This document shows positions 1-64,000 of a stretch of 64,000 bases of DNA, piece after piece. The stretch is from Escherichia phage PC3, in sequence record ON184125; one strand, 5' to 3'. The translations under genes were made by a program, and so were the position numbers. Positions within the stretch are counted from its first letter, which is position 1; the number at the start of each line of letters is the position of its first letter. The notes beneath the pieces are model-generated. The model had not been told where the DNA came from, did not search any database, and saw only the letters and a list, made by a program, of their open reading frames with translations.

Positions 1-218
1 GATCTGATGATTGCAAATGTAGAACACTGTCTGTTTGATGAGTCGGTTGATGCGTACTGCCAACCACGGTTCGCAAAAGTCGAGCTAACAAATTGTTGGC
101 CGCCGGAAATGGTTTTTCTATATTGACGTAGAAAGTTAATATTCACGCAAGTTCGCGCTCCGCTTGGTCGCGCACCTTATAACACTAAGGTGTTAACTTT
201 CTTTTCAATAAAAAGTAG

Positions 219-247
219 TTTACATCTATGAAAATGCAGTATATTAT
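219..247 (+). promoter_or_regulatory. sigma70-like early promoter candidate (TTTACA, 17-nt spacer, TATTAT)
   Basis: Hexamers with 17-nt spacing about 70 nt upstream of the first + strand gene; sequence reading only. Confidence 0.35.
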
Positions 248-315
248 GTTCTCACTACACAGTCAGAACAACAATATGCCGCGGATACGGTCTTAATAAC
301 GAAAGGGTTTTTATT

Positions 316-1152
316 ATGTCATATATTCTTCATGTGGAATCTGGAACCAAAATTGAAATTGAAGGCAAAGACGTTGCTGCTATTCAGGCTGAAATCAAAG
401 AAGCAGGTCTGATCATCGGAAACGTTACCCTGCGCCGTATGGTTGAAGGTGTTCTTCAGGCTGCCAACGGCTTCGAACTGATTGAAGGTCTGAGCGCCGA
501 AGAGAAGGAAGAAACCCAGCAGGCTCTGGCGCAAGCCCAAGAGCAAGCCCAAGCTGAAGTATCCCTGAAAGTCGCTGAAACCGTCGATGCTGAAGCACCG
601 ATCTCTGCCGATGCATGTGAAGTCCCAGTGTCCGACGCCCCGGTAGACGCGGTTGAAGATGCCGTCAACGCGGCGCTGGAAGAAGGCAATCAGCCGTCCG
701 ACGCGAAAATCGGTTCCTTGGCGTCTTCGATGCTGAAAGAAGCATCGAAGGGTAAGACCCTGACCCCGCAGGCAGCGCTGGTAGAGCGTAAACGCCGTCA
801 CACCAAACGTGAGGAAATGGTTGACTTGGCTCGCGCTTCTAATCACGGTCCGGTCTTGGCGGCGATTGAAGCTGGTGTTGTCCCCGGCGTGTTCCTGAGC
901 TACGTGAACCCAGACATGCGTTGGTTCCAGTTCCCGGTCACCGAACTGGCTAACCCTGAAAACCTTCACGCTCGCACCAATACGTATGTCGACGTTGCGC
1001 CTATCGTTTCCGGTGGCTGGGGCTTCAGTCTGTACGTGAACGGCAAGTCCTTCACCAAACGTCAGAAGATCAAAGAGTCTGATGCTGAGTCTCTGGTTAA
1101 GGCGATCAATGAATGGCTTCCACAGGCTCTGGCTGAAGCGAAAGCTGTGTAA
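316..1152 (+). CDS. hypothetical protein with acidic low-complexity central region
   Basis: 278-aa ORF; its antisense ORFs look spurious; no recognisable catalytic motif. Confidence 0.5.
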   Translation: MSYILHVESGTKIEIEGKDVAAIQAEIKEAGLIIGNVTLRRMVEGVLQAANGFELIEGLSAEEKEETQQALAQAQEQAQAEVSLKVAETVDAEAPISADACEVPVSDAPVDAVEDAVNAALEEGNQPSDAKIGSLASSMLKEASKGKTLTPQAALVERKRRHTKREEMVDLARASNHGPVLAAIEAGVVPGVFLSYVNPDMRWFQFPVTELANPENLHARTNTYVDVAPIVSGGWGFSLYVNGKSFTKRQKIKESDAESLVKAINEWLPQALAEAKAV

Positions 1153-1170
1153 ATTTAAGTTCAGAAACTG

Positions 1171-1198
1171 TTCAATAGATGAAGGGGTTGCTATAATA
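1171..1198 (+). promoter_or_regulatory. promoter candidate (TTCAAT, 16-nt spacer, TATAAT) followed by AGCAGC
   Basis: -10 TATAAT at 1193-1198; the 12-mer TATAATAGCAGC recurs at 10449-10460 upstream of the ligase gene. Confidence 0.35.
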
Positions 1199-1227
1199 GC
1201 AGCTCCTTTTGTTTATCGGAGCAGTTT

Positions 1228-1887
1228 ATGTCCTACTCCCTGAAGGGGCTGATGAAGCGCCCCGTCCACACATTCTTTAAACCACCCGTCGTAAAGGGGA
1301 TCTACCCAGCACGAGGGCAAATCTACTACGTCAAAGGCTCCAATGGTAGCGGTAAATCCACTGTGCCGTCTCAGCTGGCGGAGAGGGATCCTCAGGCGTA
1401 TGTCGTGACCCATAACGGCAAGGTAATGCTGACTGTCTGTCCTTCGTTCAACGTGGTCTGTATCGGTAAATATGACAAGTCGAAGTCCAAGGGGGTTGAT
1501 TCCCTGAAGGACACTGAGCAGATGTTGTTCGCGTTGTCTATTGCTGACCAACCAGAATACTTGAAATATGATGTGATTTTCGAAGGTATCATTCCATCCA
1601 CATTATTGAGTTCTTGGATCCCCCGCCTGACACGCCCACCACGTGAATTGGTTGTGCTCTTTATGGACACTCCCCTTGAAACGTGTATCTCCCGCGTTAA
1701 ATCACGTAACGGCGGTGTGGACTTCAATGAAAGTCTGGTGGTCGAGAAGTGGGAGAGAGTTCATGACCATCGTCAACGACATAAAGACTTGTTCCCTACG
1801 GTAGCTGCGGGTATGATGAAGTCTCACGGCCTAACGGTAGACCAGGCTGTGATGGCATTCCTCTGTCGTGATTTTGGGAGTATCTGA
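1228..1887 (+). CDS. P-loop NTPase / nucleotide or DNA kinase (candidate 5-hydroxymethylpyrimidine DNA kinase)
   Basis: Walker A GSNGSGKST; later IGKYDKSKSKG and IFEG motifs shared with the C-terminal domain of the 44142-45740 ORF; TGATG overlap with the downstream hydroxymethylase. Confidence 0.7.
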   Translation: MSYSLKGLMKRPVHTFFKPPVVKGIYPARGQIYYVKGSNGSGKSTVPSQLAERDPQAYVVTHNGKVMLTVCPSFNVVCIGKYDKSKSKGVDSLKDTEQMLFALSIADQPEYLKYDVIFEGIIPSTLLSSWIPRLTRPPRELVVLFMDTPLETCISRVKSRNGGVDFNESLVVEKWERVHDHRQRHKDLFPTVAAGMMKSHGLTVDQAVMAFLCRDFGSI

Positions 1888-2933
1888 TGGAAATCAAAGC
1901 AATTAACAACAATGACATGCTGAAGCAGGCTGTCTTGGCTATCCGTGAATTCGGGATCGAATCTGATCCTGGTAATGCTGAAATAAATACTGATAGCACC
2001 CGCTTCCTTGATGGCGTGACCATAACCGTCGCCGACATCCGTGACCGCTGGCTATCCGTTGAAGGTCGTAACTCATCGGCTATCGCTGCCATCGGCGAGA
2101 CCTTCTGGGTTCTGTCCGGGCGCGATGACGTTCGCTTCCTGTCCCGCGTATTACCTCGCGCTGCTAACTTTTCGGATGATGGGGTAACATGGCGAGCTGC
2201 TTATGGTCCGCGTCTGTACGCCCATGGCCAGCTGGATAGCGTTATCAACCGCCTGCGCAAGAACCCAAACACTCGCCAGGCGTACCTCACCATCTATGAC
2301 CCGGCTCTAGATTCGGATGCTGGTCTGGCGAAGTTCAGCGAGAGCGGCGAAGCAAAGACTAAGGACATGGTGTGTAACCTGGCTCTGTTGTTCGCCATCG
2401 TTGAAGGTCGTCTGAACCTGACGGTCATCAACCGCTCACAGGATGTTCTGTGGGGGATGAGTTCAATCAACTTCATTGAGTTCTCTATTCTTCAGGAAGT
2501 GATTGCTCGGGTGCTGGACGTTGACGTCGGTCAGTACAAGCTATTCTCTAACAATCTTCATTACTACAACAATGAAGTCAGCCAGAAGCAGCTTGGCAAG
2601 ATTACCAAAGACACAAAAGTCACTGGTGGTTTCATCAACTCCATGATTCACTTCACGAACGTGACCAACCAGAACCATATCCGCAATCTGTTCACTGGTG
2701 TGCTTCATCACTGTGATATCGGCAGCCCGTGGGAAACTGTGGTCGCCCACCTGAAGGAATATGATGCTGATCGTGGCCTGATTGTACAGATGGCGTACTG
2801 TCTGCACTGCAAACTGAACGAAAAGCTCATTAACCTGGACCTGATTCAGGATCATGGCTTGAACACCGCGCTCACCCATTCTCCGGTTGACCGCAAGATC
2901 GTTGATCCTAAGTTCCTGGAAGGTGTAGTATGA
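1887..2933 (+). CDS. thymidylate-synthase-family pyrimidine hydroxymethylase (dUMP/dCMP hydroxymethyltransferase-like)
   Basis: TS-fold motifs by eye: RQAYLTIYDP, candidate nucleophile Cys in MVCNLALLF, RSQDVLWGMSSINFIEFSIL resembling TS RSxD...FNI; substrate cannot be assigned. Confidence 0.7.
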   Translation: MEIKAINNNDMLKQAVLAIREFGIESDPGNAEINTDSTRFLDGVTITVADIRDRWLSVEGRNSSAIAAIGETFWVLSGRDDVRFLSRVLPRAANFSDDGVTWRAAYGPRLYAHGQLDSVINRLRKNPNTRQAYLTIYDPALDSDAGLAKFSESGEAKTKDMVCNLALLFAIVEGRLNLTVINRSQDVLWGMSSINFIEFSILQEVIARVLDVDVGQYKLFSNNLHYYNNEVSQKQLGKITKDTKVTGGFINSMIHFTNVTNQNHIRNLFTGVLHHCDIGSPWETVVAHLKEYDADRGLIVQMAYCLHCKLNEKLINLDLIQDHGLNTALTHSPVDRKIVDPKFLEGVV

Positions 2934-3499
2934 TGTACCCAAATCTTGAATTCTTTACGGGGCGCAAACGCTCCGGCAAGGACTTCTGTTTGGAGTCCCT
3001 GATCAGTTACCACCACTTACAGGGTGATATGGACATACAGCGCCTTTCTTTCTCTGATGAACTGCGCCGTGTAGCCAACTACATCTACCCATGGCTCCCA
3101 GCGGAGGTAGAGGATGCCGTGAAGGACGTTCCTTACGTGCACCCTGATAACCCCAAGGGCTTAACTCCACGGCAGATCTGGCTTCATCTAGGCAGCGATA
3201 CGGGCTTGCGTTATGTACAGCCTGATCTGTTCCTGGCATTCTTCAAGCGCTTCCAGCTTCCTCTGGTAGAGCAGAACCCCCACGTCCATTATATCGTGAG
3301 CGATCTGCGTACCCCTCAGGAATATGAATGGGCGCTGAGTACGAAATGTCCTATCACCCGTATTTCAAAGGCCGACCGTGCTGGTATCATAGAGGACGAT
3401 ATAGAGGCTTTCATTGACCAAATGAAAGTGGACTACGAATTCCTCAATCCATTTGATGGTTGGGAACCGTTCGTTAAATTCTACGGAGAACGTAAATGA
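2930..3499 (+). CDS. deoxynucleoside monophosphate kinase (T4 gp1-like)
   Basis: N-terminal FFTGRKRSGKD P-loop resembling T4 gp1 SGVKRSGKD; ATGA overlap with upstream gene. Confidence 0.65.
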   Translation: MMYPNLEFFTGRKRSGKDFCLESLISYHHLQGDMDIQRLSFSDELRRVANYIYPWLPAEVEDAVKDVPYVHPDNPKGLTPRQIWLHLGSDTGLRYVQPDLFLAFFKRFQLPLVEQNPHVHYIVSDLRTPQEYEWALSTKCPITRISKADRAGIIEDDIEAFIDQMKVDYEFLNPFDGWEPFVKFYGERK

Positions 3500-4050
3500 T
3501 CACAGCAGGGCATATCAAAAGCCTGCTCGAACTCCAAAAGGCCACCAACGTGGCCTACTTTGGGGAAGAGTGGAAGAATGTATGGAGTCAGAACGCAGTC
3601 ATCAACTCTATCTATCGTGAGTGGGCAGAGTTCCTTGATGAAACCACCCGTGACTGGAAGGTCTATGGCAACGACATCGGGTTTGACCATACGAACGCAG
3701 TTTATGAACTGGTGGACGTGGTACACTTCATGTTGTGCTTCATCCTTGTGGACCGCACCAAAGGTGAGATCGAAGAAGAATTTGAAGTCCTTAGTAATCG
3801 CGAATTCACCCCATCTGCTTTGGGTGTTGTAGGGCATCACAATGTTACGTACCGCCTTGGGCAATTCATGAACGATCCTTGCGTTGAGACTCTCATGTTC
3901 TTCCTGTCGTCTGCGTGTTCTTATATGGAGATCGACATTGAGACTTACATACTGGCACACAAACGCAAGAACGATCGCAATCGCCTGCGTGCTGCTGGTG
4001 GCGCGGATTACGATAAGTCTGCAGAAACCCCTCTGACCCTGGAGTTCTAA
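3496..4050 (+). CDS. all-alpha NTP pyrophosphatase (dCTPase/dUTPase-like, T4 gp56-type)
   Basis: EWAEFLDE and ELVDVVHFML motifs typical of MazG/dCTPase-type pyrophosphatases; located in the nucleotide-metabolism cluster. Confidence 0.5.
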   Translation: MITAGHIKSLLELQKATNVAYFGEEWKNVWSQNAVINSIYREWAEFLDETTRDWKVYGNDIGFDHTNAVYELVDVVHFMLCFILVDRTKGEIEEEFEVLSNREFTPSALGVVGHHNVTYRLGQFMNDPCVETLMFFLSSACSYMEIDIETYILAHKRKNDRNRLRAAGGADYDKSAETPLTLEF

Positions 4051-4592
4051 TGTTTACAGTCGTCGTTTCATATCATGCAGACAACGCGGCGAACGCATCC
4101 GCTAATTTCGCCGAGCACATCATCGGCGGCGGTCATAATGTATTCCTTACTGAATACACCAGGCCTGTTAAACCGGGCGACGGTCTTTCGGCGACTGTTA
4201 CGCATAAGATCGCCAGCGAGCAACCAGAGTCTCTGTTCAGGATGATCGAAGAGTATGCCGGTGGTGGCATCAAGATACCAGATGAACTGGTAGACGTCTA
4301 TTTTGAAGGCTCGATCTATTACATCCACGCTATGCCAAAGGATGTAACCATTGAACAGATGATGTATATCCTGAATATAGCACTGAACACTGCGTGCATC
4401 AACCGCACGAACTACAACAATCTGCGCAATATGTACCTAACCGACCGGCATAATGACGATGCGTCACTTGTTGAGACAATGTCCCTGAAGAGCATCCAAG
4501 AGGCGGTTAACATTTTGTCCCAGAAGGTTATGGGTGTAGACTTACTAACGACGATTAACAACAAAGAGGAAGTGAAATGGCCAGTTCATTAA
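4050..4592 (+). CDS. hypothetical protein
   Basis: 180-aa ORF, start overlaps upstream stop; no recognisable motif. Confidence 0.5.
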   Translation: MFTVVVSYHADNAANASANFAEHIIGGGHNVFLTEYTRPVKPGDGLSATVTHKIASEQPESLFRMIEEYAGGGIKIPDELVDVYFEGSIYYIHAMPKDVTIEQMMYILNIALNTACINRTNYNNLRNMYLTDRHNDDASLVETMSLKSIQEAVNILSQKVMGVDLLTTINNKEEVKWPVH

Positions 4593-5662
4593 TGGACCGC
4601 ATGCTGAAGGTTGCTAAGAAACACGATGACCAGGCTTCAGTGCTGTCCAAATCCGACGCTCTGGAACCGTCTATCATCTGTTCTACTGGTATTCCCCTGA
4701 TCGATATCGCATGGTCTGGGCGTATTGACGGTGGTCTGATCTCCGGTATCAAGATGATGGTGGGTGATTCCCGTACCTTCAAAACGATGTTCGGTCTGGT
4801 GGACGTCAAGGCGTACATGGACAAGTTCCCTGATGCTATCTGCGTCTTTGCGGACTCAGAAAAGGGTGCCAACGCCGATTACTGGACCTCTATGGGCATT
4901 GACATGGACCGCGTCCTGTACGTACCGATCGACAACGTTGAACAGACCAAGATCCGCTTGCTGCAGATCCTCCAGGAAGTCAAGAAAGGCGACCATGTTA
5001 TAATCTTCATCGACTCTATCAGCCAACTACCCTCCACCAAGGAAGTTGAAGATGCGATCAAAGGGAACGACACTCAAGACATGACCCGCGCCCGTGCCCT
5101 TAACAGCTTCTGGCGTGTCATGACTCCCGAAATCAACAGCAAAAATCTCGTGTGTGTTTGGATCAACTCCTATTACGATGAGATCGGCAACCAATATGCC
5201 GAGCCTAACATCAAAGGCGGCAAACAGGGCTTCTTATCCTCCAACTTGATCTGGTTTATCACCCGTTCTCAGGTGAAGGAAGACAAAGATCTGCTGGGTT
5301 GGAACTTCAACATAAGCATCATGAAAGGTCGCCATGTCAAAGAGAAAGCCAAGCTCCCTGTGACGGTACTGTACAACGGTGGTATTGATCGCTGGAGCGG
5401 CCTGCTTGAGATCGCTCGTGCTCTGGGTTATGTTGATATGCCGTCTTCCGGTTGGTATGTGCGTACAGCCAAGGGTGGTTTCGATCCTGAGAAGGAAAAG
5501 AAATATCAGAAGCGTCAGATGGATGATGATTTCTGGTATCCGCTGCTGGAGAATGTCAACTTCGCCGATGACGTGAAGAAAATGTTCGGTGTTTCTAACG
5601 GTACTGTTATGCCTGCTAACATGCTGGAGCAAATGGACCATGTTATCAACACAAGCGAATAA
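4577..5662 (+). CDS. uvsX: UvsX recombinase (RecA-like strand-exchange protein)
   Basis: Extended similarity to T4 UvsX from memory: FKTMFGL, FPDAICVFADSE, VIIFIDSISQLPSTKEVEDA, DMTRAR, GRHVKEKAKL, NGGIDRWSGLLEIARALGYV. Confidence 0.92.
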   Translation: MASSLMDRMLKVAKKHDDQASVLSKSDALEPSIICSTGIPLIDIAWSGRIDGGLISGIKMMVGDSRTFKTMFGLVDVKAYMDKFPDAICVFADSEKGANADYWTSMGIDMDRVLYVPIDNVEQTKIRLLQILQEVKKGDHVIIFIDSISQLPSTKEVEDAIKGNDTQDMTRARALNSFWRVMTPEINSKNLVCVWINSYYDEIGNQYAEPNIKGGKQGFLSSNLIWFITRSQVKEDKDLLGWNFNISIMKGRHVKEKAKLPVTVLYNGGIDRWSGLLEIARALGYVDMPSSGWYVRTAKGGFDPEKEKKYQKRQMDDDFWYPLLENVNFADDVKKMFGVSNGTVMPANMLEQMDHVINTSE

Positions 5663-5969
5663 CAGTGGAGGGGGAGGAGACTCCCCCAATAACTACACAA
5701 TCATCGACCCTGGTGCTGATCAGCTGGCGATCATCAAGATCACTTCTGGCAAATTCCGTGGTGTTCAATTCCGGTTCGGCAAGGTGGCCATCAACGAAGT
5801 GGACTGCGAACCCCGCCTGTCTTTCGTGACTGATATATTGAAGAAACCATTGCGTCTGATGTTTGTGAATTTGAAAGAAAATGACTTGTTCACTGAGGTG
5901 TCAGGGGATATCCTTGTAGACCTCATGCAGCGTAATGCTCAGGAATATAATAAATTTTTGGTGGGGTAA
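5640..5969 (+). CDS. hypothetical small protein (start uncertain)
   Basis: ORF between uvsX and the helicase; in-frame ATG at 5640 overlaps the uvsX 3' end; a GGGGGAG/CTCCCCC hairpin lies inside the 5' region. Confidence 0.3.
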   Translation: MLSTQANNSGGGGDSPNNYTIIDPGADQLAIIKITSGKFRGVQFRFGKVAINEVDCEPRLSFVTDILKKPLRLMFVNLKENDLFTEVSGDILVDLMQRNAQEYNKFLVG

Positions 5970-5976
5970 GTGGCCA

Positions 5977-7401
5977 ATGTTACTCGAATCTGTCGTGCTT
6001 TCACAGTTGATTTACAATGAAGATTACCAAAGAAAGATCCTGCCGTACCTGAAAGCCGATTATTTTGACAACGAAGGCGAAAAGGTCATCTTTGGTCTGA
6101 TTGACAGTTATACCTCAGAGTACAATGCCCGCCCGTCTGTCGAAGCACTATCTATAATTCTTGAACGGACAAAGCTGAACGAATATGTGTTTGACCAGGC
6201 GGTATCTGCCCTGGAGAACATCAACGACAACACCTTCAATGAAGAGTGGCTGGCGAAGGAAACCGAGGCTTGGGCGCGACAAAAGGCCGTACACAACGCA
6301 ATCAAGACCGCCGTTAACATCTACGGTGACGAGAAGCGCAAGGACGAGATGAACAACATCCCGACCATGTTGCAGGAAGCCCTGGCTATCCGGTTTGATT
6401 CATATCTCGGTCACATCTATTGGGAGATGGCGGCAGAGCAGTATGACCACATGAACTCCAACGAGGCCAAGATCCCGTTCGCAGTTGAGATCTTCAATAA
6501 GGCGACACGTGGTGGCGTTGGTAAGAAGACACTGAACATCGTAACAGGTGCGATCAACGCAGGTAAGACCACAACGCTGATTGACCTGACCGCAGGGTAC
6601 TCGGAGCAGGGGCTGAACGTCTTTGTCTTCACCCTTGAAGTGGCCGAGAACGTCTGGCGACACCGTCTTGATGCCCGTATCATGCGTCGCGACTTTGAGT
6701 CTTTAGAGAAACTCACAAGGCACGAGTATATTGCAACGATAGAGAAGCTCCGCAGTCGCCAAGATGGTGCGCCCAAGGGTGATATCGTCATCAAGGAATA
6801 TCCTTCCGGTACTGGACACACAGGTTTATTCCGCCGCGATATCCTTGAGTACATCCAGGCAACTGGTCGTGCTCCTGATGTTATCGTTATTGACTATCTT
6901 GGCGAAGCTGCTTCCTCGCGCCTGCCTGCCCACCTGATGCAGAACACGAACGTCTATTACACGTCTGTGGCTCGTGAGTTTCGTGCGCTGGGATTTGAGT
7001 TTGATGTCCCTGTATGGACTGGTATGCAGTTCAATCGTGAGAATCAGAATAGCACTGATGGTGGAATCAGTGATTTGGCAGATGCTATCGGTATTCCGAA
7101 GGTGGCCGACTTCATCATGGCATTCTATGCTCCTGACGAACTGGCGGCGGTCAAGAAAGCCCGAGCCTCAATACTCAAGAACCGTTATGCCAACAAGCAG
7201 AAGCTGAAATCATTCCTGTTTGGTATGGACCAAGACAAACAGATCCTGTTTGACCTGGACTGGAATGAAGTTAAGAAGGACCTGACTGAGGCTGAGGCCA
7301 AATATGTCGAAAACGTACACATCAAACATGACCTCAACAAGTCCGGAGCTGCTGCCAGCGATGAGCAGAAAGCCCAAACGGTCAATAATTGGAAATTCTA
7401 G
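5977..7401 (+). CDS. replicative DNA helicase (T4 gp41 / DnaB family)
   Basis: N-terminus resembles T4 gp41; Walker A TGAINAGKTT; start placed at MLLESVV giving 474 aa (T4 gp41 is about 475 aa). Confidence 0.85.
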   Translation: MLLESVVLSQLIYNEDYQRKILPYLKADYFDNEGEKVIFGLIDSYTSEYNARPSVEALSIILERTKLNEYVFDQAVSALENINDNTFNEEWLAKETEAWARQKAVHNAIKTAVNIYGDEKRKDEMNNIPTMLQEALAIRFDSYLGHIYWEMAAEQYDHMNSNEAKIPFAVEIFNKATRGGVGKKTLNIVTGAINAGKTTTLIDLTAGYSEQGLNVFVFTLEVAENVWRHRLDARIMRRDFESLEKLTRHEYIATIEKLRSRQDGAPKGDIVIKEYPSGTGHTGLFRRDILEYIQATGRAPDVIVIDYLGEAASSRLPAHLMQNTNVYYTSVAREFRALGFEFDVPVWTGMQFNRENQNSTDGGISDLADAIGIPKVADFIMAFYAPDELAAVKKARASILKNRYANKQKLKSFLFGMDQDKQILFDLDWNEVKKDLTEAEAKYVENVHIKHDLNKSGAAASDEQKAQTVNNWKF

Positions 7402-7465
7402 GCAATTCAATAAAGCGGGTCATAGGGTATAATTCTATGATCTGAATGTAAACCAGGAGCACATC

Positions 7466-7801
7466 ATGTCACACAATGATTTTATGGCTGGCCTGGTGCA
7501 GGCCGCCAAACAGGTGTGCCACACCAAACAAGCGATTGAGCTGAGTCCGGAGCAGACTCTGGAGTTCTTCAACAATCGTAAAATCTGGGAGGAATATGGA
7601 ATTGGTATGATATGCCAAGAGGGTGAACTCGTACAGCTGGATCTACCGTCATTTCCCCTTCCAGTGCGCACCAACACAGTGGAATGGTATACGACGGAAG
7701 ATGGTGTAGAGATCATCCCGAAGTTCCAGTATCACTCAATCGTAAACTTCTTTTTACGCCGTTGCGGGACTAATCTGATCCCACAAGGTATGAGATCTTA
7801 A
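7466..7801 (+). CDS. hypothetical protein
   Basis: 111-aa ORF preceded by TATAAT at 7428-7433 and RBS-like AGGAG. Confidence 0.45.
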   Translation: MSHNDFMAGLVQAAKQVCHTKQAIELSPEQTLEFFNNRKIWEEYGIGMICQEGELVQLDLPSFPLPVRTNTVEWYTTEDGVEIIPKFQYHSIVNFFLRRCGTNLIPQGMRS

Positions 7802-7816
7802 CAAGAGGAACACCAA

Positions 7817-8131
7817 ATGTCTGTAGAACAAATCGGCTTTTATGTACTACCATCTGATCCTGAATCCCGTCGCAAGCTGATAGGTGCAATTGAAAACTGT
7901 CGTGCCGCCCAGGTCCGCATCAAGTCGGAACAGACTTTCATTACTGAGACTCTGGCCGAGCTGGCGAAAGACACGGGTATCAAGGCCAGCGACTTGCGCA
8001 AGGTTGTATCCGACCGCGCCAATGGAACTTACCATAAGACGATCGAAACGAGCGAGAAATATCAAGACTTATACGAGTCTCTATTCCCGAACGCCAAGCC
8101 CGATCGAGACCCGAATGTCAGTGGCGAATAA
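7817..8131 (+). CDS. hypothetical protein
   Basis: 104-aa ORF with RBS-like AGAGGAA upstream. Confidence 0.45.
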   Translation: MSVEQIGFYVLPSDPESRRKLIGAIENCRAAQVRIKSEQTFITETLAELAKDTGIKASDLRKVVSDRANGTYHKTIETSEKYQDLYESLFPNAKPDRDPNVSGE

Positions 8132-8224
8132 GTCAATCGAACACCAAGAAGCCCAGTCAAGTACTGGGCTTTTTACTTCAATAACTTTACTTTCAAGAAA
8201 TAATCGCCTAATATTTAATCTGTA

Positions 8225-9451
8225 TTGAAGAGTTACAACTACATCATGAGGCTGGAAATGAACGTCAAAACATTCAATATTCCGATCGACAATGAAGGGT
8301 TGGTAGTTGAGCGACTGAAGAAGCTCGAGCGCACTGCCGAAAGGTTGGGTGTTCCGTTTCCGACTGTGACTTATGGTGAACCCTTCAAAACCCACACCCG
8401 CGACTTCACTGGTGAGATCATTACTCACTGGTGGAAACCTGTTACTCTTGAAGGCGAAGGCATTGACCGCCCCGTCTCTTATGGTGGCTGGAAGATCATC
8501 GGTCAGTTCAATCACGAATATCCAAAGGTTATTCTTAACCGCCTGTCCGACAACATCAATCCTGACTTCATCCGTCGCTTCGAGACAGAGAACGTCTCTT
8601 GGTGTCAGCATTGCAATCTAGCCATCCGTCGCAAGAACACGTATGTGATTGAAAATGAGGAAACGCATACCCAGATGCTGATTGGTAGCACCTGTATGCA
8701 TCATTATGTACCTCATCAGAAATCGCTTGACGCGATTATGTCTTACTATCTGGGGATCCAAGAGTTCTTCATGCCAGAAGAGGACGACCCAGAGGGTATA
8801 TATCGCGTCCAAAATGAGCGCTTCACCGATACCCACAGTTACCTGCGCGCATGCTTCCAGGTGATGCTGGCAGGCGTGGATATCAAGTCTGAACTGTTTG
8901 ACAAAGTACTGGGCTATGTCCGGTCTCACCAGAAACCAAAAGCAGGTTCCGATGAAGAGTATTTCGTAAACAAGGCACACGAATACCGTGAAGATGCCGA
9001 GTCGGAAATGTACCATATGAAGCTCTTCATCAGTGCGCTGTCCGAATCTAATGAGTTCAATGTTCGCCTGAAACGCATGTGTGAACCCGGCTATCACCTC
9101 ATCAAGGATAACAACACAGTCCGCTGGGGTGCCAAGAAGTATTACGATTACATCCATCGTCCTCGTACTGACCGCAAGGCGGAGAACAAATGGGTGGGTG
9201 AAGTCGGTGAAATGCTGGAAGTGCAAGTCAGGTTCGACAAGCGCACCTTTCTCTTCTCCAATGAATATGGTGATAGTTACCTGTTTACTTTCAAAACAGC
9301 AGAAGGCAATACAATTACCTGGAAGACCTCTTATATGGATACAGAGTTCTTGCAGGGCGATATGATCATCCGTGGTCGTGTCAAAGAACTGACTGAGTAC
9401 AACGGCGTTAAACAAACTCAGGTCACTAGAGCCAAATTGAGGAAATTATGA
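8225..9451 (+). CDS. hypothetical protein (Cys/His-rich central segment)
   Basis: 408-aa ORF; WCQHCNL...STCMHHY cluster may bind metal; no family assignment. Confidence 0.55.
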   Translation: MKSYNYIMRLEMNVKTFNIPIDNEGLVVERLKKLERTAERLGVPFPTVTYGEPFKTHTRDFTGEIITHWWKPVTLEGEGIDRPVSYGGWKIIGQFNHEYPKVILNRLSDNINPDFIRRFETENVSWCQHCNLAIRRKNTYVIENEETHTQMLIGSTCMHHYVPHQKSLDAIMSYYLGIQEFFMPEEDDPEGIYRVQNERFTDTHSYLRACFQVMLAGVDIKSELFDKVLGYVRSHQKPKAGSDEEYFVNKAHEYREDAESEMYHMKLFISALSESNEFNVRLKRMCEPGYHLIKDNNTVRWGAKKYYDYIHRPRTDRKAENKWVGEVGEMLEVQVRFDKRTFLFSNEYGDSYLFTFKTAEGNTITWKTSYMDTEFLQGDMIIRGRVKELTEYNGVKQTQVTRAKLRKL

Positions 9452-9564
9452 ATTTGATTGAGTTTGTTCTGAAGTCGTTCGCCTTTGGTCTGATAGCATG
9501 TGGGATGATTACAGCTATGCTTCTCATCATAGCCCTGGTCATCCCCTTTAAGAGGAAACGCTGA
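9448..9564 (+). CDS. small hydrophobic peptide (38 aa)
   Basis: ATGA-coupled to the upstream gene; translation is mostly hydrophobic (single TM helix). Confidence 0.25.
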   Translation: MNLIEFVLKSFAFGLIACGMITAMLLIIALVIPFKRKR

Positions 9565-9776
9565 TGGAATGTTCATGCGGAGGGCAGGGCACAAGTGCTT
9601 ACCTGCCATTCACCACTGTGAAGGAAGCCGAAGCCGCCGGATTTGCCGTAAGCAAGGCTCCCTGTGTAATCGCCACGAAGGATTGCCCGTGCTGTAAGAG
9701 GCACTCTCAGGACGTCTTCTACGCCCCTGATGCGCGTCCGGCTACGGTCAACCTACTCTCACTGATGAGGAAGTGA
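9564..9776 (+). CDS. small Cys-rich protein
   Basis: 70-aa ORF with CSCGG...CPCC motifs. Confidence 0.3.
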   Translation: MECSCGGQGTSAYLPFTTVKEAEAAGFAVSKAPCVIATKDCPCCKRHSQDVFYAPDARPATVNLLSLMRK

Positions 9777-10028
9777 CATGCGCAAGTATTTCAATTGGCT
9801 GTTGGCAAGCCCCTGATGCGCTGAGATCCGTTGTCTAATCGATGCCATTGACGCCAAGGCTGTTTACAAAGCCCTCTCCCGACATCACAAGCGCTAGATT
9901 AATCGCACAGAGGCTCAGGCCGAAATTAAAAATCGTGAAGAAGTCCACAAGGCTCTGGGTTTCATAACAAATAATTCAATAAACTATTCACCCATATAAT
10001 ACATGGGAACTTACAGAAGGAACAGACC

Positions 10029-10370
10029 ATGACTACACTCGTAGAAACATTATTCCCAGGCTGCGTGCTTGGGCGCGGCGGATCCGAAGCCAACGGGCTA
10101 CCGATTGACGTCGAACCTCAGAACTGTGTTATTGTTGACAAGTTTCACGACAACCATTATGTCCTGAACAATCGTCGTGACCACTATCTTGTTTCCGTAG
10201 GAGATTCTTTGGTCAGTCTGCGCATCTGCAAGGCTATGCCAGGATCCGGCTATGGAGCATTCGCCTATATTCACAGCGTGTCAAATGACGAGCTGGGTAA
10301 AGAAGCTCTGGTTGAAAAATTCAAGAGTTGGAAGGATTCTTTCACCTCAATTGAACCTCCGAAGAAATAA
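10029..10370 (+). CDS. hypothetical protein
   Basis: 113-aa ORF with RBS AGAAGGAA and upstream TATAAT at 9995-10000. Confidence 0.45.
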   Translation: MTTLVETLFPGCVLGRGGSEANGLPIDVEPQNCVIVDKFHDNHYVLNNRRDHYLVSVGDSLVSLRICKAMPGSGYGAFAYIHSVSNDELGKEALVEKFKSWKDSFTSIEPPKK

Positions 10371-10483
10371 CTGAGGACTACACACTGACCTCATTATCGG
10401 TCAGGCAAAATCTCACACCCGCCAATAATCTATTGAAGTCCCCAGGGTTATAATAGCAGCACATATAACCCTGGAGACACCAC

Positions 10484-11908
10484 ATGATCCCTATCCTTGA
10501 AATAGTCCACCGACTTCGCGAAACCAAAGGCAGCAATGCGAAGAAAGCTGTGCTGACCGAAGCATTCAAGAACAACCCAGACTTGGCAGACTTCCTGCAA
10601 TATGTCTATGACCCAATGACGTCGTTCTATCGGACTGAGTTGAAGCTCAGCGCGTACCCTCGCATGCTCGTCCGTGAGAAGACTGATGACATCAGCGAAG
10701 TCTATGACGTCCTCGACCAGATGGCACAGCGCCTTGTCGGTGGCCAAAAGGCTGATGCCCTGTTGGCCTCTGTCGCCCTGAAGATGGATCCCCAATACCA
10801 CGAACTCATTCAGATGATCCTAGACCGTGATATCAAGGCGGGTATCGCAGAGAAGGGCATCAACGCTGCATTCAACGCCGCCGGAGGCACTGGACGCCTG
10901 ATCAACATTCTTCCGTATCATCGTTATGACAACATGACGATTGACCTGCTGAAGAAGATGGACTTCAAGCGCGGCGTCTACAGCCAGCTGAAGTCAGACG
11001 GTATGTTCGCCAACATCATATGTCGGTACAATAAAGAGCCTGAGATTCGCTCTCGCTCCGGTTCCCTTATCGCAGGTGGTTCGGTTGATAACCTTTCACT
11101 GGTGTTCAAAGACCTGATCTACGATGCGGGGATTGGTGAGAGTGTGTTCCATGGTGAACTTCTCGTTGTTGACCTCAAGTCTAATACCATCCTGCCTCGT
11201 GCTGTCGGTAACGGTAAACTCAACAGCGTGATTCAGACAGGAGAACCCCTAGAAGATCGTTATCGGGTGATCTACCGGGTGTGGGATGTTGTGCCGTATG
11301 AACAATGGTTCAACGCCCAGCGCGTGGATACCCCGTATGAGCGCCGCTTCGATATTATCCAGCAACTGTTTGATGAAGACGACGGTCTGGTTCAGGTTCA
11401 AGAAACCCGCGTTGTTCACTCATTTGCCGAAGCCGTCGACCACTTCAAAGACGCGCTGGCTCGCAAAGAAGAAGGCACGATATGTAAGGCCGCCGACATG
11501 CCTTGGGAAGATGGGACTTCTTCTGAAGGTCTGAAGCTGAAGATGGAGGTTGAGTGTGACCTTGAAATCGTGGGCTTCAACGAGGCCGACAAGAAGGGTA
11601 AACACGCCAAGACTTTTGGCTCACTGATTTGTAAAACTTCCGATGGCTTGCTTGTTGTTGGTGTATCAGGGATCTCAGATGAGCTGAGACGCCATATGTG
11701 GGAGAACCAGGGCGACTACATTGGCAAGATCGCCGCAGTGCTCTCCAATGGCGTACAGGATAAGACAGATGATGCGATGAAGTCTTTGTTCCTACCTCGC
11801 CTTGTAGAAGTCCGCATTGACAAGAAAGTGGCCAACACACTGGATGAAGTCTATGCGATACAGAAAGCGTACATTGAAAACATCGCATTCCTGTTGGAGT
11901 CTGCATAA
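10484..11908 (+). CDS. ATP-dependent DNA ligase
   Basis: N-terminus resembles T4 DNA ligase; adenylation motif around LKSDGMF (KxDG). Confidence 0.88.
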   Translation: MIPILEIVHRLRETKGSNAKKAVLTEAFKNNPDLADFLQYVYDPMTSFYRTELKLSAYPRMLVREKTDDISEVYDVLDQMAQRLVGGQKADALLASVALKMDPQYHELIQMILDRDIKAGIAEKGINAAFNAAGGTGRLINILPYHRYDNMTIDLLKKMDFKRGVYSQLKSDGMFANIICRYNKEPEIRSRSGSLIAGGSVDNLSLVFKDLIYDAGIGESVFHGELLVVDLKSNTILPRAVGNGKLNSVIQTGEPLEDRYRVIYRVWDVVPYEQWFNAQRVDTPYERRFDIIQQLFDEDDGLVQVQETRVVHSFAEAVDHFKDALARKEEGTICKAADMPWEDGTSSEGLKLKMEVECDLEIVGFNEADKKGKHAKTFGSLICKTSDGLLVVGVSGISDELRRHMWENQGDYIGKIAAVLSNGVQDKTDDAMKSLFLPRLVEVRIDKKVANTLDEVYAIQKAYIENIAFLLESA

Positions 11909-12123
11909 TGAAAGTGTATTTGCTGCAGTATCATGATGGGTGTGACGGTCTACAGGTTCAATCCGTGTCCGGGACGCCAGAGGACGCCCAAAACTCCTTT
12001 CTTGAGAAAGCAGAGGCCTGGGGATTTACCCCAAAAGTGGCGACCCAGCATTTCAGTATTGAGATCTGGGACACAGAGACGGGTTGTTATGTTGATGACC
12101 TGAAAATCGAACTGAAGGGGTGA
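11908..12123 (+). CDS. hypothetical protein
   Basis: 71-aa ORF, start coupled to ligase stop. Confidence 0.4.
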   Translation: MKVYLLQYHDGCDGLQVQSVSGTPEDAQNSFLEKAEAWGFTPKVATQHFSIEIWDTETGCYVDDLKIELKG

Positions 12124-12127
12124 TCTG

Positions 12128-12385
12128 ATGGACGAGCTATTCGCATTGGTGATTGCATTAACGTTCTTACTGTCCTTGATTATCAGCTCGCTTGTGTTGT
12201 TGCTGGTGTGGATAGCTATTCCCGAGATCAATAACCACAAGGCGCTCGTTGTCGTGATTATCCTAGGTCTGAGTGCTTCCCTTACTCTTCACTATTCCAA
12301 ACAGGAGTATAATCCTAACAAATATTACAAGACATTAGCGGACAAGTATCATGAGTTTAAGAATGAAAGAACTTCCGGTAAATGA
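12128..12385 (+). CDS. small membrane protein (2 predicted TM helices)
   Basis: Hydrophobic stretches LVIALTFLLSLIISSLVLLLVWIAI and LVVVIILGLSASL. Confidence 0.4.
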   Translation: MDELFALVIALTFLLSLIISSLVLLLVWIAIPEINNHKALVVVIILGLSASLTLHYSKQEYNPNKYYKTLADKYHEFKNERTSGK

Positions 12386-12602
12386 CAAGAAGTACATGTA
12401 CAAGGTTCTGCTGAGCCTCGGGGTGTCACAATCTGGGCTGGCTCGTTTATTGGATTGTTCTAATGTTGTGAACTACTGGGCGAAGGGTTATCGTGTTGTC
12501 CCCCGCTCCTTCCGTCGCTTCATCCTGGTGTTACAGTTCATCAAGAAGAAAGGGCTGATGGAAGAGTTATTGCAATTTATTAAAGAAGAGGAACGCAAAT
12601 GA
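12351..12602 (+). CDS. HTH (XRE-like) DNA-binding protein
   Basis: LGVSQSGLARLLDCSNVVNYWAKG resembles a Cro/C1-type helix-turn-helix. Confidence 0.4.
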   Translation: MSLRMKELPVNDKKYMYKVLLSLGVSQSGLARLLDCSNVVNYWAKGYRVVPRSFRRFILVLQFIKKKGLMEELLQFIKEEERK

Positions 12603-13294
12603 ACTATACCCGAGCGTTGGTTTCTATCCTTGAAAGGTCTTATTCTCGCAATCTGATTGGGTATTCAGAAAGACACCATAAAGAACCCAGGAGCTTGGGA
12701 GGGACTGATACTGCGGAGAATATTGCTGTTCTAACTGCTCGGGAACATTTCATAGTTCACAAACTTTTGGCCAAGATATTCAGTATGTCTCCTGCATACG
12801 TGAAAATCTTTTCTTTGATGAGAAATATATCAAAATCACAAACTTCACGCCAATACGAAGAGTTCGCTCTCAGAAAATGGGAAAGGGTGAAGACAGCTAA
12901 CAGCACTCCAGAGTTTAAACAAAAATGCAGTGAAAGATTCAAGGGGGTGGCGTTATCCCGTGAACACAGATCGAAAATTTCCGATTCGCTGATGGGCAGA
13001 CCCAAATCAGATTCACAACGTTCCAAATTAAAACAAATCCATTCAAAGCCTTGGGAAAGTCCAAATGCGACACATACCCGCAAATATTGGGCTTTGGCAG
13101 GAATATTCTATGATTGGTGGGTAGCCGATGGTGCCAGGTTAGGCATATGTCGAAATGTAACGATGGTCAAGGAATTGGGGGTGGATCGCGCCGAAATGAC
13201 CGCCAAAAGTTGCATACAAAGATTTCAAAAAGGATGGGTGCCGTACAATGATGAGAATTGGGTTAAGTTTTTCGAGGAAATGAAAAATGCGTGA
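12599..13294 (+). CDS. HNH homing endonuclease
   Basis: HHKEPRSLGGTDTAENIAVLTAREHFIVH HNH motif; C-terminal FQKGWVPYND module shared with the two other endonuclease ORFs. Confidence 0.8.
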   Translation: MNYTRALVSILERSYSRNLIGYSERHHKEPRSLGGTDTAENIAVLTAREHFIVHKLLAKIFSMSPAYVKIFSLMRNISKSQTSRQYEEFALRKWERVKTANSTPEFKQKCSERFKGVALSREHRSKISDSLMGRPKSDSQRSKLKQIHSKPWESPNATHTRKYWALAGIFYDWWVADGARLGICRNVTMVKELGVDRAEMTAKSCIQRFQKGWVPYNDENWVKFFEEMKNA

Positions 13295-13952
13295 GTATAC
13301 CGATTGGGAAAAAATGCAGTTCGAGCGGGCGTTCAACGTTTACTGTGTCTTCATGGCGATCAAGCTGCACTTCACCACTAAGGACTTCGATTACAGCTTG
13401 TATGGACCGATGAATTACAAGTTCGAGACGTTCTTGGCGAAGGAGGCTGTGTGCAAACAGTTTGCTCGCCTTGCCCGTCGGTTCGAGTCATCACAGGGTG
13501 AAGTGGTAGAGAACTACATCATCGCCAACTTCATCAAATCACCCAAGACCTGGGTGACGACATTGCTTACACGCCAGGCTCAGGCCAATTATGATGAATA
13601 CCGTAAGCTGTACGAGAACTTCACATATAACTTCCTTGAGGAGTTCGAGCGGGAGATGATCCCTGCCATAAGGGAGCGCAACTGCACCTTCATTGAGTAC
13701 ATCAAGGGGACGGGTACAGGTCATCCACCGTTGCTGACAGACATCATCATCAAGAAGTTCCCGATTTGGTTCCTTGTCGGTCTGAACAAGATCGTTGGTT
13801 TCATTCATCTATACGATACGATTCTGCGTGATGACATCTACTGGAACTCAGAGGCGTTCTTGCTCAGGAAGACGAATGCTGTGGTTCCGGATGAGGATAC
13901 CACATATTCAAAACAGAGACTCCGTGAGCTAATACAAGCCCACGGAATCTGA
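13287..13952 (+). CDS. hypothetical protein
   Basis: 221-aa ORF. Confidence 0.5.
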   Translation: MREYTDWEKMQFERAFNVYCVFMAIKLHFTTKDFDYSLYGPMNYKFETFLAKEAVCKQFARLARRFESSQGEVVENYIIANFIKSPKTWVTTLLTRQAQANYDEYRKLYENFTYNFLEEFEREMIPAIRERNCTFIEYIKGTGTGHPPLLTDIIIKKFPIWFLVGLNKIVGFIHLYDTILRDDIYWNSEAFLLRKTNAVVPDEDTTYSKQRLRELIQAHGI

Positions 13953-15899
13953 TTACCATTCCCACAGGATGCGGGAATTATCTGTTTTGTTCTCAGGCTC
14001 AAGATATGAGCTGTTGAAGTTATTGGTCGTGTTGATCCTCTTAGAAGCATCCACATTCTGCTGTACTGGCATCACGACGCTGGCCGGAGGCGGTGAATAG
14101 CCGCCTTGTACTTGCTCAATATTAGACAGCGCCCTCCCTTGTGATGGCATGGCCCCGCCCAGAGTACCACCCCCGATAGAACCATACGCAGCTTTCAGCT
14201 GAGAGGTGCGGTCATTAGTCATATTCTTGTAATCTGAAGACGCACCAGAAGGTATTGGAGTCAGCGTTTGTGGATCGATGTTCGGTTGTGCTGGCGTCTG
14301 TGGCTGCTGGGTCTCTGTCACATCAGGAGACGGATTCTCATCAGTGTCAATCAGCATAGACTGGCGAGCCTCATCCATCTTCTGCTTCGCAGCCTGTCCA
14401 CCCAGAGCGTCAGGGATGATGCTGACGAACTTGTCAACGATATCGAACATCGCATTGGTGATTGTGTTCAGCATGTTGAAGAAAGGTTTCTTCACATTTT
14501 CGGCAAATCCCTTCTTGATTTCGTCAATAACCTTGTTGGCCACACCCATGCCCTCGTCGATCACACTACTGATACCCCCTGTGATCCAGTCTACCAGCTT
14601 CATCAACTCGGACTGTAGGTTGTCTGCTAACTTGCCAGGGATATCCGTAAGAGACGTGTCTCTCCCGATCCCTGCAAACAAGTCGTTGCTAATCCAGTCG
14701 ATAATACCATTCAGCCAACGAGCGGGAGCCTCAGTGATCATGAGGGTGTATTTGCGCAGGGTTTCACCCGCCTCGGTATCAAAGCCAAAGATCTTGGACA
14801 CCCAGTCAAATAGATCACCAAATCCACCAACCAGTTCTGATATCCCCGCCCGTACTCGGTCAACTATCGTGACAGCACCTTTACCCAGGATCTCCTTCGC
14901 ATCAATGAAGCCTTTACCGAAGTCCCAGATCATAGACAGGAGAGCCAGTGGGCCGACTTTCAGGAACTTGAACACCTTCCCAAATGGGCCCAGAAGTTTG
15001 GTGATACCTTCTCCCAGCTTGGAGAACATGCCGAGGAAAGTCCCGACAACACCACCGATGATCTTGAACGGCTTGAGCAAGAAGCCCTTCAGTGCATTCA
15101 GGCCAAGCATGGCCGCCACCGCCGCCCCGATACCGGAGGAATCGTCTTTCTGGTCATCGTCTTTGGGTATAACAGAACCCGCCTGAGGATGACCACCCGT
15201 TTCTTTGTCGGTTTCCCCACGGCGCATCTCGTCCTTCTCACGCCACTTCTGGTCTTCATCAAAGATGCGTGTCAACACTCCAACGATATGACCGCCCGTG
15301 CGCCCAATCTTGTTTTCAATGCTATACAAGCGAGTAAGGGTGTCATCGGAGTTCTTTTTCAGTTCAGCAACATCGTCACGAACCTCGATCATCACTCCGT
15401 CGATCATGTTCAAGAATGATCCCACGCGGACCAGAGACACACTCTGCTCGTCCATGCGCTTGAGGGTGTCATCATTGGCAGACTTCAGCTGGTCTGAGAT
15501 CAGGTTAAGATACTCCAGGGACGTGTCATCTGTTGGCATGCGGGTGATCTCACCGAGGCGGTCAATCTTGCCTGCGATATTCTCCAGTTCCCGATTGCCT
15601 TCGTTACCCACATCGACAGTATCCTTCATCCATACGCTGAAGTCGCGGGTGAAGATCGGAGACATGCGAGCGAATCCCATGACGATCTCATTGACTGTCG
15701 GGATACGGATTTCAAATGGCTTGGACTCGGCCTTGGTGCCCTGTTTAGTGGCAGATTCCAGCTTGGCCAGATTCTTGTTCATCCGGTCAAGCTGTCTGTT
15801 GGTTTCATTCTGAGCGCGGAGTTGTTTGCGCTGCATCATCTCCGCCTTGATCTTGTCTAGAACTTTGACAACATCATTGTTCGTTGCTTCCTGTGCCAT
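13953..15899 (-). CDS. virion structural protein, tape-measure/hub-like (coiled-coil N-terminus, Gly-rich hydrophobic core)
   Basis: 648 aa; N-terminal heptad-like region; GIGAAVAAMLGLNALKGFLLKPFKIIGGVVGTFLGMF segment typical of tape-measure or baseplate-hub proteins. Confidence 0.5.
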   Translation of the reverse strand: MAQEATNNDVVKVLDKIKAEMMQRKQLRAQNETNRQLDRMNKNLAKLESATKQGTKAESKPFEIRIPTVNEIVMGFARMSPIFTRDFSVWMKDTVDVGNEGNRELENIAGKIDRLGEITRMPTDDTSLEYLNLISDQLKSANDDTLKRMDEQSVSLVRVGSFLNMIDGVMIEVRDDVAELKKNSDDTLTRLYSIENKIGRTGGHIVGVLTRIFDEDQKWREKDEMRRGETDKETGGHPQAGSVIPKDDDQKDDSSGIGAAVAAMLGLNALKGFLLKPFKIIGGVVGTFLGMFSKLGEGITKLLGPFGKVFKFLKVGPLALLSMIWDFGKGFIDAKEILGKGAVTIVDRVRAGISELVGGFGDLFDWVSKIFGFDTEAGETLRKYTLMITEAPARWLNGIIDWISNDLFAGIGRDTSLTDIPGKLADNLQSELMKLVDWITGGISSVIDEGMGVANKVIDEIKKGFAENVKKPFFNMLNTITNAMFDIVDKFVSIIPDALGGQAAKQKMDEARQSMLIDTDENPSPDVTETQQPQTPAQPNIDPQTLTPIPSGASSDYKNMTNDRTSQLKAAYGSIGGGTLGGAMPSQGRALSNIEQVQGGYSPPPASVVMPVQQNVDASKRINTTNNFNSSYLEPENKTDNSRILWEW

Positions 15900-15910
15900 G
15901 GGTCACCTCG

Positions 15911-17299
15911 TTAAACCTTCTGTGCTTGGCCTTTCTCAATCGCCTGAGGAGTAGTGGTGGAAGCAGTTGTCTGATTGGTCTGAGGTGGAAGCACCTGCTC
16001 CAGCAAACTGTCCTTGGCAATCTCAGCGATGCACTGATAATCTTTGGTCAGGCGGGAAATCTTGTGACGCACTTTGGTCACGATATAGTGGCCTGTCGAT
16101 AGCTTACTTAACTCTGCCAGCTTTTCGTTCTTCTTAGGACGGTTGGACTGGTCTTCGACGTAGAACACCTGACCGACGTTCAGGCGGTTATCACCAACGA
16201 GCAACACGCGCATCACAGTGCTGGCAAGACTGAAGTTGATAACACGACGAGCATAATCAATCTGCTCTGCTCCATCCGGCTGGGCTTCAATGTAACGGAC
16301 GTTCTGACGATTGAATTCATCTGAGAACATCGGGAACGGATCAAGGTGAGCCGTCTCTGCAAACCACTCAGTATAGATGCGCTGTGTTGGGGTGACTGTC
16401 TTGGTCTCAAAGTCGTAGACGCGCTCGTTCACCGCCAGGACATCGCGGTAGTTTGCCATGAACTGGTCACGCGCCAGCTTCTTCTCTGCCTTGATGATCG
16501 TGCGCATAAAGCGCTCAGAGTTGAAGTTGTTATCCTGCATGAGCGGCGCGTCCTGAGGATCACGGAACAACTTGTTCTGCTGAGCTAGTTCCTGCTTCTC
16601 TTCTGCTGTCAATGACTGGCTACCCTGGTTGAACAACGTCGTCAGGCTCTTGAAGTGATAGCCATTGAAGTCTTCATAGAAAACGAATGGCATGAACAAT
16701 TCGTCATAAGAACGGCTCGCCATATAATCAATAGATCGCAGCACAGGCCAGAGCGGGGTGGCGAACCGCTCTTGAATTCCATATGACGGGTCGATGTCTT
16801 CGAACTTGGTGCGCGACTCCAGCTGATTGAAGATTGTCTTCGCCATGTCAGAATACGAACCGTCAAGACCGAGGGAGCATCGGATCATGCTGTCCTTATA
16901 GGCATCGGTGGTCACCATGTGCAACCAGAATGCTTTCTTGGACGAGCTGTTGGACTCATCAGCTACGCGCCCAACACGCGCTACGCGCAGGGAGAGAGTG
17001 GTGTATTCCGAGGCCGCCGGACTCTTGAATGACACCACAACTTCTTCACCACCCAAGATAGGCATTGTGTCAAGAATGTCCCACCCTTCTTTTATCAAGA
17101 CATTGGCTGTAAGTGATGGAGATGACTTCCCTTCAAGACCCAGATCCTGGAAGACGTTGAACTCCTCAAACAACGCCGTCAGGTCATATGGCGTTGGTGA
17201 TCCACCCTGGGGTGTATGAGGGAGGATCGCCATATACTTCAGGTCAAATGTTGTTGACGGTGTTACAATACCGTCTTGGGTCTCTCTGTTTTCGATCAT
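15911..17299 (-). CDS. hypothetical protein (probable tail/baseplate component)
   Basis: 462-aa ORF in the same minus-strand operon as the neighbouring structural-looking genes. Confidence 0.5.
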   Translation of the reverse strand: MIENRETQDGIVTPSTTFDLKYMAILPHTPQGGSPTPYDLTALFEEFNVFQDLGLEGKSSPSLTANVLIKEGWDILDTMPILGGEEVVVSFKSPAASEYTTLSLRVARVGRVADESNSSSKKAFWLHMVTTDAYKDSMIRCSLGLDGSYSDMAKTIFNQLESRTKFEDIDPSYGIQERFATPLWPVLRSIDYMASRSYDELFMPFVFYEDFNGYHFKSLTTLFNQGSQSLTAEEKQELAQQNKLFRDPQDAPLMQDNNFNSERFMRTIIKAEKKLARDQFMANYRDVLAVNERVYDFETKTVTPTQRIYTEWFAETAHLDPFPMFSDEFNRQNVRYIEAQPDGAEQIDYARRVINFSLASTVMRVLLVGDNRLNVGQVFYVEDQSNRPKKNEKLAELSKLSTGHYIVTKVRHKISRLTKDYQCIAEIAKDSLLEQVLPPQTNQTTASTTTPQAIEKGQAQKV

Positions 17300-17850
17300 T
17301 TCGCCAACTCCTGCTCCAGCTGATTGACAAACGAAGACACATAATCTGGGTCGAGTACTTGGATGTTCCGTTTGGCTTCATTCTTACTGATTGCATCATC
17401 ATGGTATGAAACTGCCGTCAGACCATAGTTAGCAATTATGGACGGCTCATCTAGGTCTAGGTTATATGCAAATTTGATAGCACGGGCGTCGGTCACATTG
17501 TTGAACTGGTCGACATAATAGGCTGTATCCCACATACCATCGATGCCGTAATCTGCAGTCAGTTCTTCAATAATACGGCGTTCCGGTTTCGGCCAGTCCT
17601 TATTGATGTCCATGATGCCGTTTATCAGACAAGGTATCCAAAACAACTCGAAGGATCCGTAAACGCGTTCTGCGAAAGACCTTGGGGTTTCCCCCTCTTG
17701 GATCGTATACGGCAGGAGAAGCCCTTCGATGTCCTTAATTTTCTGTAAGATCATCACCCGGCGCGTTAAGTTCTGTAACAACACCTGATCATTCTCTTGG
17801 ACATCTTGCAATTGATGCCAAACAAGTGGAAACTTCTCAAAATATTTCAT
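17296..17850 (-). CDS. hypothetical protein
   Basis: 184-aa ORF with 4-nt overlap to the downstream gene. Confidence 0.5.
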   Translation of the reverse strand: MKYFEKFPLVWHQLQDVQENDQVLLQNLTRRVMILQKIKDIEGLLLPYTIQEGETPRSFAERVYGSFELFWIPCLINGIMDINKDWPKPERRIIEELTADYGIDGMWDTAYYVDQFNNVTDARAIKFAYNLDLDEPSIIANYGLTAVSYHDDAISKNEAKRNIQVLDPDYVSSFVNQLEQELAK

Positions 17851-17861
17851 GGCATCCTCTC

Positions 17862-18830
17862 TTAGAAGCTATCGCCTTCGGTTTCAAAGCGCCCTTTGTG
17901 TAGAGGCTCCAGTTCGATGAAGGTCATGTCAACCTGCGTGGACACGATACCATCATCTTTGTGAACCGCGTATGAACTGTCCGGCGTCTCGTTGACGAAC
18001 ATGTTGGAAAGTACACAAGTGGAGATGCGGTGCAGCCACTGGTTACGCTCCCCATTGACCATGAACGTAATGTCGAATGTTGAAGGATGCAAGTAAAACG
18101 CGCTGGAATTCTTGTTGTACTTGTACTCTGGGTACATGTGCATCTTGAACATGCGGATGATCTCACGGACCATCTTGGCTTCCTTCTGAGATCGCGGCGT
18201 GAATTTGAATGTAAATGGAATCTCACGGTTGCGAACACCCTGGAAGATCATCTCCACATATGGGTTGGTCATGGTGCCTGTGAACAACTCAAGGGTGTCA
18301 TGGGCGTTAATGCTCGGCAGGAATGGAATAGCCTCCGACGCAGATTGGATAGCCTTGGTGGCAGCGAATCGCCCCATCTCCTTCCCGACGTTGAGCGCAT
18401 CACCCAGTTTAAACTGAGTCATGTCTTGGGCGGCGCGGGAAAGGAACTGTGCTCCCATACCAGCCAACCCCAGCTCGCTACCGTTCCAGCCAACACCATA
18501 GTTGGTTGTAATGTACTCGGGCATACAAAGTACGATAGACTCGTTTGAACGAACGTGACGCGCCCATGCATATTTGGTGATGGAACCAGACTTGGACCCA
18601 TAGACCACAGGAGTATTCCCCAGAGGGTTCTGTATTGGGTTCTCGATAGTCTGAGTAGCCGTGTTGCCATAAGATGAACCGGAGATACGGTTGATGTTGA
18701 ATAGGACATAGTGTCCTAAAGTCTTACCCCCAGTAACGTCTAGGGGATAAGACAATTGCTTCTGAGCCTGGGACAATCCCTTCGTGTTCAGAACCTTGAT
18801 CTTATCGATTGTCTTCTTGAAGTCGGCCAT
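17862..18830 (-). CDS. hypothetical structural protein
   Basis: 322-aa ORF divergent from the gp4-like gene. Confidence 0.5.
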   Translation of the reverse strand: MADFKKTIDKIKVLNTKGLSQAQKQLSYPLDVTGGKTLGHYVLFNINRISGSSYGNTATQTIENPIQNPLGNTPVVYGSKSGSITKYAWARHVRSNESIVLCMPEYITTNYGVGWNGSELGLAGMGAQFLSRAAQDMTQFKLGDALNVGKEMGRFAATKAIQSASEAIPFLPSINAHDTLELFTGTMTNPYVEMIFQGVRNREIPFTFKFTPRSQKEAKMVREIIRMFKMHMYPEYKYNKNSSAFYLHPSTFDITFMVNGERNQWLHRISTCVLSNMFVNETPDSSYAVHKDDGIVSTQVDMTFIELEPLHKGRFETEGDSF

Positions 18831-18880
18831 GGTCTCAGCCCTTAAATAGATAGAGTGTTATGGCTATTTAGGACTAGATT

Positions 18881-19495
18881 ATGAGCAACTATCTTCAGGG
18901 GAAGTACACCCCAGTTAATCCCAAGAAGTATCAGGGGAATGTGAATAACATCATCTTCCGCTCTTCGCTGGAGTTGGTGGCTTTCAAGTTCTGTGATATG
19001 AACTCCGCGATAGTGAAGTGGTCTAGTGAGGAGACCGTAATCCCTTACATTTCCCCAGTCGACGGGCGCACCCATCGTTACTTCATGGACCTCAAAGTCT
19101 GGACGCGCCGTGAAGGGCAAGAGGAACTACAGGTCACCCTCATTGAGATCAAGCCCAAAGACCAGATCAAGCAGCCGAAGAAGACTCCGAACATGAAGGA
19201 GTCGACATTCAACAATGCGATGCGAACCTGGTTGGTCAATTCTGCCAAGTGGGAGGCCACCCGCGAACTGTGTGCCAAGAAGAACTGGAAGTTCATTATA
19301 TGGACTGAAGAGCATCTTGTTCCGGGTGAAGATCCGGATGTTCGTAAACAGTTTGAGCTGAAGTCGAAAAAGAAACGGGATATGGAGATGCAAGATCGCC
19401 GACATGCCGAACGTGTCAGGGTGCTGAAGGAACAGATGCGGAAGGAGATTAAACCCGCCCCAACGGAGCGGGATGATGGACTGCTCTTACCTTAA
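18881..19495 (+). CDS. head completion nuclease-like protein (T4 gp4-like, PD-(D/E)XK fold)
   Basis: YQGNVNNIIFRSSLELVAFKFCD...WSSEETVIPY...FMDLKV...LIEIKP pattern recalled from gp4-type proteins. Confidence 0.45.
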   Translation: MSNYLQGKYTPVNPKKYQGNVNNIIFRSSLELVAFKFCDMNSAIVKWSSEETVIPYISPVDGRTHRYFMDLKVWTRREGQEELQVTLIEIKPKDQIKQPKKTPNMKESTFNNAMRTWLVNSAKWEATRELCAKKNWKFIIWTEEHLVPGEDPDVRKQFELKSKKKRDMEMQDRRHAERVRVLKEQMRKEIKPAPTERDDGLLLP

Positions 19496-19704
19496 CTTCT
19501 CTTGTGGCCAGGGGCGTAACAGGTATGCCTGTCGCGCCCAATTTGCCAGCCGTCTGATCGCGCCTGTTTGACACACTCACCCCAAGTCTCACCAGTGTAT
19601 TGTTTGAACCCGCACTTGGGGTGATGCTCTTCCCAAGCCCAACTGCATGCCTTGCAATCTGAGCATTCACAATAAAGATCGATGGTGTAACCTGAAATGA
19701 TCAT
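19492..19704 (-). CDS. small Cys-rich protein (zinc-ribbon-like)
   Basis: 70-aa ORF containing CECSDCKAC and later Cys/His residues. Confidence 0.3.
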   Translation of the reverse strand: MIISGYTIDLYCECSDCKACSWAWEEHHPKCGFKQYTGETWGECVKQARSDGWQIGRDRHTCYAPGHKRS

Positions 19705-19706
19705 GA

Positions 19707-20114
19707 TCAGTCTTCTAGGTGATCGTAGATCTTCTGGCGGAACGCATTACCACCAGCACAACCCTTGGCCAGCAGGTGGGTGCCGCCCGTACCGATCACG
19801 CTGATTGTTGAGAAGCCCAGGATGCGACCTGTGATGGACTGATCAACCTTCACTGTCTCCACCTTACCGATGCGCAACTCATCAGCATCACGACGGATGA
19901 AACCACGTTTGACGATGACGCGCTTGTTAGTCACAGCGAATTCAGTTGTCAATACATTTAAAATTGTTGGTATCAGAAATAACAAGCTGAATCCAAATGT
20001 TGGGATAAACGTTAAAATAACCAGAACGTAAATCCAAAAACCGCTCCACCAAGTCGGGCGGGTGAAGGCAATAACGTGCTCGTCTTTGCCGAGCATACGA
20101 TCTACATAACGCAT
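19707..20114 (-). CDS. membrane protein with bacterial PH-like domain
   Basis: Two predicted TM helices followed by VTNKRVIVKRGFIRRD... region. Confidence 0.4.
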   Translation of the reverse strand: MRYVDRMLGKDEHVIAFTRPTWWSGFWIYVLVILTFIPTFGFSLLFLIPTILNVLTTEFAVTNKRVIVKRGFIRRDADELRIGKVETVKVDQSITGRILGFSTISVIGTGGTHLLAKGCAGGNAFRQKIYDHLED

Positions 20115-20124
20115 GATAAATTCC

Positions 20125-20634
20125 TTATTTGTCAGGGTTCACTAAAACAGGGGTGGATACCAGTTCGCCGCTCTTCACAGAATGCTGGACTACAACAATC
20201 TGATCGACCATGCGATATACTTCAATCCCAGCAGCCAGCATTTCAATAATGCCGTCTATGATACGATATGGTCGGTCATAGAACACTTTAGCGATCTTGC
20301 CACTGTCGATAATACGACGGGTGCACTCTGGGCATGGACTATGAGTGACAAACATCACCAGGCCACAACAGTCTTCAGTGTGCTGGGGGAGTTTGCTCAG
20401 AGCATTCTCCTCGGCGTGGATAACACCCACCGATACCAGTTGACCGTCTACTTCCTTCTCACAGACATTAGGAGCGCCAGGAGCAGTCCCGTTCCAACCG
20501 ATAGACAGGGGCTGGTCAACACGCGGGTCAACGATAACACAGCCGACCTTCAGGCGCTGGGCATAGCTGGACAGAGCGTATGCATGAGCCGATCGCATAT
20601 GCGCAAACAACATACGGGGTTTGATAGTCATCAC
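20125..20634 (-). CDS. deoxycytidylate (dCMP) deaminase
   Basis: Zinc-binding deaminase motifs HAEENAL and HSPCPECTRRII. Confidence 0.85.
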   Translation of the reverse strand: MMTIKPRMLFAHMRSAHAYALSSYAQRLKVGCVIVDPRVDQPLSIGWNGTAPGAPNVCEKEVDGQLVSVGVIHAEENALSKLPQHTEDCCGLVMFVTHSPCPECTRRIIDSGKIAKVFYDRPYRIIDGIIEMLAAGIEVYRMVDQIVVVQHSVKSGELVSTPVLVNPDK

Positions 20635-20945
20635 ATCACCAGTTTCTTTTCAAGGAGGAAGATCATGTCGTCTTGGTCTGCACGACCAAAGATCTGACCC
20701 ATGGCGACCATCTGGTGGACTTCCCTGACAATGATTTCTTTGCCAGGAGTAACTTCATCCAGGTCCATGATAGTGCTGACGCGGTCTACCATGCGCGGCG
20801 GGTGATTAATGTAGCGCTGCAGGTACTTCTCGCGAGTGGCAATCAGGTTGTTCAGCTCGGCGATTTCAGACTCTTCTTCTGAGAAGCGCTTTTCCTTCGC
20901 CTGTAGTTCAGCCAGACGCTCATACATTTCTTTTAATGGGGTCAT
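20631..20945 (-). CDS. hypothetical protein
   Basis: 104-aa ORF, 4-nt overlap with dCMP deaminase. Confidence 0.45.
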   Translation of the reverse strand: MTPLKEMYERLAELQAKEKRFSEEESEIAELNNLIATREKYLQRYINHPPRMVDRVSTIMDLDEVTPGKEIIVREVHQMVAMGQIFGRADQDDMIFLLEKKLVM

Positions 20946-21014
20946 TTCCGGTTCCTCTTAATAAACGAAGGGAAGTATATACTCCCCCTTCTTCAATAAC
21001 CGCTGAATCTTTAT

Positions 21015-21353
21015 TCAGAGATAAGATTTACCGAGTTCGGTCAGGCGATAGAACGTCACCTCAGTGTTCGGCCAGTTCACGTAAGAACCGTCATGAACCA
21101 TTGAGCCAGCTGGTTCGATCAACCCCTTGGCGAGCAGGGAAGCCCCTGTGCGGGTGTCCCATGGGTCGCCTTTGACGGAGGTGAAACCACCAGTGTTCGG
21201 GCATACCTGGAACGTCCAGGCGGTGTTGCCCTTGTCATTGGTCCAGGATTTGGGATGCAAGTACCATTCACCATAACGGCAATGACCTTTCTCAAAGTTC
21301 TCCATCCCGTAGAGAACCAAGAGTTGGTGTCCTGTAATACGCGGCTTTTTCAT
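21015..21353 (-). CDS. hypothetical protein
   Basis: ORF trimmed to internal Met (MKKPRITGH) that is ATGA-coupled to the upstream gene. Confidence 0.4.
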   Translation of the reverse strand: MKKPRITGHQLLVLYGMENFEKGHCRYGEWYLHPKSWTNDKGNTAWTFQVCPNTGGFTSVKGDPWDTRTGASLLAKGLIEPAGSMVHDGSYVNWPNTEVTFYRLTELGKSYL

Positions 21354-21667
21354 GACAATACTCCTTTCAGAGCTAAAACGGAAAGCACACCAATAATCAA
21401 CCATGTCGGGATAATCGGCTTGCAGTTCATGTGGGTTTCTCCACCTTCGATGTTTGGACTTCCTTGTATAAGAACGTGTTCACAGGAAGCTCTGAACGTC
21501 ATTACACAGCCCATCAACACAATCGGCCTGATATAATAACCCGTTTTAGTTTGCTTCACGATACATGGAGAGGAGAAGCGCAGATATGGATCCCCTTTCC
21601 GGTAGCCTGTGATTGTGACCTTCTGCACTTCAGAAGGCACCTTTTGGCCAGGAAAATAAATTTTCAT
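21350..21667 (-). CDS. hypothetical protein with C-terminal TM helix
   Basis: 105-aa ORF. Confidence 0.4.
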
Positions 21668-22242
21668 ATTTCAATCCCCAGATTGGTGTATAACAACTCA
21701 GACAGGGTTACAGGACGCTTGAATTGTTCCCAACTACAGTTCAGGTATTCACGTTCTTCACGCATTTCACTGTGAAGATGACCATGGATATTATACGCCC
21801 AGCGGTCCAATTGATAAGGAACGTGAGTGGTCAGCACACGACCAACCGGAGTATCACGCTCATACATCGCACCAAAGGAGCTAATCCATCCCTCTTGATA
21901 CAGCTGCATCAACATCTTGAATCTGTCATGGTTGCCTTGCGCCACCCTGATGATAAAGTTCGGTCGCCAGTCATCGGGAACCGGGCGGCGCTTGAACTCA
22001 TCAATATTCCTCTTGGCACCCTCGCGCATCAGGCGAATGAACCCCTCAGCCCCGATGAAGCAGATGTCCCCAGCCAGTTCAAGGACGTCTCGGGACTTCA
22101 GCCCCTGAAAGATACTGTCGATAACTGCAGCATCATGCGCCTCTTGGGTATCGAACCCACGGGGCTTGAAGACCTTCTTGTGTCCGAGGTGGGTGTCGCC
22201 CAGATATTTTACAATTCCTGCCATTATGGTCTCCTCAACCAT
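21664..22242 (-). CDS. calcineurin-like metallophosphoesterase
   Basis: GDTHLGH, GNHD and GHLH motifs. Confidence 0.7.
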
Positions 22243-22652
22243 TCTAAAATCGATACGTTCACAAACCCCTTATGCCAGCGATGGGGTTTATGGCCTCTGT
22301 TGTGTTCGAGCAAACACGTGTCCGGTGGGACACTGAAGTGGATGCCGTCGATGTCGTAGTAATGCCCATCAATCAGAGTATACACATGACCTTCGGTCTG
22401 ACTGTAATGGATCTCTGCTTGGGGATACACGTGCTTCAGAAGTAGAGCAACCTGGTAACACTTCCCGTTCTTCCCCACGTACTCGACATCCACCTGTTGT
22501 GGAAACACATCTTTGACAAGGTTTATCAATCTCGTGATGTCATTTACAACAACCGAACGTTTCATATCGCCTCTCCCGAGGATTCGTTGGTGAACCAATG
22601 ATACTCTATCCCGGATATAGAAAAGCCCCTCACGGGGCTTGATCGTCTTCAT
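22224..22652 (-). CDS. hypothetical protein
   Basis: 142-aa ORF. Confidence 0.45.
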
Positions 22653-22932
22653 CAGGGAATATACGCCATCGACTTATTCCATACCACTCACCGATAGAGT
22701 TCCATGTCCTTTCCCCAGGCCAGCCACCGACCGTGTAGTAATGCGCTACCAGCCGCCAGTAAGGAAGAGAGGCCATGTTCACGCCGCCGTCGGCCTTTAG
22801 GCAGGCCAAGTACCAATTCGTGAGACTGAACGCCTGAAATAACGGATGAAGGAACATGAAGTATAGGTAGCCCAATATGGCTGCGAACACCCCAGCTATT
22901 ACGATAGCGCCAATAACTGTGAAGAATATCAT
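22630..22932 (-). CDS. small membrane protein
   Basis: Hydrophobic N-terminus FFTVIGAIVIAGVFAAILGYLYFMF. Confidence 0.4.
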   Translation of the reverse strand: MIFFTVIGAIVIAGVFAAILGYLYFMFLHPLFQAFSLTNWYLACLKADGGVNMASLPYWRLVAHYYTVGGWPGERTWNSIGEWYGISRWRIFPDEDDQAP

Positions 22933-23561
22933 TCTTTCACCTCCAGCCCCATCAGATCTTCCATGGTCTTCTGAATACGCAGCCAGTCAAGCGCAGCGTC
23001 ATAACGAGGGTCATGATAGACCATACCTTCCAGTTCCCAAGCCTTGATGCCAGCGTAGCGATCCTGTTGACCAACACCCTTCAGCCAGCTCACGATGTCG
23101 AAGGTGTGGTGGTAGTCCCAAGGTTCGTTGGAGTCCTGCTTACATGTCACCTCAATGATGTGCTGAGCCTTGCGCAGATCGAACAAGTTACGGTCACACC
23201 AGTCAACCGAGCGCGGGTCTACCCCAAGACGATGACAACCCTTGCGGATTTCATCGGCCAGCTGGAAGATAGAGATGTCCTGCTCAGTCGGGTACAGACT
23301 GACGGCGCGAGCCGCATCACACGGGTTGCGCTTGCCCGTGCCCAGCCACCATTCAACTGTCCCAGCGTCCTTCACGCGACCAAGTTCGAGCTGCTCTTTG
23401 ACATTCAGCTTAATGAACGTCGTGCGCTCCTCAACCAGCTGCTGAAGAGTATAACGCTTGGTCAGGTCAGCGATGGTGTGCGCCCAGGACAACATGACTG
23501 CATCATCCCAGCGCCCCAGGGTTTCGCTGTCGGCAACTGCAAGGAAATTAGACTTGTACAT
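22929..23561 (-). CDS. DEDD-family 3'-5' exonuclease (DexA-like)
   Basis: Exo I LAVADSETLG, Exo II NLFDL, Exo III YHHTFDIVSW. Confidence 0.6.
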   Translation of the reverse strand: MYKSNFLAVADSETLGRWDDAVMLSWAHTIADLTKRYTLQQLVEERTTFIKLNVKEQLELGRVKDAGTVEWWLGTGKRNPCDAARAVSLYPTEQDISIFQLADEIRKGCHRLGVDPRSVDWCDRNLFDLRKAQHIIEVTCKQDSNEPWDYHHTFDIVSWLKGVGQQDRYAGIKAWELEGMVYHDPRYDAALDWLRIQKTMEDLMGLEVKE

Positions 23562-24176
23562 TTACGCCTCCTCGTCGATGATTTCTTGCTCATCTTCGAC
23601 AATCATGATACCTTCTGTGTCCAGATGAGAAAGTTCCATCAGATCATCATCGAATCCGTCTCCTTCCCTGATATAGAAGACTGGGACGACACGACGGCGG
23701 GTCTCTTCATACACGCTTTCAGAGATTCGATTGATATGGCGCACTACACTGTAGAGGTTCAGGCCACCAATGCCACAGCCGATAGCAGGCAGGCCGACAT
23801 AGACAGTTTCGTCTTTAGTTGCTTCCACAATTTCATGCACCTGCTCAAACAGGGTCTGAACAGAACTGATGACTGACGGCATTCGAGCGTTCGGACCTGG
23901 ATAAAACTGAGTGTAGAGGTTCGCGCCCCAAACGCCCTTGCTGTGGTCAAATGCATAGGACATACCACCCAGGCGTTGCTCTGGACCACGAGGGTCGTTA
24001 GCATCGACTTCACGCAGGGCTGGGAAGTTGTTACCGATGTGCAGGGCAATACCCGCGCCCATGGTAGACCAACAGTTGGCACCGTGGGCAAAGATGTCGA
24101 TCAGATTGAAGCTACAGGCGGCTTTCAGTAGATCGCCACCATTGATTACATATGTGGTCATGCGTACTGTCTCCAT
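23562..24176 (-). CDS. macro-domain-like protein (ADP-ribose binding/processing candidate)
   Basis: HGANCWSTMGAGIA and LPAIGCGIGGL resemble macro-domain Gly-rich motifs. Confidence 0.45.
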   Translation of the reverse strand: METVRMTTYVINGGDLLKAACSFNLIDIFAHGANCWSTMGAGIALHIGNNFPALREVDANDPRGPEQRLGGMSYAFDHSKGVWGANLYTQFYPGPNARMPSVISSVQTLFEQVHEIVEATKDETVYVGLPAIGCGIGGLNLYSVVRHINRISESVYEETRRRVVPVFYIREGDGFDDDLMELSHLDTEGIMIVEDEQEIIDEEA

Positions 24177-24400
24177 TCAATAATGCTGTTGTCAACACAT
24201 GACACCTGGATGATGCCTGTGCGGTGGTGATAATCAGTCATCTGCATGATAAAGTTGTTCCCATTGCGGATAATGGTGTTGACAACGATACCCTTGGCAG
24301 CAAGGCGTATTACAATGGCAGTGCAAAGGCGGTCCATGTAACCGGACACAGAACCTGGTTCGAAGCATCGCTCGAACAGATTTTCAAATTCTGGGCTCAT
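24158..24400 (-). CDS. hypothetical protein
   Basis: 80-aa ORF. Confidence 0.35.
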   Translation of the reverse strand: MSPEFENLFERCFEPGSVSGYMDRLCTAIVIRLAAKGIVVNTIIRNGNNFIMQMTDYHHRTGIIQVSCVDNSIIEWRQYA

Positions 24401-24425
24401 TTGATGTTACCAAACAAGAGGTCGA

Positions 24426-24448
24426 GGCGGTAATAATACCGCCTTTTT
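24426..24448 (+). terminator. hairpin with TAATAATA loop followed by T-run
   Basis: GGCGG-TAATAATA-CCGCC then TTTTT; loop sequence shared with hairpins at 39256 and 42094. Confidence 0.4.
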
Positions 24449-24450
24449 CT

Positions 24451-24861
24451 TCAATAGAGGTCTTCGGAAAAGAGTTCGCGGAAAGGGGTTGTCTTCAGGC
24501 GCACCTGATTGATCTGTCCAGCTTCACGGGCTACGATGCACGCCTCTTCACGAGTGAGGAAGTTGCCCTGGTTGTCGATGAATCCCTGTTCGCGGGTATG
24601 GGTGGATTTAATGACGCCTGCTTCTTTCAGGATCTTGAGCTGGCTGTTCATGAATCGGCTGTGGTGACGGTCAGCAACGACGATTACATCACCATATTTG
24701 TTGGCGGCAGCGACCACACGGCGCTCCCAGGCACCTTCGACAGGAAGGTCACGGGTGTACAATGGAATCATCGTATCACCGATGTCATCCCCCTTCACCT
24801 GTGAGAACAACTTGCCTTCAGTGCCCGTTGGGAGTTCACGAAAATATCCCAGTAATTTCAT
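24451..24861 (-). CDS. hypothetical protein
   Basis: 136-aa ORF. Confidence 0.45.
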   Translation of the reverse strand: MKLLGYFRELPTGTEGKLFSQVKGDDIGDTMIPLYTRDLPVEGAWERRVVAAANKYGDVIVVADRHHSRFMNSQLKILKEAGVIKSTHTREQGFIDNQGNFLTREEACIVAREAGQINQVRLKTTPFRELFSEDLY

Positions 24862-25177
24862 AATCTATTCAATCCAAATTTCAGGTTCAGAGATGTCGAC
24901 CATATCCACTGTCTGGTTCTTCAGATCACGGAAACAGTCGCCGAGGAATTGTATTTTGCCGTCGGTCAGGAACAGATGGCAAATGATGCTGGATCAGTTT
25001 CATTCACCAGCAGGCTCGGTGTGAACGTAGGCTCAATAACATTGTTGTTCCACGACCACATCGGACCTTGGGCATCACCCTTTACGCGATATGGGTGAAG
25101 TATATCACACCCAGGACAATGAAAATACAAGGAATCATCCGTAGACAGAAGTTTAGGGCTCAGAAGCTATGTTATGA

Positions 25178-25465
25178 TCAACCATCTACAGTGGCTTCAG
25201 GAACGTAGGGGCGCAGTTCACCAACCAGTTTCGGAAAGAGTGCAAGCCCAAACAGATTGAAAGAACGCATGGTGCCTACCATTGCAACATCTTCCCCTTC
25301 CTCGATATCTTTCAGGGCGCACATTGGGTAATATTCATCGACCTCTGGGTCTTCCGTCTCACCATAGAGACCAAACGCTACCTCTTCTTTGATAAAGCGA
25401 GGAACCAGGAAATCAAATAGGAAAATGATGAATACCACAGGTGCTGCAGAACGGAGATAGAACAT
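25178..25465 (-). CDS. small membrane protein
   Basis: Hydrophobic stretch AAPVVFIIFLFDFLV. Confidence 0.3.
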   Translation of the reverse strand: MFYLRSAAPVVFIIFLFDFLVPRFIKEEVAFGLYGETEDPEVDEYYPMCALKDIEEGEDVAMVGTMRSFNLFGLALFPKLVGELRPYVPEATVDG

Positions 25466-25507
25466 AGCACAACCCTCGCAGGTGAGGAGGGGCGAACCCC
25501 TCCGATG

Positions 25508-26839
25508 TTATAGGCCAAGAGCCTTTTCAAGGTCATCAAGGTCTTCAGTGTAAAGATCGATGTCCTCTTTCTTACTTAATTCCTTATATTGTGCTTCAAG
25601 GTTCTCAATCTGCTTGAGTAGGCGCTCACGGGCGTCCAGAGTAATAGACGACAGAGGCATCTTGAACAACTCGTCAAGATCACCACCAAAGTCCGGGTAG
25701 TCCTGCATGAACAGAGACTTCAGCACGTCAATCTTTTGGCGGAGATCAACACGCGTCGCCCATTCAATGAACACCGCCCGGTCACCCAGCTTGCGGATCC
25801 TGTCTGCCATGTCCTTCAACAGATACTGGCGACGGTCTTCGTACCGTGACAGGCGATAATTGAAGAACGGCAGCAACATGTCCCGCCAACCAGAATAACG
25901 ATGAATAACACCGTCTTCATCCCAGGCTGTCCAAACAGGCTTGGTGGCTGAATACAGTTTGAACATCTGCTCAACCTGCTCGTCACTCAGCTTAGAGAGT
26001 TCGCCGCGCTTAAACACAACCGTGATATCCCAGCCATCTTCGGTCGTGTCGTTGGCGTACTCGGTGAGGATACCTGCCTTGTACAGAGGCAGCAACACCT
26101 TGGTCTCATAGGTTTTGGCAAACCAGCCCACTGGGACTTCGGTGATATGCAGGGTCGTGGCATTGACCCGACGGAAGATACCACGACTGTATGCTCTTCC
26201 TTCCTCAGTATAGCCTGTCTCTCCTTTGAAGCCGTTCCAGTACGGTTTTAAGTCTTTCGGGTCTTCGCCACGGAGAAGCGCTCTCAGGGCATTCAGCACG
26301 GACTTAACGCAATGACACGGGGTGTCGGTGGAATATCCGGTGCCGATACCATTGATCCCATTCACCAGGAACATGGGTAGGATGGGCAGAAAGAACTTCG
26401 GCTCCAGCCTTTCTTCACCAAGGTAGTTGTATTCCAAGATACCCTCATCCTCCTTGCGGAAGATCTTGCGGATAACGTCAGATACAGCGACGGATATGTA
26501 TCGGGCAGATGAAGCATCACGCCCCATGATAGAACCAAACTGGCCATCGCGGTCAAAGTACGGGATGTTGTTCGTGCCTGGGAACCCCTGAGCCATGTTC
26601 ACGATAGTGCCGCTCATGTTCTCACCACCAGACTTGTAGTTGGTGCGAGCGGCGGCGAACATACCAAGGCGGTCAACAATCTCCTCCTTGTTGTACTCAA
26701 GAGCAGCGAAAAGGATCTTGCGCTGGCTTGGCTTGAGGCTGTCAATCAGCTGAGGGATTTGACGGATGCTGTTGACCACAGAAAACTGTTTATGGTCAGT
26801 GTTGACAAAGTCCGTTACAGTAATGCTCTTAGCAACCAT
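25508..26839 (-). CDS. DNA topoisomerase II medium subunit (T4 gp52-like, GyrA-type)
   Basis: N-terminal region resembles T4 gp52 (PSQRKILFAALE); start moved to internal Met at 26839 with GAGG RBS, giving 443 aa (T4 gp52 is 442 aa). Confidence 0.85.
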   Translation of the reverse strand: MVAKSITVTDFVNTDHKQFSVVNSIRQIPQLIDSLKPSQRKILFAALEYNKEEIVDRLGMFAAARTNYKSGGENMSGTIVNMAQGFPGTNNIPYFDRDGQFGSIMGRDASSARYISVAVSDVIRKIFRKEDEGILEYNYLGEERLEPKFFLPILPMFLVNGINGIGTGYSTDTPCHCVKSVLNALRALLRGEDPKDLKPYWNGFKGETGYTEEGRAYSRGIFRRVNATTLHITEVPVGWFAKTYETKVLLPLYKAGILTEYANDTTEDGWDITVVFKRGELSKLSDEQVEQMFKLYSATKPVWTAWDEDGVIHRYSGWRDMLLPFFNYRLSRYEDRRQYLLKDMADRIRKLGDRAVFIEWATRVDLRQKIDVLKSLFMQDYPDFGGDLDELFKMPLSSITLDARERLLKQIENLEAQYKELSKKEDIDLYTEDLDDLEKALGL

Positions 26840-26840
26840 C

Positions 26841-28739
26841 TTATTCATCCTCAGTTTCAAATAGGCAAACATCGCTAAACCAGGTTTTGCGGTAATCGGC
26901 GGCCTCGTCACCGAAGCCATTCTTCAGTGACTGTTGATAGCCATCGTCCAGCGTGACCGTCGTAGTATACGCATCCAGGTTGTTTAGAATACGTTTGAAG
27001 TCTTCAGTGCTGTTACCACCCAGACCTTTCAGATATTTCTTCTTCGTGATCTTCTTGGCATCAGGCGTCTTCAGGAACTCCTCATACTCTGCGTTGTTCA
27101 TGAACTCATGCATCACCTTGCCACACCACACACGCATGTAAGGGGTGCGCAGGAGCTTCAGCCTGCCCTGACGGACGTACTCCGGCCAGTAGGTGCAATA
27201 CAGGGTGATCAACAACCCACGGATGTGAATGCCGTCATCGTCCGCATCGGTAGCCACAACAGTCTGTGGGTAACGGGTGATGTCAAGGGGCTGGCCTGGT
27301 ACTGCACCGCCGTGGATCGTACACAGGTTCTTGAACTCTTCATTGTTCATCACCTTTGAGCGCGGGGCGTTCAGGCAGTTGATGAACTTACCACGAAGCG
27401 GGAACAACCCGATCTTCTTGGTGTCGCGGGCGTTCAGGATAGGATTGGAGGCACTATCACCCTCTGTCAGCAACAGGGAGCATCCGCTGCGGTCACCACG
27501 GGCGGTCGCCGGGTAATACTTCTCAATCTCACGATAATCCCGCTTGCTGATGTCCTTCTTGGCCTTTTCAAACTCAGCATCATCCTGCTCATTGCGCAGG
27601 GAAGCCAGTTCTTTGCTCAGACCAGCCGTAACGAACTCAAGCGCCTTGCGGATCAGTTTATCGCTGGGCTTGTACGACGTACCGAACTGGCTTACAGGAG
27701 TGGTCATGCGCTCCTTGGTCTGGCTGTCAAAGCGCGGGTTGTTGATGTCGGCGGCGATGAACAAGGACATGTGGTTCTTGATCATTGCTGGCTTCAGTTC
27801 GGTCTTGAACTTCTTCACCAGCTGGGGACGAATCGCTGCCACGATCTGGTCAGCAACATAATCAACGTGAGGACCACCGATGTGGGTGGCAATAGAGTTC
27901 ACGTATGATGCGTGCATGAACGTACCGGATGAAGGGGCTACAGCAACAGACCAATCCCCGGTTTCGTCAACAGCCGAACCAGCATGGAAGTAATCAACGA
28001 AGTGGCCAAAGCGGTCAATCCGGATTTGCTTCCCATTGAGAACAATCTTCAGGCGCGGGTTACACGCAGCCACTTCAAACGCGCGGCGATAGATCATCAG
28101 CAGGTTGTTCTGGTCAAGTCCTTTGACGCCCAGACGAGCATAGTCAGGGATCCAGGCGATGGATGTGCCGGGACTGTTCACGTTGCTGATGACTGGGTTA
28201 GATTTCTTGCTCATGTTGTCTTCAAACGTCTGAGTATAAGACTTCTTGCCGTCATTAGTCGTGACGCGGAACCATTTGGAGAACACGTTGACGAGGGACG
28301 CCCCTTCGCCATTCTGACCACCGGACTTCTGGTTGTTGTACTCTTCGTCTTCGTCGTTGAAGTTCGATCCTGCAAACAATTCTGAAAATAACATTTCTGG
28401 CAACCACATACCAGATTCATGCTTGACCACAGGGATACCCCCGTTGTCAGCAACGATGATTTGACCGTTCATCGGGGAAACTGTGACGGTGATTTCCGTC
28501 AGGGATTTACCCTCAGGGGTCTTGCTGTGGTCAACACAGTTGGTGATGATTTCATCAAACTGTTTGATAAGAGCGGGGTTATATTCAAAATTGTCTTTAA
28601 ACACAACTTTGTCTTTGCTGAGATCATATACCCAAGCCATCCCGACAGAAGAACGGATACTCCCTAGATGGCGCTCTGGGCGAAGGAGTATATGCTCGAT
28701 GTGTGAGAGCTTTTTGTATTTTCTGTTTACATCAACCAT
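26841..28739 (-). CDS. DNA topoisomerase II large subunit (gp39/gp60-type, GyrB-like ATPase plus Toprim)
   Basis: GHKL ATPase N-terminus and Toprim LLLTEGDSA motif; uninterrupted 632 aa. Confidence 0.9.
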   Translation of the reverse strand: MVDVNRKYKKLSHIEHILLRPERHLGSIRSSVGMAWVYDLSKDKVVFKDNFEYNPALIKQFDEIITNCVDHSKTPEGKSLTEITVTVSPMNGQIIVADNGGIPVVKHESGMWLPEMLFSELFAGSNFNDEDEEYNNQKSGGQNGEGASLVNVFSKWFRVTTNDGKKSYTQTFEDNMSKKSNPVISNVNSPGTSIAWIPDYARLGVKGLDQNNLLMIYRRAFEVAACNPRLKIVLNGKQIRIDRFGHFVDYFHAGSAVDETGDWSVAVAPSSGTFMHASYVNSIATHIGGPHVDYVADQIVAAIRPQLVKKFKTELKPAMIKNHMSLFIAADINNPRFDSQTKERMTTPVSQFGTSYKPSDKLIRKALEFVTAGLSKELASLRNEQDDAEFEKAKKDISKRDYREIEKYYPATARGDRSGCSLLLTEGDSASNPILNARDTKKIGLFPLRGKFINCLNAPRSKVMNNEEFKNLCTIHGGAVPGQPLDITRYPQTVVATDADDDGIHIRGLLITLYCTYWPEYVRQGRLKLLRTPYMRVWCGKVMHEFMNNAEYEEFLKTPDAKKITKKKYLKGLGGNSTEDFKRILNNLDAYTTTVTLDDGYQQSLKNGFGDEAADYRKTWFSDVCLFETEDE

Positions 28740-29562
28740 TATTATCTCCGTAAAATTTCAACCAGGCGGGATCTTCTTTTGGTATCCAACCTTTCTGAAA
28801 TTTAGATATACAAGTTTGAGCTGTGGCCTTAGAACAAACAGAGCTTAACCCGGTTTCTTTCAACATTAAACAATAACGGTTCTTCACTTTGTCTTCACCG
28901 TTACTATACCACCATTCAAAGAATTCACCAGCCAAGAGCCATTGTCGGGATTTACCCGTCTTTACGACAGTCGGGTGTTCCCAAGGTTGTATGTTATTCA
29001 TGGGATTGTTCTGGCGCCACATAGCAGAATACCTCTCCCTTTCTTCTGGTCGCCTCATCCGTTCGGTGACTGATTTGGTAAGATTGGCTTTGTGTGCTTC
29101 GGAGTGTGGTATCCCTTTCCTGGATTTTGACAACCTGCGCCTTGATTCGTCATTCCAAGTGTAACCTCTCAAACTATCCGCACGTTTCTTCTGTACTTCT
29201 GGGTTCAATGAGTTTTTCTTGGATTGCTTACGACAACGTTCCTTTTGTTCATCAGATGACATCACTTCTTTCATTCTGGTGGAATTATTTCTCCTCAATT
29301 CCCCAAACTCTTTGTTGTTCCTAGACATGTTGTTCATCCCAGTCCATGCCTTCCTGATACCGGGGTTGAGTGGTTTTGTTCTCCAAAGTAAGTGATGTAC
29401 GACATAATGTTCTTCTGGTGTCAACCATACAAGATTAGAGAAGTGGTTAGTGCCACCCAAGCACACAGGGATTATATGGTGGCGTTCTTGATAAACGCCA
29501 TCCATTTTACCTCTCTGTATTGCTCTCTGTATGAGAGCGTCTAAGATGATTTCGTATTTCAT
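28732..29562 (-). CDS. HNH homing endonuclease
   Basis: HHIIPVCLGGTNHFSNLVWLTPEEHYVVHH motif; C-terminal FQKGWIPKED module. Confidence 0.8.
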   Translation of the reverse strand: MKYEIILDALIQRAIQRGKMDGVYQERHHIIPVCLGGTNHFSNLVWLTPEEHYVVHHLLWRTKPLNPGIRKAWTGMNNMSRNNKEFGELRRNNSTRMKEVMSSDEQKERCRKQSKKNSLNPEVQKKRADSLRGYTWNDESRRRLSKSRKGIPHSEAHKANLTKSVTERMRRPEERERYSAMWRQNNPMNNIQPWEHPTVVKTGKSRQWLLAGEFFEWWYSNGEDKVKNRYCLMLKETGLSSVCSKATAQTCISKFQKGWIPKEDPAWLKFYGDNNG

Positions 29563-30140
29563 AAGCCAAATTTGCTACGCCACTTTTCAACCTTGTGTTC
29601 AATAGCGTGCTCCACTTTAATGCGAGTGGCCATCAAAGAGGATCCACGGATCGCCCCTTCCCCACACCCCATGCGCGCAACATGCTTGATTAGGTCATTG
29701 ACGAGTTGATCCAATCTGTCTTGACTGCGATAAGGCTGGTTACACAATCGGATAATCCGGCCATGATAATGATGGATAAGATTCAGATGCTTTTGAGGAT
29801 CACGATCAATCAGACGGAACCAGTCTTCTTCCAACAGATTAGAAGAAATATCGTTCACTATCGCCATGTGGTTGATGACAGAGTCGATCATTTCGGCCTT
29901 GTTCATAGAGCCGCGCATTTGGACGTCGTCATAATCCATGACGTACAGAAGGTCAATAGCAGAGATAATGACATCAGCAACTTCGCCATTCAACGGCTCG
30001 GAAGATACTATGCCATGAAACACATCAGACAGTTCACAGATCTCTTCACCTAGTTTGTTCAGAACAAACACAGGCGAACGGTCTGGGGTATGAGCAGTGC
30101 AGTCATAAGAAGTGTCGACGATAGTGTGTAGAAATTTCAT
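29559..30140 (-). CDS. MazG-like all-alpha NTP pyrophosphatase (candidate)
   Basis: LGEEICELSD and EVADVIISAIDL resemble the MazG EExxE/ExxD pattern. Confidence 0.4.
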   Translation of the reverse strand: MKFLHTIVDTSYDCTAHTPDRSPVFVLNKLGEEICELSDVFHGIVSSEPLNGEVADVIISAIDLLYVMDYDDVQMRGSMNKAEMIDSVINHMAIVNDISSNLLEEDWFRLIDRDPQKHLNLIHHYHGRIIRLCNQPYRSQDRLDQLVNDLIKHVARMGCGEGAIRGSSLMATRIKVEHAIEHKVEKWRSKFGL

Positions 30141-30640
30141 TTCAAAGTTCCTTGTATGCGGAGACGATTAATGTGGGCAATGATATAGTCCATAGAGTTT
30201 TGAAAACTGTATTTCCCGTTCTGAACATATGCATGGATCAGGGGTAGGCGACTGTACGCCAATCTGATTTTCAGACGTTCAGGCATTGTCTGGAGTTTCA
30301 TACTAGTTGCAAATAGGATATCGCGCTTGAATTCTTCGGTGGACGGGTCCAGGACAATGACGCGAGAAGCCGCCAATCCCTGTCCATATTGCTTGGCCTC
30401 ATAACCGTCGAGCAGGCGCAGGTTGTCATCCCTATACTTCAGCCAATACCAGTACCCCTCCATGGAGTTGAACACACCATGTTCATGGGTAGTCATTGGA
30501 TGATGGGTAAAATGCGAGAGGAAGCGCCCGAGTTCCGTCTGGCTCCGGCTATAGATGTTGAAGTGATTCTTACCCTCTGTTGCAGGGGTCATCTTGTTCT
30601 GTGGAACGTTCATTAACAGCATCATGATGTAGTTTCTCAA
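30137..30640 (-). CDS. hypothetical protein
   Basis: 167-aa ORF. Confidence 0.5.
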   Translation of the reverse strand: MRNYIMMLLMNVPQNKMTPATEGKNHFNIYSRSQTELGRFLSHFTHHPMTTHEHGVFNSMEGYWYWLKYRDDNLRLLDGYEAKQYGQGLAASRVIVLDPSTEEFKRDILFATSMKLQTMPERLKIRLAYSRLPLIHAYVQNGKYSFQNSMDYIIAHINRLRIQGTLK

Positions 30641-30667
30641 ATCAAAGTATTGCTGTGTGTAGTGAAA

Positions 30668-30865
30668 TTACTTCTTCATGCAGCCCATATAACTACAGGC
30701 CAAGCCGATAGCGGCGAATACGATAGCCAGGACAAATCGGGTTATCTGCATTTGTGGTATTGTGAGCAGCCCGATCACGTTTTCGATCGTCAGGAAGAAA
30801 CACACCCCAGCGACGACACCGAATTTGAACGAGTTTCGTTCTTTGTAGATCTTGAACCTGAACAT
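30668..30865 (-). CDS. small membrane protein
   Basis: 65-aa ORF, two hydrophobic helices. Confidence 0.3.
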   Translation of the reverse strand: MFRFKIYKERNSFKFGVVAGVCFFLTIENVIGLLTIPQMQITRFVLAIVFAAIGLACSYMGCMKK

Positions 30866-30910
30866 ATGCGCCTCCTGATTGAAGCGGGGAGTTTCCTCCC
30901 CTGTAACTAT

Positions 30911-31411
30911 CTAGCCCAGAAACACTACTAAAGTCAAATTAGTGAGGGCGCTGCGACCTTCCCGCAGCATTTCATGCGCAGATGCAAGGCGCTTGGGGTC
31001 ATGCAACGTATCAGAGAACACGATGATGTTTGCTTTATCGATGTCCGTGCCCATGTAATGGGAGATGGTTGTCGTGTGCTGTTTCTTGTCTACATCGGGC
31101 AATGATACATCCGCGCCTGCTCGGGAGCGGAAGAAAGAATCGCGTTCACTAACGCTATGGAAGACACCCATGATGTTGAGGTTGTTCTCTGTCTGGAAAT
31201 CATAGGACAGAATCTTCTTCAGCGCGGCGGTGTGCCCAGTCTGGCGCAGCATGCGATAGTACAGTATGTTTCCAGGACAGGTGGGGTCCGTCACACCTCC
31301 CCTCGATTGGCGATCTTTCTGGATTTCATACGCATCCAGGATAAGTTGTTGGACCATTTCAATATGGGCAGTCAGGGAGATTTCGACTTTACGTTTGACC
31401 ATGGATTTCAT
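30911..31411 (-). CDS. hypothetical protein
   Basis: 166-aa ORF. Confidence 0.5.
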   Translation of the reverse strand: MKSMVKRKVEISLTAHIEMVQQLILDAYEIQKDRQSRGGVTDPTCPGNILYYRMLRQTGHTAALKKILSYDFQTENNLNIMGVFHSVSERDSFFRSRAGADVSLPDVDKKQHTTTISHYMGTDIDKANIIVFSDTLHDPKRLASAHEMLREGRSALTNLTLVVFLG

Positions 31412-31479
31412 TTGGTGTATCCTCAGTTAGGTTCCGCTCATGGGGAACGGGTCCATTATACACCAAATGCTGGAAATGA

Positions 31480-31501
31480 AAAAGAGGCCGGAGCCTCTTT
31501 T
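31480..31501 (-). terminator. rho-independent terminator (AAAAGAGGC-CGGA-GCCTCTTTT)
   Basis: 9-bp GC-rich stem, tetraloop, T-run on the minus strand; core GAGGCCGGAGCCTC shared with 33557-33578. Confidence 0.6.
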
Positions 31502-31754
31502 AGTCTTCATATTTGCCTGTCCTGAAGTTCCACTTTCGCGCATTCTTCAGGTCCAGGTCTTTGAAGATGTTTCCAAAGATCTTTTGGAAGGAGGTCTGCT
31601 CTTGTTCTTCCTCAAGATCCTTGGGCTTCTTGACAGGCTCTTTCACCATACCGCCTTCGGGTTTCCCCACATCGGCGGTCGTGGTTCCAGGGGCTGTCGA
31701 GTCTTCAAGGAAGTCCTGGAAGCCTTTCATGATTAGATCGCAGCCATTTCGCAA
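31500..31754 (-). CDS. hypothetical protein
   Basis: 84-aa ORF. Confidence 0.35.
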   Translation of the reverse strand: MRNGCDLIMKGFQDFLEDSTAPGTTTADVGKPEGGMVKEPVKKPKDLEEEQEQTSFQKIFGNIFKDLDLKNARKWNFRTGKYED

Positions 31755-32554
31755 CGAGTAGAGGTCACAGAGTGGCCGTCAGCGTCTTCAACAACACACC
31801 AGTACTCACCCTCGTTTTCGGCAGCAACTGCAGTGATAACCAGGCTCGCAGTTGCAGCAGTGGGGTTAGTGCCAGCATCGATCACCTCACCTTCACCACC
31901 AGGGACATCAGAGAAGTACCAAGTATGTGTGTATGGGGTAGTGCCGCCTGTAGCAGCGATGGTGAAGGTTGCGGATTCACCTGTTGTTACATCCTGAGAA
32001 GCGGCCAGATCGGTAGATAGAGACAGAGCGCCAGCCACTGTGATGACGGTAGAGTCGGTGTGGTCACCTTCGATGGTTACACCGTAAACAGTCACTGAAC
32101 CCGGCGCCAGCAGCTTGAATTTACCACCACCGATGTGCACAGCTTTGGTCAGATCGCCAGAGTACCAGTTGACACCCTGGTAGGTCGCGTTCTCCGGAGC
32201 GACGACCGCCTTCAGTTCAACAACCTGACCGACTTCACCATTAGCAGTTTCAGGGGTGATGGTCAGGCCAGTGGTCAGCACAGCGCTTGGGTCGTGGATT
32301 TCATAAGACAGCTGGAAGCCAACGGGCTTGGTTGGATCCACTTTGGTGACGCCATCGGCCTGCAAATTGCTCTTGGTCAGCAGTGCATCCAGACCTTTAC
32401 ACTCAGTCAGGATCTCGTCTGGGTCTTGGTTAAGACTGGTCTTTTCCCAACCCCGAGCAGTACCTGTTACAGTGTGAAGACGCTCAGTTTCCGGTTTGTT
32501 GCGAACAACTTCCGGTGCTACTAATACAGTGATCGTTGGCATGGTTTCCTCCAC
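31733..32554 (-). CDS. Ig-like domain protein (possible capsid or tail decoration)
   Basis: Ig-fold signatures ATFTIAATGGTTPYTHTWYF and GEYWCVVEDADG. Confidence 0.5.
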   Translation of the reverse strand: MEETMPTITVLVAPEVVRNKPETERLHTVTGTARGWEKTSLNQDPDEILTECKGLDALLTKSNLQADGVTKVDPTKPVGFQLSYEIHDPSAVLTTGLTITPETANGEVGQVVELKAVVAPENATYQGVNWYSGDLTKAVHIGGGKFKLLAPGSVTVYGVTIEGDHTDSTVITVAGALSLSTDLAASQDVTTGESATFTIAATGGTTPYTHTWYFSDVPGGEGEVIDAGTNPTAATASLVITAVAAENEGEYWCVVEDADGHSVTSTRCEMAAI

Positions 32555-32913
32555 TCATCCAAATCGTTGTTCAGAGCCATCATCAGCTCATTATCTGGTT
32601 CGTATGAACCGGAACATAAATCATCGCGCCATACGCCTAATGTCAACAAAGCAGCCTTGAGGCGTGGCAACTGGGGCTTATCCACCTTCAAAACGAGCAT
32701 GTGGCAAGCGGCCTCTGTTTCGAACGTATTGAAGACAGTAATCAATTGATTGAGAATCAACCGAGGACTCTTACCAGGGACAAATCTCTTCAATGATTGA
32801 TTAATTAGCGAAATCCGCTGAATGTCTACCAGCAGTTCATCCCACGAGACAGAATCTACAATATAATGCCTCAGTGCATAATCCATCAAGTTGCTTTCGT
32901 CAACGATAGGCAT
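32521..32913 (-). CDS. hypothetical protein
   Basis: 130-aa ORF. Confidence 0.45.
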   Translation of the reverse strand: MPIVDESNLMDYALRHYIVDSVSWDELLVDIQRISLINQSLKRFVPGKSPRLILNQLITVFNTFETEAACHMLVLKVDKPQLPRLKAALLTLGVWRDDLCSGSYEPDNELMMALNNDLDEWRKPCQRSLY

Positions 32914-32943
32914 ATTGAATAAGTTCAGCTGTTGTACACCGGC

Positions 32944-33369
32944 TTATTTAATCTGCAATTTTTCGATCAGCTTCGCAATCAGCTGAATGCGATCTTCTTC
33001 TGTGATACCCAGCGGCGCAGCCAACAACTTGAGATCGTCAACCCCCAACAGGTTCAGAGTCTCGACTGTGATGTTGGTTTCAATCACAGCCCCGGTTTCA
33101 AACGGCTTGCCGAACTTGTCGCGACCATAACGCTTGAGGGTCGCAGCCAGCCCTGGAAGCTCCTGGAGGAGTTCCTTCGTGCCGTCTTGGTATTCGCACA
33201 CCCAACCGTACCCGCCAGCGTAGACGACGCCTCCGTCTCCCCCTGGAGGGATGTTATCGATGGCGCGTTGTAGGTAGGTAGGCAACACACCTTCCTCCTT
33301 CGCCTGGATGTCATCGACTGGGGCTTCAGTTTTAATTTCAACTTTCTTGACTTCAGGTTTCTTCGCCAT
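32944..33369 (-). CDS. hypothetical protein
   Basis: 141-aa ORF. Confidence 0.45.
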   Translation of the reverse strand: MAKKPEVKKVEIKTEAPVDDIQAKEEGVLPTYLQRAIDNIPPGGDGGVVYAGGYGWVCEYQDGTKELLQELPGLAATLKRYGRDKFGKPFETGAVIETNITVETLNLLGVDDLKLLAAPLGITEEDRIQLIAKLIEKLQIK

Positions 33370-33556
33370 GTTTGGTTCTCCTATAGACTGTTACGTATTT
33401 ACCACAGCAATTGCAGCAGTATACGTGCATCGCGTATCCTTCGTCTGTGAAGTCGCAACCACCACAGCGACAGAACAATTTCACGAACTGTTGGTCATGA
33501 ACTTCACGGGGAGGAAAGTTCTTGTGGGAGTATTCCCTGGTCTCGCCTTCGAACTG

Positions 33557-33578
33557 AAAAGGAGGCCGGAGCCTCCTT
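33557..33578 (-). terminator. rho-independent terminator (AAAAGGAGGC-CGGA-GCCTCCTT)
   Basis: GC-rich stem, T-run on the minus strand directly downstream of the 33594 gene end. Confidence 0.6.
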
Positions 33579-33593
33579 GGTGGATGGGTTTGG

Positions 33594-35156
33594 TTACTTG
33601 TACAGACCTGTCACGTCAATAGACTTGTGCTGGCGGTTGTACTCAGCAGTGTAGTCATCCAACACCAGGTATTCACAGCAGCGGATCTTGCTGGAGCCAT
33701 AGTCGTTGGTAATAGACACGATGTCTTTCGGGTTCAGCTTACAGCGAACAACGCGCTGGCCAACAGAACCGAAGCACTGTTTCAGATAGGCCAGGGAGCA
33801 AACGTGCAAACCGTATGAACACAGGTCAGAGTTGTTGTCGTTCACGAATGAGCGAGCCATCCGCACGATAGTGCCTGGGGCGTTGCTGATCGTGTTGCTG
33901 TGCTTGTCCATGTAGTTGCCGCGCACCGATTTGTAGAGGATGATGTCACCATCGTCGTCAATTTCGATGTCAGAGTACGCCATGAACTCATAGATGCGCC
34001 CAGACTGAACCAGAGAAGCTGACGGGTTCTGGAACATTTTGTCCATAAACTTCGCCATGCGGTCCAGGTTGTGGAAGTCACCCTTCAGCATCAGCGCCAG
34101 TACACGCTTGGCGATGGATGTGCCTGTGATGTCATGACCGGACCAGCGGACACGGTTGTCAGACACGTCTACCAGACCAGCAGCGTACTTCGCGATGGCT
34201 TCACGAGGGCGCATCAGCGAGTATGCCAGCTTCACGTCTTTGTCTTTGATCGCCTGTACGATGCGGTCATAGGCCGGGTGTGAAGTGGTGATCGTTTCCG
34301 GCTTGCCGTCAATCGCGATAACAACGCTGTCAGGCAGAATCAGGATCTGGTGTTCGTTCAGGAACACGTCCAGGTCTTTCGCTCCGAAGTCCTGCTTGGT
34401 CTTCTTGTCATCAGCCACTTCTTCAACATCTTTGATGGCGACGGTGAATTCTACAGAAGACAGAGCCAGACGCAGGGTGCGACCGAGGATGCCATCAAAG
34501 TAACCAACACGGCGACGGGCATCCAAGGATCCACGAATAGGATAGGTTTCCCCGTCAACCACAACGCTGATTTCAACGTTGCTCGGAACTTTGTCCGCAC
34601 CTTCTGACAACGCCACAGAAATTTCTGCCATCTTGCCGATATCTTCAACATCGAAAGCGCGACTATCACCTTCCACAGGAGTCAATTCAGACTTTTCAAA
34701 GAAAGCCCCTTTGAAATTGTCGTCGTTAGTGAGACACAGATACTTGTTGTGGTTCGGCAGATATGCCCCAACATACCATTCTGTGCCATCTTTGTCTTTG
34801 GCCGTGCCGCCCGGTTGGACCTCGAACACTTCTTGTTCTTCCGGCTTGATAGGAGAGATCACAGTTACCTTGTTTTTCTCCTCGGTAATCCGGACCAACA
34901 GGGCACGGGCGATCGTCTTGGCGCTTACAGCAAAGAACTCAGCCAGGGCACGGTTGCTTTCACCAGCCTTGCTCTTCATCTGAATCTGCTGAATCTCTTC
35001 AGTGGTAAGAGATTTCAGCGATAACGGGTTGACACCGAGTTCCGTGTCTGCAACACGTTGTACAGTCGAGCGGGGTATGCCCAACAGAGTAGCAATTGCG
35101 CTCTGGCTTTTGCCTTCCTTCAAATGCTTCAGGATCTTTTCTTCAATCTTGTTCAT
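33594..35156 (-). CDS. rIIB-like protein (candidate) with N-terminal HTH
   Basis: Immediately downstream of the rIIA-like gene on the same strand; start moved to MNKIEEKILKH; HTH-like SQSAIATLLGIPRSTVQRV. Confidence 0.35.
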   Translation of the reverse strand: MNKIEEKILKHLKEGKSQSAIATLLGIPRSTVQRVADTELGVNPLSLKSLTTEEIQQIQMKSKAGESNRALAEFFAVSAKTIARALLVRITEEKNKVTVISPIKPEEQEVFEVQPGGTAKDKDGTEWYVGAYLPNHNKYLCLTNDDNFKGAFFEKSELTPVEGDSRAFDVEDIGKMAEISVALSEGADKVPSNVEISVVVDGETYPIRGSLDARRRVGYFDGILGRTLRLALSSVEFTVAIKDVEEVADDKKTKQDFGAKDLDVFLNEHQILILPDSVVIAIDGKPETITTSHPAYDRIVQAIKDKDVKLAYSLMRPREAIAKYAAGLVDVSDNRVRWSGHDITGTSIAKRVLALMLKGDFHNLDRMAKFMDKMFQNPSASLVQSGRIYEFMAYSDIEIDDDGDIILYKSVRGNYMDKHSNTISNAPGTIVRMARSFVNDNNSDLCSYGLHVCSLAYLKQCFGSVGQRVVRCKLNPKDIVSITNDYGSSKIRCCEYLVLDDYTAEYNRQHKSIDVTGLYK

Positions 35157-35187
35157 CTTGTAGTTCCCACGTTGGTTAACAGGACTA

Positions 35188-37944
35188 TTATGCCCTGATA
35201 ATGGAATTTGAAATAACGTCCAAGTAATCCGAAGAATTTTCAATCGGGTTCAGGGCGCTTGGTTTGTAATTCTCTTTCAAGAACCGGACAACACGATGAC
35301 GTTCTACGGTCATGCGGTTCGCCTTTTTCGCGTTCCGTGTTGGCGTCTTCAGTAAATCAAACGGCACGAATCCATGAATCCTCAGAACTTCCGATGCGTG
35401 ACTGAAGATTTGCAACATGCGTTGTTCAGCGCGGAACACCCTTTCATCCCGCTCATTGGTGTACAGATTCAGATTCAGAGTGCTGATCGTATCCTGGAAA
35501 TGTTTGAAGCGGCGAACCTCATGAAGGGAAACACTACGCTTCGACATCGCCTGATAATGGCGGATAGTTTGTTCGTCCAAGATATCGTCAACATAATCCA
35601 GCATTTGGTTATACCGATTAACCAGCTGATTATAACGCCCGTCTTCCCCTTCACCGAACGCCTGTTTTACCAGATGACACCCGTATTTCAGGCGATTAGA
35701 ACCAAGGTGAAGTCTCTGATGAGATTTCAGCAACCGTATCGCGTTGTGGCGTTCCAGCATCGGCCTGGCATTCTCCAACATAATCTTCAGAATCTCATCA
35801 ATCGGTATGAAGACCTCTGGGAACTTCTTCATCATTGGCACGGATTTACGGCGAGCCAGGAAGATCCTCTTGTGAACGTTCAGCATGTCGCTGATATACA
35901 CTGGCTTGCCATCTTCATCCGCGTGAACGGCATGTTTGTAGAGAGACTCGCGAATACCCCGCGCCGCATCTGTGGTCAACGTTCTGCCCATCACCTGGTG
36001 GATACACTCATAGCCAGACACCTCAATATAGACGATGCGCTCGCCCTTGTTGATGATATCTGAGATCTGGTCGCCCGTCAGTTCTTCTTGCAGGCAGATA
36101 TCGAAGTTTCTGGACGTGAACGGAAACAGGCCAGGGTCTTTGGTGACCGGGGGCGTGACATACGTCAGTTCGTTCATGAACTTAACTTCAGCAGGCTCCA
36201 GCACCGCACTCAGCCAATCGACGAACTTGTCAGCGAAGCACAGATAATCAACCGTCGTTTCTTCTTTGCCAATCCAAGTTTCAAAGAAATCATAGAGAGC
36301 CTGAGAATTCTTGAACGCAGGGTTATCCTTAGATTGGTTGCGCTTGGTGACATAGGATGTGTTCGGCTTGGCCACGATGACTATCGTCCCTGTATCTTTC
36401 AGCTGCTTGATCTTCAGGTTACGAGCACGAACACTATCTTCGATCACCACAGTAACATGCTGGCCGCGATCAATCCAATTCTGGATTTCTGAGATAGTCA
36501 AAGTACTGGACTCACCCCAGTCATAGAAGATCTCCATAGAGAACGGCGACGACAATTCATTGAACGGCGCGGTGTGGTCATAGTCACGGTCGATCTCAAC
36601 AGGCAGCGGGTAACGGTAATATGAATCATGAAAGCGCTTGTCTGCTGGGTATTCCTTTTCAACCATCTTACGGAACCCACTGCCGAACATTTCACTCAGT
36701 TTTACCTTCTCCATATACAGGGCAAGAGGACCGCGCTTACACGCCAGCTCCAGGTCACGCATCTTTTCTGTCAAGATTGCATTGGCGGTGCCCTTAAACT
36801 CCTCAGAGAGCGTCTCACGCGTGAATTCGTCATATGAAAGGTCTTCACGCGACGGTGGTACGTTCAGCGAGCCAAGTTCGAAGAACGTATAGGACGATGG
36901 AAACTTGCTCATGATGGAAGCAGTGTCCGGGTCCAGCTGGTCCAGGTCAATCGGGTACGACACACCACCCATTACAGCGTAGTGGGTGTTCCCCTGGCCT
37001 TTCGGCTGGATGTACGTGTTGTTGACCTTGAATTCATAACTGATATCTTCCCAGCTGAAGCGGTATGAAGCGTTCTCAACAATTGGACGTTGTTCAGGGC
37101 GCATAACACGACCAAGGCGAACCAGTTCATCAGAGAATGCGGAGAAGCGAGCGTTCTTCACCGGGATCTTCACCGTCATGCCGTTGAACTCATCGGTGTC
37201 TTCCGGCTTAGGATCACGGGTTTCAAGATCTTTGGTGATCAGATCAACAGTCGGGATGCGCTTGGCATTCAGGTACATCAGGAAGCGATGGAGTTTACCG
37301 TCCATGCGGCTTTCCACAGTGAACGAATCCGATACCGCAAATGGTGATTTGGAGCCAAGACCGAATGCCCCAATCTGATCATCATCTTCTTCCTTCGTAC
37401 TGTGGAAAAGAGTGGTATACAACCCAGGCGTACGAATGATTTCACCATCTTCGCGACGGAACACTAGACCACCATTATAGAACGCAGGCACGCCGATGAC
37501 CTCAGCTGAGTCAGGGATCTCGTCTTCCTTGACCACCATGTTGCCTTCCAGCAACACTTCATCTTCCTGCGCTGGGATAGGCTCGCCAATGATCTTCTCG
37601 AGTGGCAGACCGATGCCGTAATCACGGATTTCCAGCCATGGTTCAAAGTCGTCAGGCAGATGGACGATGACTGGTGTACCCTTCGGTGCCAGGAACTTAC
37701 TATGGCGCTGTGGAGGGGGAGTGAGAGGCGCGTAGTGGGATGCTACCATACGGTGCATACGATCACGCATGCCATGGGAGTCGATGGCGTTACAGACGGT
37801 TTCGCGCAGGGCTGCAGCCTCTTTGTAACGATACAATGATGAGAACAGAGTCTCAAACATCTTATCGTTCATCTTCACGTTGAACGCCTGCCCCTGAATG
37901 GAAGACGACGAGCGGATAAAGTGCTCGGACTTGCGCATTTTCAT
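35188..37944 (-). CDS. rIIA-like protein with GHKL-type ATPase N-terminus
   Basis: ETVCNAIDSH, DYGIGLP and GAFGLGSKS motifs resembling Bergerat-fold ATPase boxes; 918 aa. Confidence 0.5.
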   Translation of the reverse strand: MKMRKSEHFIRSSSSIQGQAFNVKMNDKMFETLFSSLYRYKEAAALRETVCNAIDSHGMRDRMHRMVASHYAPLTPPPQRHSKFLAPKGTPVIVHLPDDFEPWLEIRDYGIGLPLEKIIGEPIPAQEDEVLLEGNMVVKEDEIPDSAEVIGVPAFYNGGLVFRREDGEIIRTPGLYTTLFHSTKEEDDDQIGAFGLGSKSPFAVSDSFTVESRMDGKLHRFLMYLNAKRIPTVDLITKDLETRDPKPEDTDEFNGMTVKIPVKNARFSAFSDELVRLGRVMRPEQRPIVENASYRFSWEDISYEFKVNNTYIQPKGQGNTHYAVMGGVSYPIDLDQLDPDTASIMSKFPSSYTFFELGSLNVPPSREDLSYDEFTRETLSEEFKGTANAILTEKMRDLELACKRGPLALYMEKVKLSEMFGSGFRKMVEKEYPADKRFHDSYYRYPLPVEIDRDYDHTAPFNELSSPFSMEIFYDWGESSTLTISEIQNWIDRGQHVTVVIEDSVRARNLKIKQLKDTGTIVIVAKPNTSYVTKRNQSKDNPAFKNSQALYDFFETWIGKEETTVDYLCFADKFVDWLSAVLEPAEVKFMNELTYVTPPVTKDPGLFPFTSRNFDICLQEELTGDQISDIINKGERIVYIEVSGYECIHQVMGRTLTTDAARGIRESLYKHAVHADEDGKPVYISDMLNVHKRIFLARRKSVPMMKKFPEVFIPIDEILKIMLENARPMLERHNAIRLLKSHQRLHLGSNRLKYGCHLVKQAFGEGEDGRYNQLVNRYNQMLDYVDDILDEQTIRHYQAMSKRSVSLHEVRRFKHFQDTISTLNLNLYTNERDERVFRAEQRMLQIFSHASEVLRIHGFVPFDLLKTPTRNAKKANRMTVERHRVVRFLKENYKPSALNPIENSSDYLDVISNSIIRA

Positions 37945-38020
37945 AGTATAGAAATCCTATCAATGTCAAAGGGGAACATATTGGTTGAGTGGGTATAATA
38001 CGGTGGGTGTCTTCAATTGA

Positions 38021-38043
38021 AAAAGCCCTCGGCTGAGGGCTTT
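38021..38043 (-). terminator. rho-independent terminator (AAAAGCCCTC-GGCT-GAGGGCTTT)
   Basis: GC-rich hairpin with T-run on the minus strand downstream of the 38051 gene end. Confidence 0.55.
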
Positions 38044-38050
38044 GTTCAGA

Positions 38051-38479
38051 TCAATCTTCGGTGGCGAATCGCGCCTGGAAGTCGAATGTTGGGCGCTGGG
38101 CACCAGGTTCCAACTTCTCTTCCAGATAGCCGATGATGGTGCGAGTGACCGACACAGGCTCTTTGCGTGGGTTGACTGGAGTAGCCAGCGCGATGATAGA
38201 GGACTGCTGCTCTTCTACACGCGTGTATTCCACATTAAAGTGATAGCGAGAACCAAAGGCCGCCACTTCGACTTTAACGATTTGTAGATCTTTCAGGTCA
38301 GTGCTGCTCAGGGTTCCCACGTTCAACTGTGAGCGCAGGTGCTCAACAATGTTGGAGTACACATACTGTGGGGTGATCAGCTGTTCAATAGAACTCATAA
38401 CATATCCTCTACTTTTGGGTTCGGTTTTACTTAATCGAGCGACCTCTGCTCGAAGGAAGATTATCTCGTCGGTCATCAA
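38051..38479 (-). CDS. hypothetical protein
   Basis: 142-aa ORF. Confidence 0.45.
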   Translation of the reverse strand: MMTDEIIFLRAEVARLSKTEPKSRGYVMSSIEQLITPQYVYSNIVEHLRSQLNVGTLSSTDLKDLQIVKVEVAAFGSRYHFNVEYTRVEEQQSSIIALATPVNPRKEPVSVTRTIIGYLEEKLEPGAQRPTFDFQARFATED

Positions 38480-38736
38480 ACATCACCCATGATCTGGCCA
38501 ACTTTGGAGTGTCTGTAGAAAGATCCTTCAGACACTCCTCACTTACGTTTGCGCTTGTTCTTTCCATGAGTCTTCGCCTTCTTCTTGCGGGTTACAGATG
38601 GACGACCATGTCCCGGTTCGCCGGGTGTGCCACCCTGAGTGTAACGACGCCCCCACATGTCATCACCACGATGCGCGGCGACGATTTCCATTTCTGACAG
38701 CGCTAGCATAGCAGCAACAGCCCGCAGATGATTTCT

Positions 38737-39273
38737 TCATTTCGTTTCCCCCTTGGCAGCATAGGACAGTGCCTGAACAATCATTACAGCCAGATCGATC
38801 GGCGAGTAGGTGCTGTTCAGATCTTCTCGAACACTCTGCTCGATTTCTTCATCAGACTGGACCACAGGACAGTTCTTTCCCTGGCGACGGCGTTCTGTGT
38901 TGATCATATCACGCAGGAGCAGATTGGTGAAGGAGTACTCGTCAAAGTTCTCCAGGTATTTCTGAATCCCAGTGGATACAGGGGTTGGCTCCGGCTCCTT
39001 TGCCCCAGGATCTTTCAGGGCAGCAACAGTGGCATCAATATCCCACAGAGGGTTCATCAGTAACAGAAGATTAACTGTTTCTCCTGACTCTGAAGTCGGG
39101 TTATTTCCCAGCACCTTGTAAAGATTCTTCAGGGTGCTGTCAAAGGTCAGAACGGTCTGTGCCAGTTCTTCATAAGTTGGTTTGGTAGTCATCAGCGTTT
39201 GCTCCGGCGTTTGTTCTTCATCTTTCTTGGCTTGTCTGTCATGTTCCTGTCCACGAAAAAGGGGATAGAGCAA
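38737..39273 (-). CDS. hypothetical protein
   Basis: 178-aa ORF. Confidence 0.45.
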   Translation of the reverse strand: MLYPLFRGQEHDRQAKKDEEQTPEQTLMTTKPTYEELAQTVLTFDSTLKNLYKVLGNNPTSESGETVNLLLLMNPLWDIDATVAALKDPGAKEPEPTPVSTGIQKYLENFDEYSFTNLLLRDMINTERRRQGKNCPVVQSDEEIEQSVREDLNSTYSPIDLAVMIVQALSYAAKGETK

Positions 39274-39292
39274 TAATACCCTATCCCCTTTT
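39256..39292 (-). terminator. long hairpin (AAAAAGGGGATAG...CTATCCCCTTTT) with CAATAATACC loop
   Basis: 13-bp stem flanked by A/T runs on both sides; sits between two minus-strand genes. Confidence 0.5.
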
Positions 39293-39304
39293 ATTGAAGA
39301 ACGA

Positions 39305-39718
39305 TTAGTCTTCAGATTCTACTTTGCCGCCTCGTAGATCCCGAACTGGTTTACCGTCCGGTGTCATCACATAAATGGTGTTGATTGTCTCAAACCAAGA
39401 CAGCTGGTCAACACCCTCGGTGTATGGGGTCACCGGAACAGAAGTCTTGACCTCTTTGCCTTTCGTGTTCGGATGTTCAACCACATCCAAGAACGCACAT
39501 TTCCCGCTCGGAAGGATCACACCATCAGTAAACAGCACGATCTTCTTGCGAGGGTTGCTGGCCTCACCCAGGCACACCACCAGATGATGGATCATCTCGG
39601 GGCGGTCAATCAACATGTCGTCTTTGATAATCCCTTGCTTGATAGCAGAGATCACCACTTCATCCAACAGAGCCTGCTGTTGGTCCAGTGTCAGGGATTC
39701 AGTGAGTTTCACGCTCAT
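39305..39718 (-). CDS. hypothetical protein
   Basis: 137-aa ORF. Confidence 0.45.
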   Translation of the reverse strand: MSVKLTESLTLDQQQALLDEVVISAIKQGIIKDDMLIDRPEMIHHLVVCLGEASNPRKKIVLFTDGVILPSGKCAFLDVVEHPNTKGKEVKTSVPVTPYTEGVDQLSWFETINTIYVMTPDGKPVRDLRGGKVESED

Positions 39719-39722
39719 GACA

Positions 39723-40292
39723 TCAGCCTTTGAAGTTAATCGGTTTCTGAATACCAGCGTCGAACGCGGCCTGGGTACGGGTATCGCTCACCACCTGGCA
39801 GGTCTTGTCAAGGTCGATGCGCGGGTAGCCGAACACACCAGCAATCAACGAACCAGGGAACTGAGCCAGCTTGGTTTCGTATATTGCGCAGATATCCAGC
39901 TTCTTGGTCTGGCTGATGCGGAATTCATCACGCCCAGAACTGATCACCACCTGGATCTCTTTGTACAGGCTGGAATCGAACTGAATATTCTGCTCTTGGA
40001 TCCACTGCATGACGGCCTTGGAACCATCAGCGCCATAACGCCCTTCGAACGTGCCTTTGATCACTTCCTTCAGACCGTCTTTATACATGTCAGGAATCTG
40101 CGCCGTCTCTTGAACTTTGAGCGTGTAGTTGCTCAGGTAGTTCTCGGAGTCTTTGTTGAACTTCTTGACCTGCTGCTCAGTGCGGTTGAAGTCGTTGAAG
40201 TAGCTGATGACTGTACCGATGCCGAGAATCACTACACCCAGCAAAGCCAAACCAATTATCCAACCTGTTGCAATACCCTTAGATTGAGACAT
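39723..40292 (-). CDS. LemA-like membrane protein (candidate)
   Basis: N-terminal TM helix followed by a soluble domain with LemA-like composition; weak assignment. Confidence 0.35.
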   Translation of the reverse strand: MSQSKGIATGWIIGLALLGVVILGIGTVISYFNDFNRTEQQVKKFNKDSENYLSNYTLKVQETAQIPDMYKDGLKEVIKGTFEGRYGADGSKAVMQWIQEQNIQFDSSLYKEIQVVISSGRDEFRISQTKKLDICAIYETKLAQFPGSLIAGVFGYPRIDLDKTCQVVSDTRTQAAFDAGIQKPINFKG

Positions 40293-40310
40293 TCTTACTT
40301 CCTCTTTTGA

Positions 40311-41426
40311 TTAAAAATTAAACGGATAACGACGACGGCCACCATTGTACTCCATTCGCTGCAATATGAAAATTGCGGTGAATGGTAAGCAGCCCAGCAG
40401 AACAACAACCACAACTTCCCAGGTCTTGAGTTCCCGCCACTTCAGGTACTCCATTTCCTTCATCTCAACGCGGTTGTAGCCTTTGGTGATGTTAGCGACA
40501 ACATCAGCCATGACACCGACGCCCATGTCGTGGCCTGTGAGAGTCATGCCATTGCGAGAGTGTAGTTCACGGTTATGCATACCATCAGCGAACGAAGTGC
40601 TCTTACCCCAGTTGATCTTCAGATCTTTGCTGATGTCGGTCACGACGATAACGTCGTTCTTTTTACCACCATCCCAAGCATAGACCAAGCCCTGGAAGTA
40701 TTCAACTGGCTGACCGGATGTCACAACCCAGACGATATTGACCTGACGTGAAGCACCTAATGTTTTCAGAGTATTGTTCAGATAGTCGTTCCAGTATGTG
40801 GTCGGTAACGCCAGGCCGGACACATTCAACACACGAGTGACACGATAGTAGTCATAGACCTCAGGGTACTTGGGAATCTTGTCTTTGAAGCGTTCAGCAA
40901 ACTGCTGGTCTGAGCGGGAGAACAGAGAGTCTTTGTTACCCAGTACATAGTTCATGTAGGAATGCTCACGGGCTGCGGGTTCGCCGATCTGAACCTGCGC
41001 CCAGCGCGGGGGCTGACCAAGACCGCGACGATCAATGCGGTCAATCGTCAGATTACCGACAGTCGTCAACACATCCCAGTCCACGTCATATGAATGCTCA
41101 TAACATGTACTGCAATGACGCGTTTTTGTACAAGATCGGTTATTTCCTGAACCTGTACAAGATGTGGTGTAGTAGCAGTTGCATTCATATGAATGCTCAC
41201 AGCTCACCTTATTCCGCTCCTTTGCAGTGACGTACCCGTTCAGGATCTCAACATCCCCTGAACTGCCAAGGGAGAACGCAGCATAAGCCCCCGCCTGAAT
41301 CAGACAGGATAGCACCACTACAATCGCGGTCGCTATCAGAGTCTCTTTCGGCTCATGGGTCTTGCGGTGGTAGATCACAAACAAGATAGCCAGTACCAAT
41401 GGCACACCAAACAGGAGGTAGATCAT
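40311..41426 (-). CDS. membrane protein with Cys-rich extracytoplasmic domain
   Basis: N- and C-terminal TM helices; CEHSYECNCYYTTSCTG...CSTC cluster. Confidence 0.45.
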   Translation of the reverse strand: MIYLLFGVPLVLAILFVIYHRKTHEPKETLIATAIVVVLSCLIQAGAYAAFSLGSSGDVEILNGYVTAKERNKVSCEHSYECNCYYTTSCTGSGNNRSCTKTRHCSTCYEHSYDVDWDVLTTVGNLTIDRIDRRGLGQPPRWAQVQIGEPAAREHSYMNYVLGNKDSLFSRSDQQFAERFKDKIPKYPEVYDYYRVTRVLNVSGLALPTTYWNDYLNNTLKTLGASRQVNIVWVVTSGQPVEYFQGLVYAWDGGKKNDVIVVTDISKDLKINWGKSTSFADGMHNRELHSRNGMTLTGHDMGVGVMADVVANITKGYNRVEMKEMEYLKWRELKTWEVVVVVLLGCLPFTAIFILQRMEYNGGRRRYPFNF

Positions 41427-41662
41427 TTGGATTCACCGACGAGCTGCGCCTTGGTCATCCCAAGGAGTTGATCTTTATGCTCAGGATTGGCACCGTTCTT
41501 TAACAACAAATCCCAACGCTCTTCATGGTACTGTGGGTCCAGTGCTTCATCAAATGTGATGTGGTGGCGGAACATAATAGTTGCCACTGAATGGACACAG
41601 TGAGCGATTGCGCGCTTCATTGTTCGAGTATTCTTGTTCATCTTGTACACCCTCCGACACAA
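41423..41662 (-). CDS. hypothetical protein
   Basis: 79-aa ORF. Confidence 0.35.
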   Translation of the reverse strand: MCRRVYKMNKNTRTMKRAIAHCVHSVATIMFRHHITFDEALDPQYHEERWDLLLKNGANPEHKDQLLGMTKAQLVGESK

Positions 41663-41862
41663 ATGATATTCAGTTCGCCACGGACAAACCCATTCTTACC
41701 GGAGGATTTGTTGCCGTTCAGCATTTTCCACAGCCCATCAGCGTCGCCCAATTCCGGCATCTGATACTGTACCACAGGGGTCTTGCGATCTTCTTCGAGC
41801 ATTACAGACACCATAGATTCGATATCCAGGGAGTCCATATCTTCAATTCGTTGCATTGCCAT
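41638..41862 (-). CDS. hypothetical protein
   Basis: 74-aa ORF. Confidence 0.35.
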   Translation of the reverse strand: MAMQRIEDMDSLDIESMVSVMLEEDRKTPVVQYQMPELGDADGLWKMLNGNKSSGKNGFVRGELNIICVGGCTR

Positions 41863-41874
41863 AGTGAAATCCTC

Positions 41875-42072
41875 TTAATAGAGTTTGGTGTATGTTTGTT
41901 TGACACGCATAAAAGTGCTCATATATTTTTGTGATCCCACCAAATGAGCAAACGCAATTTCTGCCGAACTCTTGTCCTTGAACTCCAGAACGGAAGTGTC
42001 TACTGCAATAGATTGATTCTTCCCGTCGAAGCCAACGGTTGTCACTAAGATCTTATAATCTTGGGTTTCCAT
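41875..42072 (-). CDS. hypothetical protein
   Basis: 65-aa ORF with RBS-like AAGGA upstream. Confidence 0.35.
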   Translation of the reverse strand: METQDYKILVTTVGFDGKNQSIAVDTSVLEFKDKSSAEIAFAHLVGSQKYMSTFMRVKQTYTKLY

Positions 42073-42093
42073 GATGTATATCCTTGCAAAAGA

Positions 42094-42128
42094 AAGGGGA
42101 ACGGGCTAATAATAACCCATTCCCCTTT
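42094..42128 (-). terminator. hairpin (AGGGGAACGGG...CCCATTCCCCT) with TAATAATAA loop plus T-run
   Basis: Downstream of small ORF 42154-42321; followed on the minus strand by TTTCTTTT. Confidence 0.45.
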
Positions 42129-42153
42129 ATTGAAGGAAGCAACCCCAGTCAGA

Positions 42154-42321
42154 TTACTTTTTCTTCAGCTCGTCCAGTTTGGCTTCGATCTGGTCCAGAA
42201 TCTCTTTGCCTTTCTGAACAATCACTTCACCATCTTGCGCGTGTTTACGGAAGACCAGAGCACCAGCGATGAAGCCGACAACCGCGCCAGGAAGCGCATA
42301 AACCAGCAGATCTTGTAACAT
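42154..42321 (-). CDS. small protein (55 aa), below the ORF-track size cut-off
   Basis: GAGG RBS 8 nt upstream of ATG; hydrophobic N-terminal half, charged C-terminus. Confidence 0.35.
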   Translation of the reverse strand: MLQDLLVYALPGAVVGFIAGALVFRKHAQDGEVIVQKGKEILDQIEAKLDELKKK

Positions 42322-42357
42322 GATAATATCCTCGCTTTATAGGCGAGGATATTTATA

Positions 42358-43584
42358 TCAGCGTTTCAAGAGTGTCATGAGGTTGACGCTGCTGGACTTC
42401 GGTTTATCAATCTTCGGTTTACCCAATTCTCGATACACCTGGTCAGGCTCCCAGCGCGTACCCTTTTGCAGGTGCCAGATATGCAGAGGAACACCAGTCT
42501 CAAAGAACACAGGCATCTTCCACTTCTGGACGCCTGGAACGTGCCCTGCAGGAGCCTTTTCGCACAACAGGGTATCTGGCAGCCAGAGCGAACGGGCTTC
42601 CCAGAGCGCTGCGCAGGAGTATTCAGGCCAGACGCGTTCCATGTAGTCTATCTCATCCCAGGTACGCTCTGCGTCCCACCCGATGTAACGAGTATTCTTC
42701 AGTCGGAAGAATTTCTTCAGCCAACAAGCACCGGAGGTTTCAAAGTTCAGGCGGTTGATGAACGTCAGGTGCCCGAACTCAGCCACACAATCCTGGAACG
42801 CCTGCTCAAGGTCGGCCTCAAGGATGTCACACTCTTCATCCGTGATAGGGCAACTGTTGATCTTTTTCTTCCCGTGTTTAGTCACCCAATCGTCACGGTT
42901 GGACAAGAACGCCGCGCCATTACGGTTGGACTCGCTTCCATCACGATCACGCAACATGAAGCCAGGGACGTCAATGGTGTATTCGTTCCCGAAGACCATG
43001 TTCAGGGCTTCCAGGAAGTTCCAGGCGCTCAGGCGACCGAAGTATTTCCAGGACATCGCCGTGTCCCACAGCTGGGTGAATTGTTCTGTCTTATCGATGC
43101 ACACCAACATCCCACGGAAAGCGTCATATTGAGTACGGCCAGCCAGCCAGTCAATATAGGACTGAACACACGGAATCATCTTGGACTTGCGGTAGCGACA
43201 GTCGGTATCGAATCGCATGCGATCAAAGTTCAGATTATACCAATCAGAGAAGCGCTGCATCTCTTCCTTAGACTGAGGCGGCACAGGGAACTCACTGTAG
43301 ATCGTCCACGGCCCGACGGCGTTATAGCAACAACCCCACAGGAATGCCATCCAGATCTTGCGCTCGACTTTCTGTTCGAGGCTGATGCCTTCAGTGACTT
43401 CGATCGCATAGTCCATCAGACGCATCTGCTGGTTGTGCTCTTCTGTGTAGGACAGCGCCTCCACCCAAGCCTTGAGCAAGTACATGCGATTCTCAGGCTT
43501 GCGATAATCAACAGCCAGGTCAATCGGGTACTTCCATTCAGCCGGAGGCGTATAGCCCGTCGGCATTTTAGATAAATGATGCAT
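42358..43584 (-). CDS. hypothetical protein (408 aa)
   Basis: Long ORF with no motif recognisable by eye; candidate accessory enzyme. Confidence 0.55.
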   Translation of the reverse strand: MHHLSKMPTGYTPPAEWKYPIDLAVDYRKPENRMYLLKAWVEALSYTEEHNQQMRLMDYAIEVTEGISLEQKVERKIWMAFLWGCCYNAVGPWTIYSEFPVPPQSKEEMQRFSDWYNLNFDRMRFDTDCRYRKSKMIPCVQSYIDWLAGRTQYDAFRGMLVCIDKTEQFTQLWDTAMSWKYFGRLSAWNFLEALNMVFGNEYTIDVPGFMLRDRDGSESNRNGAAFLSNRDDWVTKHGKKKINSCPITDEECDILEADLEQAFQDCVAEFGHLTFINRLNFETSGACWLKKFFRLKNTRYIGWDAERTWDEIDYMERVWPEYSCAALWEARSLWLPDTLLCEKAPAGHVPGVQKWKMPVFFETGVPLHIWHLQKGTRWEPDQVYRELGKPKIDKPKSSSVNLMTLLKR

Positions 43585-43945
43585 CTTTCGCTTCCTCTTC
43601 AGGAGCCACAGCTTCAGGCTCAGGAGCCAGCTGAATATCTTCCGGCTTCACGAACCCCATCGGACGTTCCCACATATCGATAAAACGACGGTCAGCGGTC
43701 ACGAACCACAGACGGGCTGCAGTGTGGGTCTTACCCGAGATGAACATCTGAGCGTTCGTCTGGGTACGGAACGGAGCAGCCTGCAACCACTTTCCGAAGT
43801 CTTTGGACGACGGATTGGCATTCAGCTGGAACTGAGGGATGACGCAGTTCTTTTCAGGAATCAGGCGCACGGCAGTAATGTGCTTGGCGTTTCCGGTGTA
43901 GTCGATCGCAACAGCCACAGCATCGCGAGGGATTTGAATTTTCAT
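43568..43945 (-). CDS. hypothetical protein
   Basis: Start moved to internal Met that is ATGA-coupled to the upstream small gene. Confidence 0.4.
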   Translation of the reverse strand: MKIQIPRDAVAVAIDYTGNAKHITAVRLIPEKNCVIPQFQLNANPSSKDFGKWLQAAPFRTQTNAQMFISGKTHTAARLWFVTADRRFIDMWERPMGFVKPEDIQLAPEPEAVAPEEEAKDASFI

Positions 43946-44145
43946 TTTGGTTCCTTGAATATTTTGTAACCAGCAGCGCCGATAGACATCACCGCGCCAA
44001 TACAGTACATCACAGTCACGTTCAACTTCTCTGAGGTTGTTAAGTCCAGAGGGGTGAAATGATAGGCTAGGGCAGTACACATTGAAACGGCTGCCATAAC
44101 CAGACCAATGAACAACAGATAATTAGACAACCGTTTCATGATCAC
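43942..44145 (-). CDS. small membrane protein
   Basis: 67-aa ORF, two hydrophobic helices. Confidence 0.35.
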   Translation of the reverse strand: MIMKRLSNYLLFIGLVMAAVSMCTALAYHFTPLDLTTSEKLNVTVMYCIGAVMSIGAAGYKIFKEPK

Positions 44146-45740
44146 CCCTTCTTCATCAGGTCAAGGAGAGAGCGCGACGCTGCCTTCGTTGCTTCTGGCT
44201 GGGCGCTCGCCTTGGTTTTAGTTTTGGATGCCTTCTGCGGCTTCTCAGGCACTCTGTGCGCCAAAGGGTTGCTACCCTTAATCTTGCGCAACATTGGTGT
44301 GGTGTCGCAATATTTTTGAAACTCTTCTTTGGACAACCCTCTCAATCCAACAAAATCTATAATAAAACTACCAATAAAGTGGAGAGGGGCATCGAAGAAT
44401 TTCAGTATATTCCAACCAACTGCCTTTACACCATTTTCATTCGCTGCCTTTGCAATGAACAACTCATTCTGAGAGTCTGGTTCAAGTTCGTATCCGATGG
44501 CAGCGTACTCACTCATGATCTTGACGTGATCCTTGGTGTATTGTTCATTTCTTCCCCAGCCAGTGTCCTTCGCCGCCTTACCAGAACGACCGATGATACG
44601 TTTGTCGTAATCTTCCCGCGCTTGGTAAATAAAGGAGATGAATGCCATGTTGTTGAACCCCAAGTCCTGGTGTACGAACTCGGGACGCCATCGATGGCTC
44701 TGCATCATAGGTTCCCCCTCCAAGATGATAGTTGCATCTTTGAACTTTATTTTGAGATACTTCAACAACGAATTGGCCATCTCAGAAGACTTGAGAGTGG
44801 AGTGTATGAAATCCATAGAAGTCCATGATGCTAGACCTGATTTGTTGGACACTGTATACTTGCCGATGAACACCAGATTGATTTCCTTGAACCAAAACCC
44901 AACCTGGATCATCTTCTTGTCGAATTCGTATTCTATGAGTTCTGGCTCATATTTGGTTCTCAACCACTCAAGGAATTGAACGACACGAGTCCCCTTTCCC
45001 GTTCCACTTGTCCCGCGAATAACGACAATACCCGGCGTCACGCTAGAATTTATCATAGTCATAAAACGTTTGTCCTCTTTGGGAATCCAACCATCTTTAA
45101 ACATGGCGATCATATTACGAAAGACGCTCTCATCGCCCTTTAGATTACGATACTCTGTGTCCAGTAGTTTAGAATACCACAATCCGATAGATTTGTAACC
45201 ACATCCTCGTTTTGGTATACAGGTAGGATTCACAGTACCACCGTTATTCACCCATCTATCATAGATCCTACGGGCGTCCTTCCAAACCCACCAATAACCA
45301 TTTGAAACCATGAATGGGTAGGGAGAATTACCCCTGTTCTCCTTTATTGATTTTATTACACGCTCCCGGTATTCTGGATCATCCCAAGGATTTATACCAG
45401 ATTTGTATTTCTTGCCAGTCCTGGCCAACGCCGCCTTAAATTGGTTTGGTATGATAGAATTGTCTCCTCCCAATTTCAGGTTCAGACATAATGGGTCCAA
45501 CAGTAACTCTTCCGTAACAATAATAGACTCCAGGTCGGATGCCTCCAACCTGGTTTCAAACTTTTCTATTATCGTCTTTAAGAATTCAGAAGCGGGGTGA
45601 GATTCCAACAACCTTTTGATGATAACACCAGAACCCATATAGGGGTCTTGTTCGGGGGCGCATGAACAAGACCGAATCCCGACGTAGAATCTCCCAGTTG
45701 GGACATGGGTTATCCTATATGTGTAATGGTAGCGAGCCAT
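44142..45740 (-). CDS. GIY-YIG homing-endonuclease domain fused in frame to a P-loop kinase domain
   Basis: N-terminus YTYRITHVPTGRFYVGIRS...YMGSGVII (GIY-YIG); FKDGWIPKEDKRF module at about aa 215; C-terminal half has Walker A GTSGTGKGT, IGKYTVSNKSG and ILEG, paralogous to the 1228-1887 kinase. Confidence 0.7.
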   Translation of the reverse strand: MARYHYTYRITHVPTGRFYVGIRSCSCAPEQDPYMGSGVIIKRLLESHPASEFLKTIIEKFETRLEASDLESIIVTEELLLDPLCLNLKLGGDNSIIPNQFKAALARTGKKYKSGINPWDDPEYRERVIKSIKENRGNSPYPFMVSNGYWWVWKDARRIYDRWVNNGGTVNPTCIPKRGCGYKSIGLWYSKLLDTEYRNLKGDESVFRNMIAMFKDGWIPKEDKRFMTMINSSVTPGIVVIRGTSGTGKGTRVVQFLEWLRTKYEPELIEYEFDKKMIQVGFWFKEINLVFIGKYTVSNKSGLASWTSMDFIHSTLKSSEMANSLLKYLKIKFKDATIILEGEPMMQSHRWRPEFVHQDLGFNNMAFISFIYQAREDYDKRIIGRSGKAAKDTGWGRNEQYTKDHVKIMSEYAAIGYELEPDSQNELFIAKAANENGVKAVGWNILKFFDAPLHFIGSFIIDFVGLRGLSKEEFQKYCDTTPMLRKIKGSNPLAHRVPEKPQKASKTKTKASAQPEATKAASRSLLDLMKKG

Positions 45741-46045
45741 TACACAGCATCCTCAATACGCCAGCTCACGCCGCCCAGCCAAGGTGCCCAGAACACAGCA
45801 ACCTGTGGGCAGCCATTCTCTTCAAACTTAACTTTATACTGGTCGTCGAAGTTATAGAAGATTTCATCCGCTTCAGAGCGCTGGCCGATCTTCACCAGTA
45901 CATCATGAAGAGCCTTGGCTGCACCGATAGGAGTTGGAGTCTCCTGCTGGCGAATGAAGTTGTTCACATGGTTAATCACGCTATCCATGTCGCTATCACC
46001 GGAACGCTTGTCTGGGGTTTCCCCAAACTTGGATTGTTCTTGCAC
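45740..46045 (-). CDS. hypothetical protein
   Basis: 101-aa ORF. Confidence 0.4.
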   Translation of the reverse strand: MQEQSKFGETPDKRSGDSDMDSVINHVNNFIRQQETPTPIGAAKALHDVLVKIGQRSEADEIFYNFDDQYKVKFEENGCPQVAVFWAPWLGGVSWRIEDAV

Positions 46046-46054
46046 GATGTCCTC

Positions 46055-46834
46055 CTATCGGACGTATTGATAATGACTAATCAGGCGGTTAACCACTTCA
46101 ACAATATTGTAATTCAGGAAGTCGAAGTGATTCTGGCCTTCTACTGGTTTAATATAAAGCATGTCTTCCGAATTCGAAAGATCCAGTTTTTCATAATTGC
46201 CCTGAGGAACAAAGATGACAAAGATGTTGTTCAGGCCGCACGGCTCGACATACTTCGGATTGTCATCAATCAGGACATCGCCAGCCAGCAGATGCTTTTC
46301 GTCGGTGCTGACAAATCCGTTGAAGATACCAGGGAACTTGTCGTAGACAAACTGGCGCTTGCTGCGCTCGTGTTCCGGCTCACACTTGGACACTGCGATG
46401 AATTCAACATTGTCGAAATCTTCGAGCAAGATATCCTTCAGATTTACCAGGAACTCGTAAGCGCCGGGGAGCGGGTTCATCTTGGCGTACAAGTCAGGGC
46501 GACGCCACCAGTCCATAGGATCGTTACCGCTTGGCACACGTTGTTTGTGCATCCCCAATTGTACTTCATGGTATAGCCACGCCGGATGCGCACGTTCACG
46601 CATCAGAATAGCCAGGTCGCCAGCATGGGACATATAACACTCTTTGGTAATCGGCTGGAACTGGTATGACTTATGTTCCCCCGTAGCGATAGCAGCGGCG
46701 GCGATGTTCTCTTCGTTAAACCACTGCACCCAAGGGGAGAGGCTGTCGACCAACGTCAGGTCAACATCCACGAGGACGCGATACAGGCCACCGACCTTTG
46801 ATTTCATATCATAGATACAAACCAGGTTGTTCAT
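46055..46834 (-). CDS. HAD-superfamily phosphatase (5'/3'-deoxyribonucleotidase-like)
   Basis: HAD motif I VLVDVDLTLVD (DxDxT/V). Confidence 0.55.
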   Translation of the reverse strand: MNNLVCIYDMKSKVGGLYRVLVDVDLTLVDSLSPWVQWFNEENIAAAAIATGEHKSYQFQPITKECYMSHAGDLAILMRERAHPAWLYHEVQLGMHKQRVPSGNDPMDWWRRPDLYAKMNPLPGAYEFLVNLKDILLEDFDNVEFIAVSKCEPEHERSKRQFVYDKFPGIFNGFVSTDEKHLLAGDVLIDDNPKYVEPCGLNNIFVIFVPQGNYEKLDLSNSEDMLYIKPVEGQNHFDFLNYNIVEVVNRLISHYQYVR

Positions 46835-47181
46835 TTGTCTTCCTCAACTTTATCGTAGCCTGTAGCAACACACTGTTCTTCGGTACAATCTGCATACAGA
46901 ACGACGGAGGCCTGCTTCACGTAGGTGATGCAGTGGTAAGTTTCGTCTTCCTGGATGGAATCGTCATAATTGCAGACAGTTTGGAGCGGACCCGGAGTAG
47001 TGTTGTCCAGTGCTGCATGCGCCTTGATGGTGTCTTCCATCTTGGACACGGCCTGCTCATTGGTGAACGTCGGCGTGTCAAGGTCTACAGTAGAAGCAAC
47101 GCCCAGAAGGGTGGAACACGCAGTGGTAGAGAAAGCCAGAGCACACACCAGAAGAATCTTATTGAGTTTCATTTCAATCAC
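46831..47181 (-). CDS. putative lipoprotein
   Basis: Signal-peptide-like N-terminus with lipobox-like FSTTAC; several Cys in the mature part. Confidence 0.4.
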   Translation of the reverse strand: MIEMKLNKILLVCALAFSTTACSTLLGVASTVDLDTPTFTNEQAVSKMEDTIKAHAALDNTTPGPLQTVCNYDDSIQEDETYHCITYVKQASVVLYADCTEEQCVATGYDKVEEDK

Positions 47182-47202
47182 CTGTTTGTCAAAGGGTTAA
47201 CA

Positions 47203-47220
47203 GGGGGAATTATATCCCCC
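47203..47220 (-). terminator. hairpin GGGGGAAT-TATA-TCCCCC downstream of the DNA polymerase
   Basis: Perfect 7-8-bp stem between the polymerase stop (47235) and the next gene start (47181). Confidence 0.4.
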
Positions 47221-47234
47221 TTTGGTTTATTGAA

Positions 47235-48816
47235 TCAACCTTTCTTCTTTTGCATCATGGCAAGAAGGTTCACACGGCGCTTGTGTGACCAGCCGACCAC
47301 GTCGAGGATAGACTGAATCGGATCAATGAAGGACTTCTCAAAGGCCGCCTGATAATCCACCCATTTGCCCAGACCAAGCTCCTCGGGGAAGAACTCAGGA
47401 TATGCAAAGTAGTTCTGCCCAAACGGGTTGCCCGGCTTCAATAACACCATCTGTACCTTATCACCCGACTCGATCATCGGTAGACCCAGATCTTCGTTCT
47501 TCTCAACCAGACGGTTGTAGCCCACACACGCCTTGGCAGCAAAATGAGCACCAGATATAAACGAGCCGTCAGCAGCCACACACTTCTCTATGTCGGACAC
47601 GCCTGACGCCTTGGCGATATCGTCTACAGAGAGTTTCATGTACTCCTCTTTGTACTGGGAGATGAGCGTCTGTACTTCCTCTTCGGTGCCGAGTAGGATC
47701 TTCTCATAACACTTGACAAGACGCTCACGACACCATTCCGGCGTGGTGGACTTGCGGGCTTCCAGACCTTTGAACTTGATCTTCGGCTTCTCATACTTGA
47801 TACCCTCACTGTCGTACACGGCCATGGCATACATCTTCTTGGCTCGCCAGACAGCGGCTGACGCAATGACCTCACGCTCCCATACCATACGCTGTTCAAA
47901 TCCGTTCATGGTGTTACACAGAAGCTGTGCCCACTCATTGGTCTTCGGCTGGTAGTTGTCTTTGATCCATTGGTCGATATTATCAACCATAGCATGATGG
48001 TCAGTAACATCAGGCCACAACTGCTTGACAAGACGCTCAATGCAGATGTAGTTGGAGTCGGTATCACCTGCGATGACGAAGTCCTGGCCTGTTGTACCAC
48101 ACAGCTTGTTCAGATAGTCATCAGTGTAACGCTTGTTCCACTTGTTGATCAGCTGACCGGATGTGGTGATGGCTTCGGCAATGTTGAGGTTGAAGTACTC
48201 TTTGAACCAGACGTTCGAGATCGCGCCATAACCTGCGTTCATCAAGATCTTCAGACCTTGCTGTAGGGTATCTTGAGCGACGCCCAGGTCTTCCCACTTC
48301 TTCATCACTTCGGTCAGGGCATCAAGATCAATGTTCTTGTGCTCTTCATACCACTCTGGGTCATAGTAGCGAGACTTCATGGCAGACTCAAGATGGAAGT
48401 CGCCCTTCGACATCTCTTTACACCAGCCAGCCCACTGCTCATACTTCAGACCCTTGGCCTTCTCTACTTTACGGTCGCTGTAGATACCACGCATGATTTC
48501 AGACAGGAACGACATCTTCTCGTTGCTGAAGAATTGAACGTTCGGTGTGAACGACACGTTGTAGCGGCGCAGGGTTTCAAAGTGGAACTCACCCAGGGCA
48601 ACCAACTCATCAACAACCTGCAGGCGTTCGTCAACCGCACGCAACAGCTTGTCGTGAAGGGCTTTCATCAACCGACGTTTGTGCATCGGCGTTGCCATGT
48701 TATTCATCTGAGCAGCCAGCTCTTCACACATAGCCTCAATAATCTCGCGGCGCTGGTGTTTGTCGCCAACGATAGTCTCAGGACCGAGGTTGTACTGCTG
48801 AATGATGTGTGGATAT
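47235..48816 (-). CDS. DNA polymerase (family B) exon 2: second half of motif A through C-terminus
   Basis: Starts with YPHIIQQYNLGPETI matching T4 gp43 YPSIIRQVNISPETI; contains motif C VIAGDTDSNYICIE; both exons together are 3000 nt in frame. Confidence 0.85.
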
Positions 48817-49281
48817 CGCTTGTGTTCAGGGATGCTCGCTATTTCATCCCCCGTGTTCGTCATTCAGTTTACCGAACACTGCTGTATGTCACCATACAGG
48901 CCAGACTATATCACAATCTCCAGAACTGTCTAGAGATTCTCTCCATTTCGAGGCGCTTGCCCCTACTCTACTCGCTTCAGATCAGACGCTTAGTCGTCGG
49001 TCTTGCTTTCGATAGTCGTTGAACCTTGTCGCCCACTACTTCAAGGAAATCATCTGGGTTTAACCCAGCGTAACCAAAGAGTCGTTTGAAGTTTCTTGCC
49101 AACTTGCCCCACTCATTCTGGCAAACATTTCCTTCATGACCTTACTCCTTCACCGAGGTTACAGAGTATTTAGATCTTCGTGGCCGACCTTGGCTGCTGA
49201 TTATCTCTAAAGAGACTTCCCAGCAATTAAGAGAGTTATTCGATGGTTGTCGCCAACCAAAGCCCCTATGCTGCTAACTTA
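48817..49281 (-). mobile_element. group I self-splicing intron, ORF-less (~465 nt), inside the DNA polymerase gene
   Basis: Interrupts motif A between DLNSL and YPHII; 5' exon ends in U that can pair (U-G) with intronic GGGG guide; intron ends in G; GGGTTAAACCCAGATGA, ACGACTAAGCG and GATATAGTCTGGCC resemble T4 td intron P3 and P7 elements from memory. Confidence 0.7.
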
Positions 49282-50699
49282 AGGGAGTTCAAATCTTCCG
49301 AGAAGACCCAGAAGTAGATTCCTGGTGTCACATCCATGACGTATGCACCCTCAAAGTCGGTCGGACCATCGTATACACGCTGGATCTTAGGCACTATCCC
49401 CTTCTCGTACAGGCGATAGTAGCACATGGCCAGCCACGGAGCCACAGTGCCCAGACCGTCTTCATAGTTGGACTTGGTGCGGTAGGCCAGGACGAACATC
49501 AGTTGGAGCAGGCGCAGCTTCTGTTCAAGTCGCCATACCAGCTTAACGTCTTTGATACCATATCGGGTGTGTTTGCAGTAGTCGTTGAAGTACAGATCAA
49601 AGAGCGACTTGCTCTCACTGTAGTCCATCTTCTTCTCACCCAGCTCACAATACGCAATCCAGTCAAGAGAGTAGCGTTCACGGGTGGTGTACGTGTGTTT
49701 CTTGTAGATCTGCATATAATCGAGCATAGGGCAACCCACGAACTGATACGTCGTGATATCGCCCTTCTTATCGCGAATGATACGCTTCTTAATGATACCC
49801 CAAGGACTGAGGCGCGACGTTTCAGCCTCACCCAGAACCTGATTCATGCGCTCAACAAGATAAGGGCTATCAAACGTCTCAATGTTCCAGCCTGTCCAGC
49901 CGTCGAACTGACGCTGTGACCAGAAGTCAAGGAAAGATCGCAGCAGATCCTGCTCGGTGACAAACTCCTTGTACTCCACCTCAAGTCCACCGATCTCCGC
50001 GTCTTCTGGATCGTATCTGAACTTCGCACGATCCTTCGCGCACGGCATACCCCACACCATGAACTTATTGGTCGCCATGTCCTGAAGCTGGATCAGGGTA
50101 ATGGGGAACGCCGCATTCATGTCTTGGGTGATCTTACCGTTGCTGTCAATGATAGGGAACTGATCAGTGACGTTGTTGCTGATAAAGGAACTGGGAAAGT
50201 GCTCACGGATGAAGTCATGGTTGGCCAGTACCTGCTGATGGAAGCGGCGAATGCGCGCCTCATTCCCTTTGAACGTCTGCTGCTCAATGGTTGGGTGAGG
50301 GAATGGACCTTTGGTCATCTTTCCATCTTTCCACCCGGCGGAGAACACTTCGATATCGAGGTTAGCAATATGGATGTTGGAGTAATCCGGCTCAATCTTT
50401 CCAGGAAAGCTATGGGCGATGAACTGGTATGCATAATCGGTCTGCCCGTAAATGGCTGCACCCTGGACTTCCTTGTACTCTTCAAGGTAGTTGTCAGCAG
50501 TGCGCATGTCAGGGAACTTCTTGGAGACCAGGGGTTCGTTGAGCAGGCCGACCTTTTCAACATTTGAATAATCAGCCGTGGGTAAATAGAGAGTGGGTTC
50601 GAATTTCTTTTTCAACAGACGGCGATTACCCATGTCATCTGCAATTCGAATCAACAGGTCATTGCCCCTGCGGGCAACGTTCGTATAGAAAACGGTCAT
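49282..50699 (-). CDS. DNA polymerase (family B) exon 1: N-terminal and 3'-5' exonuclease domains through first half of motif A
   Basis: N-terminus resembles T4 gp43; Exo I HIANLDIEV; ends ...GAYVMDVTPGIYFWVFSEDLNSL then stop in the unspliced frame. Confidence 0.85.
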
Positions 50700-50778
50700 G
50701 TAATTCTCCAGGTTATCCGTGCCGTTAGCACGTGGGTATATTTAACCATAGAGCCATTCATTGACCAAGGAGTTTATT

Positions 50779-51351
50779 ATGGCAATCCCCCTCGTTGGTA
50801 TGATCCCAGGGGCGCTCAAGCAACTCTGGAACCTCGGGACTGATTTGATCCAATATAAGCGGGAAGTTGTACAGGCCAAACACGACGTCAAGCTGGAGGC
50901 CATCAAGTCCTCCTCAGATTGGGAGCTGTCTAAGATTACCGAAGTCGGCGGGTCTTGGAAAGACGAATTCTGGACTATCGTGTTGGCCATACCCGCCATC
51001 CTCGTCATGACTGCTCCGGTTGTGGAACTGATTCTGTTCCCTGGTGAGTATCATAAAGGGGATTTCATCAAAGCAGTAATCGGTGGCCTTCAGGCACTAG
51101 ATACCGCACCTGAATGGTATACCTATTCGTTATTGACAGCAATTAGTGCATCATTCGGTATCAAAGGCTACAACCACTACAAAAGCAACAGGCGAAAAGC
51201 CCAAGCTATGGATGCTCTCAAGCAATTTGGGGTTCGGGTCGTACAGAAAGATCCCACTGTTGTTACTCAGTCGGGTTCTCCCGATCTTGAGTCTGCTCCC
51301 CCAGCTGGGTCTACTGCGACCTCTGGTGCGTGGCCTGATCTGAAGAAATAA
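50779..51351 (+). CDS. membrane protein (holin-like candidate)
   Basis: Start placed at ATG 50779 after AAGGAG RBS; hydrophobic helices near both ends. Confidence 0.4.
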   Translation: MAIPLVGMIPGALKQLWNLGTDLIQYKREVVQAKHDVKLEAIKSSSDWELSKITEVGGSWKDEFWTIVLAIPAILVMTAPVVELILFPGEYHKGDFIKAVIGGLQALDTAPEWYTYSLLTAISASFGIKGYNHYKSNRRKAQAMDALKQFGVRVVQKDPTVVTQSGSPDLESAPPAGSTATSGAWPDLKK

Positions 51352-51357
51352 GTTCAA

Positions 51358-51381
51358 GGGGAGGAAACTCCCCTTTCTTTT
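51358..51381 (+). terminator. rho-independent terminator (GGGGAG-GAAA-CTCCCC then TTTCTTTT)
   Basis: Perfect 6-bp GC stem, GAAA tetraloop and T-run immediately after the 51351 stop. Confidence 0.7.
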
Positions 51382-51393
51382 GGTGTTTAGGGA

Positions 51394-51606
51394 ATGAATG
51401 TGGTAAACAAGAGATTGCTCGTCACCCAAGGCGGGGCGACGATAGTGCGCGGAAGGATCTATGAACAAACACAGCTGGGTGATCACAAGACACGCCTGAC
51501 TATTAAGGCTCCCGATGGTGGTTGGCCAACAAAGGTGATTGTCCCAGACGGTCTCATAGAACGAGGGTCGGCGGTGTATAAAGGAGCGGAGTTCAAAATT
51601 TATTAA
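51394..51606 (+). CDS. hypothetical protein
   Basis: 70-aa ORF. Confidence 0.4.
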   Translation: MNVVNKRLLVTQGGATIVRGRIYEQTQLGDHKTRLTIKAPDGGWPTKVIVPDGLIERGSAVYKGAEFKIY

Positions 51607-51692
51607 AATATTTATTGAATAAAGTTTACTTCTTCAATAACTGGCGTATACTTCTAATTGTAGTACGAACAAACAACAATCTGAAGAGAAGG

Positions 51693-52010
51693 AAATACAT
51701 CATGGCAATCACAAAAGAACAATTTGAAGCACAACTGGCTAAATCTAACAAAGAAACCGTTGTTGCTACCTTTAAGTTCCACGCAGTGAGAAACGCAGAA
51801 GCGCTTATGATTGCCCAGTCTTGTACTCCAGACTCAACTTTCAACTCTGTCGTCTCTTCGGCTTTGTTTGACAACCCAGCGTGTGGGCTGGTTCCGGCTT
51901 CCTTCCTGAAAGCCCTACACAAAGCATTCAACGATTTTATGGTGGTTGACGCGGTTGAAGAAGTTTGCTCCCGCTTGACATTCAAAGATTCTAAATTCAT
52001 CTTTGTCTAA
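51693..52010 (+). CDS. hypothetical protein
   Basis: Start placed at MAITKEQ with GAAGGAAA RBS. Confidence 0.45.
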   Translation, partial: KYIMAITKEQFEAQLAKSNKETVVATFKFHAVRNAEALMIAQSCTPDSTFNSVVSSALFDNPACGLVPASFLKALHKAFNDFMVVDAVEEVCSRLTFKDSKFIFV

Positions 52011-52053
52011 TTACAAAGCCCCTCCGGGGGCTTACTTTGAACTGAAGGGCTAT

Positions 52054-52608
52054 ATCATGACAATACCAAAAACTGCTGTCCGTATCGCTGTTGAGCCTCT
52101 GTTATCACAGGCTGAAGAAGCTGCCGAGCAGTACGCGAACAAAATCATCAAGAACGTGATGGACGACCTGGCCGCCAACGGCTGGGATCTTCAGAAGTGC
52201 GCCCCTTGGCCGTCAACTGTCGGCGTCCGGATGGGTCACCACGATTACCACCGCATGAAGGCAAAACAGTCCTTGTATATGAGCCTGACTACCGACAATA
52301 ACCCGCCAAACCGCTCTTATCAGGTCGGTGCGCCGAACATCGTCAAGGCCGATCCAGAGCGCCAACGTCTGTTCATCAAGGAAGCCCGTCGCAACGCTGC
52401 CTATCAGTATGAGTCTTTCATCTGTAAACTGGAAGACAAGATTGGCGGTCATAGCGCGGCTGTCCTCGACGGTTCCCACATTTGGGGACATTCAATCCTG
52501 ATCGTGACTACTCCGGAAGGGGTTCAGCGCTGGAAGACTCAGACGATCATCAATGTGTCTAAGCTGGGCAAACTCTTTAACCAATATCCAACTCGCAAGG
52601 TGAAATAA
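52054..52608 (+). CDS. hypothetical protein
   Basis: Start placed at MTIPKTAV; 184 aa. Confidence 0.45.
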   Translation: MMTIPKTAVRIAVEPLLSQAEEAAEQYANKIIKNVMDDLAANGWDLQKCAPWPSTVGVRMGHHDYHRMKAKQSLYMSLTTDNNPPNRSYQVGAPNIVKADPERQRLFIKEARRNAAYQYESFICKLEDKIGGHSAAVLDGSHIWGHSILIVTTPEGVQRWKTQTIINVSKLGKLFNQYPTRKVK

Positions 52609-52967
52609 TGGAAAACAAAATCAAATTGACCTGGCGCGTCGCCCCTGAACCAACGGGGCGCTATCGCTCCTTTGAGCGCCGCGCATGGCCGTCAGCCGAG
52701 TACAAGAACGGCGCTTGTGCGGCCTATATGTCTCACGAAGAAAGCTATGAACCATCTGTTCACCGAAACGCGACTGATCTCGTCATTAAACTTCACATCG
52801 CCAAATGGGATCAGAAAGAAGACGGGCGCTGGGGATTCAAATGGCGTGTGTTGAACAAGCGCGCTTCTTCCATTGCAGAAGCCAAACAAATCGTGGAAGA
52901 GTTCCTGAATGGTCAGGCGAAGAACTCTGTGGTGCACCCGGACTACCGTGGAGGGGAAGTGAAATGA
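52608..52967 (+). CDS. hypothetical protein
   Basis: 119-aa ORF coupled to the upstream stop. Confidence 0.45.
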   Translation: MENKIKLTWRVAPEPTGRYRSFERRAWPSAEYKNGACAAYMSHEESYEPSVHRNATDLVIKLHIAKWDQKEDGRWGFKWRVLNKRASSIAEAKQIVEEFLNGQAKNSVVHPDYRGGEVK

Positions 52968-52992
52968 AGAAAGGGGCTTAATGCCCCTTTTG

Positions 52993-53451
52993 TTATTCTT
53001 CCCAGAAGTCGTCATCGTCACCGACGGCGGCCAGTTCCGTGTCCAGGTCTTCATCACTGAATGGTGGCAGCACGCCATTCTGGATCAGATAATCCATCTC
53101 ATCGTCTTCCAGCTGCAGGTCAGTGGCAATATACAGCGCTCCACTGCCCTCTTCGTCCGTCTCGATGCTATACGAAGTGTATGGCACCCCATTCACCGTG
53201 ATGATGATAGACGTTGGATCCTCGGGATCTACGTGAGCCTCGAACGGTACGCCGTCAATCGGTGCATCTTCCAGGAAGGTGGCAAGGGCTACGGCGGCGC
53301 GGACAACATCAGTGCCTTCAACGCCTGCATAGATCTCTTCCGCGCCCGTCTCTTCACGATCAAACAGCTCAATCGTGATACCGTCTTGAACACCAGTCCA
53401 TACAGGGATGTCATTGGTGTATTCTGATTCAAACAATTTGGAGGTTGGCAT
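52993..53451 (-). CDS. hypothetical acidic protein
   Basis: 152-aa ORF with strongly acidic C-terminus. Confidence 0.45.
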   Translation of the reverse strand: MPTSKLFESEYTNDIPVWTGVQDGITIELFDREETGAEEIYAGVEGTDVVRAAVALATFLEDAPIDGVPFEAHVDPEDPTSIIITVNGVPYTSYSIETDEEGSGALYIATDLQLEDDEMDYLIQNGVLPPFSDEDLDTELAAVGDDDDFWEE

Positions 53452-53595
53452 GTTGGGTTCCTCAGTGGGTTAGCCATATGGGGTATTTAGGCTTCCCGCT
53501 TGGCGAGGCCTGGTTTGTACAGGACGCCTCTCGGAAATATTGGAGGAAGGTTTTCATAGATACCCCACACGGATTGTATGGGGTATTCAGGAGGG

Positions 53596-54870
53596 TCAGG
53601 AAGGGGTGAAGTCGTTTACAGGAACTGTTTCAGGGATAGCCAGCTCAGGGCATGCTGCCTTCATCGGCTCTATGTATGGCTTGCTACCCACAATCCAGAA
53701 CAGAGTGTTCTCATTGAGCACCTCTGGCTTGTTCTGCTGGATCCAGGTCATGACCTTGCCTTCATAGCGAGGATGCAATTCGATATCACCCCACTGATAT
53801 TCCATCAGGTCATTGTAACGAACCCAATTAGTGGTGTGAAGATCCCAATGGTGTACCTCAAAGCGAGGAAGCACGACCTCTGGCTCTTCCTTCTGCCTGA
53901 TACCACTTAGGAGGCCAGCCAGAGAAACGCTCTTAGAGGCATGCTGAAGCTCCTTCTTGCCGTGTACATAGTCTGGGTTGTCGTGATAGCGACGGGTGAA
54001 GTCGACAATGTGCGGCAGATTGGCATGTTTGCCGATGATACGCAGACGGCTCTCAATGAAGTCCAGGCGGTTCGGACCGATGCCAATCAGATACACACGC
54101 TTCAGATTAGGCTTCGGATGCATTGCCAGCCCGGTCAGAATGCTTGTGCAAGAGTTGCACGATCCGGCTGGGATAATCAGATCGGTAATATGGTCAGGGA
54201 TGTTGGCAACCTGCTCGCCACCCAGCATATGGAAGCCAGCGATGCGCTCAGGAGAATGCGCTGTATGGTCGAGGGTGATACCATATTCCAGATAATACGC
54301 CTTTGGATTCTGTTGTTCGATCAACTTCTTACAGCGCGGCTGGATCGTGCTGTTGTAACCCGAGCCGACGAAGTTGAACTCACTACCAAACCAGGCTGAC
54401 ATTGCCACCATGTCGTGGTTCATACAGGTGGTGGGTTTGGTCGCTCCGAGTACAGTGGTTGTCTTGCCGCCGAAGTGCCGAGAGACTGCCGTCGCCATAG
54501 GGGACTGCGGACTACCAACGACAGTACCATGGATGATGTCAGGGGAGCCTCCAGTCTTCAGGTGCTCAACCATCAACCAGATGGCCTGGCGCAACTTACT
54601 GCCATTGATGCCCTGCTTGCCATTCATATAACAAGATAGCGGCGCGAAGTAATCTTCACGCTTGAACCAGACCTGCTGGTTAGTTTCGGGGTTGGCGACG
54701 AGTTCACACGGAGTGTGTTTGTAGAGGTAGTCTTCCCAGTGAATATGTTCACGATGAAGAGAGAGGACATCAAAAATCGTTTTGTATGGACCTTTCCCTA
54801 ACGTGTGGAACGGGATATACGTGCGGAACGGGATATATGGAGCGAGGGGTTGTGCAGCGAATTTGTTCAT
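53596..54870 (-). CDS. PLP-dependent fold-type-II enzyme (ACC deaminase / D-cysteine desulfhydrase-like family)
   Basis: KREDYF...NGSKLRQ (candidate PLP-lysine motif like KRED...GGNKxRKLE), SPQSPMATAVSRHFGGK, DLIIPAGSCNSCTSILTG, LFWIVGSKP align by eye with ACC deaminase motifs. Confidence 0.65.
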   Translation of the reverse strand: MNKFAAQPLAPYIPFRTYIPFHTLGKGPYKTIFDVLSLHREHIHWEDYLYKHTPCELVANPETNQQVWFKREDYFAPLSCYMNGKQGINGSKLRQAIWLMVEHLKTGGSPDIIHGTVVGSPQSPMATAVSRHFGGKTTTVLGATKPTTCMNHDMVAMSAWFGSEFNFVGSGYNSTIQPRCKKLIEQQNPKAYYLEYGITLDHTAHSPERIAGFHMLGGEQVANIPDHITDLIIPAGSCNSCTSILTGLAMHPKPNLKRVYLIGIGPNRLDFIESRLRIIGKHANLPHIVDFTRRYHDNPDYVHGKKELQHASKSVSLAGLLSGIRQKEEPEVVLPRFEVHHWDLHTTNWVRYNDLMEYQWGDIELHPRYEGKVMTWIQQNKPEVLNENTLFWIVGSKPYIEPMKAACPELAIPETVPVNDFTPS

Positions 54871-54939
54871 TCTATTTCTCCTGTAGACATTGGCTTATCA
54901 TAGCGTATCTACAGGAGTATAGAAAAGGAGAATCTCGGC

Positions 54940-55584
54940 TTATTTCTTGAATAAACGAAGGAACTTCATCATGTTTTCCATGAAAGTCGGCTTCTTGACC
55001 TTTTGTTTTACCGGAGCGCCCTGATCATTCAGAACACGATTGGCCGGAGGAGTTGGATTCAAAGATTTAATTGCCTGATTCAAATCGGAATTATCCACGA
55101 CACCCACTTCTTCACCGACCGTAACGCATGGTTTGATTAGAACGGATTTCTTAGACTGCTCATACTGATGAGCGATATCCAGATATTTCTTGCGCTCTGC
55201 GTAGAAATCAACAGACTTGACCTTGCGACGACGCCAATTGGCGCTTTCTTCGCCATAGAAATCATATCCGTTTCTGATCAGCCAGTGCACGGCTTGTTCA
55301 AACGAACCGAAGACCATAAGTGGAGCGCCCTGGCCTTTCTCAGATTGTTCCAGGCTACCATAACCCATCAGCACAACCTGGCCTTTGATACTCAAATCAA
55401 ACGTCATACCAAGGTTCGGGATGTTTTTATCGCGGCGGAAGAACCCGCCATCACGGTAGACGTAAACAGGCGACAGGAACTCATTCAGAGTGCGCTTGAC
55501 ACCCTTGTATTGGAAGAGTCTGACAATTGGAGGGGTGTCATGGGAAATCACTTCGTTCAATTCCCAGATAGAAACATTACGCAT
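54940..55584 (-). CDS. hypothetical protein
   Basis: 214-aa ORF. Confidence 0.5.
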   Translation of the reverse strand: MRNVSIWELNEVISHDTPPIVRLFQYKGVKRTLNEFLSPVYVYRDGGFFRRDKNIPNLGMTFDLSIKGQVVLMGYGSLEQSEKGQGAPLMVFGSFEQAVHWLIRNGYDFYGEESANWRRRKVKSVDFYAERKKYLDIAHQYEQSKKSVLIKPCVTVGEEVGVVDNSDLNQAIKSLNPTPPANRVLNDQGAPVKQKVKKPTFMENMMKFLRLFKK

Positions 55585-55606
55585 TAGTGTATCCTCAAAT
55601 CTATGA

Positions 55607-55636
55607 TAGGGGGTTAACGGTTAAATTTTAAACCCC
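55607..55636 (-). terminator. hairpin GGGGGTT...AACCCCC with AT-rich loop
   Basis: 7-bp G/C stem followed by TTTG on the plus strand; lies between the tRNA region and the 55584 gene start. Confidence 0.4.
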
Positions 55637-55954
55637 CTTTGTATCATTGAACAAACTATGATAAAGGAGGACATGCTTGGGCCGATAAGAAGATAATAAG
55701 ACAGGGATAAAAAGAAAGCCGGATAGGATATCCGGCTATACCACATCGATGGGATGGGTTGAAAGACTACACGCTTGCACTGGTACTACCCTATGGGAGA
55801 GCGCGTCAGGAGTCGAACCTGAAGTCGTCGACGTAGAGAAAGCTATTTGCATTTCACTATCCTCGCCTCGATTTTCTTAACTTCCTAAACACCCCGATTA
55901 CGAGAGAGTCGACATGCACATCTTCTAACTCTTCAGGAAGTCACGCCCGTAATT

Positions 55955-56043
55955 TGGCGGAAGGTGAAGGATTCGAACCTTCGGGGGCTAAAAGCCCCAC
56001 TCGATTAGCAGTCGAGTCCCTTAAACCTCTCGGGCAACCTTCC
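55955..56043 (-). tRNA. tRNA-Ser (anticodon GCU), type II with long variable arm, CCA encoded
   Basis: Manually folded cloverleaf: acceptor GGAAGGT/ACCTTCC, anticodon stem CTCGA/TCGAG with loop CTGCTAA, variable-arm stem GGGC/GCCC, T-arm GAAGG-TTCGAAT-CCTTC. Confidence 0.8.
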
Positions 56044-56296
56044 AATTTGGACGGGCTTCACACCCGATTGAGCATTTGATCTGCCGTAGCCCAACTCCCC
56101 GCGCTTCTCAGCGCCGATTGGTTAACTGGCGACCAGTGCCTTCTGGTTCGATCTCCTGGAACTTTACAGGCTTTGCGCCCGACCATTTCTGGAAGTTGGG
56201 GCATCGTTTCCGATGCGGAGTCATCCCCATTTTATACACAGCTGGCTGCAACGCTTACTGTGTTTGTCGGAGTGTTATGTTTCACACCCCTTAACA

Positions 56297-56373
56297 TGGT
56301 GATCCTGATTGGGTTTGAACCAATGACCAATGAATTATGAGTTCACTGCTCTAACCGACTGAGCTACAGGACC
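56297..56373 (-). tRNA. tRNA with CAU anticodon (Met or lysidine-modified Ile), CCA encoded
   Basis: Acceptor GGTCCTG/CAGGATC (one G-U), D-arm GCTC-AGTCGGTTA-GAGC, anticodon loop CTCATAA, T-arm ATTGG-TTCAAAC-CCAAT. Confidence 0.75.
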
Positions 56374-58395
56374 AAATTATTGTGTACCAACCAAGGACTG
56401 TCAACCCTTTATCCCGTTTGTGTATGATCAGTTCATGCATGCCTGTTTGTGCGCCTCACGGCATGCGCTTCTGTGGGTCTTTGGCTTGCACCATAGCCTC
56501 GCCACAGGCGTTTATTTTTCCAGGGCTTTCCACTTACAAGTCTTAACCAGACCGGGATACGGGCTTGTAAGATCGGGTTGGACACAACTTTGATAGCTCT
56601 GGTACTAAAGATCCCGCGTCACCCATAGACATGGTTTATAAAATCCAGAGCCATCAAAGTTGCAACCAAATGTTACAACTCGCAGCTTCCATGTAGAAGC
56701 AACTTGTCCTCTAACGCTCGGACCAAACTAGGCTGGCTGGTTGATTCAGAGCCGCTGGTTGCTCCAGCAAGCATGGGTTGATAGCCCGGCAACATAGAAT
56801 CACCCAAAGATGAAGAACATTCATGACTCACATCACACCACGAATGGCCTGAAAGAGAATCGAACTCTTTAAATGCTCTTCATTTTGTGAACTTGAGAAT
56901 ACTACGCCTGTCTCGGGTTTCCCCTTAGTTCGGCCTCCCAGTCCTCGCCGCGCCGGGTAGCTAACCCTGATGGCTCGTCTGCTACTGAGTTCTTCTTGGT
57001 GCCCACCAGTGTCCGGAATGTGTAGGCATCGCAATCTGCAAGGCATGGTCTATTTCACCCAATGCTCTCTCAAGTTCACAAATCGAAGTGCCCTGACTCA
57101 ACAGTATGGCCCAATATGCTGTTATCGTCCACCGGATTGGCCGTCCAATTTGTAGATCAACCTTTGGGTTTAAGATAAATTGTCAAGGCACTTCGATTTG
57201 TGTGCCCTTCACCTGCCAGGGGTCAGGGCTGATGGCAAGACTTCGCTCACATCTTTCAAGATACTCGTGAGAATATCCTCAAAGATGTGGGCCGTTTTAG
57301 GGAGTCGAACCCAAATGTTCAGCCAGCGCTGACCTTACATCCCATCTGACTCAGGCAACCCGCCTCTGCTTACTCAGGAGCTTATCCCCTTTGTGCAGTC
57401 AGATGTAACGGCATTTTATTTAACAATTCATTCAACTGATAACTTCAGGGGACCACTCTCATCTCCCCACATTTCGACCGCCCGGGACGGTTTAGTGGTA
57501 CGTCACTTGGTCTGTTACATGGTAGGAGCCGATTCTCCCTCGAATTACCTCTTGTTCGTATGCCTACAAACAATTTCACAGATTGCTGACAAGTTATCAT
57601 GTGAATGAATTGTCATTGTATGCCCTGACTTATTAATCACATCTCAGGGCCGCGATGCGCCAGATTCTGTTACAGGGAACTGGAATACCCCGCTGACTTA
57701 TAGGCTATTACGCCGCCATCAGAACTTCCGAATCATTAGCATTTATTTGCTTGGTCAGTTTCTAAAAACCCGCAAAGTCACGCACAACGAAAACGAAAAC
57801 CTGTTTGAGTCCTAAACGTACCTGTCTTAGTCTCACAACGCTATGAGTGGCCAGGACTCAAACAGCTTGCCGTTCAGTGGGTTAACTATACTTTGTAACC
57901 CGTTATTGATAAACCTTTTATTTTTGTTGGTGAGGGTGTCACCATCGATTTACCGGAACTTACGCATCCGGCCTCGCCTGTTGGTGATCCTTCGAATCCG
58001 GGAAGATCAGTAGGAACTATGAATCAAGTTAATTCAACCAACAGGAACCTTGTTGCCCTTTGACGCAACATTATGAACCCTCTATGGAAGACTCATAATG
58101 TTGTGGCGTGATGGAGATTAGCGCCCCCGACCTCCCCTTATATGTTGGTGTCGACTTGCCAACGGGGTGCTCTCTATTTCTGAGCTAATCACGCTACAAC
58201 AGGGAGTTTCGTTCTCCGACGGTCAAGTGCGTCCACTGACACCATGCAAGGTGGATATTGACTTATGGAGTCGGAGTCCTCGTCCTAGGACTGTGCTCGG
58301 CCTCAACCTTTACACCGCTGGTAGCCCGACCCTTTACACCATAAAATTTACTATACTACAGCCCAGCTAATTTGAAAAGTCCTCTCCTCTTTGAG

Positions 58396-58542
58396 CTACA
58401 CTGCCCACAGCAGTGCGGACGAACCTTCACTCAAAACCGGATGCGCCGAAGTGGGCGTCTGTTTACCGGACTGATCGGGTAGACCCAGGAGAGTAAAGGT
58501 AATCCCGATCAGGAGGATGAGGAGTAACATCATGTAAAACAT
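58396..58542 (-). CDS. small hydrophobic peptide (48 aa), below the ORF-track size cut-off
   Basis: Strong SD GGAGGG 6-8 nt upstream of ATG; MFYMMLLLILLIGITFTLLGL predicted TM helix. Confidence 0.35.
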   Translation of the reverse strand: MFYMMLLLILLIGITFTLLGLPDQSGKQTPTSAHPVLSEGSSALLWAV

Positions 58543-58599
58543 AGTGTTCCCTCCCTTCCATGCAACTAACTTTACTGCAATTATTTATTGAATAAAGCG

Positions 58600-59169
58600 T
58601 TATTTTAACACTTCTAACTTCACAATACGACGCAGAAGGTAAACATATTCGCCAGCAGCTTCATGCGTCATATAATGGGTAGAAGGTGTGGAATGAGTGT
58701 TCTGGGTTTCTTTTAATCCAACGCGTTCAGCCCAACCATTAATAGAGTTCCCATAGAAACCGATAATCGCGCCAAAATAAATGCGCCCGCTTTCTGGCTC
58801 TAAAACGTAGTTGACAGTGAAGCAAATGTCAGAACGAATAGACTCCAGTTTCATACCAACACGACCTTCAGAGAATTCGTTACGAACATATAAATGACGG
58901 AAGCGATCGCGCCGTGCTTGTGATGATTCTTCCAATTCTTGTCGAAGTGAAGAAGTTATGTCAATATTAAATGAAAATGTTGGATTTCGTAAATCAGAAC
59001 GGGCCAACTCTAACGCAGATTCAATAACGCGACGGAAATTGATACTTTTACCTGTCAGGCGTTTCACTTCATCGGTGATTGTTTCAAAAGGGATTTTCGT
59101 GGCGCGTTCCCCTTCGTATTTTGCTAACAAAGGAACAATGTGTTTCATGATTGCTGTGTTAATGTGCAT
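58600..59169 (-). CDS. hypothetical protein
   Basis: 189-aa ORF. Confidence 0.5.
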   Translation of the reverse strand: MHINTAIMKHIVPLLAKYEGERATKIPFETITDEVKRLTGKSINFRRVIESALELARSDLRNPTFSFNIDITSSLRQELEESSQARRDRFRHLYVRNEFSEGRVGMKLESIRSDICFTVNYVLEPESGRIYFGAIIGFYGNSINGWAERVGLKETQNTHSTPSTHYMTHEAAGEYVYLLRRIVKLEVLK

Positions 59170-59534
59170 TCCGGAGCCTCACTGGATTGATTAAATGTCT
59201 CCGTTATTATATTGGGAGTATGTTTATTGAATATAAACACAGGAATGACCAATAAAATAATGACAGTGATTATTAATAGGTAAAAACTACTTTTCTATAA
59301 CATCAAGAAACTGTATCCTAACGCAGTGCCCTTCGAGTTGTGAGTGTTAACGAACAACGAGAAGCAGCCTCCATGGCTGTGGAATGGTGCTGCCCGCACA
59401 GGGCGGTGTTACGAGCGAGGGCGTCAGCCCCCTCGCGAGTTATATTCGAATAAATTAAACGCGCGCGAGCGTTTTGATTCCCGTTGGCTAAATATCTTCA
59501 ACACCATATTCAAACTCAGGTGATGGAGATTATC

Positions 59535-61313
59535 ATGGCCACGCAAACAGTCCCTTCACTCGATGTCAGGGCTTTCGAGTATCTTATCAAGAAGCGCATG
59601 AAAGCTGATCCAACTTTCAAGGATTATGACTTTGAAGGTTCTGGTCTCAGTGCAATCGTGCGTATCTTGGCCTCGGATGCCAACTCTATCGGGTTCATGC
59701 AGAACATGCTGAATGGCGAAAGCCATCTTCACTCTGCTCAACAGCGTTCTAATGTCGGTCTGGCGGCGGGGTTCTTGTCTTACACCCCTCACAACTACCA
59801 GGCAGCGTTCCTGTACGCAAACGTCACAGTCACTCCATATGACGCCAGCACGGCTCCAGACACGATTGTAATGGATCGCCGCGCGATGTTCATTGGGGTG
59901 AAAGATGGCAAATCCTATAACTTCACGGTTGACCAACCTGTGAGCGCCTCTCTTGTAGACGGCTCTTACAAGTTCGAGAACATCAAACTCATACAGGGTA
60001 ACTGGCTGTACAAGTCCTATGATGTGGAAGGCAGCGCGATCTCTACCTATGTGATCCCATCTTCTTCCGTGGACATCGACCATATGGTGGTGCAGGTGCA
60101 GGAATCTGAGACATCTGACGTGCGGTCTACCTTCTCACGATATGTCAGCCCGTTCGATTTGAGCCAGTATGCGCAACTCTACTTCGTTGAGCTGGGGTTG
60201 GACGGGTTGTACACGTTCGAATTCGGTGATGGGTATATCTGTAAGCGAGTAGAAGACGGGAACGTCGTGTACCTCCAGTATCTGGAGACAGCTGGTGCAG
60301 ACGGCAATGACATCACTGCCTTGTCCTCCGCGTCTTCCATCGGGGGATTCAACCTTGTAGATGTTGAGCTGGTGTCAGAACGTTCTTCTGGTGGTAAGGA
60401 CCCAGAGAGCATTGAGGACATCAAGCGCCTTGCTCCGCTGGCTTATCAGGCTGAGGGTGCGGCGGTGGCCGAAGTCGATTATGCTGTGTTGACCGAGCGT
60501 CTGTTCTCCAACGTCTCCCGCGCCAAAGCATATGGCGGCGACACGCTCTCTCCGCCCGACTCCGGATACGTTTACATTGCTGTGATACCTTCTGTTGGTG
60601 AGGCGCTCTCGGACGCTGAGAAGGCAGATATCGTGGCGACGTTAGACAAGTACAATGTGGGCACGATCACACCCAAGATTGTCGACGCTGAACTGACTTA
60701 TGTTGATGTCACCACCCGCGTGTTCTGGGATCCGACTTCCACGTCCTATACCGAAGAGCAGTTGAAGACAGTCGTGAAGAACGGTGTTGTCAACTGGGGC
60801 TTGGGGAACCTAGAAGGATTCGACGAACTGTTCGATAAAGAGCAGTTACAGTCGGCCATCACCGACATGGACAGATCGATAGTGTCAAACATCACTTCTG
60901 TGAAGTACAAGCGCCATTTCAAGCCAGACTATGGGGTACTGGACAGCTTCACGTTCGATTATGGGCGCTCGATTGCGTCTGGTTCTGTGCGTATCAGTGG
61001 GTTTAAGCCGCTTCCGGCCGAGGTCGACTTCACTTACTACATGCGCGACGTCAGTGGTGTCCTGAATATGTACAAGGTGAGTACAACAGACACGACCAAG
61101 GAATATCTGGTACAAGCTGTTGGAACAGTTGATTATATGACTGGCGTTGTTGAACTCCAGCGTATCATAGTATCCAACTACAACACTGAGGGTATGACAA
61201 TAATTGTGTCTCCAGACGGTCTTGACCAGAACATTCAGGCCACACAGAATCAGGTGCTCCGCATCGGTGCTGTAACTGTGGAGCCGGAGGTGCGTTATGT
61301 CCAAAGATCTTAA
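59535..61313 (+). CDS. baseplate wedge protein (gp6 / baseplate J-like candidate)
   Basis: 592 aa from ATG 59535 with GGAG RBS; size and position before tail-fibre genes fit a myovirus baseplate wedge subunit; family call by context. Confidence 0.45.
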   Translation: MATQTVPSLDVRAFEYLIKKRMKADPTFKDYDFEGSGLSAIVRILASDANSIGFMQNMLNGESHLHSAQQRSNVGLAAGFLSYTPHNYQAAFLYANVTVTPYDASTAPDTIVMDRRAMFIGVKDGKSYNFTVDQPVSASLVDGSYKFENIKLIQGNWLYKSYDVEGSAISTYVIPSSSVDIDHMVVQVQESETSDVRSTFSRYVSPFDLSQYAQLYFVELGLDGLYTFEFGDGYICKRVEDGNVVYLQYLETAGADGNDITALSSASSIGGFNLVDVELVSERSSGGKDPESIEDIKRLAPLAYQAEGAAVAEVDYAVLTERLFSNVSRAKAYGGDTLSPPDSGYVYIAVIPSVGEALSDAEKADIVATLDKYNVGTITPKIVDAELTYVDVTTRVFWDPTSTSYTEEQLKTVVKNGVVNWGLGNLEGFDELFDKEQLQSAITDMDRSIVSNITSVKYKRHFKPDYGVLDSFTFDYGRSIASGSVRISGFKPLPAEVDFTYYMRDVSGVLNMYKVSTTDTTKEYLVQAVGTVDYMTGVVELQRIIVSNYNTEGMTIIVSPDGLDQNIQATQNQVLRIGAVTVEPEVRYVQRS

Positions 61314-62151
61314 TAACGGACACAATGGGGTGAAATATGAAACCCCATTGTTTTACCAGAATGAATTCCCAGTATTCATCGAGTTTATGGATACGTTCTT
61401 CAACTGGTTGTATCGCCAGCAGGGATTCACCGAAGAGGAGATCTTGGCGTATCTGGCAGACACTGGTGGTTGGGTGAACCCAAATACGGATCAGTCTCCT
61501 ATTGAGCAGTTGATTGACATCAAGAAGCGCAAGACGCCAGGTACTGAGGCCAAAGACTTCTTGGAAGACAAGTTCCTGAAGCGCACGTTTGAGAACATGA
61601 TGGCGCTAGATTTCGAAGATTTGCTGGACGTGGACGGTCGGCTATTAATCTCAATGGAAGACAAGAACGAACGCATCGACGATTGGTATGCTGATTTTGG
61701 ATTCCAGAGAACGGTTGATAAGTCCTTCCTGGAGTTCGGGAAGTTTGTGCCAGTTGGTTCGGACAGTTTAGTGACTTCAGACGGAGACACACTCTCTGTA
61801 TATGTCGAGGGAACTGAACGCCGGACACTGGACCATGTACGCTGGTTGAAGTTGCTTAAACACATTTATCGCATTCGCGGGACGAAGAAAGCGATTGAAT
61901 TGTTCTTCTGGATTTACTTTGGTTGCCCAGTGAGTGTGTATTATCCCAAGGAAGCAATTGGTGGCCTAGATGACAACTTTGAATGTGACGGCGCGACAGG
62001 AATGCGTGACGATTACTACTATGATGAATTCACGTATGTGATAAGAGTTCCTGGCAACGTATCTGATTTTGAAGGTGTGTTTGATCGCGTCTTCCGTCAG
62101 CATTTCCATCCTGCTGGGTTTACTGTATTCCTAGAAAGTTCAAGGAGTTAA
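61297..62151 (+). CDS. baseplate/tail-associated protein (hypothetical)
   Basis: 284-aa ORF overlapping the upstream gene end within a structural operon. Confidence 0.45.
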   Translation: MSKDLNNGHNGVKYETPLFYQNEFPVFIEFMDTFFNWLYRQQGFTEEEILAYLADTGGWVNPNTDQSPIEQLIDIKKRKTPGTEAKDFLEDKFLKRTFENMMALDFEDLLDVDGRLLISMEDKNERIDDWYADFGFQRTVDKSFLEFGKFVPVGSDSLVTSDGDTLSVYVEGTERRTLDHVRWLKLLKHIYRIRGTKKAIELFFWIYFGCPVSVYYPKEAIGGLDDNFECDGATGMRDDYYYDEFTYVIRVPGNVSDFEGVFDRVFRQHFHPAGFTVFLESSRS

Positions 62152-62153
62152 AA

Positions 62154-63344
62154 ATGGCCGATTTTCTGAGTCGATACACAGGTCAGCAGATTGATGCAAT
62201 CCTTTCTTCTGTTGACGATAAGATAAGCAAGACTGATGTTATCAACGATTTCGCTGTTGATGATCCGTTGTTCCCTCCTTCGGCTCATTTGACATACGAG
62301 CTGAAGCGTTCTGTGGATAATATCTACGACACACTGGAAAACAAAGTGATCCGTACCGACGGTGGTGAACAAACGATCAACGGGAACAAGACTTTTGCTG
62401 CGTTGTTGACCGCCAACGGCGGCCTGACTGTTCCGGCTGGAAAGAAACTGTCTATCATGGATGAACCTATGGTAGCGACAGATGGTGTTAACCTGAGCAT
62501 GTTGAGAAAGCATGGTGTCAGTGAAGACACTACCCCACCTGGTTCTGGTTTGGCTGGGGAGTTGTTGGCATCCGGATATTACAAATTCAATTTGGATTTC
62601 ACCAGATTGTCTGCGTATACCGGATCAACGATGCCGACTTCAATTCCAGTACAAACAGATTCTGGAGCGCGTTATTGGACAATGACTGCATTTTTTGATG
62701 CGTTGTTTGCAGATAACCGATTTAATGGATATGTGACAACGACAGCGTATGACGCAGATATGCTGAGTCTAGAGTCCCAGATTAATAACATCAACACGTC
62801 GTTGAACGGGAAAGTCAACACATCGACTTACAACACGAAGATGGCGTCGTTGGATTTGAGCATCTCCAATATCAATACGTCTCTGGGTAATAAAGTCGAG
62901 GTCAGCACGTACAACACGAAGATGGCATCTCTGGATAACAGCATCAGTTCTCTTTCCAGTGATAAAGTTAATGTATCAACGTATAATGCCAAGATGACCT
63001 CTGTCGACAATAGTTTAGGGAACGCCGTTTATCGTACCAAAACGAATTTGTCTTCTTACACGGTTTCGGCTTCTGGGACGACGGCTCTTCCAGATTTTGA
63101 TTTGGTGAACCTTTGTCAAATACTGGTGACCGCGCAATGGGGAACAGGTAACGTTGTTGATACATATCGAGTAACCATAACTCGCGACGGAACGATCAAA
63201 TCGGAGTTGTTAGTTCAGAAGTCCACTTCTGGTACAGTGACGTTCACAGGGGCTGTGGTGGGTGGTAAATTGAGAATTTCCGTTGTTAATGCGAATACGA
63301 CGACTGCGTGCTCCGTTGACTACAATCTAGTCGCTTCTTTCTAA
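62154..63344 (+). CDS. tail fibre protein with internal tandem repeats
   Basis: N-terminal YTGQQIDAIL typical of tail-fibre N-termini; three ~28-aa repeats INTSLNGKV..STYNTKMASLD. Confidence 0.55.
   Translation: MADFLSRYTGQQIDAILSSVDDKISKTDVINDFAVDDPLFPPSAHLTYELKRSVDNIYDTLENKVIRTDGGEQTINGNKTFAALLTANGGLTVPAGKKLSIMDEPMVATDGVNLSMLRKHGVSEDTTPPGSGLAGELLASGYYKFNLDFTRLSAYTGSTMPTSIPVQTDSGARYWTMTAFFDALFADNRFNGYVTTTAYDADMLSLESQINNINTSLNGKVNTSTYNTKMASLDLSISNINTSLGNKVEVSTYNTKMASLDNSISSLSSDKVNVSTYNAKMTSVDNSLGNAVYRTKTNLSSYTVSASGTTALPDFDLVNLCQILVTAQWGTGNVVDTYRVTITRDGTIKSELLVQKSTSGTVTFTGAVVGGKLRISVVNANTTTACSVDYNLVASF
62781..63010 (+). repeat. ~84-bp imperfect tandem repeats (about 3 copies) inside the tail-fibre gene
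   Basis: Near-identical DNA blocks ...ATCAA(C/T)ACGTC...ACAACACGAAGATGGC(G/A)TC...TGGAT at 62787 and 62871, with a third degenerate copy. Confidence 0.6.
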
Positions 63345-63396
63345 AGTGAAAACTAAATACCCCTAGATGAAACGAACACATTTAGGGGTATTTGAA

Positions 63397-64000
63397 ATGG
63401 CTAATAAACCAACACAGCCTGTTTTCCCTCTCGGTCTGGTGGCTGAAGAGCAGTCTACTTTGGCTGGTGTCGTCAACACGGGTACGATTGAGCATGGACC
63501 AGATGCTGTCCTGACTTTACCCGAGGGTAATGCCAGCGCAGGACTCCCGTCTTCCGTTCGCTACAATGCCGACTCCGACGAATTTGAGGGCTTCTATGAA
63601 AATGGTGGATGGTTGCCGCTGGGTGGCGGTGGTATCCGCTGGGAAGTCCTTCCGCATGCCTCTACGGTAACGCTCACTGAAGGGCGAGGCTATCTCATTA
63701 ATAATACCACAGGGGCATCTACAGTGGTTCTCCCTTCCCCTACGCGTATTGGGGATTCCGTTACTATTTGTGATGCTTATGGGAAATTTGCCACTTACCC
63801 ATTGACTGTGTCTCCTTCTGGAAATAATTTGTATGGCTCCACTGAAGACATGGCTATAACAACTGATAACGTATCAGCAACGTTCACTTGGTCTGGACCT
63901 GAACAAGGTTGGATTATTACATCCGGCGTCGGTCTTGGCCAAGGTCGCGTCTACAGTCGTGAAATCTTTACAAAAATTTTGGCGTCTGAAACAAGTTCTG
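63397..64000 (+). CDS. tailspike/tail-fibre protein, N-terminal anchor domain (partial, runs off window end)
   Basis: Open frame from ATG 63397 to the window end; SSVRYNADSDEFEGFYENGGWLPLGGGGIRWE resembles the conserved N-terminal domain of tailspikes in ViI-like phages, from memory. Confidence 0.6.
   Translation, partial: MANKPTQPVFPLGLVAEEQSTLAGVVNTGTIEHGPDAVLTLPEGNASAGLPSSVRYNADSDEFEGFYENGGWLPLGGGGIRWEVLPHASTVTLTEGRGYLINNTTGASTVVLPSPTRIGDSVTICDAYGKFATYPLTVSPSGNNLYGSTEDMAITTDNVSATFTWSGPEQGWIITSGVGLGQGRVYSREIFTKILASETSS

Follow-up and report, generated by a model that had tools for sequence, protein, structure and literature searches.

Two adjacent open reading frames are present on the minus strand of the window (the whole 64,000-nucleotide stretch analysed here, from Escherichia phage PC3, ON184125), exactly at the coordinates originally noted for them: 39723–40292 (189 aa) and 40311–41426 (371 aa). 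In Escherichia phage PH4 (Ackermannviridae), the sequence of which is 100% identical to that of the window, they are genes PH4_000165 and PH4_000166, and their products are referred to below as gp165 and gp166. Judging from the PHROG matches listed in Table 1 and from the hundreds of homologs recovered, both are genuine genes and not chance ORFs. The gap between them contains the Shine-Dalgarno motif GAGGA. A promoter and terminator scan of the minus strand around the pair gave no convincing signal, so the timing of expression is not readable from the sequence; early expression is suggested by the genomic context described below.

Table 1. Features of the gp166–gp165 locus, with positions in the window
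Feature	Position	Strand	Basis
Gene PH4_000166 (gp166), 371-aa three-TM TPM-like protein; first gene of the cassette	40311..41426	-	ORF; PHROG 2087, E 2e-163; AF2 pLDDT 92
gp166 N-terminal TM hairpin, aa 1–54 (TM1 1–22, basic loop HRKTHEPKE, TM2 27–54)	41265..41426	-	Hydropathy; model
gp166 Cys/His-rich beta domain, predicted periplasmic, aa 55–200	40827..41264	-	Beta strands 57–158 of the model; conservation
gp166 Cys cluster, aa 76–111	41094..41201	-	C76-x-H78-x3-C82-x-C84...C90...C99...C105-x2-C108-x2-H111
gp166 TPM-like alpha/beta domain, aa 201–330, motif LGxxKQVNIxVV...AWxGGKKNDV	40437..40826	-	Foldseek; BFVD; Pfam; hhalign
gp166 C-terminal TM (aa 333–358) and Arg-rich cytoplasmic tail, aa 331–371	40314..40436	-	Hydropathy; charge
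Intergenic spacer, 18 nt, with Shine-Dalgarno AAGAGGAAG for the LemA-like gene	40293..40310	-	Read from the sequence
Gene PH4_000165 (gp165), 189-aa divergent LemA homolog; second gene of the cassette	39723..40292	-	ORF; PHROG 1383, E 1e-85; hhalign 96.2%
gp165 single N-terminal TM anchor, aa 4–35, predicted N-in, C-out	40188..40283	-	Hydropathy; positive-inside count
gp165 LemA-like helical bundle, predicted periplasmic, aa 36–163, with C135/C165 pair	39804..40187	-	AF2; 2etd and LemA-profile alignments

Relationship of the two proteins to LemA and TPM families

The AF2 model of gp165 (pLDDT 86) is helical throughout, and the hydropathy scan found one hydrophobic segment, at the N-terminus (aa 4–35), as expected from the original description of an N-terminally anchored protein. 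A positive-inside count favoured the N-in orientation in 29 members of the family versus nine. The architecture is of the LemA type: a 189-aa protein with one N-terminal TM and a helical-bundle domain, the bacterial LemA proteins (PF04011; 2etd, Thermotoga TM0961) having 186–195 aa, an N-terminal TM and an all-helical domain. gp165 did not match Pfam LemA (PF04011) even at E<=1 and did not reach the gathering score; weak LemA matches were obtained for six of its 55 relatives (best E 0.0016), LemA being the commonest weak Pfam match among them. In an hhalign comparison of the gp165 family with 38 canonical LemA sequences, the two were matched at 96.2% (E 2.6e-9, 147 columns). The LemA structure 2etd ranked first when the family profile was searched against the PDB (E 3.9e-4), the match covering positions 33–161 and nearly the full length, and a canonical-LemA HMM run on the window matched gp165 as the sole ORF (E 1.4e-5). 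A Foldseek search of the PDB with the gp165 model placed 2etd at rank 2 at a level that is not significant (E 0.45, probability 0.54, TM 0.33–0.40), and the claim of LemA homology is, thus, based on sequence profiles. Syntaxin-type bundles ranked beside 2etd in the same search.

The divergence from bacterial LemA is considerable, at ~19% identity. The C-terminal motif FPxxxxAxxxG(F/Y) is the only canonical motif kept in the hhalign alignment, QLQRRxDLIPNLV, ENYP and TENRI all being replaced, and the gp165 family has a signature of its own within the bundle, GRYGxDGSKAVMQWIQEQN. About half of the family also differs from bacterial LemA in having a covarying Cys pair: C135 and C165 occur together in 30 sequences and are both lacking in 25, and a single Cys never occurs. 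At the level of sequence comparison, it is well supported that gp165 is a remote, strongly diverged LemA homolog of the single-pass helical-bundle type, in agreement with the original prediction of a LemA-like protein.

Three hydrophobic segments were found in gp166 by hydropathy scan (aa 1–22, 27–54 and 333–358), and the N-terminal helices of the AF2 model span residues 2–20 and 26–56. TM helices had been predicted at both ends of this protein; they are indeed present at both, but the N-terminal end has two and only the C-terminal end has a single one. The N-terminal hairpin is the least conserved region of the protein. The Cys-rich loop that had also been predicted corresponds to seven Cys residues within aa 76–108, all of which are retained in 54 of the 68 relatives. 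Two Cys pairs covary, C84 and C105 being jointly lost in eight sequences and C90 and C99 jointly in three, and a further set (C76, H78, C82, C108 and H111) is near-invariant, each residue being retained in 65–68 of the 68 relatives. The beta domain is the best conserved region, with a mean majority-residue frequency of 0.66 over aa 55–130. No relative of this domain (aa 55–200) was detected beyond the gp166 family, and the high-probability Foldseek matches of the model were solely to TPM domains. The search of the PDB with the profile of the 371-aa family gave no significant match, the single hit, to LolA, being a chance one.

The TPM domains recovered by Foldseek were those of 9h70 (LMTP1; E 2e-3, probability 0.99), a PF04536 member (bioRxiv 10.1101/2024.10.28.620569), and 2kpt (probability 0.94). 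The model also matched a 'TPM domain-containing protein' in BFVD (E 5e-22, TM 0.62/0.71). gp166 itself gave no match to Pfam TPM_phosphatase (PF04536) and did not reach the gathering score, and weak matches were obtained for 15 of the 68 relatives (best E 1.8e-4). The hhalign comparison with LemA-linked TPM proteins aligned aa 216–276 with the TPM core over 59 columns (E 0.004), a weak match at a probability of 8% with a template of four sequences. From the model, it is well supported that gp166 crosses the membrane three times and that its large loop comprises a family-specific Cys/His beta domain and, after it, a TPM-like domain. The TPM similarity that was originally named as a check on the prediction is upheld and, with LemA similarity and TM helices also found, neither of the outcomes that would have spoken against the original prediction occurred. 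The sub-threshold Pfam, NCBIfam and PADLOC matches of both proteins (Spore_III_AF, DUF948, DUF2232, LeoBC) were treated as noise driven by TM segments; LeoBC (18 bits, E 2.4e-4), on a TM/coiled region, was the only match to the PADLOC defence/exclusion models, with nothing for the 371-aa protein.

The covarying Cys pairs of gp165 and gp166, together with the positive-inside counts and the almost exclusively diderm hosts described below, suggest that the soluble domains of both proteins face the periplasm and are stabilised by disulfides. In P0371, a natural LemA/TPM-like fusion protein found on a single metagenomic contig, the topology sets both ectodomains on the same side. This one fusion and the linkage of the two genes point to a physical gp165–gp166 complex.

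Bacterial LemA–TPM pairs and the distribution of the phage cassette

Bacteria very commonly encode LemA and TPM-domain proteins, usually together, and we know of no established function for them. In Thermotoga and Neobacillus, the PF04011 LemA gene directly adjoins the PF04536 TPM gene, with overlapping stop and start, consistent with the initial remark that such pairs are known in bacteria. The pair in the window has the same layout, its two genes being adjacent, 18 nt apart and on the same strand, but the order is reversed: the LemA-like gene lies downstream of the TPM gene in the phage, whereas the canonical LemA gene lies upstream. A lemA–htpX linkage in streptococci was also looked for but was not substantiated. 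gp166 resembles the TPM membrane proteins (PF04536: TLP18.3/Psb32/MOLO-1, and the LemA-linked YgcG-type; structures 9h70 and 2kpt) in its alpha/beta fold and, by a weak alignment, in its core motif, and canonical LemA-linked TPM proteins in the succession of N-anchor, ectodomain, C-terminal TM and R/G-rich basic tail. Unlike these canonical partners, which have 238–255 aa, it carries an extra N-terminal TM hairpin and a Cys/His beta-rich domain of ~145 aa, and its sequence similarity to TPM families falls under the Pfam thresholds.

It has been proposed that TPM domains help to assemble membrane complexes in a chaperone-like manner, and they have been linked to PspA (PMC11237479; bioRxiv 10.1101/2025.01.14.632903), and LemA and TPM genes are co-induced in Flavobacterium under secretion/membrane stress (PMC13236525). 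Psp/PspA systems, including the PspA–TPM pair YdjF–YdjH of B. subtilis, are similar to the phage cassette in that a TPM membrane protein is tied to membrane stress (PMC11237479), and Acibel004, a cassette-bearing phage, also encodes PspA/IM30 (ORF066). However, no PspA homolog lies within or beside the cassette, and PspA acts on the cytoplasmic face, whereas a periplasmic location is predicted for the domains of gp165 and gp166.

About 485–497 phage records contain the pair (~490 per gene; ~1% of the phage records sequenced), the two genes having almost the same distribution over genera, and the TPM-like family comprises 2,148 representative clusters at 50% identity. The lineages concerned are unrelated (ICP1, T4-like Aeromonas phages, jumbo phages and Acinetobacter phages) and their host range spans Vibrio, Acinetobacter and Agrobacterium, all named hosts being diderm except for that of one 'Enterococcus phage' record, which was taken as misattributed. 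The two genes are adjacent in 30 of 38 genome-collection loci, and in all the distant lineages inspected (ICP1, Aeh1, Acinetobacter Rocket and Erwinia Simmy50), where the flanking genes are unrelated. Such a pair had been considered unexpected in a lytic phage, a view with which these numbers are not compatible. Sequence comparison lends good support to the view that the TPM-like and LemA-like genes, in that order, form a tightly linked, co-directional cassette that travels as a unit among large virulent phages that infect Gram-negative bacteria and are not related to one another. Phages appear to be the main habitat of the pair; some apparently cellular copies also exist. A conserved third gene was considered and rejected, as the ~200-aa genes directly upstream in ICP1, Rocket and Simmy50 are mutually unrelated and unlike the PH4 neighbours. 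Literature searches on phage-encoded LemA or TPM returned only author-name matches or bacterial transcriptome lists, and no experiments on members of either phage family were found.

In PH4, the pair lies between DNA polymerase/ADDT and rIIA/rIIB/topoisomerase, with a deoxyribonucleotidase gene among its neighbours. In Acinetobacter phages, it lies between RNR and thymidylate synthase, with DHFR also nearby, and in Aeh1 and ICP1 it is found amid early-type genes, including, close to the pair in Aeh1, an NMN adenylyltransferase/NUDIX-like gene. In the lineages inspected, the pair was always located within early/replication regions and never within structural modules, and lysis genes adjoined it in none of them.

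Possible roles of the cassette in the infected cell

The explanation that we favour, at roughly even chances, is that the cassette is a phage-adapted, highly diverged LemA–TPM pair, the products of which form a periplasm-facing complex maintaining or remodelling the host inner membrane and envelope. The structural and evolutionary part of this explanation is well supported; the physiological role is its least certain part. gp165 and gp166 would join on the periplasmic side of the host inner membrane, and their complex would maintain or remodel this membrane, and with it the envelope, through the long infection cycle of these phages. The model would be the cellular LemA–TPM modules, which are induced by membrane stress and have been proposed to serve membrane-linked complexes as chaperones or scaffolds, although the analogy carries little mechanistic content, since those pairs are without established function. 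A conserved host-side target fits better than a phage-specific one, given how deeply the cassette is conserved, with residues that stay invariant even between phage families that differ greatly. The phage gp166 may also do something beyond the cellular pair, as the Cys/His beta domain, its most conserved part, has no counterpart in cellular TPM partners.

The genomic context and the pattern of conservation seem to favour such an envelope-related role over superinfection exclusion and lysis control, the other two roles originally proposed. Exclusion, in which an early-made periplasm-facing complex would block DNA injection or cell-wall penetration by a secondary phage, as T4 Imm and Sp do, is unlikely. 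T4 Imm/Sp and T/RI are phage-encoded inner-membrane proteins with periplasmic domains and genes outside structural modules, and predicted periplasm-facing inner-membrane proteins encoded in early-type regions match the general profile of Imm and Sp. The LemA-like protein was, moreover, sufficiently abundant for 54.6% MS coverage in an Acibel004 preparation. However, the exclusion proteins described so far are small, evolve fast and are confined to particular lineages, whereas the cassette is conserved, with invariant residues, over unrelated phage families with hosts as different as Vibrio, Acinetobacter and Agrobacterium. It descends from a housekeeping-type cellular module, there are some apparently cellular copies, and it has no similarity to Sie families in PHROGs or Pfam; nor do sequences or profiles relate it to T4 Imm/Sp or T/RI, from which it also differs in its far broader conservation and cellular ancestry.

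A hydrolytic, nutrient-scavenging function in the periplasm is rather improbable; here the TPM-like domain, possibly assisted by a metal at the Cys/His cluster, would act as a phosphohydrolase on periplasmic nucleotides or other phosphoesters and so supply phage DNA synthesis. The near-invariant C76/H78/C82/C108/H111 set could bind a metal, and the cassette repeatedly lies amid nucleotide-metabolism genes (Acinetobacter phages, PH4, Aeh1), although this linkage may merely reflect placement in the early region. Phosphatase or ATPase/ADPase activity has been reported for some TPM proteins (cited in PMC11237479), but an enzymatic role for TPM domains is disputed and judged unlikely in recent analyses (PMC11237479; bioRxiv 10.1101/2025.01.14.632903). 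A phosphohydrolase would also leave the obligatory LemA partner without a role.

Control of lysis timing, with the pair acting as a holin/antiholin-type system or as a periplasmic sensor of lysis inhibition, is very unlikely, even though rIIA/rIIB lie near the pair in PH4. T4 holin T and antiholin RI have a comparable layout, with type II insertion into the membrane and a periplasmic domain that is stabilised by disulfides. Phage holin Pfam matches were found in two of the 68 gp166 relatives, but they are few, weak and probably TM-driven, and homology to a housekeeping membrane module would be unusual for a holin. The cassette is never adjoined by lysis genes in the lineages inspected, and the holin and antiholin of ICP1 are presumably other genes. 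An i-spanin/o-spanin pair was also rejected, given the lack of neighbouring lysis genes and of a lipobox in gp166, the first Cys of which (aa 41) lies within TM2.

It is highly improbable that the LemA-like protein is a virion or assembly component, as PHROG 1383 and several record labels have it ('putative structural protein' in Erwinia phage records): its ortholog Acibel004 ORF020 was detected with 10 unique peptides in the purified particle preparation mentioned above, but this also held RNA ligase, NAPRTase and PspA/IM30, a sign that abundant membrane or non-structural proteins had been carried over, and lacked the TPM-like partner; gp96 and gp97 are both unlisted for CsCl-purified Sajous1 (Ackermannviridae; ortholog ~93% identical), the genes of the pair never lie within structural modules, and a TM anchor and periplasmic disulfides are unlikely in a tailed-phage particle. 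The 'virion structural' label of PHROG 1383 was, thus, rejected as unproven, based on co-purification only and at odds with Sajous1 and the early-region location.

Returning to the envelope-related role, a more far-reaching version of it can be put forward tentatively, at well below even chances: the cassette may represent a module for 'envelope management' that has so far gone unrecognised and is near-core in large virulent phages infecting diderm hosts. In this module, a periplasm-facing inner-membrane complex built on a co-opted LemA–TPM pair, with a new and possibly metal-binding Cys/His beta domain, would act on a conserved envelope component, keeping the cell intact and energised or controlling access to it.

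The locus in the window, thus, reveals a diverged and architecturally extended version of LemA–TPM, which large lytic phages of Gram-negative hosts carry as a mobile cassette of two genes. This cassette probably marks a conserved phage–host interface at the inner membrane, of which no description was found in the searchable literature, and it allows misleading database labels ("virion structural protein", "major capsid protein" and "tail lysozyme") to be corrected. If the role is one of ordinary membrane upkeep, the practical impact would be modest, consisting of better annotation for about 1,000 phage genes. The phages concerned nevertheless offer tractable systems for learning what LemA–TPM does and, if the envelope-management reading is true, they would provide a first functional handle on this widespread bacterial system, testable in ICP1 and Ackermannviridae.

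The locus and its genomic context

The window shows 100% identity to the sequence of Escherichia phage PH4 (ON184126.1; Ackermannviridae, Aglimvirinae), in which both proteins of the cassette are labelled "hypothetical protein". The two ORFs lie exactly where the original prediction had placed them, each in a single copy in the window, and their matches to PHROG 2087 and PHROG 1383 clearly mark them as true genes (see table). The 18-nt gap between them holds a GAGGA ribosome-binding site, and the start of the 371-aa gene is overlapped by the stop of a small upstream gene (41423-41662). A 231-aa ORF on the plus strand (39615-40310), antisense over the entire LemA-like gene and unannotated in the related records inspected, is presumably a chance ORF.

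The leftward block of PH4 comprises, in order, DNA polymerase, deoxyribonucleotidase, amino-acid:DNA transferase (ADDT), small genes, the cassette, rIIA, rIIB and topoisomerase II. In Acinetobacter phages, the cassette is located between the ribonucleotide reductase and thymidylate synthase genes, and in Aeh1 and ICP1 it lies amid early-type genes; in none of these contexts (PH4, Acinetobacter phages, Aeh1, ICP1) was it found within a structural or lysis module. Thymidine hypermodification is known for ViI-like phages, and the ADDT match of the 408-aa protein, which the PH4 record lists as a 'hypothetical protein' and a related record as a thymine pyrophosphorylase, fits this modification. RIIA is also a 'hypothetical protein' in the PH4 record, with RIIB downstream, and a conserved domain, DUF7181, is encoded two genes downstream of the cassette.

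Features of the cassette, its neighbourhood and the fused homolog
Feature	Sequence	Position	Strand	Product and match
TPM-like gene	window	40311-41426	-	371 aa, PH4_000166; PHROG 2087, E 2e-163
LemA-like gene	window	39723-40292	-	189 aa, PH4_000165; PHROG 1383, E 1e-85
ADDT gene	window	42358-43584	-	408 aa; Pfam ADDT, E 7e-60
RIIA gene	window	35188-37944	-	918 aa; PHROG 3661, E 0
DUF7181 gene	window	38737-39273	-	178 aa; Pfam DUF7181, E 7e-64
P0371 (fusion) ORF	locus L051, JGI 3300014198 contig Ga0181608_113487	1012-2673

Homology and architecture of the two proteins

Direct family scans gave no LemA match to the 189-aa protein, even at E ≤ 1. A profile built from 55 relatives had the solved LemA protein 2etd as its best match in the PDB (E 3.9e-4, positions 33-161), and LemA was the commonest weak Pfam match among these relatives (6/55). 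Profile-profile comparison with 38 aligned canonical LemA proteins (all PF04011, 186-195 aa) gave a probability of 96.2% (E 2.6e-9) over 147 columns, with both the TM helix and a C-terminal motif, FP...G(F/Y), inside the aligned region. Reciprocally, the 189-aa ORF was the sole match of a canonical-LemA HMM among all ORFs of the window (E 1.4e-5). The AlphaFold model is all-helical (pLDDT 86), and Foldseek ranked 2etd second, at a non-significant level. On the strength of the profile matches and the reciprocal search, which uphold the LemA homology first proposed, the 189-aa protein is, at the sequence level, a divergent LemA. The name "LemA" already appears in one GenBank record (RPN242) and in one UniRef entry, so automated annotation has now and then picked up this likeness. 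PADLOC reported a weak match of aa 9-112 to the C-terminal part of a LeoBC defence-system model (E 2.4e-4, 18 bits), probably due to the TM helix and coiled region.

The 371-aa protein has three hydrophobic segments (aa 1-22, 27-54 and 333-358), and thus an N-terminal TM hairpin and a single C-terminal TM, followed by an Arg-rich tail. The original prediction of TM helices at both ends therefore stands, except that the N-terminus carries two rather than one. In a very confident structure model (pLDDT 92), a beta-rich domain (~aa 57-160) precedes an alpha/beta domain (~aa 200-330). The latter is TPM-like, as had been suggested: Foldseek matched the model to the TPM protein LMTP1 (9h70; probability 0.99) and the TPM structure 2kpt (0.94), BFVD contains a full-length structural homolog titled "TPM domain-containing protein" (TM 0.62/0.71), and TPM_phosphatase is by far the commonest weak Pfam match among relatives (15/68, best E 1.8e-4). 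Profile-profile comparison with four LemA-linked TPM proteins gave a weak match that aligned the correct motif. The beta domain, for which neither a PDB profile search nor Foldseek detected relatives, shows the highest conservation within the protein and contains 7 Cys within 33 residues, in line with the Cys-rich loop initially described. Joint losses of C84/C105 (8 relatives) and C90/C99 (3 relatives) imply two disulfides, and the near-invariant C76, H78, C82, C108 and H111 could form a metal site.

The soluble domains of both proteins are predicted to be periplasmic, because the positive-inside rule favours an N-in/C-out orientation (29 vs 9 sequences for phage LemA-like proteins, 25 vs 5 for canonical LemA), C135 and C165 of the LemA-like domain covary perfectly (both in 30 relatives, neither in 25, one alone in 0), and the partner has a Cys-rich ectodomain and a basic loop and tail.

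Distribution and relationship to bacterial LemA-TPM pairs

The pair had been considered unexpected in a lytic phage, a view contradicted by tblastn searches of 50,697 phage records, which found the two proteins in 485 and 497 records from many lineages. Counts by genus are almost equal (Salmonella 168/166, Escherichia 62/62, Klebsiella 55/54, Erwinia 29/29, Aeromonas 26/25, Acinetobacter 23/23, Serratia 22/22, Vibrio 22/22, Dickeya 19/19). Carriers include Ackermannviridae, T4-like Aeromonas phages, Vibrio phage ICP1, T5-like Vibrio phages, Acinetobacter Saclayvirus and jumbo phages (GAP32-like, Erwinia Agricanvirus, XacN1, Atu_ph07). HMM searches of ICP1, Aeh1, Rocket and Simmy50 found the TPM-like gene followed by the LemA-like gene on the same strand in all four, with flanking genes unrelated to one another; the unit is, thus, a two-gene cassette. 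With clustering at 50% identity, an exhaustive profile search for the TPM-like family yielded 2,148 representatives, of which 1,754 matched at E ≤ 1e-10; almost all are 344-390 aa long. The 553-aa protein P0371, a head-to-tail fusion of TPM-like and LemA-like proteins in one continuous ORF, was sighted once, on a single contig, and may be a sequencing artefact; its predicted four TMs keep both ectodomains on the same side.

Only 38 loci, mostly MAG contigs, were found in 185,579 species-representative genomes; the genes are adjacent in 30, and 2 further loci are truncated by contig ends. Fifteen cassette loci belong to MAGs assigned to Patescibacteria/CPR (Saccharibacteria, Paceibacterota, Uhrbacteria, Sungiibacteriota, SR1 and others); they may stem from phage contigs placed in the wrong bin or from phages that infect CPR bacteria. 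On one 667-kb contig, the pair is set among cellular-type genes. Six loci, on high-GC Myxococcota-like contigs and one low-GC contig labelled as a 'Rickettsia typhi' MAG, have a TPM-like/Cys-rich homolog with cellular-looking neighbours and lack a LemA-like gene in the vicinity; these homologs may be cellular family members that occur on their own. Some phage records carry probable annotation errors: the host of 'Enterococcus phage Efm 3-10' (OR844942.1) is probably mis-attributed, because its LemA-like gene is of Ackermannviridae type (92.6% identity), and the orthologs of Pectobacterium phage DU_PP_V and Acinetobacter phage CP14 (OP585105.1) bear the names 'major capsid protein' and 'cell puncturing device and tail lysozyme', respectively.

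Such pairs do exist in bacteria, as originally stated: in Thermotoga and Neobacillus, a LemA gene (PF04011) precedes, with stop/start overlap, a gene for a 238-255-aa membrane protein of the TPM_phosphatase family (PF04536) with an N-terminal anchor, TPM domain, C-terminal TM and Gly/Arg-rich tail. The phage pair is a LemA-TPM pair that differs from these in its reversed gene order, additional TM hairpin and new conserved Cys/His beta domain, and is mainly phage-borne. No prior description of it was found in the literature searched.

The virion-protein label and possible function

The PHROG label "virion structural protein" of the LemA-like family was traced to mass spectrometry of particle preparations. 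One such preparation, from Acibel004, yielded 10 peptides of the LemA-like ortholog (54.6% coverage), but also RNA ligase, NAPRTase and a phage PspA/IM30, and lacked the TPM-like partner (PMC4128745). For CsCl-purified Sajous1 (Kuttervirus; PMC10892097), whose ortholog is ~93% identical, the listed proteins include neither gp96 nor gp97. The LemA-like protein is therefore abundant, but at most a putative virion component. Acibel004 (KJ473422.1) carries the cassette and also encodes the co-purified PspA/IM30 family protein (ORF066), hinting that several membrane-maintenance modules may be combined in some phages.

Beyond the homology, architecture, linkage and genomic context documented here, the two proteins are predicted to form a complex and the cassette to be expressed early or in the middle of infection. 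TPM domains have been proposed to be chaperone-like assembly factors for membrane complexes and are coupled to PspA (PMC11237479; bioRxiv 10.1101/2025.01.14.632903), and secretion stress co-induces LemA and TPM genes (PMC13236525). The analogy to cellular LemA-TPM modules leads to the proposal that the phage complex maintains or remodels the infected cell's inner membrane or envelope. A periplasmic phosphohydrolase role is a possible alternative, given the recurrence of nucleotide-metabolism neighbours and the candidate metal site. The deep conservation of the cassette over phages and hosts that are unrelated points to a conserved target on the host side, and counts against both a typical fast-evolving superinfection-exclusion factor and a holin/antiholin. 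The function of the cassette can now be probed in tractable phages.

Follow-up and report, generated by a model that had tools for sequence, protein, structure and literature searches.

The minus strand of the window (the whole 64,000-nt stretch of DNA analysed here) carries at 44142..45740 a single open reading frame of 532 codons, of the F-LimXI type, in which a GIY-YIG endonuclease is joined in frame to a 5-hydroxymethyl-dU (5-hmdU) DNA kinase 2. We consider that this ORF is probably an old mobile cassette of two parts, namely a Seg-like GIY-YIG homing endonuclease and its own diverged, intact kinase 2. In all comparisons below, PH4 denotes the Escherichia phage (Ackermannviridae) that carries the window fusion.

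Layout and reading frame of the fused ORF

The fused ORF starts with an ATG (45738-45740) that shares bases with the TAA stop of the gene before it, as TAATG. Since residues 2-34 show a dN/dS of 0.05-0.07, the true start is placed at 45740 and not at Met35, where GenBank begins the PH4 gene under the label 'homing endonuclease'; other records label the gene 'kinase' or 'hypothetical'. This inconsistency of annotation between records (endonuclease, kinase, hypothetical) could be taken as a sign that a sequencing or assembly error erased a stop or a frameshift between two genes in this genome only. Yet two metagenomic contigs and no fewer than 10 phage genomes sequenced independently of one another have the same open frame, and synonymous divergence is seen across the junction among fused alleles. 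We give an artefact practically no credence and reject it, as comparative data from many independent genomes already refute an error.

All 12 independent fused alleles compared, nine of them from further phage genomes, two from metagenomic contigs and one from an IMG/VR locus, read through as intact ORFs of 527-533 codons with no stop ahead of the kinase. The original prediction, that one ORF runs without a stop from endonuclease into kinase, is thus borne out in the window and in these 12 alleles, and the comparison indicates that the uninterrupted frame is genuine and no assembly artefact. An intein or an intron-encoded endonuclease was also rejected, given that there is no Hint/splicing domain and no surrounding intron, and that the endonuclease begins at residue 1. 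A Pfam search of the fused ORF returned no families beyond HMUD2 and a below-threshold AAA_22.

The endonuclease half

Evidence from PHROG, tblastn, HMMER, conserved residues and fold converges on residues 1-226 being a Seg-like GIY-YIG homing-type endonuclease, as had been proposed for the N-terminal ~225 aa from inspection of the sequence. The domain matches PHROG 314 'homing endonuclease' (E=3e-24, aa 1-225) and T4-type segB, segD and segE (tblastn, E=1e-8 to 1e-10), and 6146 GIY-YIG-type proteins match it in HMMER. The Pfam GIY-YIG family PF01541 gave no match to the N-terminal domain, and PF19835 (SegE_GIY-YIG) gave E=0.07, under its cut-off.

Invariant residues, fold and tblastn matches to SegB/D/E define a catalytic core at aa 1-95 (45456..45740, minus strand). 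Every residue that is invariant in 93/93 relatives is kept here: Y8, Y19, G21, Y34, G36, G38, E71, N87, G91 and G92. The motif reads ..YHYTY8RI...GRFY19VG21, with Y8 as the 'GIY' tyrosine and Y19-V-G21 as 'YIG'; both tyrosines lie near the N-terminus and their spacing fits the 10-11 residues of GIY-YIG. Further core motif residues are R23, Y34-x-G-S-G, E71 and N87, and the basic position after YIG, position 23, is Arg in 67 of the 93 relatives, His in 22 and Lys in two. Judged by order and spacing and not by residue-level superposition, E71 and N87 would be the counterparts of E75 and N90, the catalytic Glu and Asn of I-TevI.

The AlphaFold model of the core (aa 1-90) has pLDDT >92 and a beta-beta-alpha-beta-alpha-alpha topology, and its top Foldseek matches in the PDB are to the I-TevI catalytic domain (1mk0/1ln0), at a probability of 0.82-0.85 and a target-normalised TM of 0.61 over ~95 columns, with an E-value (0.37) that is not significant alone. 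Sequence searches of the PDB, run once with the N-terminal domain by itself and once with a profile of 95 sequences, gave no significant GIY-YIG match, the best being UPF0213 1zg2 (E=0.64).

The remainder of this half, a linker and a C-terminal DNA-binding-type region (aa 96-226, 45063..45455, minus strand), is assigned from PHROG matches and conservation: it matches the C-terminal parts of homing-endonuclease PHROGs 25551, 7504, 655 and 26163, and it holds the conserved block GYWWVWKDARRIYDRW...MPKRGCGYK...GDESVFRNMIAMFKDGWIPKED. AlphaFold confidence is low here (38-66). The original prediction had this half ending in the same FKDGWIPKED module as two HNH endonucleases of the window. The likeness stands, in that an FxxGW[IV]P tail is common to the endonuclease half and both HNH-type ORFs; the identity does not, as the ORF at 28732-29574 (minus strand) ends in FQKGWIPKEDPAWLKFYGDNNG and that at 12584-13294 (plus strand) in FQKGWVPYNDENWVKFFEEMKNA.

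The kinase half and its paralogue

Residues 236-531 (44148..45035, minus strand) match Pfam PF18747 HMUD2 at E=1.3e-156 and 520.8 bits, against a gathering cut-off of 25 bits, over profile positions 2-298 of 298. GTSGTGKGT, its Walker A motif, lies at 44988-45014, IGKYTVSNKSG and ILEG are present, and 50 columns are invariant over the window kinase and 30 free-standing relatives of 36-51% identity. The model of this domain is mostly above pLDDT 85; Foldseek with the full-length model found only weak P-loop kinase matches (guanylate and adenylate kinases, E ~3e-3), with no solved HMUD2 structure among them. By these sequence criteria the kinase half is a complete 5-hmdU DNA kinase 2, predicted to phosphorylate 5-hmdU in DNA. 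Free kinases of the gp243 type are ~43-44% identical to it, and gp243 of Salmonella phage ViI has been shown to convert 5-hmdU in DNA to 5-PmdU by phosphorylation (PMC8989533).

The C-terminal P-loop domain had been read as a paralogue of the kinase at 1228..1887 (plus strand) with parallel motifs, and both motifs and Pfam agree: the latter protein is the 5-hmdU DNA kinase HMUD1 (PF18748 HMUDK_HMUD1, E=3.6e-109), it contains GSNGSGKST, IGKYDKSKSKG and IFEG, and it adjoins a thymidylate-synthase-like dUMP hydroxymethylase (1887-2933, PF00303). Direct alignment of the two kinases, on which the proposed paralogy hinged, gave 32% identity over 68 aa in BLASTP (E=5e-4), and a profile comparison gave E=1.5e-4 over 133 columns from Walker A to the R..R.G motif. 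The similarity is significant though distant, which indicates that the HMUD2 domain and the HMUD1 kinase are real but remote paralogues.

Genomic neighbourhood

Upstream lies a 101-aa gene with a DUF7254 domain (45740..46045, minus strand; PF23912, E=1e-51), which some phages label 'thioredoxin'. It overlaps the next gene by TAATG, GTGA or ATGA in all allele types, an arrangement from which translational coupling to the fused ORF is deduced. Within its 3′ end, at 45748..45769 (minus strand), is a 22-mer, GTGAGCTGGCGTATTGAGGATG, identical in 16 loci that span at least four genera and all three allele types described below. It abuts the left block boundary and holds the GAGGA that serves the start of the fused ORF, which makes it a candidate recombination or recognition site.

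Three small ORFs beyond the kinase lies its downstream pathway partner, an amino-acid:DNA transferase of the ADDT/aGPT-Pplase2 type (42358..43584, minus strand; PF18724, E=7e-60), whose ViI homologue gp247 is a serine:DNA transferase (PMC8989533). Besides ADDT, the thymidine-hypermodification genes that share the window with the fusion are NT5C (46055-46834), HMUD1 and the thymidylate-synthase-like gene (the last two at 1228-2933). An Rfam scan of 42000-52000 had a single match, a group I intron at 48882-49269, which sits in the DNA polymerase gene.

Three alleles and replacement of a whole block

Among 350 kinase-bearing phage records, drawn from a collection of 50,697 phage records, the locus has three alleles: the kinase alone (301-305 aa) in about 80% of the records, a separate SegD-like endonuclease gene with a free-type kinase in 40, and the fusion in 28. 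The original prediction turned on endonuclease-free alleles in related phages, and such alleles were found in the close relatives LHE287, SKML-39 and Menlow. The free-standing SegD-like GIY-YIG gene of the second allele is an unrelated endonuclease at the same site, so the DUF7254/kinase junction appears to be a homing hot spot.

Fused-type and resident-type kinases are 50% identical in amino acids overall, 43-46% over the variable part, and their DNA is ~57% identical. Both the N-terminal domain (at >=60% identity) and the fused kinase clade (at >=80%) occur in 28 of the 50,697 records, and no member of that clade without the endonuclease domain was seen in the collection; the other 322 kinase records are <60% identical to the fused kinase, the best of those listed reaching 46%.

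The block that differs between alleles has sharp limits. It begins at the start codon, or at most 8 nt before the stop of the upstream gene, and ends ~120 nt before the stop of the kinase gene. The resident-type 3′ tail beyond it (AHRVPEKPQKASK...MKKG*, 44142..44261, minus strand) lies outside the mobile block and is 99% identical to A221 and LHE287, the remaining ORF being 48-58% identical; the upstream edge of the tail is the right-hand recombination boundary. Between PH4 and A221 the flanks are 99-100% identical and the whole block differs. The same is seen for LIMEstone1 and Coodle, two phages of the same species with near-identical flanks (98-100%), and for KpS110 and Menlow (flanks 98-100% identical), where the right boundary is the same and the tail is of the Taipeivirus type. 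Conversely, the block of PH4 is closer than its flanks to those of pSal-SNUABM-02 (97% vs 88-90%) and PMBT18 (92-93% vs 75-81%). Together with the occurrence of the fused block in Agtrevirus, Limestonevirus, Kuttervirus, Taipeivirus and unclassified phages, these identities indicate that the block has moved horizontally between lineages. PH4 and KpS110 share 72-76% over the block and ~72% over the flanks, so that the block is no closer than the flanks, and part of the history of the fusion may be vertical.

Age and selection

A search of 1.84 billion representative proteins returned only two that cover the whole N-terminal domain, both fusions of ~530 aa. The fusion P0071 is 65% identical to PH4 in the N-terminal domain and 63% in the kinase; for P0072 the figures are 37% and 40%, with the same junction (...GWNPHTDEVYLKMLNSSV...). 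The P0072 contig is an unrelated phage contig of 57% GC and different gene order, in which the fusion stands directly upstream of the ADDT gene. Scans of IMG/VR, with a single protein and with a 4-sequence alignment, recovered three known phage lineages and no others, and a scan of bacterial and archaeal genomes found no fusion. When the kinase part was the query of a homologous-protein search, the matches were all free-type kinases of at most 46% identity; the search missed the known fusions too and is uninformative on distribution. The same database gave no matches to the N-terminal domain and likewise misses known fusions.

In a neighbour-joining tree of the kinases (200 bootstraps, deep nodes unresolved), the fused kinases form a clade apart from the gp243 type in 200/200 replicates. 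The kinase of P0072 grouped with the Ackermannviridae fused clade in only 9 of the 200, so that a single origin of the fusion is suggested by the common junction and linker and not by the tree.

The proposal that an endonuclease had invaded a second kinase gene and fused to it was right about both parts, but a local event in the resident gene is not supported: the fused kinase is a deeply diverged allele tied to its endonuclease, it comes as a sharp-edged block, and the same fusion exists elsewhere at 37-40% identity. These points make the fusion an old one whose two halves travel together. The family-invariant GIY-YIG residues are retained in every fused allele, P0071 and P0072 keep the catalytic-type residues (position 23 is His in P0072), and the dN/dS values, 0.10-0.19 in the endonuclease domain and 0.04-0.07 in the kinase, place both domains under purifying selection.

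A possible internal start for the kinase

The active kinase may be the fusion itself (61 kDa) or a protein of ~35 kDa with a start of its own. The domain junction (45054..45077, minus strand) contains a Shine-Dalgarno-like GAGGA at 45073-45077, Met227 at 45060-45062, in agreement with its earlier placing at about 45062, and Met229 at 45054-45056. The kinase could therefore be made mainly as a separate protein of ~305 aa, begun at Met227 in the PH4 type or at the equivalent of Met229 elsewhere, with the read-through fusion a tolerated by-product of a lost stop and the endonuclease still mobile. We regard this as a serious possibility, though clearly the less probable one; it concerns the expression of the kinase only and can be combined with the mobile cassette.

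Several features agree with an internal start. Counted back from an in-frame junction ATG, a GAGG(A) core is found at 10 nt in the PH4 group, at 9 nt in P0071 and at 11 nt in P0072, borne by different codons in each, and such a core precedes just 27 of the 380 internal in-frame ATGs (7%) in the long ORFs of the window. The authentic starts of the fused gene and of a free-type kinase have the same GAGGA at 9-nt spacing, and the product would have 304-306 aa, matching the 301-305 aa of free kinases. In PH4 and LIMEstone1 the mRNA near Met227 falls within the 5% of windows with the least structure, but KpS110, P0071 and P0072 lack this weak-structure signal, and mRNA structure is inconsistent across lineages.

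The conservation of the frame argues the other way. A start of its own would make a stop or frame change at the junction harmless, yet none of the 12 fused alleles has one, and separate frames, which the SegD-like allele does have, never appear in fused alleles down to 37% identity. Met227 is kept only in the PH4/LIMEstone/KpS110 group, and P0071 and P0072 have Leu there. All fused alleles keep Met229, but in the W[LV]KF C-terminal tail of other endonucleases its counterpart is the Phe, and the residue may be structural; the GAGG also falls in conserved acidic codons. A promoter and terminator scan inside the fused ORF gave signals at shuffle level, with no internal promoter signal rising above shuffles.

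Proposed mechanism and a possible phage function

For the favoured mobile cassette we infer cleavage activity, a cleavage target and a repair route. In a mixed infection the endonuclease would cut a co-infecting Ackermannviridae phage whose allele lacks the endonuclease, at or near the presumed target, the DUF7254/kinase-2 junction, and double-strand-break repair would copy the donor allele. Because donor and resident kinase DNA are only ~57% identical, repair would resolve only in the conserved flanks, that is, the invariant 22-mer that closes the DUF7254 gene and, ~120 nt ahead of the stop, the conserved tail 'DPLAHRVPEK...', and the whole resident kinase would consequently be overwritten by endonuclease plus kinase. 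The kinase of the cassette would then restore the lost function, phosphorylation of 5-hmdU in DNA, with which hypermodification of the ViI type (aminoethoxymethyl-dU) begins. The endonuclease ORF would escape the usual decay because a frameshift or nonsense mutation there also removes the in-frame kinase.

For a purely selfish element it is unusual that an endonuclease stays intact so long, and this could instead reflect a phage function of the domain. The N-terminal domain would in that case have ceased to be selfish and would serve the modification pathway, either by tethering the kinase to DNA with its DNA-binding region or by attacking unmodified or competitor DNA as a nuclease that the kinase guides through its recognition of 5-hmdU. 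The co-divergence of both halves (65%/63% in P0071, 37%/40% in P0072) with the fusion persisting and purifying selection on each is consistent with such a role. So is the finding that the most conserved part of the N-terminal domain, strongly kept even in the 37%-identical P0072, is residues 148-223, a DNA-binding-type block next to the kinase, and so is the place of the distant fusion within a modification cluster, directly upstream of ADDT; the substrate of the kinase is, moreover, DNA (PMC8989533). Against this, about 80% of Ackermannviridae lack the domain and phages of the same species differ in it. The patchy distribution, the sharp boundaries and block identity exceeding flank identity are the signature of a mobile element; all catalytic residues are kept, which a mere tether would not need; and a second homing endonuclease occupies the same site. 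We thus judge domestication improbable.

It is also rather unlikely, if slightly less so, that the in-frame join is itself an adaptation that makes the two activities interdependent in one polypeptide, in either of two versions between which this slim probability is shared. In the first, 'addiction by translation', the endonuclease could be neither deleted nor allowed to decay, being the obligatory N-terminus of the modification enzyme that is its cargo. In the second, a modification-guided nuclease, the 5-hmdU-recognising kinase would direct or license the GIY-YIG domain against newly replicated DNA of competitors that is not yet hypermodified. Either version, if true, would be a previously undescribed coupling of a selfish nuclease with a DNA-hypermodification pathway.

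Comparison with known systems

The gene has been described before by its parts. F-LimXI of Dickeya phage LIMEstone1 (ORF186) is an ortholog with the same junction, its endonuclease 91% identical in nucleotides and its kinase ~95% in amino acids, and PHROG 15209 is the fused family to which the window ORF belongs. The LIMEstone paper (Adriaenssens et al. 2012, PMC3296691) gives F-LimXI solely as a free-standing SegB-like GIY-YIG endonuclease, the PP35 paper gives the orthologous gene solely as a kinase, and the dual nature of the gene was not noted in the literature searched. The label 'homing endonuclease F-LimXI' has meanwhile spread in databases to kinase-only genes (Coodle, XF4, AR2819). 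In practical terms, the gene is annotated in three incompatible ways: as an endonuclease, as a kinase and as a hypothetical protein truncated at Met35.

The fusion offers a natural test case for the self-stabilisation of selfish nucleases and for nuclease-driven exchange of whole alleles among Agtrevirus, Limestonevirus, Kuttervirus and Taipeivirus. It also raises the question of whether a swap of kinase 2 alters the pattern or extent of thymidine hypermodification, a change that bears on how phages employed in biocontrol and therapy evade restriction.

As a kinase, the window protein resembles ViI gp243/HMUD2 in its full-length match, Walker A, invariant residues and gene company, namely NT5C, DUF7254 and ADDT/aGPT-Pplase2 and, elsewhere in the genome, HMUD1 and the dUMP hydroxymethylase. 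What sets it apart from the gp243 type is the endonuclease domain of 226 aa, together with a linker of nine residues (INSSVTPG...); free kinases have neither. Where Lee et al. 2021 (PMC8989533) deal with 5-HMUDK fusions, the partners named there are pathway enzymes (PLP enzyme, aGPT-Pplase), a nuclease not being among them.

As an endonuclease, it shares with the T4 Seg enzymes (SegB/D/E/F/G) the GIY-YIG core, the linker and the C-terminal DNA-binding region and, as a gene, insertion at a gene boundary beside a conserved gene, presence or absence in close relatives, and flanks that travel along. For SegF, SegG, SegB and SegE of T4, intronless homing that co-converts the genes alongside is an established process (PMC2988022). 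Unlike the Seg genes, the window endonuclease lacks its own stop and is read on into the product of its neighbour; its co-traveller is a permanently linked diverged allele (~44-50% in amino acids) and not a short co-conversion tract, and the linkage is old, extending down to 37-40% identity. Set against the class of free-standing homing genes, it thus has the presence/absence polymorphism and the co-inherited flanks but not a separate ORF of its own.

Selfish frames tied to a useful gene are known from organellar group I intron endonucleases fused to the upstream exon and from inteins, and the window endonuclease is likewise translated as part of a host protein. Unlike these, it sits at the extreme N-terminus with no upstream exon or extein, and its removal from the mature protein is not indicated. 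Homing endonuclease genes, whether free-standing or in introns and inteins, usually cycle through invasion, decay and loss; the window endonuclease has remained whole, and in one frame with a useful enzyme, as the halves diverged to 37-40% identity, and it would spread by overwriting the resident allele.

A single frame joining an endonuclease to a kinase

In the region tested, the window is 100% identical to Escherichia phage PH4 (ON184126.1; Ackermannviridae, Aglimvirinae). The endonuclease-kinase gene is, as the original prediction had it, one uninterrupted frame; it encodes 532 aa and lies on the minus strand (44142..45740). Its ATG shares bases with the TAA that ends the DUF7254 gene (101 aa) just upstream (TAATG) and is preceded by GAGGA 9 nt 5′. 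The GenBank CDS of the PH4 gene, labelled 'homing endonuclease F-LimXI', begins at Met35, as do those of PMBT18 (L008) and PP35 (L023), and the GIY motif is thereby lost. In all three phages the 34 codons ahead of Met35 begin with an ATG or GTG overlapping the upstream stop codon. Since the GIY motif falls within residues 2-34, which show dN/dS of 0.05-0.07 (45638-45740, minus strand), the 532-aa ORF is the real gene, not the Met35 version. The label 'putative homing endonuclease (F-LimXI)' is also found on kinase-only genes of Dickeya phages Coodle (L011, 2492-3421) and XF4 and of Salmonella phage AR2819, to which it apparently spread because they resemble the fused gene's kinase half.

Residues 1-226 are not recognised by the Pfam GIY-YIG model and gave no significant GIY-YIG match in PDB sequence searches. 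Their assignment as a GIY-YIG homing-type endonuclease is nonetheless borne out by PHROG 314 'homing endonuclease' (E=3e-24), by tblastn matches to T4-type segB, segD and segE, and by a full HMMER scan in which 6146 of 1.84 billion representative proteins matched. All residues invariant in 93 relatives are kept (Y8, Y19, G21, Y34, G36, G38, E71, N87, G91, G92), and position 23, Arg or His among relatives, is Arg. The AlphaFold model of residues 1-90 (pLDDT >92) has the I-TevI catalytic domain as its best PDB fold match (TM 0.61, probability 0.85, E=0.37). Residues 96-226 are poorly modelled and match C-terminal parts of other homing-endonuclease PHROGs. The FKDGWIPKED tail, first thought to be the same as that of two HNH endonucleases, is similar but not the same when compared with 28732-29574 (minus strand) and 12584-13294 (plus strand). 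Both these ORFs match Pfam HNH weakly (E=0.003-0.017, below cut-offs) and have in common with the GIY-YIG domain a C-terminal FQKGW[IV]P..D..W[LV]KF module, which is a case of DNA-binding-module sharing across nuclease classes.

Residues 236-531 match the whole of Pfam PF18747, HMUD2 ('5-hmdU DNA kinase 2'; E=1.3e-156). The HMUD1 kinase (PF18748, HMUDK_HMUD1) lies at 1228-1887, with a thymidylate-synthase-like gene next after it. All motif pairs from which the two had been called paralogues were found in the kinases, and alignment agrees (BLASTP, E=5e-4 with 32% identity in a 68-aa stretch; hhalign of the HMUD1 protein with an HMUD2 profile, E=1.5e-4 over 133 columns); they are distant paralogues. 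PMC8989533 and PMC5889632 describe ViI gp243, a free-type kinase 2, as phosphorylating 5-hmdU in DNA to 5-PmdU, and gp247, the ADDT homologue, as transferring serine en route to 5-aminoethoxymethyl-dU. Among metagenomic HMUD2 relatives, three (P0049, P0055, P0059) bear an unrelated N-terminal extension of ~75-85 aa (MAFPTDLS...KW...GE.Y), and the kinase-2 family has therefore gained extra N-terminal domains more than once.

Three alleles at the kinase-2 site

The order DNA polymerase, small ORF, NT5C nucleotidase, DUF7254, kinase 2, small ORFs and ADDT is conserved in Ackermannviridae, with three alleles at kinase 2. Related phages do possess endonuclease-free alleles, as in LHE287, SKML-39 and Menlow, where the kinase stands alone (301-305 aa, beginning MAKIIVVKGTSG). 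In the second allele (RPN242, Ag3, Coodle) the same kinase shares 8 nt with a separate SegD-like GIY-YIG gene of 228 aa. Of 50,697 phage records, 40 contain this gene, among them Vibrio phages in which it is 61% identical. Escherichia phage A221 carries an intact, unannotated copy (L010, ~3041-3727), which matches the RPN242 one at 99.1% identity across 228 aa, and its annotation gives the adjoining kinase a short CDS of 852 nt. The third allele is the fusion of ~530 aa (PH4, LIMEstone1, pSal-SNUABM-02, CAU_YEP3, PMBT18, KpS110, UTK0004, CECAV_050, PP35), the type seen in 28 of the 350 records that have a kinase-2 homologue; the endonuclease domain is likewise present in 28 records of the phage collection.

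The DNA polymerase gene (family B) is itself divided in the window, into pieces at 49266-50741 and 47235-48863, by a group I intron (48882-49269, minus strand; Rfam RF00028, 58.6 bits, full-length model). The intron is only 388 nt long and so has no space for an internal endonuclease ORF. In LHE287 and SKML-39 the polymerase gene is undivided (3000 nt).

Movement of the block

Between PH4 and A221, both flanks are 99-100% identical, against ~50-58% from the fused start codon to ~120 nt before the stop. The boundaries are the same for LIMEstone1 versus Coodle (one species) and for KpS110 versus Menlow, with a 3′ tail of the Taipeivirus type in the latter comparison. Near the stop of DUF7254, at its 3′ end, the 22-mer GTGAGCTGGCGTATTGAGGATG (45748-45769, minus strand) directly adjoins both endonuclease insertions, the fused block and the SegD-like gene, on their left side. 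It does not vary among 16 loci that span at least four genera and all three allele types and whose flanks are otherwise only ~72% identical. It may anchor recombination, belong to a homing site or act as a translational-coupling signal. The block is also more similar than its surroundings: 97% between PH4 and pSal-SNUABM-02 (flanks 88-90%) and 92-93% between PH4 and PMBT18 (flanks 75-81%). Such boundaries and block-over-flank similarity are marks of a mobile element copied with its adjacent gene. The fused gene of Yersinia phage CAU_YEP3 (L007, 2382-3980) is a mosaic, 97% identical to PH4 in the kinase domain and 82% in the endonuclease domain, the N-terminus of which is LIMEstone/KpS110-like, a sign that cassette variants have recombined.

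The kinase half is 50% identical to the resident kinase, except for the last ~40 residues, which are identical. In the phage collection, 28 records are at least 80% identical to the fused kinase and the other 322 fall below 60%, the best among the matches listed being 46%. Fused kinases of Ackermannviridae form one clade in a neighbour-joining tree (200/200 bootstraps), outside the free-type clade. The original prediction, that an endonuclease invaded and fused to a second kinase gene, was partly right: it holds for the homing-type endonuclease and the paralogous kinase, and a local fusion is not supported, since the kinase half is so distant from the resident one, lies in a separate clade, and is swapped together with the endonuclease as a unit.

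Age of the fusion and the junction

Purifying selection acts on the endonuclease domain (dN/dS 0.10-0.19) as well as on the kinase (0.04-0.07). Only two of 1.84 billion scanned proteins span the N-domain in full, and each of them is a fusion: P0071 (527 aa), with ~65% identity in either half, on an Ackermannviridae-like contig with the same synteny, and P0072 (533 aa), 37% identical in the N-domain and 40% in the kinase, on a 57%-GC contig with different neighbours and ADDT directly downstream. The gene set of the latter contig (L012, SRR33317134_5860) differs from that of Ackermannviridae; close to its modification genes are coding sequences for a PF18723 HMUDK_hel protein and for one that is ALC-like (9584-10771). 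The junction is homologous in PH4, P0071 and P0072: GW.P..D, five residues, M-[ILV]-[NS]-[SQ]-S-V and P-loop beta-strand 1. Because the neighbour-joining tree places the P0072 kinase neither with nor apart from other fused kinases, a single origin of the fusion rests on this common junction.

A functional internal start, as first suggested for Met227, from which the kinase would be made separately, is possible but somewhat improbable. The GAGG core ahead of the junction ATGs is suggestive: GAGGA lies 10 nt 5′ of ATG-227 in the PH4, LIMEstone and KpS110 alleles, GAGG lies 9 nt (P0071) and 11 nt (P0072) 5′ of the ATG that corresponds to Met229, and such a core precedes only 7% of the internal in-frame ATGs in long ORFs of the window. 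However, the GAGG falls within conserved acidic codons, conservation does not extend to Met227 itself, the counterpart of Met229 in the tail module of other endonucleases is a Phe, and the mRNA-structure signal is inconsistent. Nor have the frames separated in any lineage, though a kinase with a start of its own would not suffer from it. Taken as a whole, the fusion is an old and conserved arrangement; it travels as a cassette and takes the place of the resident kinase, and cleavage and homing are its predicted activities.

Comparison with known systems

In the LIMEstone paper, F-LimXI (ORF186) is a free-standing SegB-like GIY-YIG endonuclease and the kinase is unmentioned (PMC3296691); in the PP35 paper this gene, as ORF183, is put among the kinases (PMC6336734). 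No description of the fusion was found in literature on F-LimXI, on GIY-YIG with aGPT-Pplase, or on Ackermannviridae homing endonucleases and hypermodification. Lee et al. 2021 report 5-HMUDK fused to pathway enzymes, and none of the fusions mentioned in the relevant part of that paper involves a nuclease. Intronless homing with co-conversion is known for T4 Seg endonucleases (PMC2988022), and here, too, an adjacent gene seems to be copied along with a mobile endonuclease. Unlike free-standing GIY-YIG homing elements, the endonuclease is no longer free-standing, and the fused gene is best filed among them as a non-free-standing variant rather than as a new kind of system.

Follow-up and report, generated by a model that had tools for sequence, protein, structure and literature searches.

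A group I intron carrying the remains of an HNH endonuclease gene in motif A of the DNA polymerase gene of Escherichia phage PH4

The window analysed here comprises the last 64 kb of the genome of Escherichia phage PH4 (Ackermannviridae, Aglimvirinae), and its minus strand, to which all coordinates below refer, carries two open reading frames that are annotated in the GenBank record as two 'DNA polymerase' CDSs. The first (49266-50699) terminates in ...FSEDLNSLKLAA followed by a stop codon and the second (47235-48863) begins with MTNTGDEIASIPEHKRYPHIIQQYNLGPETI; as the original prediction had it, one ends and the other begins inside the catalytic motif A of a family B (PolB) polymerase. Joining 49282 to 48816 yields a continuous frame of 3000 nt, or 999 codons and a stop, with Leu encoded by CU/A across the junction, and this is the sole junction that keeps both the frame and the conserved Leu. 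Exon 1 (49282..50699, 1418 nt) comprises codons 1-472 and the CU of Leu473, ending in ...FSEDLNS(L), and exon 2 (47235..48816) supplies the A of Leu473 and continues with YPHIIQQYNLGPETI... up to the stop codon. The interruption is placed between bases 2 and 3 of the motif A Leu codon (DLNSL/YPHII), and the exon 1 frame is closed by a UAG at intron positions 14-16 (49268-49266), within the guide sequence of the element described below. In the unspliced frames the ends that reach into the intron read ...DLNSLKLAA for the first and MTNTGDEIASIPEHK... for the second.

The polymerase gene of phage AV101 is uninterrupted at 3000 nt and lacks exactly the 465 nt present in PH4 (CCCT/GTAT versus CCCT[465 nt]ATAT), the intron-less site reading CCCTGTATCCTCAC. 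Exon DNA of the two phages is 97.8% identical, and the polymerases match at 996 of 1000 aligned positions when the stop is counted with the 999 residues. AV101, together with the PH4 sequence itself, confirms the junction, length and Leu codon originally proposed. The spliced 999-aa product also aligns without a break to RB69 gp43 across motif A (PH4 / RB69: sedlnslyphiiqqynlgpeti / sfdltslypsiirqvnispeti), the colinearity that had been put forward as a check. The predicted junction in the spliced mRNA is ...AACUCCCU joined directly to AUAUCCACAC..., and the predicted junction peptide is ...DLNSLYPHIIQQ..., spanning ...DLNSLYPHIIQQYNLGPETIVGDK. Introns are mentioned neither in reviews of the Ackermannviridae nor in the paper describing AV101.

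The 465-nt insert (48817..49281) is identified as a group I intron of IA type by its match to Rfam RF00028, its absence from AV101, base-pair covariation and its folding energy. The Rfam match covers the full-length model (1-253) on minus-strand positions 49269-48882 with 58.6 bits (E = 2.7e-12) against a gathering score of 50 bits, which bears out the predicted identity. The minimum free energy of the insert has a z-score of -3.97, and unconstrained folding returns P2, P3, P4, P5, P6/P6a, P7.2, P8, P9.1 and P9.2.

All core helices from P3 to P9 could be placed, including the pseudoknot made by P3 and P7 (intron position p is 49282 minus the window coordinate). The internal guide sequence UAGGGG (intron 14-19, 49263..49268) forms a P1 that is invariant in nine distinct Ackermannviridae variants and in the Krischvirus JSE: exon CCCU is bound by G16-G19, with a U.G wobble at the 5' splice site between the exon-terminal U49282 and the leading G of GGGG, and intron A2 and U1 are the partners of U14 and A15. 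The P2 hairpin (intron 23-38, 49244..49259) with a GCGA tetraloop, the 5' strand of P3 (47-52, 49230..49235), P4-P5-P4' (57-87, 49195..49225) and the 5' strand of P6/P6a (88-102, 49180..49194) lead into a long P6 extension (49037..49179), which is closed by the P6a/P6 3' strand (246-259, 49023..49036). Beyond it lie the 5' strand of P7 (263-269, 49013..49019), P7.1 (284-297) and P7.2 (319-332) within 48945..49012, the 3' strand of P3 (338-343, 48939..48944), the P8 hairpin (344-367, 48915..48938), the 3' strand of P7 (374-379, 48903..48908), the P9 hairpin with a GUGA tetraloop (383-400, 48882..48899), P9.1 (403-429) and P9.2 (431-454) within 48828..48879, and the terminal G at the 3' splice site (48817). 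The exon U opposite GGGG, the terminal G and what had been termed P3/P7-like elements were thus all recovered. The P7 5' strand reads A-(bulged C)-GACUA; A263-U379, the bulged C264 and G265-C378 are identical in all variants and in JSE, and G265-C378 is presumed to be the guanosine-binding pair. For P10, in which the guide sequence would pair with the 3' exon, inspection turned up no convincing contiguous helix but just a weak match of 3 bp, offset by one base, between exon UAU and intron A13-A15. The 3' exon opens with A in the copies from Ackermannviridae and with G in JSE, and the G of JSE rules out the notion that an A is required there to avoid GG at the 3' splice site.

The hand-built P1-P9.2 structure contains 86 pairs, and across the nine variants 99.4% of cells are paired. 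Compensatory double changes occur at 13 pairs, a count equalled in none of 500 shuffles and compared with at most 3 in slid controls; P9.1 and P9.2 account for 7 of these (5 and 2), and compensatory pairs are also seen in P6a (2) and P8 (3). Comparison with JSE adds 14 more, including three in P2, three in P3, two in P7.2 and two in P9. P4-P5-P4', P7 and P7.1 are invariant across the sample, and covariation is uninformative for P4, P7 and P7.1. Relative to the Rfam model, 64 nt are inserted between P7 and P3', in the P7.1/P7.2 region, and extra hairpins at this place are a hallmark of subgroup IA. We regard the intron as IA-type from P7.1/P7.2, P9.1/P9.2 and a core about 80% identical to that of the T4 nrdB intron, an assignment made on extra hairpins and nrdB likeness, in which P7.1, being invariant and absent in JSE, is unproven.

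The two annotated CDSs could instead be translated separately and their products assemble in the manner of gp43A and gp43B of Aeromonas phages 44RR and 25, as the GenBank annotation would suggest. Split PolB enzymes exist among T4-related phages, and the polymerase gene of LIMEstone1 has a second insertion, distinct from this one, that resembles a true cistron split, complete with its own AGGTGA ribosome-binding site. Such a split would entail a ribosome-binding site and start codon for the second cistron and a gap free of any ribozyme, whereas in PH4 the gap is filled by a bona fide group I ribozyme and the ATG of the second CDS (48863) sits in the P9.1 loop with no Shine-Dalgarno sequence found before it. 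The polymerase start and the endonuclease stub described below each have one, and its lack at the second frame argues against two polypeptides. In addition, the KLAA C-terminus of the first frame and the 16 N-terminal residues of the second are intron-encoded and missing from the intron-less homologue, and the break would part DLNSL from YP inside one catalytic motif. We therefore consider a split enzyme highly improbable in PH4, in agreement with the original preference for splicing; the two-CDS annotation of the record is wrong, and the intron is missing from public annotation.

The P6 extension is the wreck of an HNH homing-endonuclease gene. It retains a late-promoter-like box, TAAATA (49167-49172), named after the annotation of the LIMEstone1 record, a Shine-Dalgarno sequence AAGGAG (49145-49150) sequestered in a hairpin, a frame-shifted stub ORF of 25 codons with an ATG start (49060-49137) and, where the deletions join, the microhomologies GAAGGAAAT (49127-49135) and GAGTGGGG (49107-49114). 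The last 45 endonuclease codons (49114-48980) and their stop (48977..49114 in all) are also retained, matching residues 248-292 at 100% by tblastn, and this same stretch forms P6a', P6', J6/7, the 5' strand of P7 and P7.1. Where the endonuclease codons GUG-GGC-GAC differ synonymously at their third positions, the 5' strand of P6a changes to match, which reflects this dual coding. The prediction that the insert has no ORF accordingly held for long sense ORFs but overlooked the stub and the 45 terminal codons.

The complete element is found in LIMEstone1, RPN242 and ZQ1, where the intron is 1183 nt long and encodes a 292-aa protein in P6. This ORF matches phrog_12434 'HNH endonuclease' in PHROGs (E = 1e-159), which provided the HNH typing; Pfam returned no family at E <= 0.001 for two endonucleases of the LIMEstone1 type. 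Removal of 657 nt at a 9-nt repeat and 61 nt at an 8-nt repeat converts the ZQ1 intron into that of PH4 with 2 mismatches, so that 718 of the 879 nt of the ORF are deleted. Phage A221 has the same 465-nt intron, with both deletions in common and 2 nt differences from PH4. On this alignment the ORF-less state of the PH4 intron is secondary, the intron being a deletion derivative of the endonuclease-carrying I-LimII intron, and as it lacks an intact endonuclease it is unable to move alone. Endonuclease-carrying and intron-less loci gave nothing at the Rfam gathering threshold, and at a relaxed threshold the LIMEstone1 intron appeared only in two halves, which score 29 and 21 bits and so fall short of the gathering score. 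We attribute the failure of Rfam on the endonuclease-carrying copies to the insertion penalty of the model and not to a missing fold; since the long P6 ORF hides the ribozyme from the model, a missing match there is no evidence against an intron. The HDV-like ribozyme described for Ackermannviridae in a 2026 paper is unrelated to the polymerase locus, and none reached the Rfam threshold in the 64-kb window.

The deletions might have crippled the ribozyme, in which case the gene would effectively be a pseudogene, a helper (for instance a chaperone of the host or the phage) would be needed, or another polymerase would replicate the phage. A loss of 718 nt from the P6 loop, leaving 143 nt of non-native sequence, could be read in this way, and both the occurrence and the efficiency of splicing in PH4 are matters that we infer. 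Both deletions, however, fall entirely within a peripheral loop and leave all core helices intact, including P6/P6a, and the ORF-less form outscores the endonuclease-carrying forms on the Rfam model. PH4 and A221, with their 2 nucleotide differences, are independently isolated plaque-forming phages, and the exons are undecayed when set against AV101. A dead intron is for these reasons a very improbable account. T4-type phages provide a precedent for translational bypass in gene 60, with a gap of ~50 nt. Recoding of this kind without RNA splicing, or a sequencing or assembly artefact, was considered solely for that precedent, has nothing specific in its favour and is effectively refuted by the Rfam match, the covariation and the recurrence of the insert. 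The 465-nt gap is far above that of gene 60, and an artefact is ruled out by 32 independent genome records that have the insert at this site, some with the endonuclease ORF and some lacking it.

The gp43-type polymerase of PH4 is thus very probably encoded by a single gene with a 465-nt IA-type group I intron in motif A, its endonuclease lost by deletion, and we infer that it is spliced. The pre-mRNA would fold into the P1-P9.2 ribozyme, an external guanosine held in P7 would attack after U49282 as positioned by the GGGG guide, and the freed exon 1 would then attack after G48817, joining the exons into a 3000-nt mRNA for the 999-aa polymerase. Ribosomes translating exon 1 would halt 16 nt into the intron, so that they would not run through the catalytic core. 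The ancestral intron carried the HNH homing endonuclease in its P6 loop, and two deletions between short direct repeats destroyed this gene in PH4 and A221, the last 45 codons being spared because the same bases serve as P6a', P6' and P7-P7.1. The resulting intron would be splicing-competent but self-immobile, at a late stage of the homing cycle, and the 143-nt remnant that stays in its P6 loop might conceivably delay folding. Phage A221, with the same intron, has been propagated and used in piglet phage-therapy trials, which indicates that its polymerase gene works.

The distribution of the intron is patchy, with copies at the same site in 32 genome records versus 268 with polB matches. Copies in ZQ1 and RPN242 are 99% identical to the PH4 intron and retain the endonuclease ORF. 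In the Kuttervirus LPST94 the intron is likewise 99% identical to that of PH4 and the exons are only 80-89% identical, with the first 100 nt of exon 2 at 99% identity resembling a co-conversion tract. These identities show that the intron lineage, in its endonuclease-carrying form, has been transferred laterally between phages of the Agtrevirus type and Kuttervirus. The PH4 intron might further act as a cheap resistance allele: with the motif A site occupied, the phage would be immune to I-LimII-type endonucleases without the cost of a nuclease, the intron could be spread in trans by endonucleases of relatives or by free-standing ones of its own, and motif A would be a battleground of unrelated phages. 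We offer this as a speculative reading that is rather unlikely to hold. ZQ1 and RPN242 are the co-infecting relatives envisaged, T4 mobE acting with the nrdB intron and its defective I-TevIII is the model for spread in trans, and IA-type introns are present at the identical PolB codon in two families (Ackermannviridae and the T4-related JSE).

These results correct the public record, in which PH4, A221 and ~30 other Ackermannviridae list the essential DNA polymerase as two or three proteins and also carry a spurious antisense 'hypothetical protein', where there is in fact a single gene, by our reading spliced. Such misannotation distorts pangenomes, phylogenies and the safety annotation of therapeutic phages. 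Three stages of the homing cycle are present at one site within one genus of Agtrevirus-like E. coli phages, namely an unoccupied site in AV101, an endonuclease-bearing intron in ZQ1 and RPN242, and an intron with a wrecked endonuclease in PH4 and A221, with flanking exons 97-99% identical among these phages. Homing, trans-homing and competition between phages by way of introns could conveniently be studied in this natural system, and the endonuclease codons that double as ribozyme helices are a clear, small example of dual coding.

The homologous insert of LIMEstone1 was named a 'putative intron' in 2012, inferred solely from an endonuclease ORF splitting the gene, with no fold or splicing shown (PMC3296691). 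The LIMEstone1 I-LimII intron and its copies in RPN242, ZQ1 and the Kuttervirus phages LPST94, maane, KE30 and SeF6a occupy the same site (CCCT/ATATCC), are 1183 nt long with the intact 292-aa HNH ORF in P6, and are 92-99% identical to PH4 in the ribozyme parts outside the endonuclease; PH4 and A221 have the same element minus 718 nt. I-LimII is listed as GIY-YIG in Table 1 of that paper (PMC3296691), whereas the protein matches an HNH family here. An IMG/VR scan with the 19-mer core GTTCAACGACTATCGAAAG gave at least 130 matches and, among the matches listed, the one upstream of a PolB motif-A exon is LIMEstone1 itself; the 19-mer is characteristic of a generic and very large family of phage introns and is not specific to the PolB motif-A site.

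In JSE, gene 43 has been noted to contain a putative group I intron whose endonuclease gene is truncated (PMC2993671). Its insertion position is identical to that of PH4 (DLTSL/YPSII; CCCT/GTATCC), its length is 464 nt versus 465 nt, its endonuclease gene is likewise truncated, and it shares the same set of helices, with 44 identical and 14 compensatory of 61 pairs. It differs in belonging to another phage family, in having no P7.1, a shorter P8 and P9.1 and a different endonuclease wreck, and it scores 42.9 bits on Rfam, under the gathering score. A specially close lineage of the two is unproven, the PH4 intron being about equally similar to the T4 nrdB intron; the specific link appears to be the shared insertion site only, and the two introns may owe it to common descent or to independent invasions.

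The T4 nrdB intron, of subgroup IA, still splices although its I-TevIII is defective by internal deletion, the endonuclease being intact in RB3 (PMC2988022). Its core is ~80% identical to that of PH4 over P3'-P8-P7' and 83% over P3-P6, and in both introns the P6 loop houses a gene of the HNH endonuclease family, whose 3' end extends into P6'/P7, as well as a late-promoter-like box and a hairpin that hides the endonuclease Shine-Dalgarno sequence. They differ in host gene (nrdB versus polB), and no protein similarity was detectable between the I-LimII-type endonuclease and the T4 I-TevIII remnant. The 25.g43B intron of Aeromonas phage 25 (Petrov, Ratnayaka & Karam 2010, as summarised in PMC2993671) is a PolB group I intron that encodes no endonuclease, is reported to self-splice and is believed to depend on a free-standing endonuclease for its mobility; unlike that of PH4, it interrupts cistron 43B of a polymerase gene that is itself already split. 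Phage PolB introns with an absent or truncated endonuclease were already known from phage 25 and JSE, and the intron of PH4, which does not overturn current understanding, is a real yet ordinary member of a familiar class of phage elements.

The window matches the final 64 kb of record ON184126.1 without a difference (window coordinate = record coordinate - 91895). The record is of Escherichia phage PH4 (Ackermannviridae, Aglimvirinae) and annotates the polymerase region as two unrelated coding sequences, 'DNA polymerase' and 'DNA-directed DNA polymerase'; it lists no intron feature. The first ORF (50699-49266, minus strand) ends in ...FSEDLNSLKLAA* and the second (48863-47235, minus strand) begins with MTNTGDEIASIPEHKRYPHIIQQYNLGPETI. 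As originally predicted, the two meet at motif A and join in frame, since fusion of 49282 to 48816 yields exactly 3000 nt, or 999 codons and a stop, with a CU|A leucine codon at the junction. The spliced protein matches the Pfam PolB exonuclease and polymerase domains and aligns with RB69 gp43 continuously over the junction (E = 5e-108; 'fsedlnslyphiiqqynlgpetivgd' in PH4 vs 'msfdltslypsiirqvnispetiagt' in RB69). The related phage AV101 has an uninterrupted 3000-nt polymerase gene that lacks exactly 465 nt (AACTCCCT|GTATCC vs AACTCCCT[465 nt]ATATCC in PH4); its exons are 97.8% identical to those of PH4, and the products agree at 996 of 1000 aligned positions (999 residues plus stop). Only the predicted junction combines a U at position -1, a G at the intron end, an open frame and the conserved leucine, and these boundaries are borne out.

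A covariance-model search of the window matched the insert (49281-48817, minus strand) to the Rfam group I intron family RF00028 over the full model at 49269-48882 (minus strand) with 58.6 bits (E = 2.7e-12) against a gathering score of 50, and this was the sole non-tRNA Rfam family above threshold within the window. The 465-nt insert is a group I intron by Rfam's own curated standard. Helices were placed by hand (intron position = 49282 - window coordinate). P1 pairs exon CCCU and the intron bases U1 and A2 with 14-19, P2 pairs 23-28 with 33-38 (GCGA loop), P3 47-52 with 338-343, P4 57-62 with 82-87, P5 66-70 with 75-79, P6 88-90 with 257-259 and P6a 94-102 with 246-254. P7 joins 263 and 265-269 to 374-379 with C264 bulged, followed by P7.1 (284-287 with 294-297), P7.2 (319-323 with 328-332), P8 (344-353 with 358-367), P9 (383-389 with 394-400, GUGA loop), P9.1 (403-409 with 423-429), P9.2 (431-437 with 448-454) and the terminal G at 465. 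P9.1, P9.2 and the additional hairpins that separate P7 from P3' give a subgroup IA layout, and an unconstrained minimum free energy fold independently recovered most of the hand-placed helices (z-score -3.97 vs shuffles).

Covariation was assessed across nine distinct Ackermannviridae variants of the intron, aligned outside the endonuclease portion. Standard pairs occupied 99.4% of 774 pair cells, and 13 pairs, located in P2, P6a, P8, P9.1 and P9.2, had changed on both sides. None of 500 column shuffles reached the observed pairing and covariation, and pairing fell to ~40%, with at most 3 double changes, when the 3' partners were shifted by 1-3 columns. P3, P4, P7, P7.1, P7.2 and P9 were invariant among the nine variants; comparison with the gene 43 intron of the T4-related phage JSE added 14 compensatory pairs, including three in P3, two in P7.2 and two in P9, with 2 of 61 pairs broken. 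For P4, P7 and P7.1 the evidence is confined to the Rfam model or folding. The Rfam match, hand-built fold, covariation, exact boundaries and colinear product uphold the predicted group I intron and support its assignment as a phage IA-kind splicing-type element that has lost its homing endonuclease gene to deletion; we infer with high confidence that it self-splices. It is very improbable that the two annotated coding sequences are made as separate polypeptides assembling into an active enzyme, as the second ATG (48863) lies in the P9.1 loop behind GGTAAACTGA, which is not a Shine-Dalgarno sequence, unlike the GGAG at the polymerase start or the AAGGAG at the endonuclease stub. The exon-1 frame stops at a UAG at intron positions 14-16, so that ribosomes would halt ahead of the catalytic core. 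A 68-codon ORF (48809-49015, plus strand) antisense to the 3' half of the intron over P7.2-P9.2, entered in the annotations of A221, RPN242 and ZQ1 as a 201-nt 'hypothetical protein', is very likely a spurious gene call.

Of the 32 phage records with this insert at the site, 30 carry a ~1180-nt form that includes an ORF of 879 nt; the 465-nt form is confined to PH4 and A221. Two deletions and two mismatches separate the PH4 intron from that of ZQ1: 657 nt are missing at the 9-nt repeat GAAGGAAAT and 61 nt at the 8-nt repeat GAGTGGGG, each repeat flanking its deletion. The A221 intron has the two deletions as well and departs from that of PH4 at two bases. The lost ORF encodes a 292-aa HNH endonuclease (phrog_12434, E = 1e-159). 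The description of the intron as ORF-less holds in that a long sense ORF is lacking, but the insert keeps remnants of the deleted gene: a TAAATA box (a putative late promoter in the LIMEstone1 annotation), an AAGGAG Shine-Dalgarno sequence sequestered by a hairpin, a frame-shifted stub of 25 codons, and the last 45 endonuclease codons, unchanged. These 45 codons overlap P6a', P6', J6/7, P7 and P7.1, and in LIMEstone1-type copies a synonymous change from GUG-GGC-GAC to GUA-GGU-GAC is matched by G97A and C100U on the opposite P6a strand. The deletions presumably stopped before these codons because they double as ribozyme helices. RF00028 exceeded threshold on the endonuclease-deleted form only; two endonuclease-carrying copies (L002 and LIMEstone1) gave 0 matches at gathering, or two partial matches of 29 and 21 bits. 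Automated Rfam scans will thus systematically overlook mobile introns still bearing their ORF. I-LimII, the LIMEstone1 endonuclease of the homologous intron, is classed as GIY-YIG in Table 1 of PMC3296691; the I-LimII-type protein (L002 2063-2941) has an HH...N...H motif, matches the PHROGs 'HNH endonuclease' family (E = 1e-159) and is also HNH in RefSeq.

Kuttervirus LPST94 (subfamily Cvivirinae) carries an intron 99% identical to that of PH4 between exons of 89% (exon 1) and 80% (exon 2) identity, and identity rises to 99% over the initial 100 nt of exon 2, which fits the co-conversion expected during homing. Over exon 1 (window 49282-50699), LPST94 and PH4 match as a mosaic, with identities of ~80% in the 200 nt adjoining the 5' splice site, 96-100% at 200-900 nt upstream and 73-85% beyond; this pattern suggests an additional recombination tract, off-centre from the intron. 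Intron presence is patchy (32 carriers vs 268 records matching the polymerase gene). Lacking an endonuclease, the PH4 copy cannot home on its own, and such copies may persist as immunity alleles or be spread in trans. The window also holds an F-LimXI-like free-standing homing-endonuclease ORF (44142-45638, minus strand) 1.6 kb downstream of the polymerase gene, and a free-standing HNH ORF (28732-29562, minus strand) adjoining a topoisomerase/gyrase-B-like gene and weakly resembling, at a tblastn E of 0.002, the endonuclease lost from the intron. The ~3 kb at 55585-58599 (record 147480-150494) is without annotation in the PH4 record; Rfam and ARAGORN place tRNA-Ser(GCU) at 55955-56043 and tRNA-Met(CAU) at 56297-56373 (both minus strand), missing from the GenBank annotation.

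The 2012 LIMEstone1 paper (PMC3296691) reported 'three putative introns', two of which fall in the polymerase gene, deduced from the presence of gene-interrupting endonuclease ORFs, with no ribozyme fold or splicing shown there. Later Dickeya phage papers mention introns in general terms only, and they are absent from a 2024 Ackermannviridae review and from the AV101 comparative paper. The second LIMEstone1 polymerase insert (I-LimIII, HE600015 3521-4410) is absent from PH4, where exon 2 is continuous (48816-47235). Its 860 nt are nearly all occupied by an antisense endonuclease ORF, an Rfam search of it returned nothing even at E <= 1, the flanking polymerase sequence is diverged from PH4, and the downstream piece starts at an ATG (MSPEEYKNW...) behind an AGGTGA ribosome-binding site of its own. 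The insert is unlikely to be an intron; it resembles a free-standing endonuclease by which PolB is divided, in the fingers region, into two polypeptides, comparable to the split in Aeromonas phages 44RR and 25. In that case, a single polymerase gene of LIMEstone-type phages would combine an intron with a true gene split.

Gene 43 of JSE (Straboviridae, Krischvirus) is also annotated as two coding sequences, around a 464-nt insert located after ...ACTTCCCT and before GTATCCATC, the same position as in PH4 (DLTSL|YPSII). Its removal leaves an open frame of 892 codons; the insert scores 42.9 bits against RF00028 (E = 1.9e-9), under the gathering score, and shares the helix set of PH4 with a different truncated endonuclease. 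A 2010 review (PMC2993671) lists this 'putative group I intron' and notes the truncation of its endonuclease gene; it also lists a gene 43 intron without an endonuclease in Aeromonas phage 25. The PH4 intron is no more similar to that of JSE than to that of T4 nrdB, so the shared site is the sole specific link between PH4 and JSE and is compatible alike with common descent and with independent invasion. PH4 and JSE share the 19-nt core GTTCAACGACTATCGAAAG (J6/7-P7) exactly, and IMG/VR contains at least 130 occurrences of it, spread over at least 120 stretches of viral contigs; several large phage contigs have 4-7 copies (seven in IMGVR_UViG_3300031555_003522), and among the matches listed only one, LIMEstone1 itself, lies upstream of a PolB motif-A exon. 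A very large and closely related phage intron family occupies many other genes.

The T4 nrdB intron has a core ~80% identical to that of PH4, and its HNH endonuclease I-TevIII is inactivated by deletion but intact in RB3, the intron being mobilised in trans by mobE (PMC2988022). With its defective I-TevIII it is the textbook parallel to the PH4 intron, which adds a new, so far unannotated example to a known kind of element and is not a new kind of system.

Follow-up and report, generated by a model that had tools for sequence, protein, structure and literature searches.

The gene on the minus strand at positions 53596–54870 of the window (the whole stretch of 64,000 nucleotides of DNA that was analysed) very probably encodes the PLP-dependent decarboxylase with which Ackermannviridae phages bring the hypermodification of thymidine to its end. 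Its product is the orthologue of gp226 from Salmonella phage ViI (YP_004327553, Vi01_182), which is also 424 amino acids long and in which 381 of 421 residues (90%) are the same, over the full length and with no large gaps. The function is already known from the literature, where it is the last reaction in the making of 5-NeOmdU, and is not a new hypothesis. A preliminary description of this DNA had proposed the protein as a candidate for a late step of thymidine hypermodification; this proposal is borne out by ViI gp226, which carries out the final decarboxylation of O-serinyl-thymidine (O-SerT) to 5-NeOmdU (PMC8989533).

In the papers on thymidine hypermodification, ViI gp226 is named as the enzyme that depends on PLP in the pathway to 5-NeOmdU (PMC5889632, PMC8989533; Lee et al., PNAS 2018, NAR 2021). 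5-NeOmdU is 5-(2-aminoethoxy)methyl-dU and is made by a final decarboxylation step (PMC8989533). Purified gp226 is yellow, absorbs at 410–425 nm and binds PLP, and it converts O-SerT in DNA (a nucleoside of 345 u) into a nucleoside of 301 u that is identical to native 5-NeOmdU (PMC8989533). With a substrate labelled with 13C3,15N-serine, exactly one carbon is lost in the presence of gp226, and in a five-lysate reconstitution from which gp226 is omitted an intermediate at +44 u builds up (PMC8989533). On the basis of a Phyre2 alignment with PDB entry 1j0a, Lys92 of gp226 was proposed to form the aldimine, and gp247 of the same phage is the serine:DNA transferase (PMC8989533). According to PMC5889632, about 40% of the thymidines of ViI-like phages are replaced by the modified base. 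CBA120, CBA6 and a Vibrio phage of the ViI-like kind also contain the 301 Da base; in addition, a recent preprint confirmed the presence of 5-NeOmdU, using HPLC-MS, in a further Ackermannviridae phage of E. coli whose gene set is the same, and a 2024 review describes the modification genes as conserved across Ackermannviridae.

A second enzyme of this kind is gp52 of Pseudomonas phage M6, a PLP-dependent decarboxylase that converts C-alpha-glycinyl-thymidine into 5-NedU and is described by its authors as a gp226 homologue (PMC8989533). Like gp226, it decarboxylates an amino acid that is bound to thymine in DNA, and K36 is predicted to be its aldimine lysine. Its substrate differs, however: the glycine is joined by a C–C bond and comes from a radical SAM isomerase, an enzyme that both ViI and Escherichia phage PH4 (see below) lack. 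The N-terminus of gp52 is shorter.

The open reading frame of the PLP protein starts with ATG, has 424 codons and coincides exactly with 53596–54870 on the minus strand. It is preceded by a Shine–Dalgarno sequence (Table 1), and among its first 50 codons no in-frame ATG, GTG or TTG other than codon 1 was found. An alternative start was rejected, codon 1 having a good Shine–Dalgarno sequence and the start being the same as that of ViI gp226. The score against PHROG 3650 (791 bits, E = 3e-238, residues 29–424), a family which is still labelled ‘unknown function’, together with the identity to gp226, is such that the reading frame is not due to chance. All of the motifs cited in the preliminary description are in place: K70-R71-E72-D73 (FKRED, 69–73) and N89-G90-S91-K92-L93-R94-Q95 (89–95), followed by the Gly/Ser-rich segments GGSPDIIHGTVVGSPQSP (107–124), IPAGSCNSCTS (233–243) and GIGPN (263–267). 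The only gap in the alignment with gp226 arises from an 18-nucleotide tandem duplication, which gives the protein of the window six extra N-terminal residues (YIPFRT/YIPFHT). The duplicated stretch has a pLDDT below 50 in the predicted structure, residues 1–28 are predicted to be disordered, and the N-terminus is variable in the family, many homologues aligning from residue 30 only.

Table 1. Features of the hypermodification genes and of the surroundings of the PLP-protein gene (positions in the window).
Feature	Position	Strand	Evidence
5-hmdU DNA kinase 1 (HMUDK), orthologue of ViI gp67	1228..1887	+	88% identity; PF18748, 363 bits
Thymidylate-synthase-like gene, homologue of ViI thyA (Vi01_060c)	1887..2933	+	76.5% identity; Pfam Thymidylat_synt, 57 bits
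Amino-acid:DNA transferase (clade 2 aGPT-Pplase), orthologue of ViI gp247	42358..43584	-	88% identity; ADDT PF18724, 203 bits
5-hmdU DNA kinase 2 (HMUD2, residues 236–531)	44142..45740	-	PF18747, 521 bits; 47.5% to ViI gp243
Downstream co-oriented gene, 152 aa, acidic, homologue of ViI Vi01_184	52993..53451	-	tblastn 65%; PHROG 3852, unknown function
PLP-protein gene, predicted O-serinyl-thymidine (DNA) decarboxylase, orthologue of ViI gp226, 424 aa	53596..54870	-	Open reading frame, identity, profiles, fold
Codon of K92, predicted Schiff-base (internal aldimine) lysine of NGSKLRQ	54595..54597	-	Calculated position
18-nt tandem duplication TATATCCCGTTCCGCACG / TATATCCCGTTCCACACG in the PLP-protein gene	54802..54837	-	Sequence
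Shine–Dalgarno sequence AGGAG	54878..54882	-	6 nt before the ATG of the PLP-protein gene; read from sequence
Upstream co-oriented gene, 214 aa, homologue of ViI orf00224	54940..55584	-	tblastn 63% to Vi01_181; PHROG 4050, unknown function

Comparison with the ViI gene points to strong purifying selection on the PLP gene: the differences fall at the three codon positions as 37/13/160, and the changed codons comprise 142 synonymous and 35 non-synonymous ones. A database search returned 711 relatives of the protein, 40 of which, down to about 41% identity, were used for a family alignment. In this alignment Lys92 and 33 other positions are invariant, including K70, R71, D73, N89, G90 and R94; within the second Gly/Ser-rich segment G236 is invariant and P234, S237, N239, S240 and S243 are nearly so. 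The Tyr369–Glu370 pair is likewise invariant in the family. Besides its length, ViI gp226 resembles the protein of the window in the position of K92, in its genomic neighbours and in its set of partners (two kinases, two transferase paralogues and a thymidylate-synthase-like gene). The two differ in the duplication mentioned above, which lies in the disordered N-terminus, in one extra small gene (Vi01_183) that lies in ViI between the gp226 gene and the next, and in that decarboxylase activity has been assayed for ViI gp226, whereas the PH4 protein is known from its sequence.

The preliminary description had also assigned the protein to the fold-type-II PLP enzymes, and here several searches agree. 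The Pfam family PALP (PF00291) matches residues 51–276 (profile positions 6–202 of 295) with E = 3e-7 and 30.4 bits, which is below the gathering score of 35, and some orthologues carry a precomputed PF00291 match. A single-sequence phmmer search of the PDB with the PLP protein gave nothing at E <= 1, and no NCBIfam family matched it at E <= 0.01, including the models for ACC deaminase, D-cysteine desulfhydrase and threonine dehydratase. A search of the PDB with a profile built from the 40 sequences, on the other hand, reaches ACC deaminase (1f2d) at E = 4e-6 and also D-cysteine desulfhydrase (4d8t) and 1j0a. In these matches GINGSKLRQ aligns on the G-G-N-K-L-R-K lysine motif, and K92 falls on the PLP lysine K51: it is aligned with the GNKLRK lysine of yeast ACC deaminase and with K51 of E. 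coli DcyD. An AlphaFold2 model computed from the family alignment has a pLDDT of 88.5 and a pTM of 0.87 and is weak only at residues 1–26 and 304–316. When searched against the PDB with Foldseek, it gave 304 matches at E <= 0.001, and the best 50 listed all have a probability of 1.0, with TM-scores relative to the target of up to 0.68. The order is D-cysteine desulfhydrase, the ACC deaminase homologue 1j0a and ACC deaminase, followed by TrpB, SbnA, serine dehydratase, cysteine synthase and threonine deaminase; we take those recognised among the 50 listed (DCyD, ACCD, TrpB, SbnA, serine dehydratase, cysteine synthase and threonine deaminase) to be fold-type-II enzymes. The threonine deaminase TdcB comes at rank 48 among the fold matches listed, after DCyD and ACCD. 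Profile, structure-prediction and fold searches thus support a predicted fold type II for the PLP protein, with ACC deaminase and D-cysteine desulfhydrase as its nearest families. A solved structure of gp226, of M6 gp52 or of a close relative was not found in the PDB by the sequence and fold searches.

ACC deaminase (1f2d and 1tzk), 1j0a and D-cysteine desulfhydrase (4d8t; E. coli DcyD) share with the PLP protein fold type II (tryptophan synthase beta-like), the G-x-K-L-R lysine motif, a Gly/Ser-rich phosphate loop and a P-x-Y-E/T-G-K motif. The identity to these fold relatives is only 13–16%. An hhalign comparison of the family with E. coli DcyD covers 277 columns with a probability of 86% and pairs K92 with K51, Y369 with Y287, E370 with T288 and V394 with T315; the phosphate-binding loop IIPAGSCNSCTS (232–243), which is Gly/Ser-rich, is aligned with VVASGSAGTHAG of DcyD. 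The signature of ACC deaminase comprises Lys51, Tyr294–Glu295 and Leu322, and that of DCyD Thr288 and Thr315, so that Glu295 and Leu322 tell ACC deaminase from D-cysteine desulfhydrase (Thr/Thr). At these sites the PLP protein has E370 and the hydrophobic V394, which are of the ACC deaminase type, a likeness of residues that does not establish an activity. Its N-terminus is longer by about 45 residues, and some 55 residues (286–343) form an insertion that has no equivalent in DcyD. The reactions differ as well: ACC deaminase and D-cysteine desulfhydrase catalyse ring-opening deamination and beta-elimination, whereas ViI gp226 catalyses a decarboxylation on polymeric DNA.

The partners of the pathway were located by searching the window with the ViI pathway proteins (tblastn) and by Pfam scans. 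The kinases and a candidate for the hydroxymethylase, which the preliminary description had mentioned as the context of the gene, do accompany it: two 5-hmdU DNA kinases, the thymidylate-synthase-like gene and the transferase all lie in the window (Table 1). From the pathway literature, the thymidylate-synthase-like gene would encode the dUMP hydroxymethylase that supplies 5-hmdU. The genome was also examined for the kinases, the clade 2 aGPT-Pplase and the hydroxymethylase candidate together with the PLP protein, and all of these partners are present. By analogy with ViI gp247, the transferase would make O-SerT, the substrate of the decarboxylase. A homologue of ViI gp160, the second transferase paralogue, is present in PH4 outside the window (81%). 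NCBIfam has no matching family for any of five proteins: the PLP protein, HMUD2, the amino-acid:DNA transferase (AADT) and the products of the two neighbouring genes. The pathway departs in one point from that of ViI, as HMUD2 is only 47.5% identical to gp243 and has an extra N-terminal domain. This N-terminal part, of 235 residues, matches PHROG 314 (‘homing endonuclease’) with E = 2e-24. A plus-strand open reading frame at 45662–46576 (304 amino acids, the length of ViI gp243) was considered as the second kinase and rejected as a coincidence, since tblastn puts the gp243 homologue at 44145–45029 on the minus strand. Finally, a GIY-YIG-like motif was spotted by eye in the N-terminal part of the HMUD2 protein.

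The PLP gene is the middle one of three minus-strand genes and shows local synteny with ViI, the orf224 homologue being upstream and the Vi01_184 homologue downstream. The upstream neighbour is probably the first gene of a transcription unit to which the PLP gene also belongs. A promoter-like site (55632–55603) and a terminator-like hairpin (55737–55717) lie upstream of this neighbour, and a bidirectional terminator-like hairpin (52969–52991) follows the downstream neighbour, so that the three genes are bounded on both sides, by elements that as consensus matches are weak evidence. In the CDS-free region 55585–58650, a search for structured RNAs gave two tRNAs and otherwise sub-threshold matches only.

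By megablast, the PLP gene is 100% identical to that of Escherichia phage PH4 (ON184126.1; Ackermannviridae, Aglimvirinae), which confirms the phage origin, and from the match coordinates the window should correspond to positions 91896–155895 (+) of PH4. Ackermannviridae phages are known as virulent. A DNA match of at least 80% identity was found in 265 phage records, whose hosts are mostly Salmonella, Klebsiella, Escherichia, Dickeya and Shigella. At the protein level, tblastn gives matches to 347 phage records. Nearly all belong to Ackermannviridae, from enterobacteria, Vibrio, Erwinia, Serratia and Aeromonas, with one weak partial match in a mycobacteriophage; the homologues in Vibrio phages are about 50% identical. 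Such an enzyme is therefore not ‘unusual in phages’, as had been supposed, but typical of Ackermannviridae. A metagenomic relative with 40% identity is fused to an HMUD2 kinase and adjoins HMUDK_hel, thymidylate-synthase-like and dUTPase genes; HMUD2-type fusions of this sort have been reported (PMC8989533). In PH4 the gene bears only the label ‘hypothetical protein’, and most of the 347 records give either this label or the mistaken ‘threonine ammonia lyase’, which also occurs in UniRef; ‘threonine dehydratase’ and ‘carboxylate deaminase’ are found for some orthologues as well.

We may wonder at this stage whether the PLP protein could instead be a deaminase or lyase of small molecules, comparable to ACC deaminase, D-cysteine desulfhydrase or threonine ammonia-lyase, which would act on a free amino acid in the infected cell and not on DNA. 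Its nearest structures and profile matches are indeed ACC deaminase and D-cysteine desulfhydrase, it retains the Tyr–Glu pair of ACC deaminase as Y369–E370, and several GenBank labels of orthologues say so. However, the assayed ViI enzyme, which is 90% identical, decarboxylates O-SerT in DNA, no NCBIfam model for such enzymes matches and the identity to them is low, and the family co-occurs with 5-hmdU kinase genes, even to the point of being fused to one. As for the labels, they are automatic transfers and not tests, and ‘threonine ammonia lyase’ and ‘ACC deaminase’ were rejected as functions on the grounds of the orthologue assay and of the lack of a match to a curated model. We consider this alternative extremely improbable. 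The ACC deaminase/D-cysteine desulfhydrase assignment of the preliminary description thus holds for the nearest relatives in fold and fails for the chemistry, as the orthologue decarboxylates and does not deaminate.

One could also imagine a hypermodification decarboxylase that handles a different amino-acid adduct in PH4 and other Aglimvirinae, so that the final base would not be 5-NeOmdU. Hypermodification pathways are combinatorial (PMC8989533), HMUD2 is strongly diverged and fused to an extra domain, and direct chemistry for Aglimvirinae was not found in the literature. The amino acid is not chosen by the kinase step, however: the transferase, which determines the specificity, shares 88% identity with the serine:DNA transferase of ViI, the PLP protein shares 90% with gp226, and the Vibrio phage, with a far more diverged gene set, still makes the 301 Da base. 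A different adduct is in our opinion very unlikely, and we retain decarboxylation of O-SerT as the reaction of the PLP protein.

The pathway in PH4 would then proceed as follows. The phage DNA would be replicated with 5-hydroxymethyl-dU, supplied by the product of the thymidylate-synthase-like gene as putative dUMP hydroxymethylase, and the 5-hmdU DNA kinases, acting on the polymeric DNA, would add a phosphate to the hydroxymethyl group. The gp247 orthologue would swap the phosphate for the side-chain oxygen of free serine, giving O-SerT with its alpha-amine free. This alpha-amine would react with PLP, held as an internal aldimine on K92, to form an external aldimine, from which the alpha-carboxylate of O-SerT would leave as CO2 to give 5-NeOmdU. 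Each step has been demonstrated in phage ViI, and we infer the same order for PH4.

Decarboxylation is atypical for fold type II, a scaffold that normally carries out beta-elimination or replacement. A carboxylate at the pyridine nitrogen would help to stabilise the carbanionic intermediate of the decarboxylation, and the Tyr369–Glu370 pair, with the Glu facing the pyridine nitrogen, may together with the 286–343 insertion adapt the scaffold to decarboxylation on polymeric DNA. A more detailed version, which we find possible and yet rather doubtful, is that the Tyr369–Glu370 pair could permit decarboxylation and suppress beta-elimination of the O-linked nucleobase, while the insertion and the N-terminal extension could form an element that grips the DNA or flips the base. 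The family would then be a fold-type-II answer to an enzymological puzzle, the decarboxylation of a DNA-linked serine ether without its elimination.

For annotation, we suggest the name PLP-dependent O-serinyl-thymidine decarboxylase, which would be of value for the members of PHROG 3650. The gene content predicts that PH4 DNA would carry 5-NeOmdU, a base that blocks many restriction endonucleases. Judging from its genes, PH4 DNA is thus probably hypermodified and probably resists many restriction enzymes, which, if so, would be relevant to sequencing, cloning, engineering and therapy with the phage.

The open reading frame of the second 5-hmdU DNA kinase (HMUD2) runs without interruption through the kinase and a 235-residue N-terminal part. 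Judged by its sequence, this N-terminal part resembles a homing endonuclease: it matches PHROG 314 (‘homing endonuclease’) with an E-value of 2e-24, and by-eye inspection reveals a GIY-YIG-like pattern (YTYRITHVPTGRFYVGIRS...YMGSG). In the annotated record of phage PH4 the entire ORF is named ‘homing endonuclease F-LimXI’, with its start placed at M35, and the kinase has been overlooked. The kinase part is 47.5% identical to ViI gp243, compared with 76-90% for the remaining pathway proteins.

Features in the window and their positions
Feature	Position	Strand	Remarks
HMUD2 ORF	44142-45740	-	HMUD2 part, residues 236-531
Group I intron	48882-49269	-	Rfam RF00028, 58.6 bits
PHROG 3852 gene	52993-53451	-	152 aa, acidic; flanks decarboxylase gene, same strand
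18-nt tandem duplication	54802-54837	-	one mismatch; within PLP gene, 5′ end
PHROG 4050 gene	54940-55584	-	214 aa; flanks decarboxylase gene, same strand
tRNA-Ser(GCT)	55955-56043	-	within CDS-free stretch
tRNA-Met(CAT)	56297-56373	-	within CDS-free stretch

One DNA polymerase ORF spans 49266-50699 and another 47235-48863, with a group I intron between them. The polymerase gene of ViI is single and unbroken. The RF00028 match exceeds the gathering score, covers the full length of the model and slightly overlaps the 3′ edge of the upstream polymerase ORF (49266-50699); no endonuclease ORF was seen within the intron.

Compared with ViI gp226, the tandem duplication in the PLP gene inserts YIPFRT/YIPFHT into the N-terminus of the protein, which is predicted to be disordered. 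Both flanking genes are also kept in ViI; neither has a match in Pfam or NCBIfam, and their homologues are not in the set of five ViI genes that is sufficient for reconstitution (PMC8989533). In ViI, gp226 is immediately followed by Vi01_183 (149 aa; 31853-32302 of the ViI locus), an extra gene relative to the interval 53452-53595 here; a tblastn search with Vi01_183 found no match in the whole window. Separately, a copy of the PLP gene with 91% identity is found in a 111 kb record named ‘Enterococcus phage Efm 3-10’ (OR844942.1). Such a closely related Ackermannviridae gene under an Enterococcus name points to contamination or wrong labelling of the record, not to a hypermodification pathway in a Gram-positive phage.

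The approximately 3 kb between 55585 and 58600 carry no annotated CDS in PH4, and a similar CDS-free gap lies in the syntenic position in ViI. Among the ORFs listed for this stretch as far as 57600, the longest encodes 72 aa. Besides the two tRNAs, about 2 kb are left over; a lone tRNA-like match (58105-58194, minus strand) scores 24 bits, below threshold.

As for the HMUD2 ORF, it may represent an endonuclease gene that has lost its stop codon, the kinase being made from an internal start at about codon 227-234. Alternatively, its product may be a true fusion protein.
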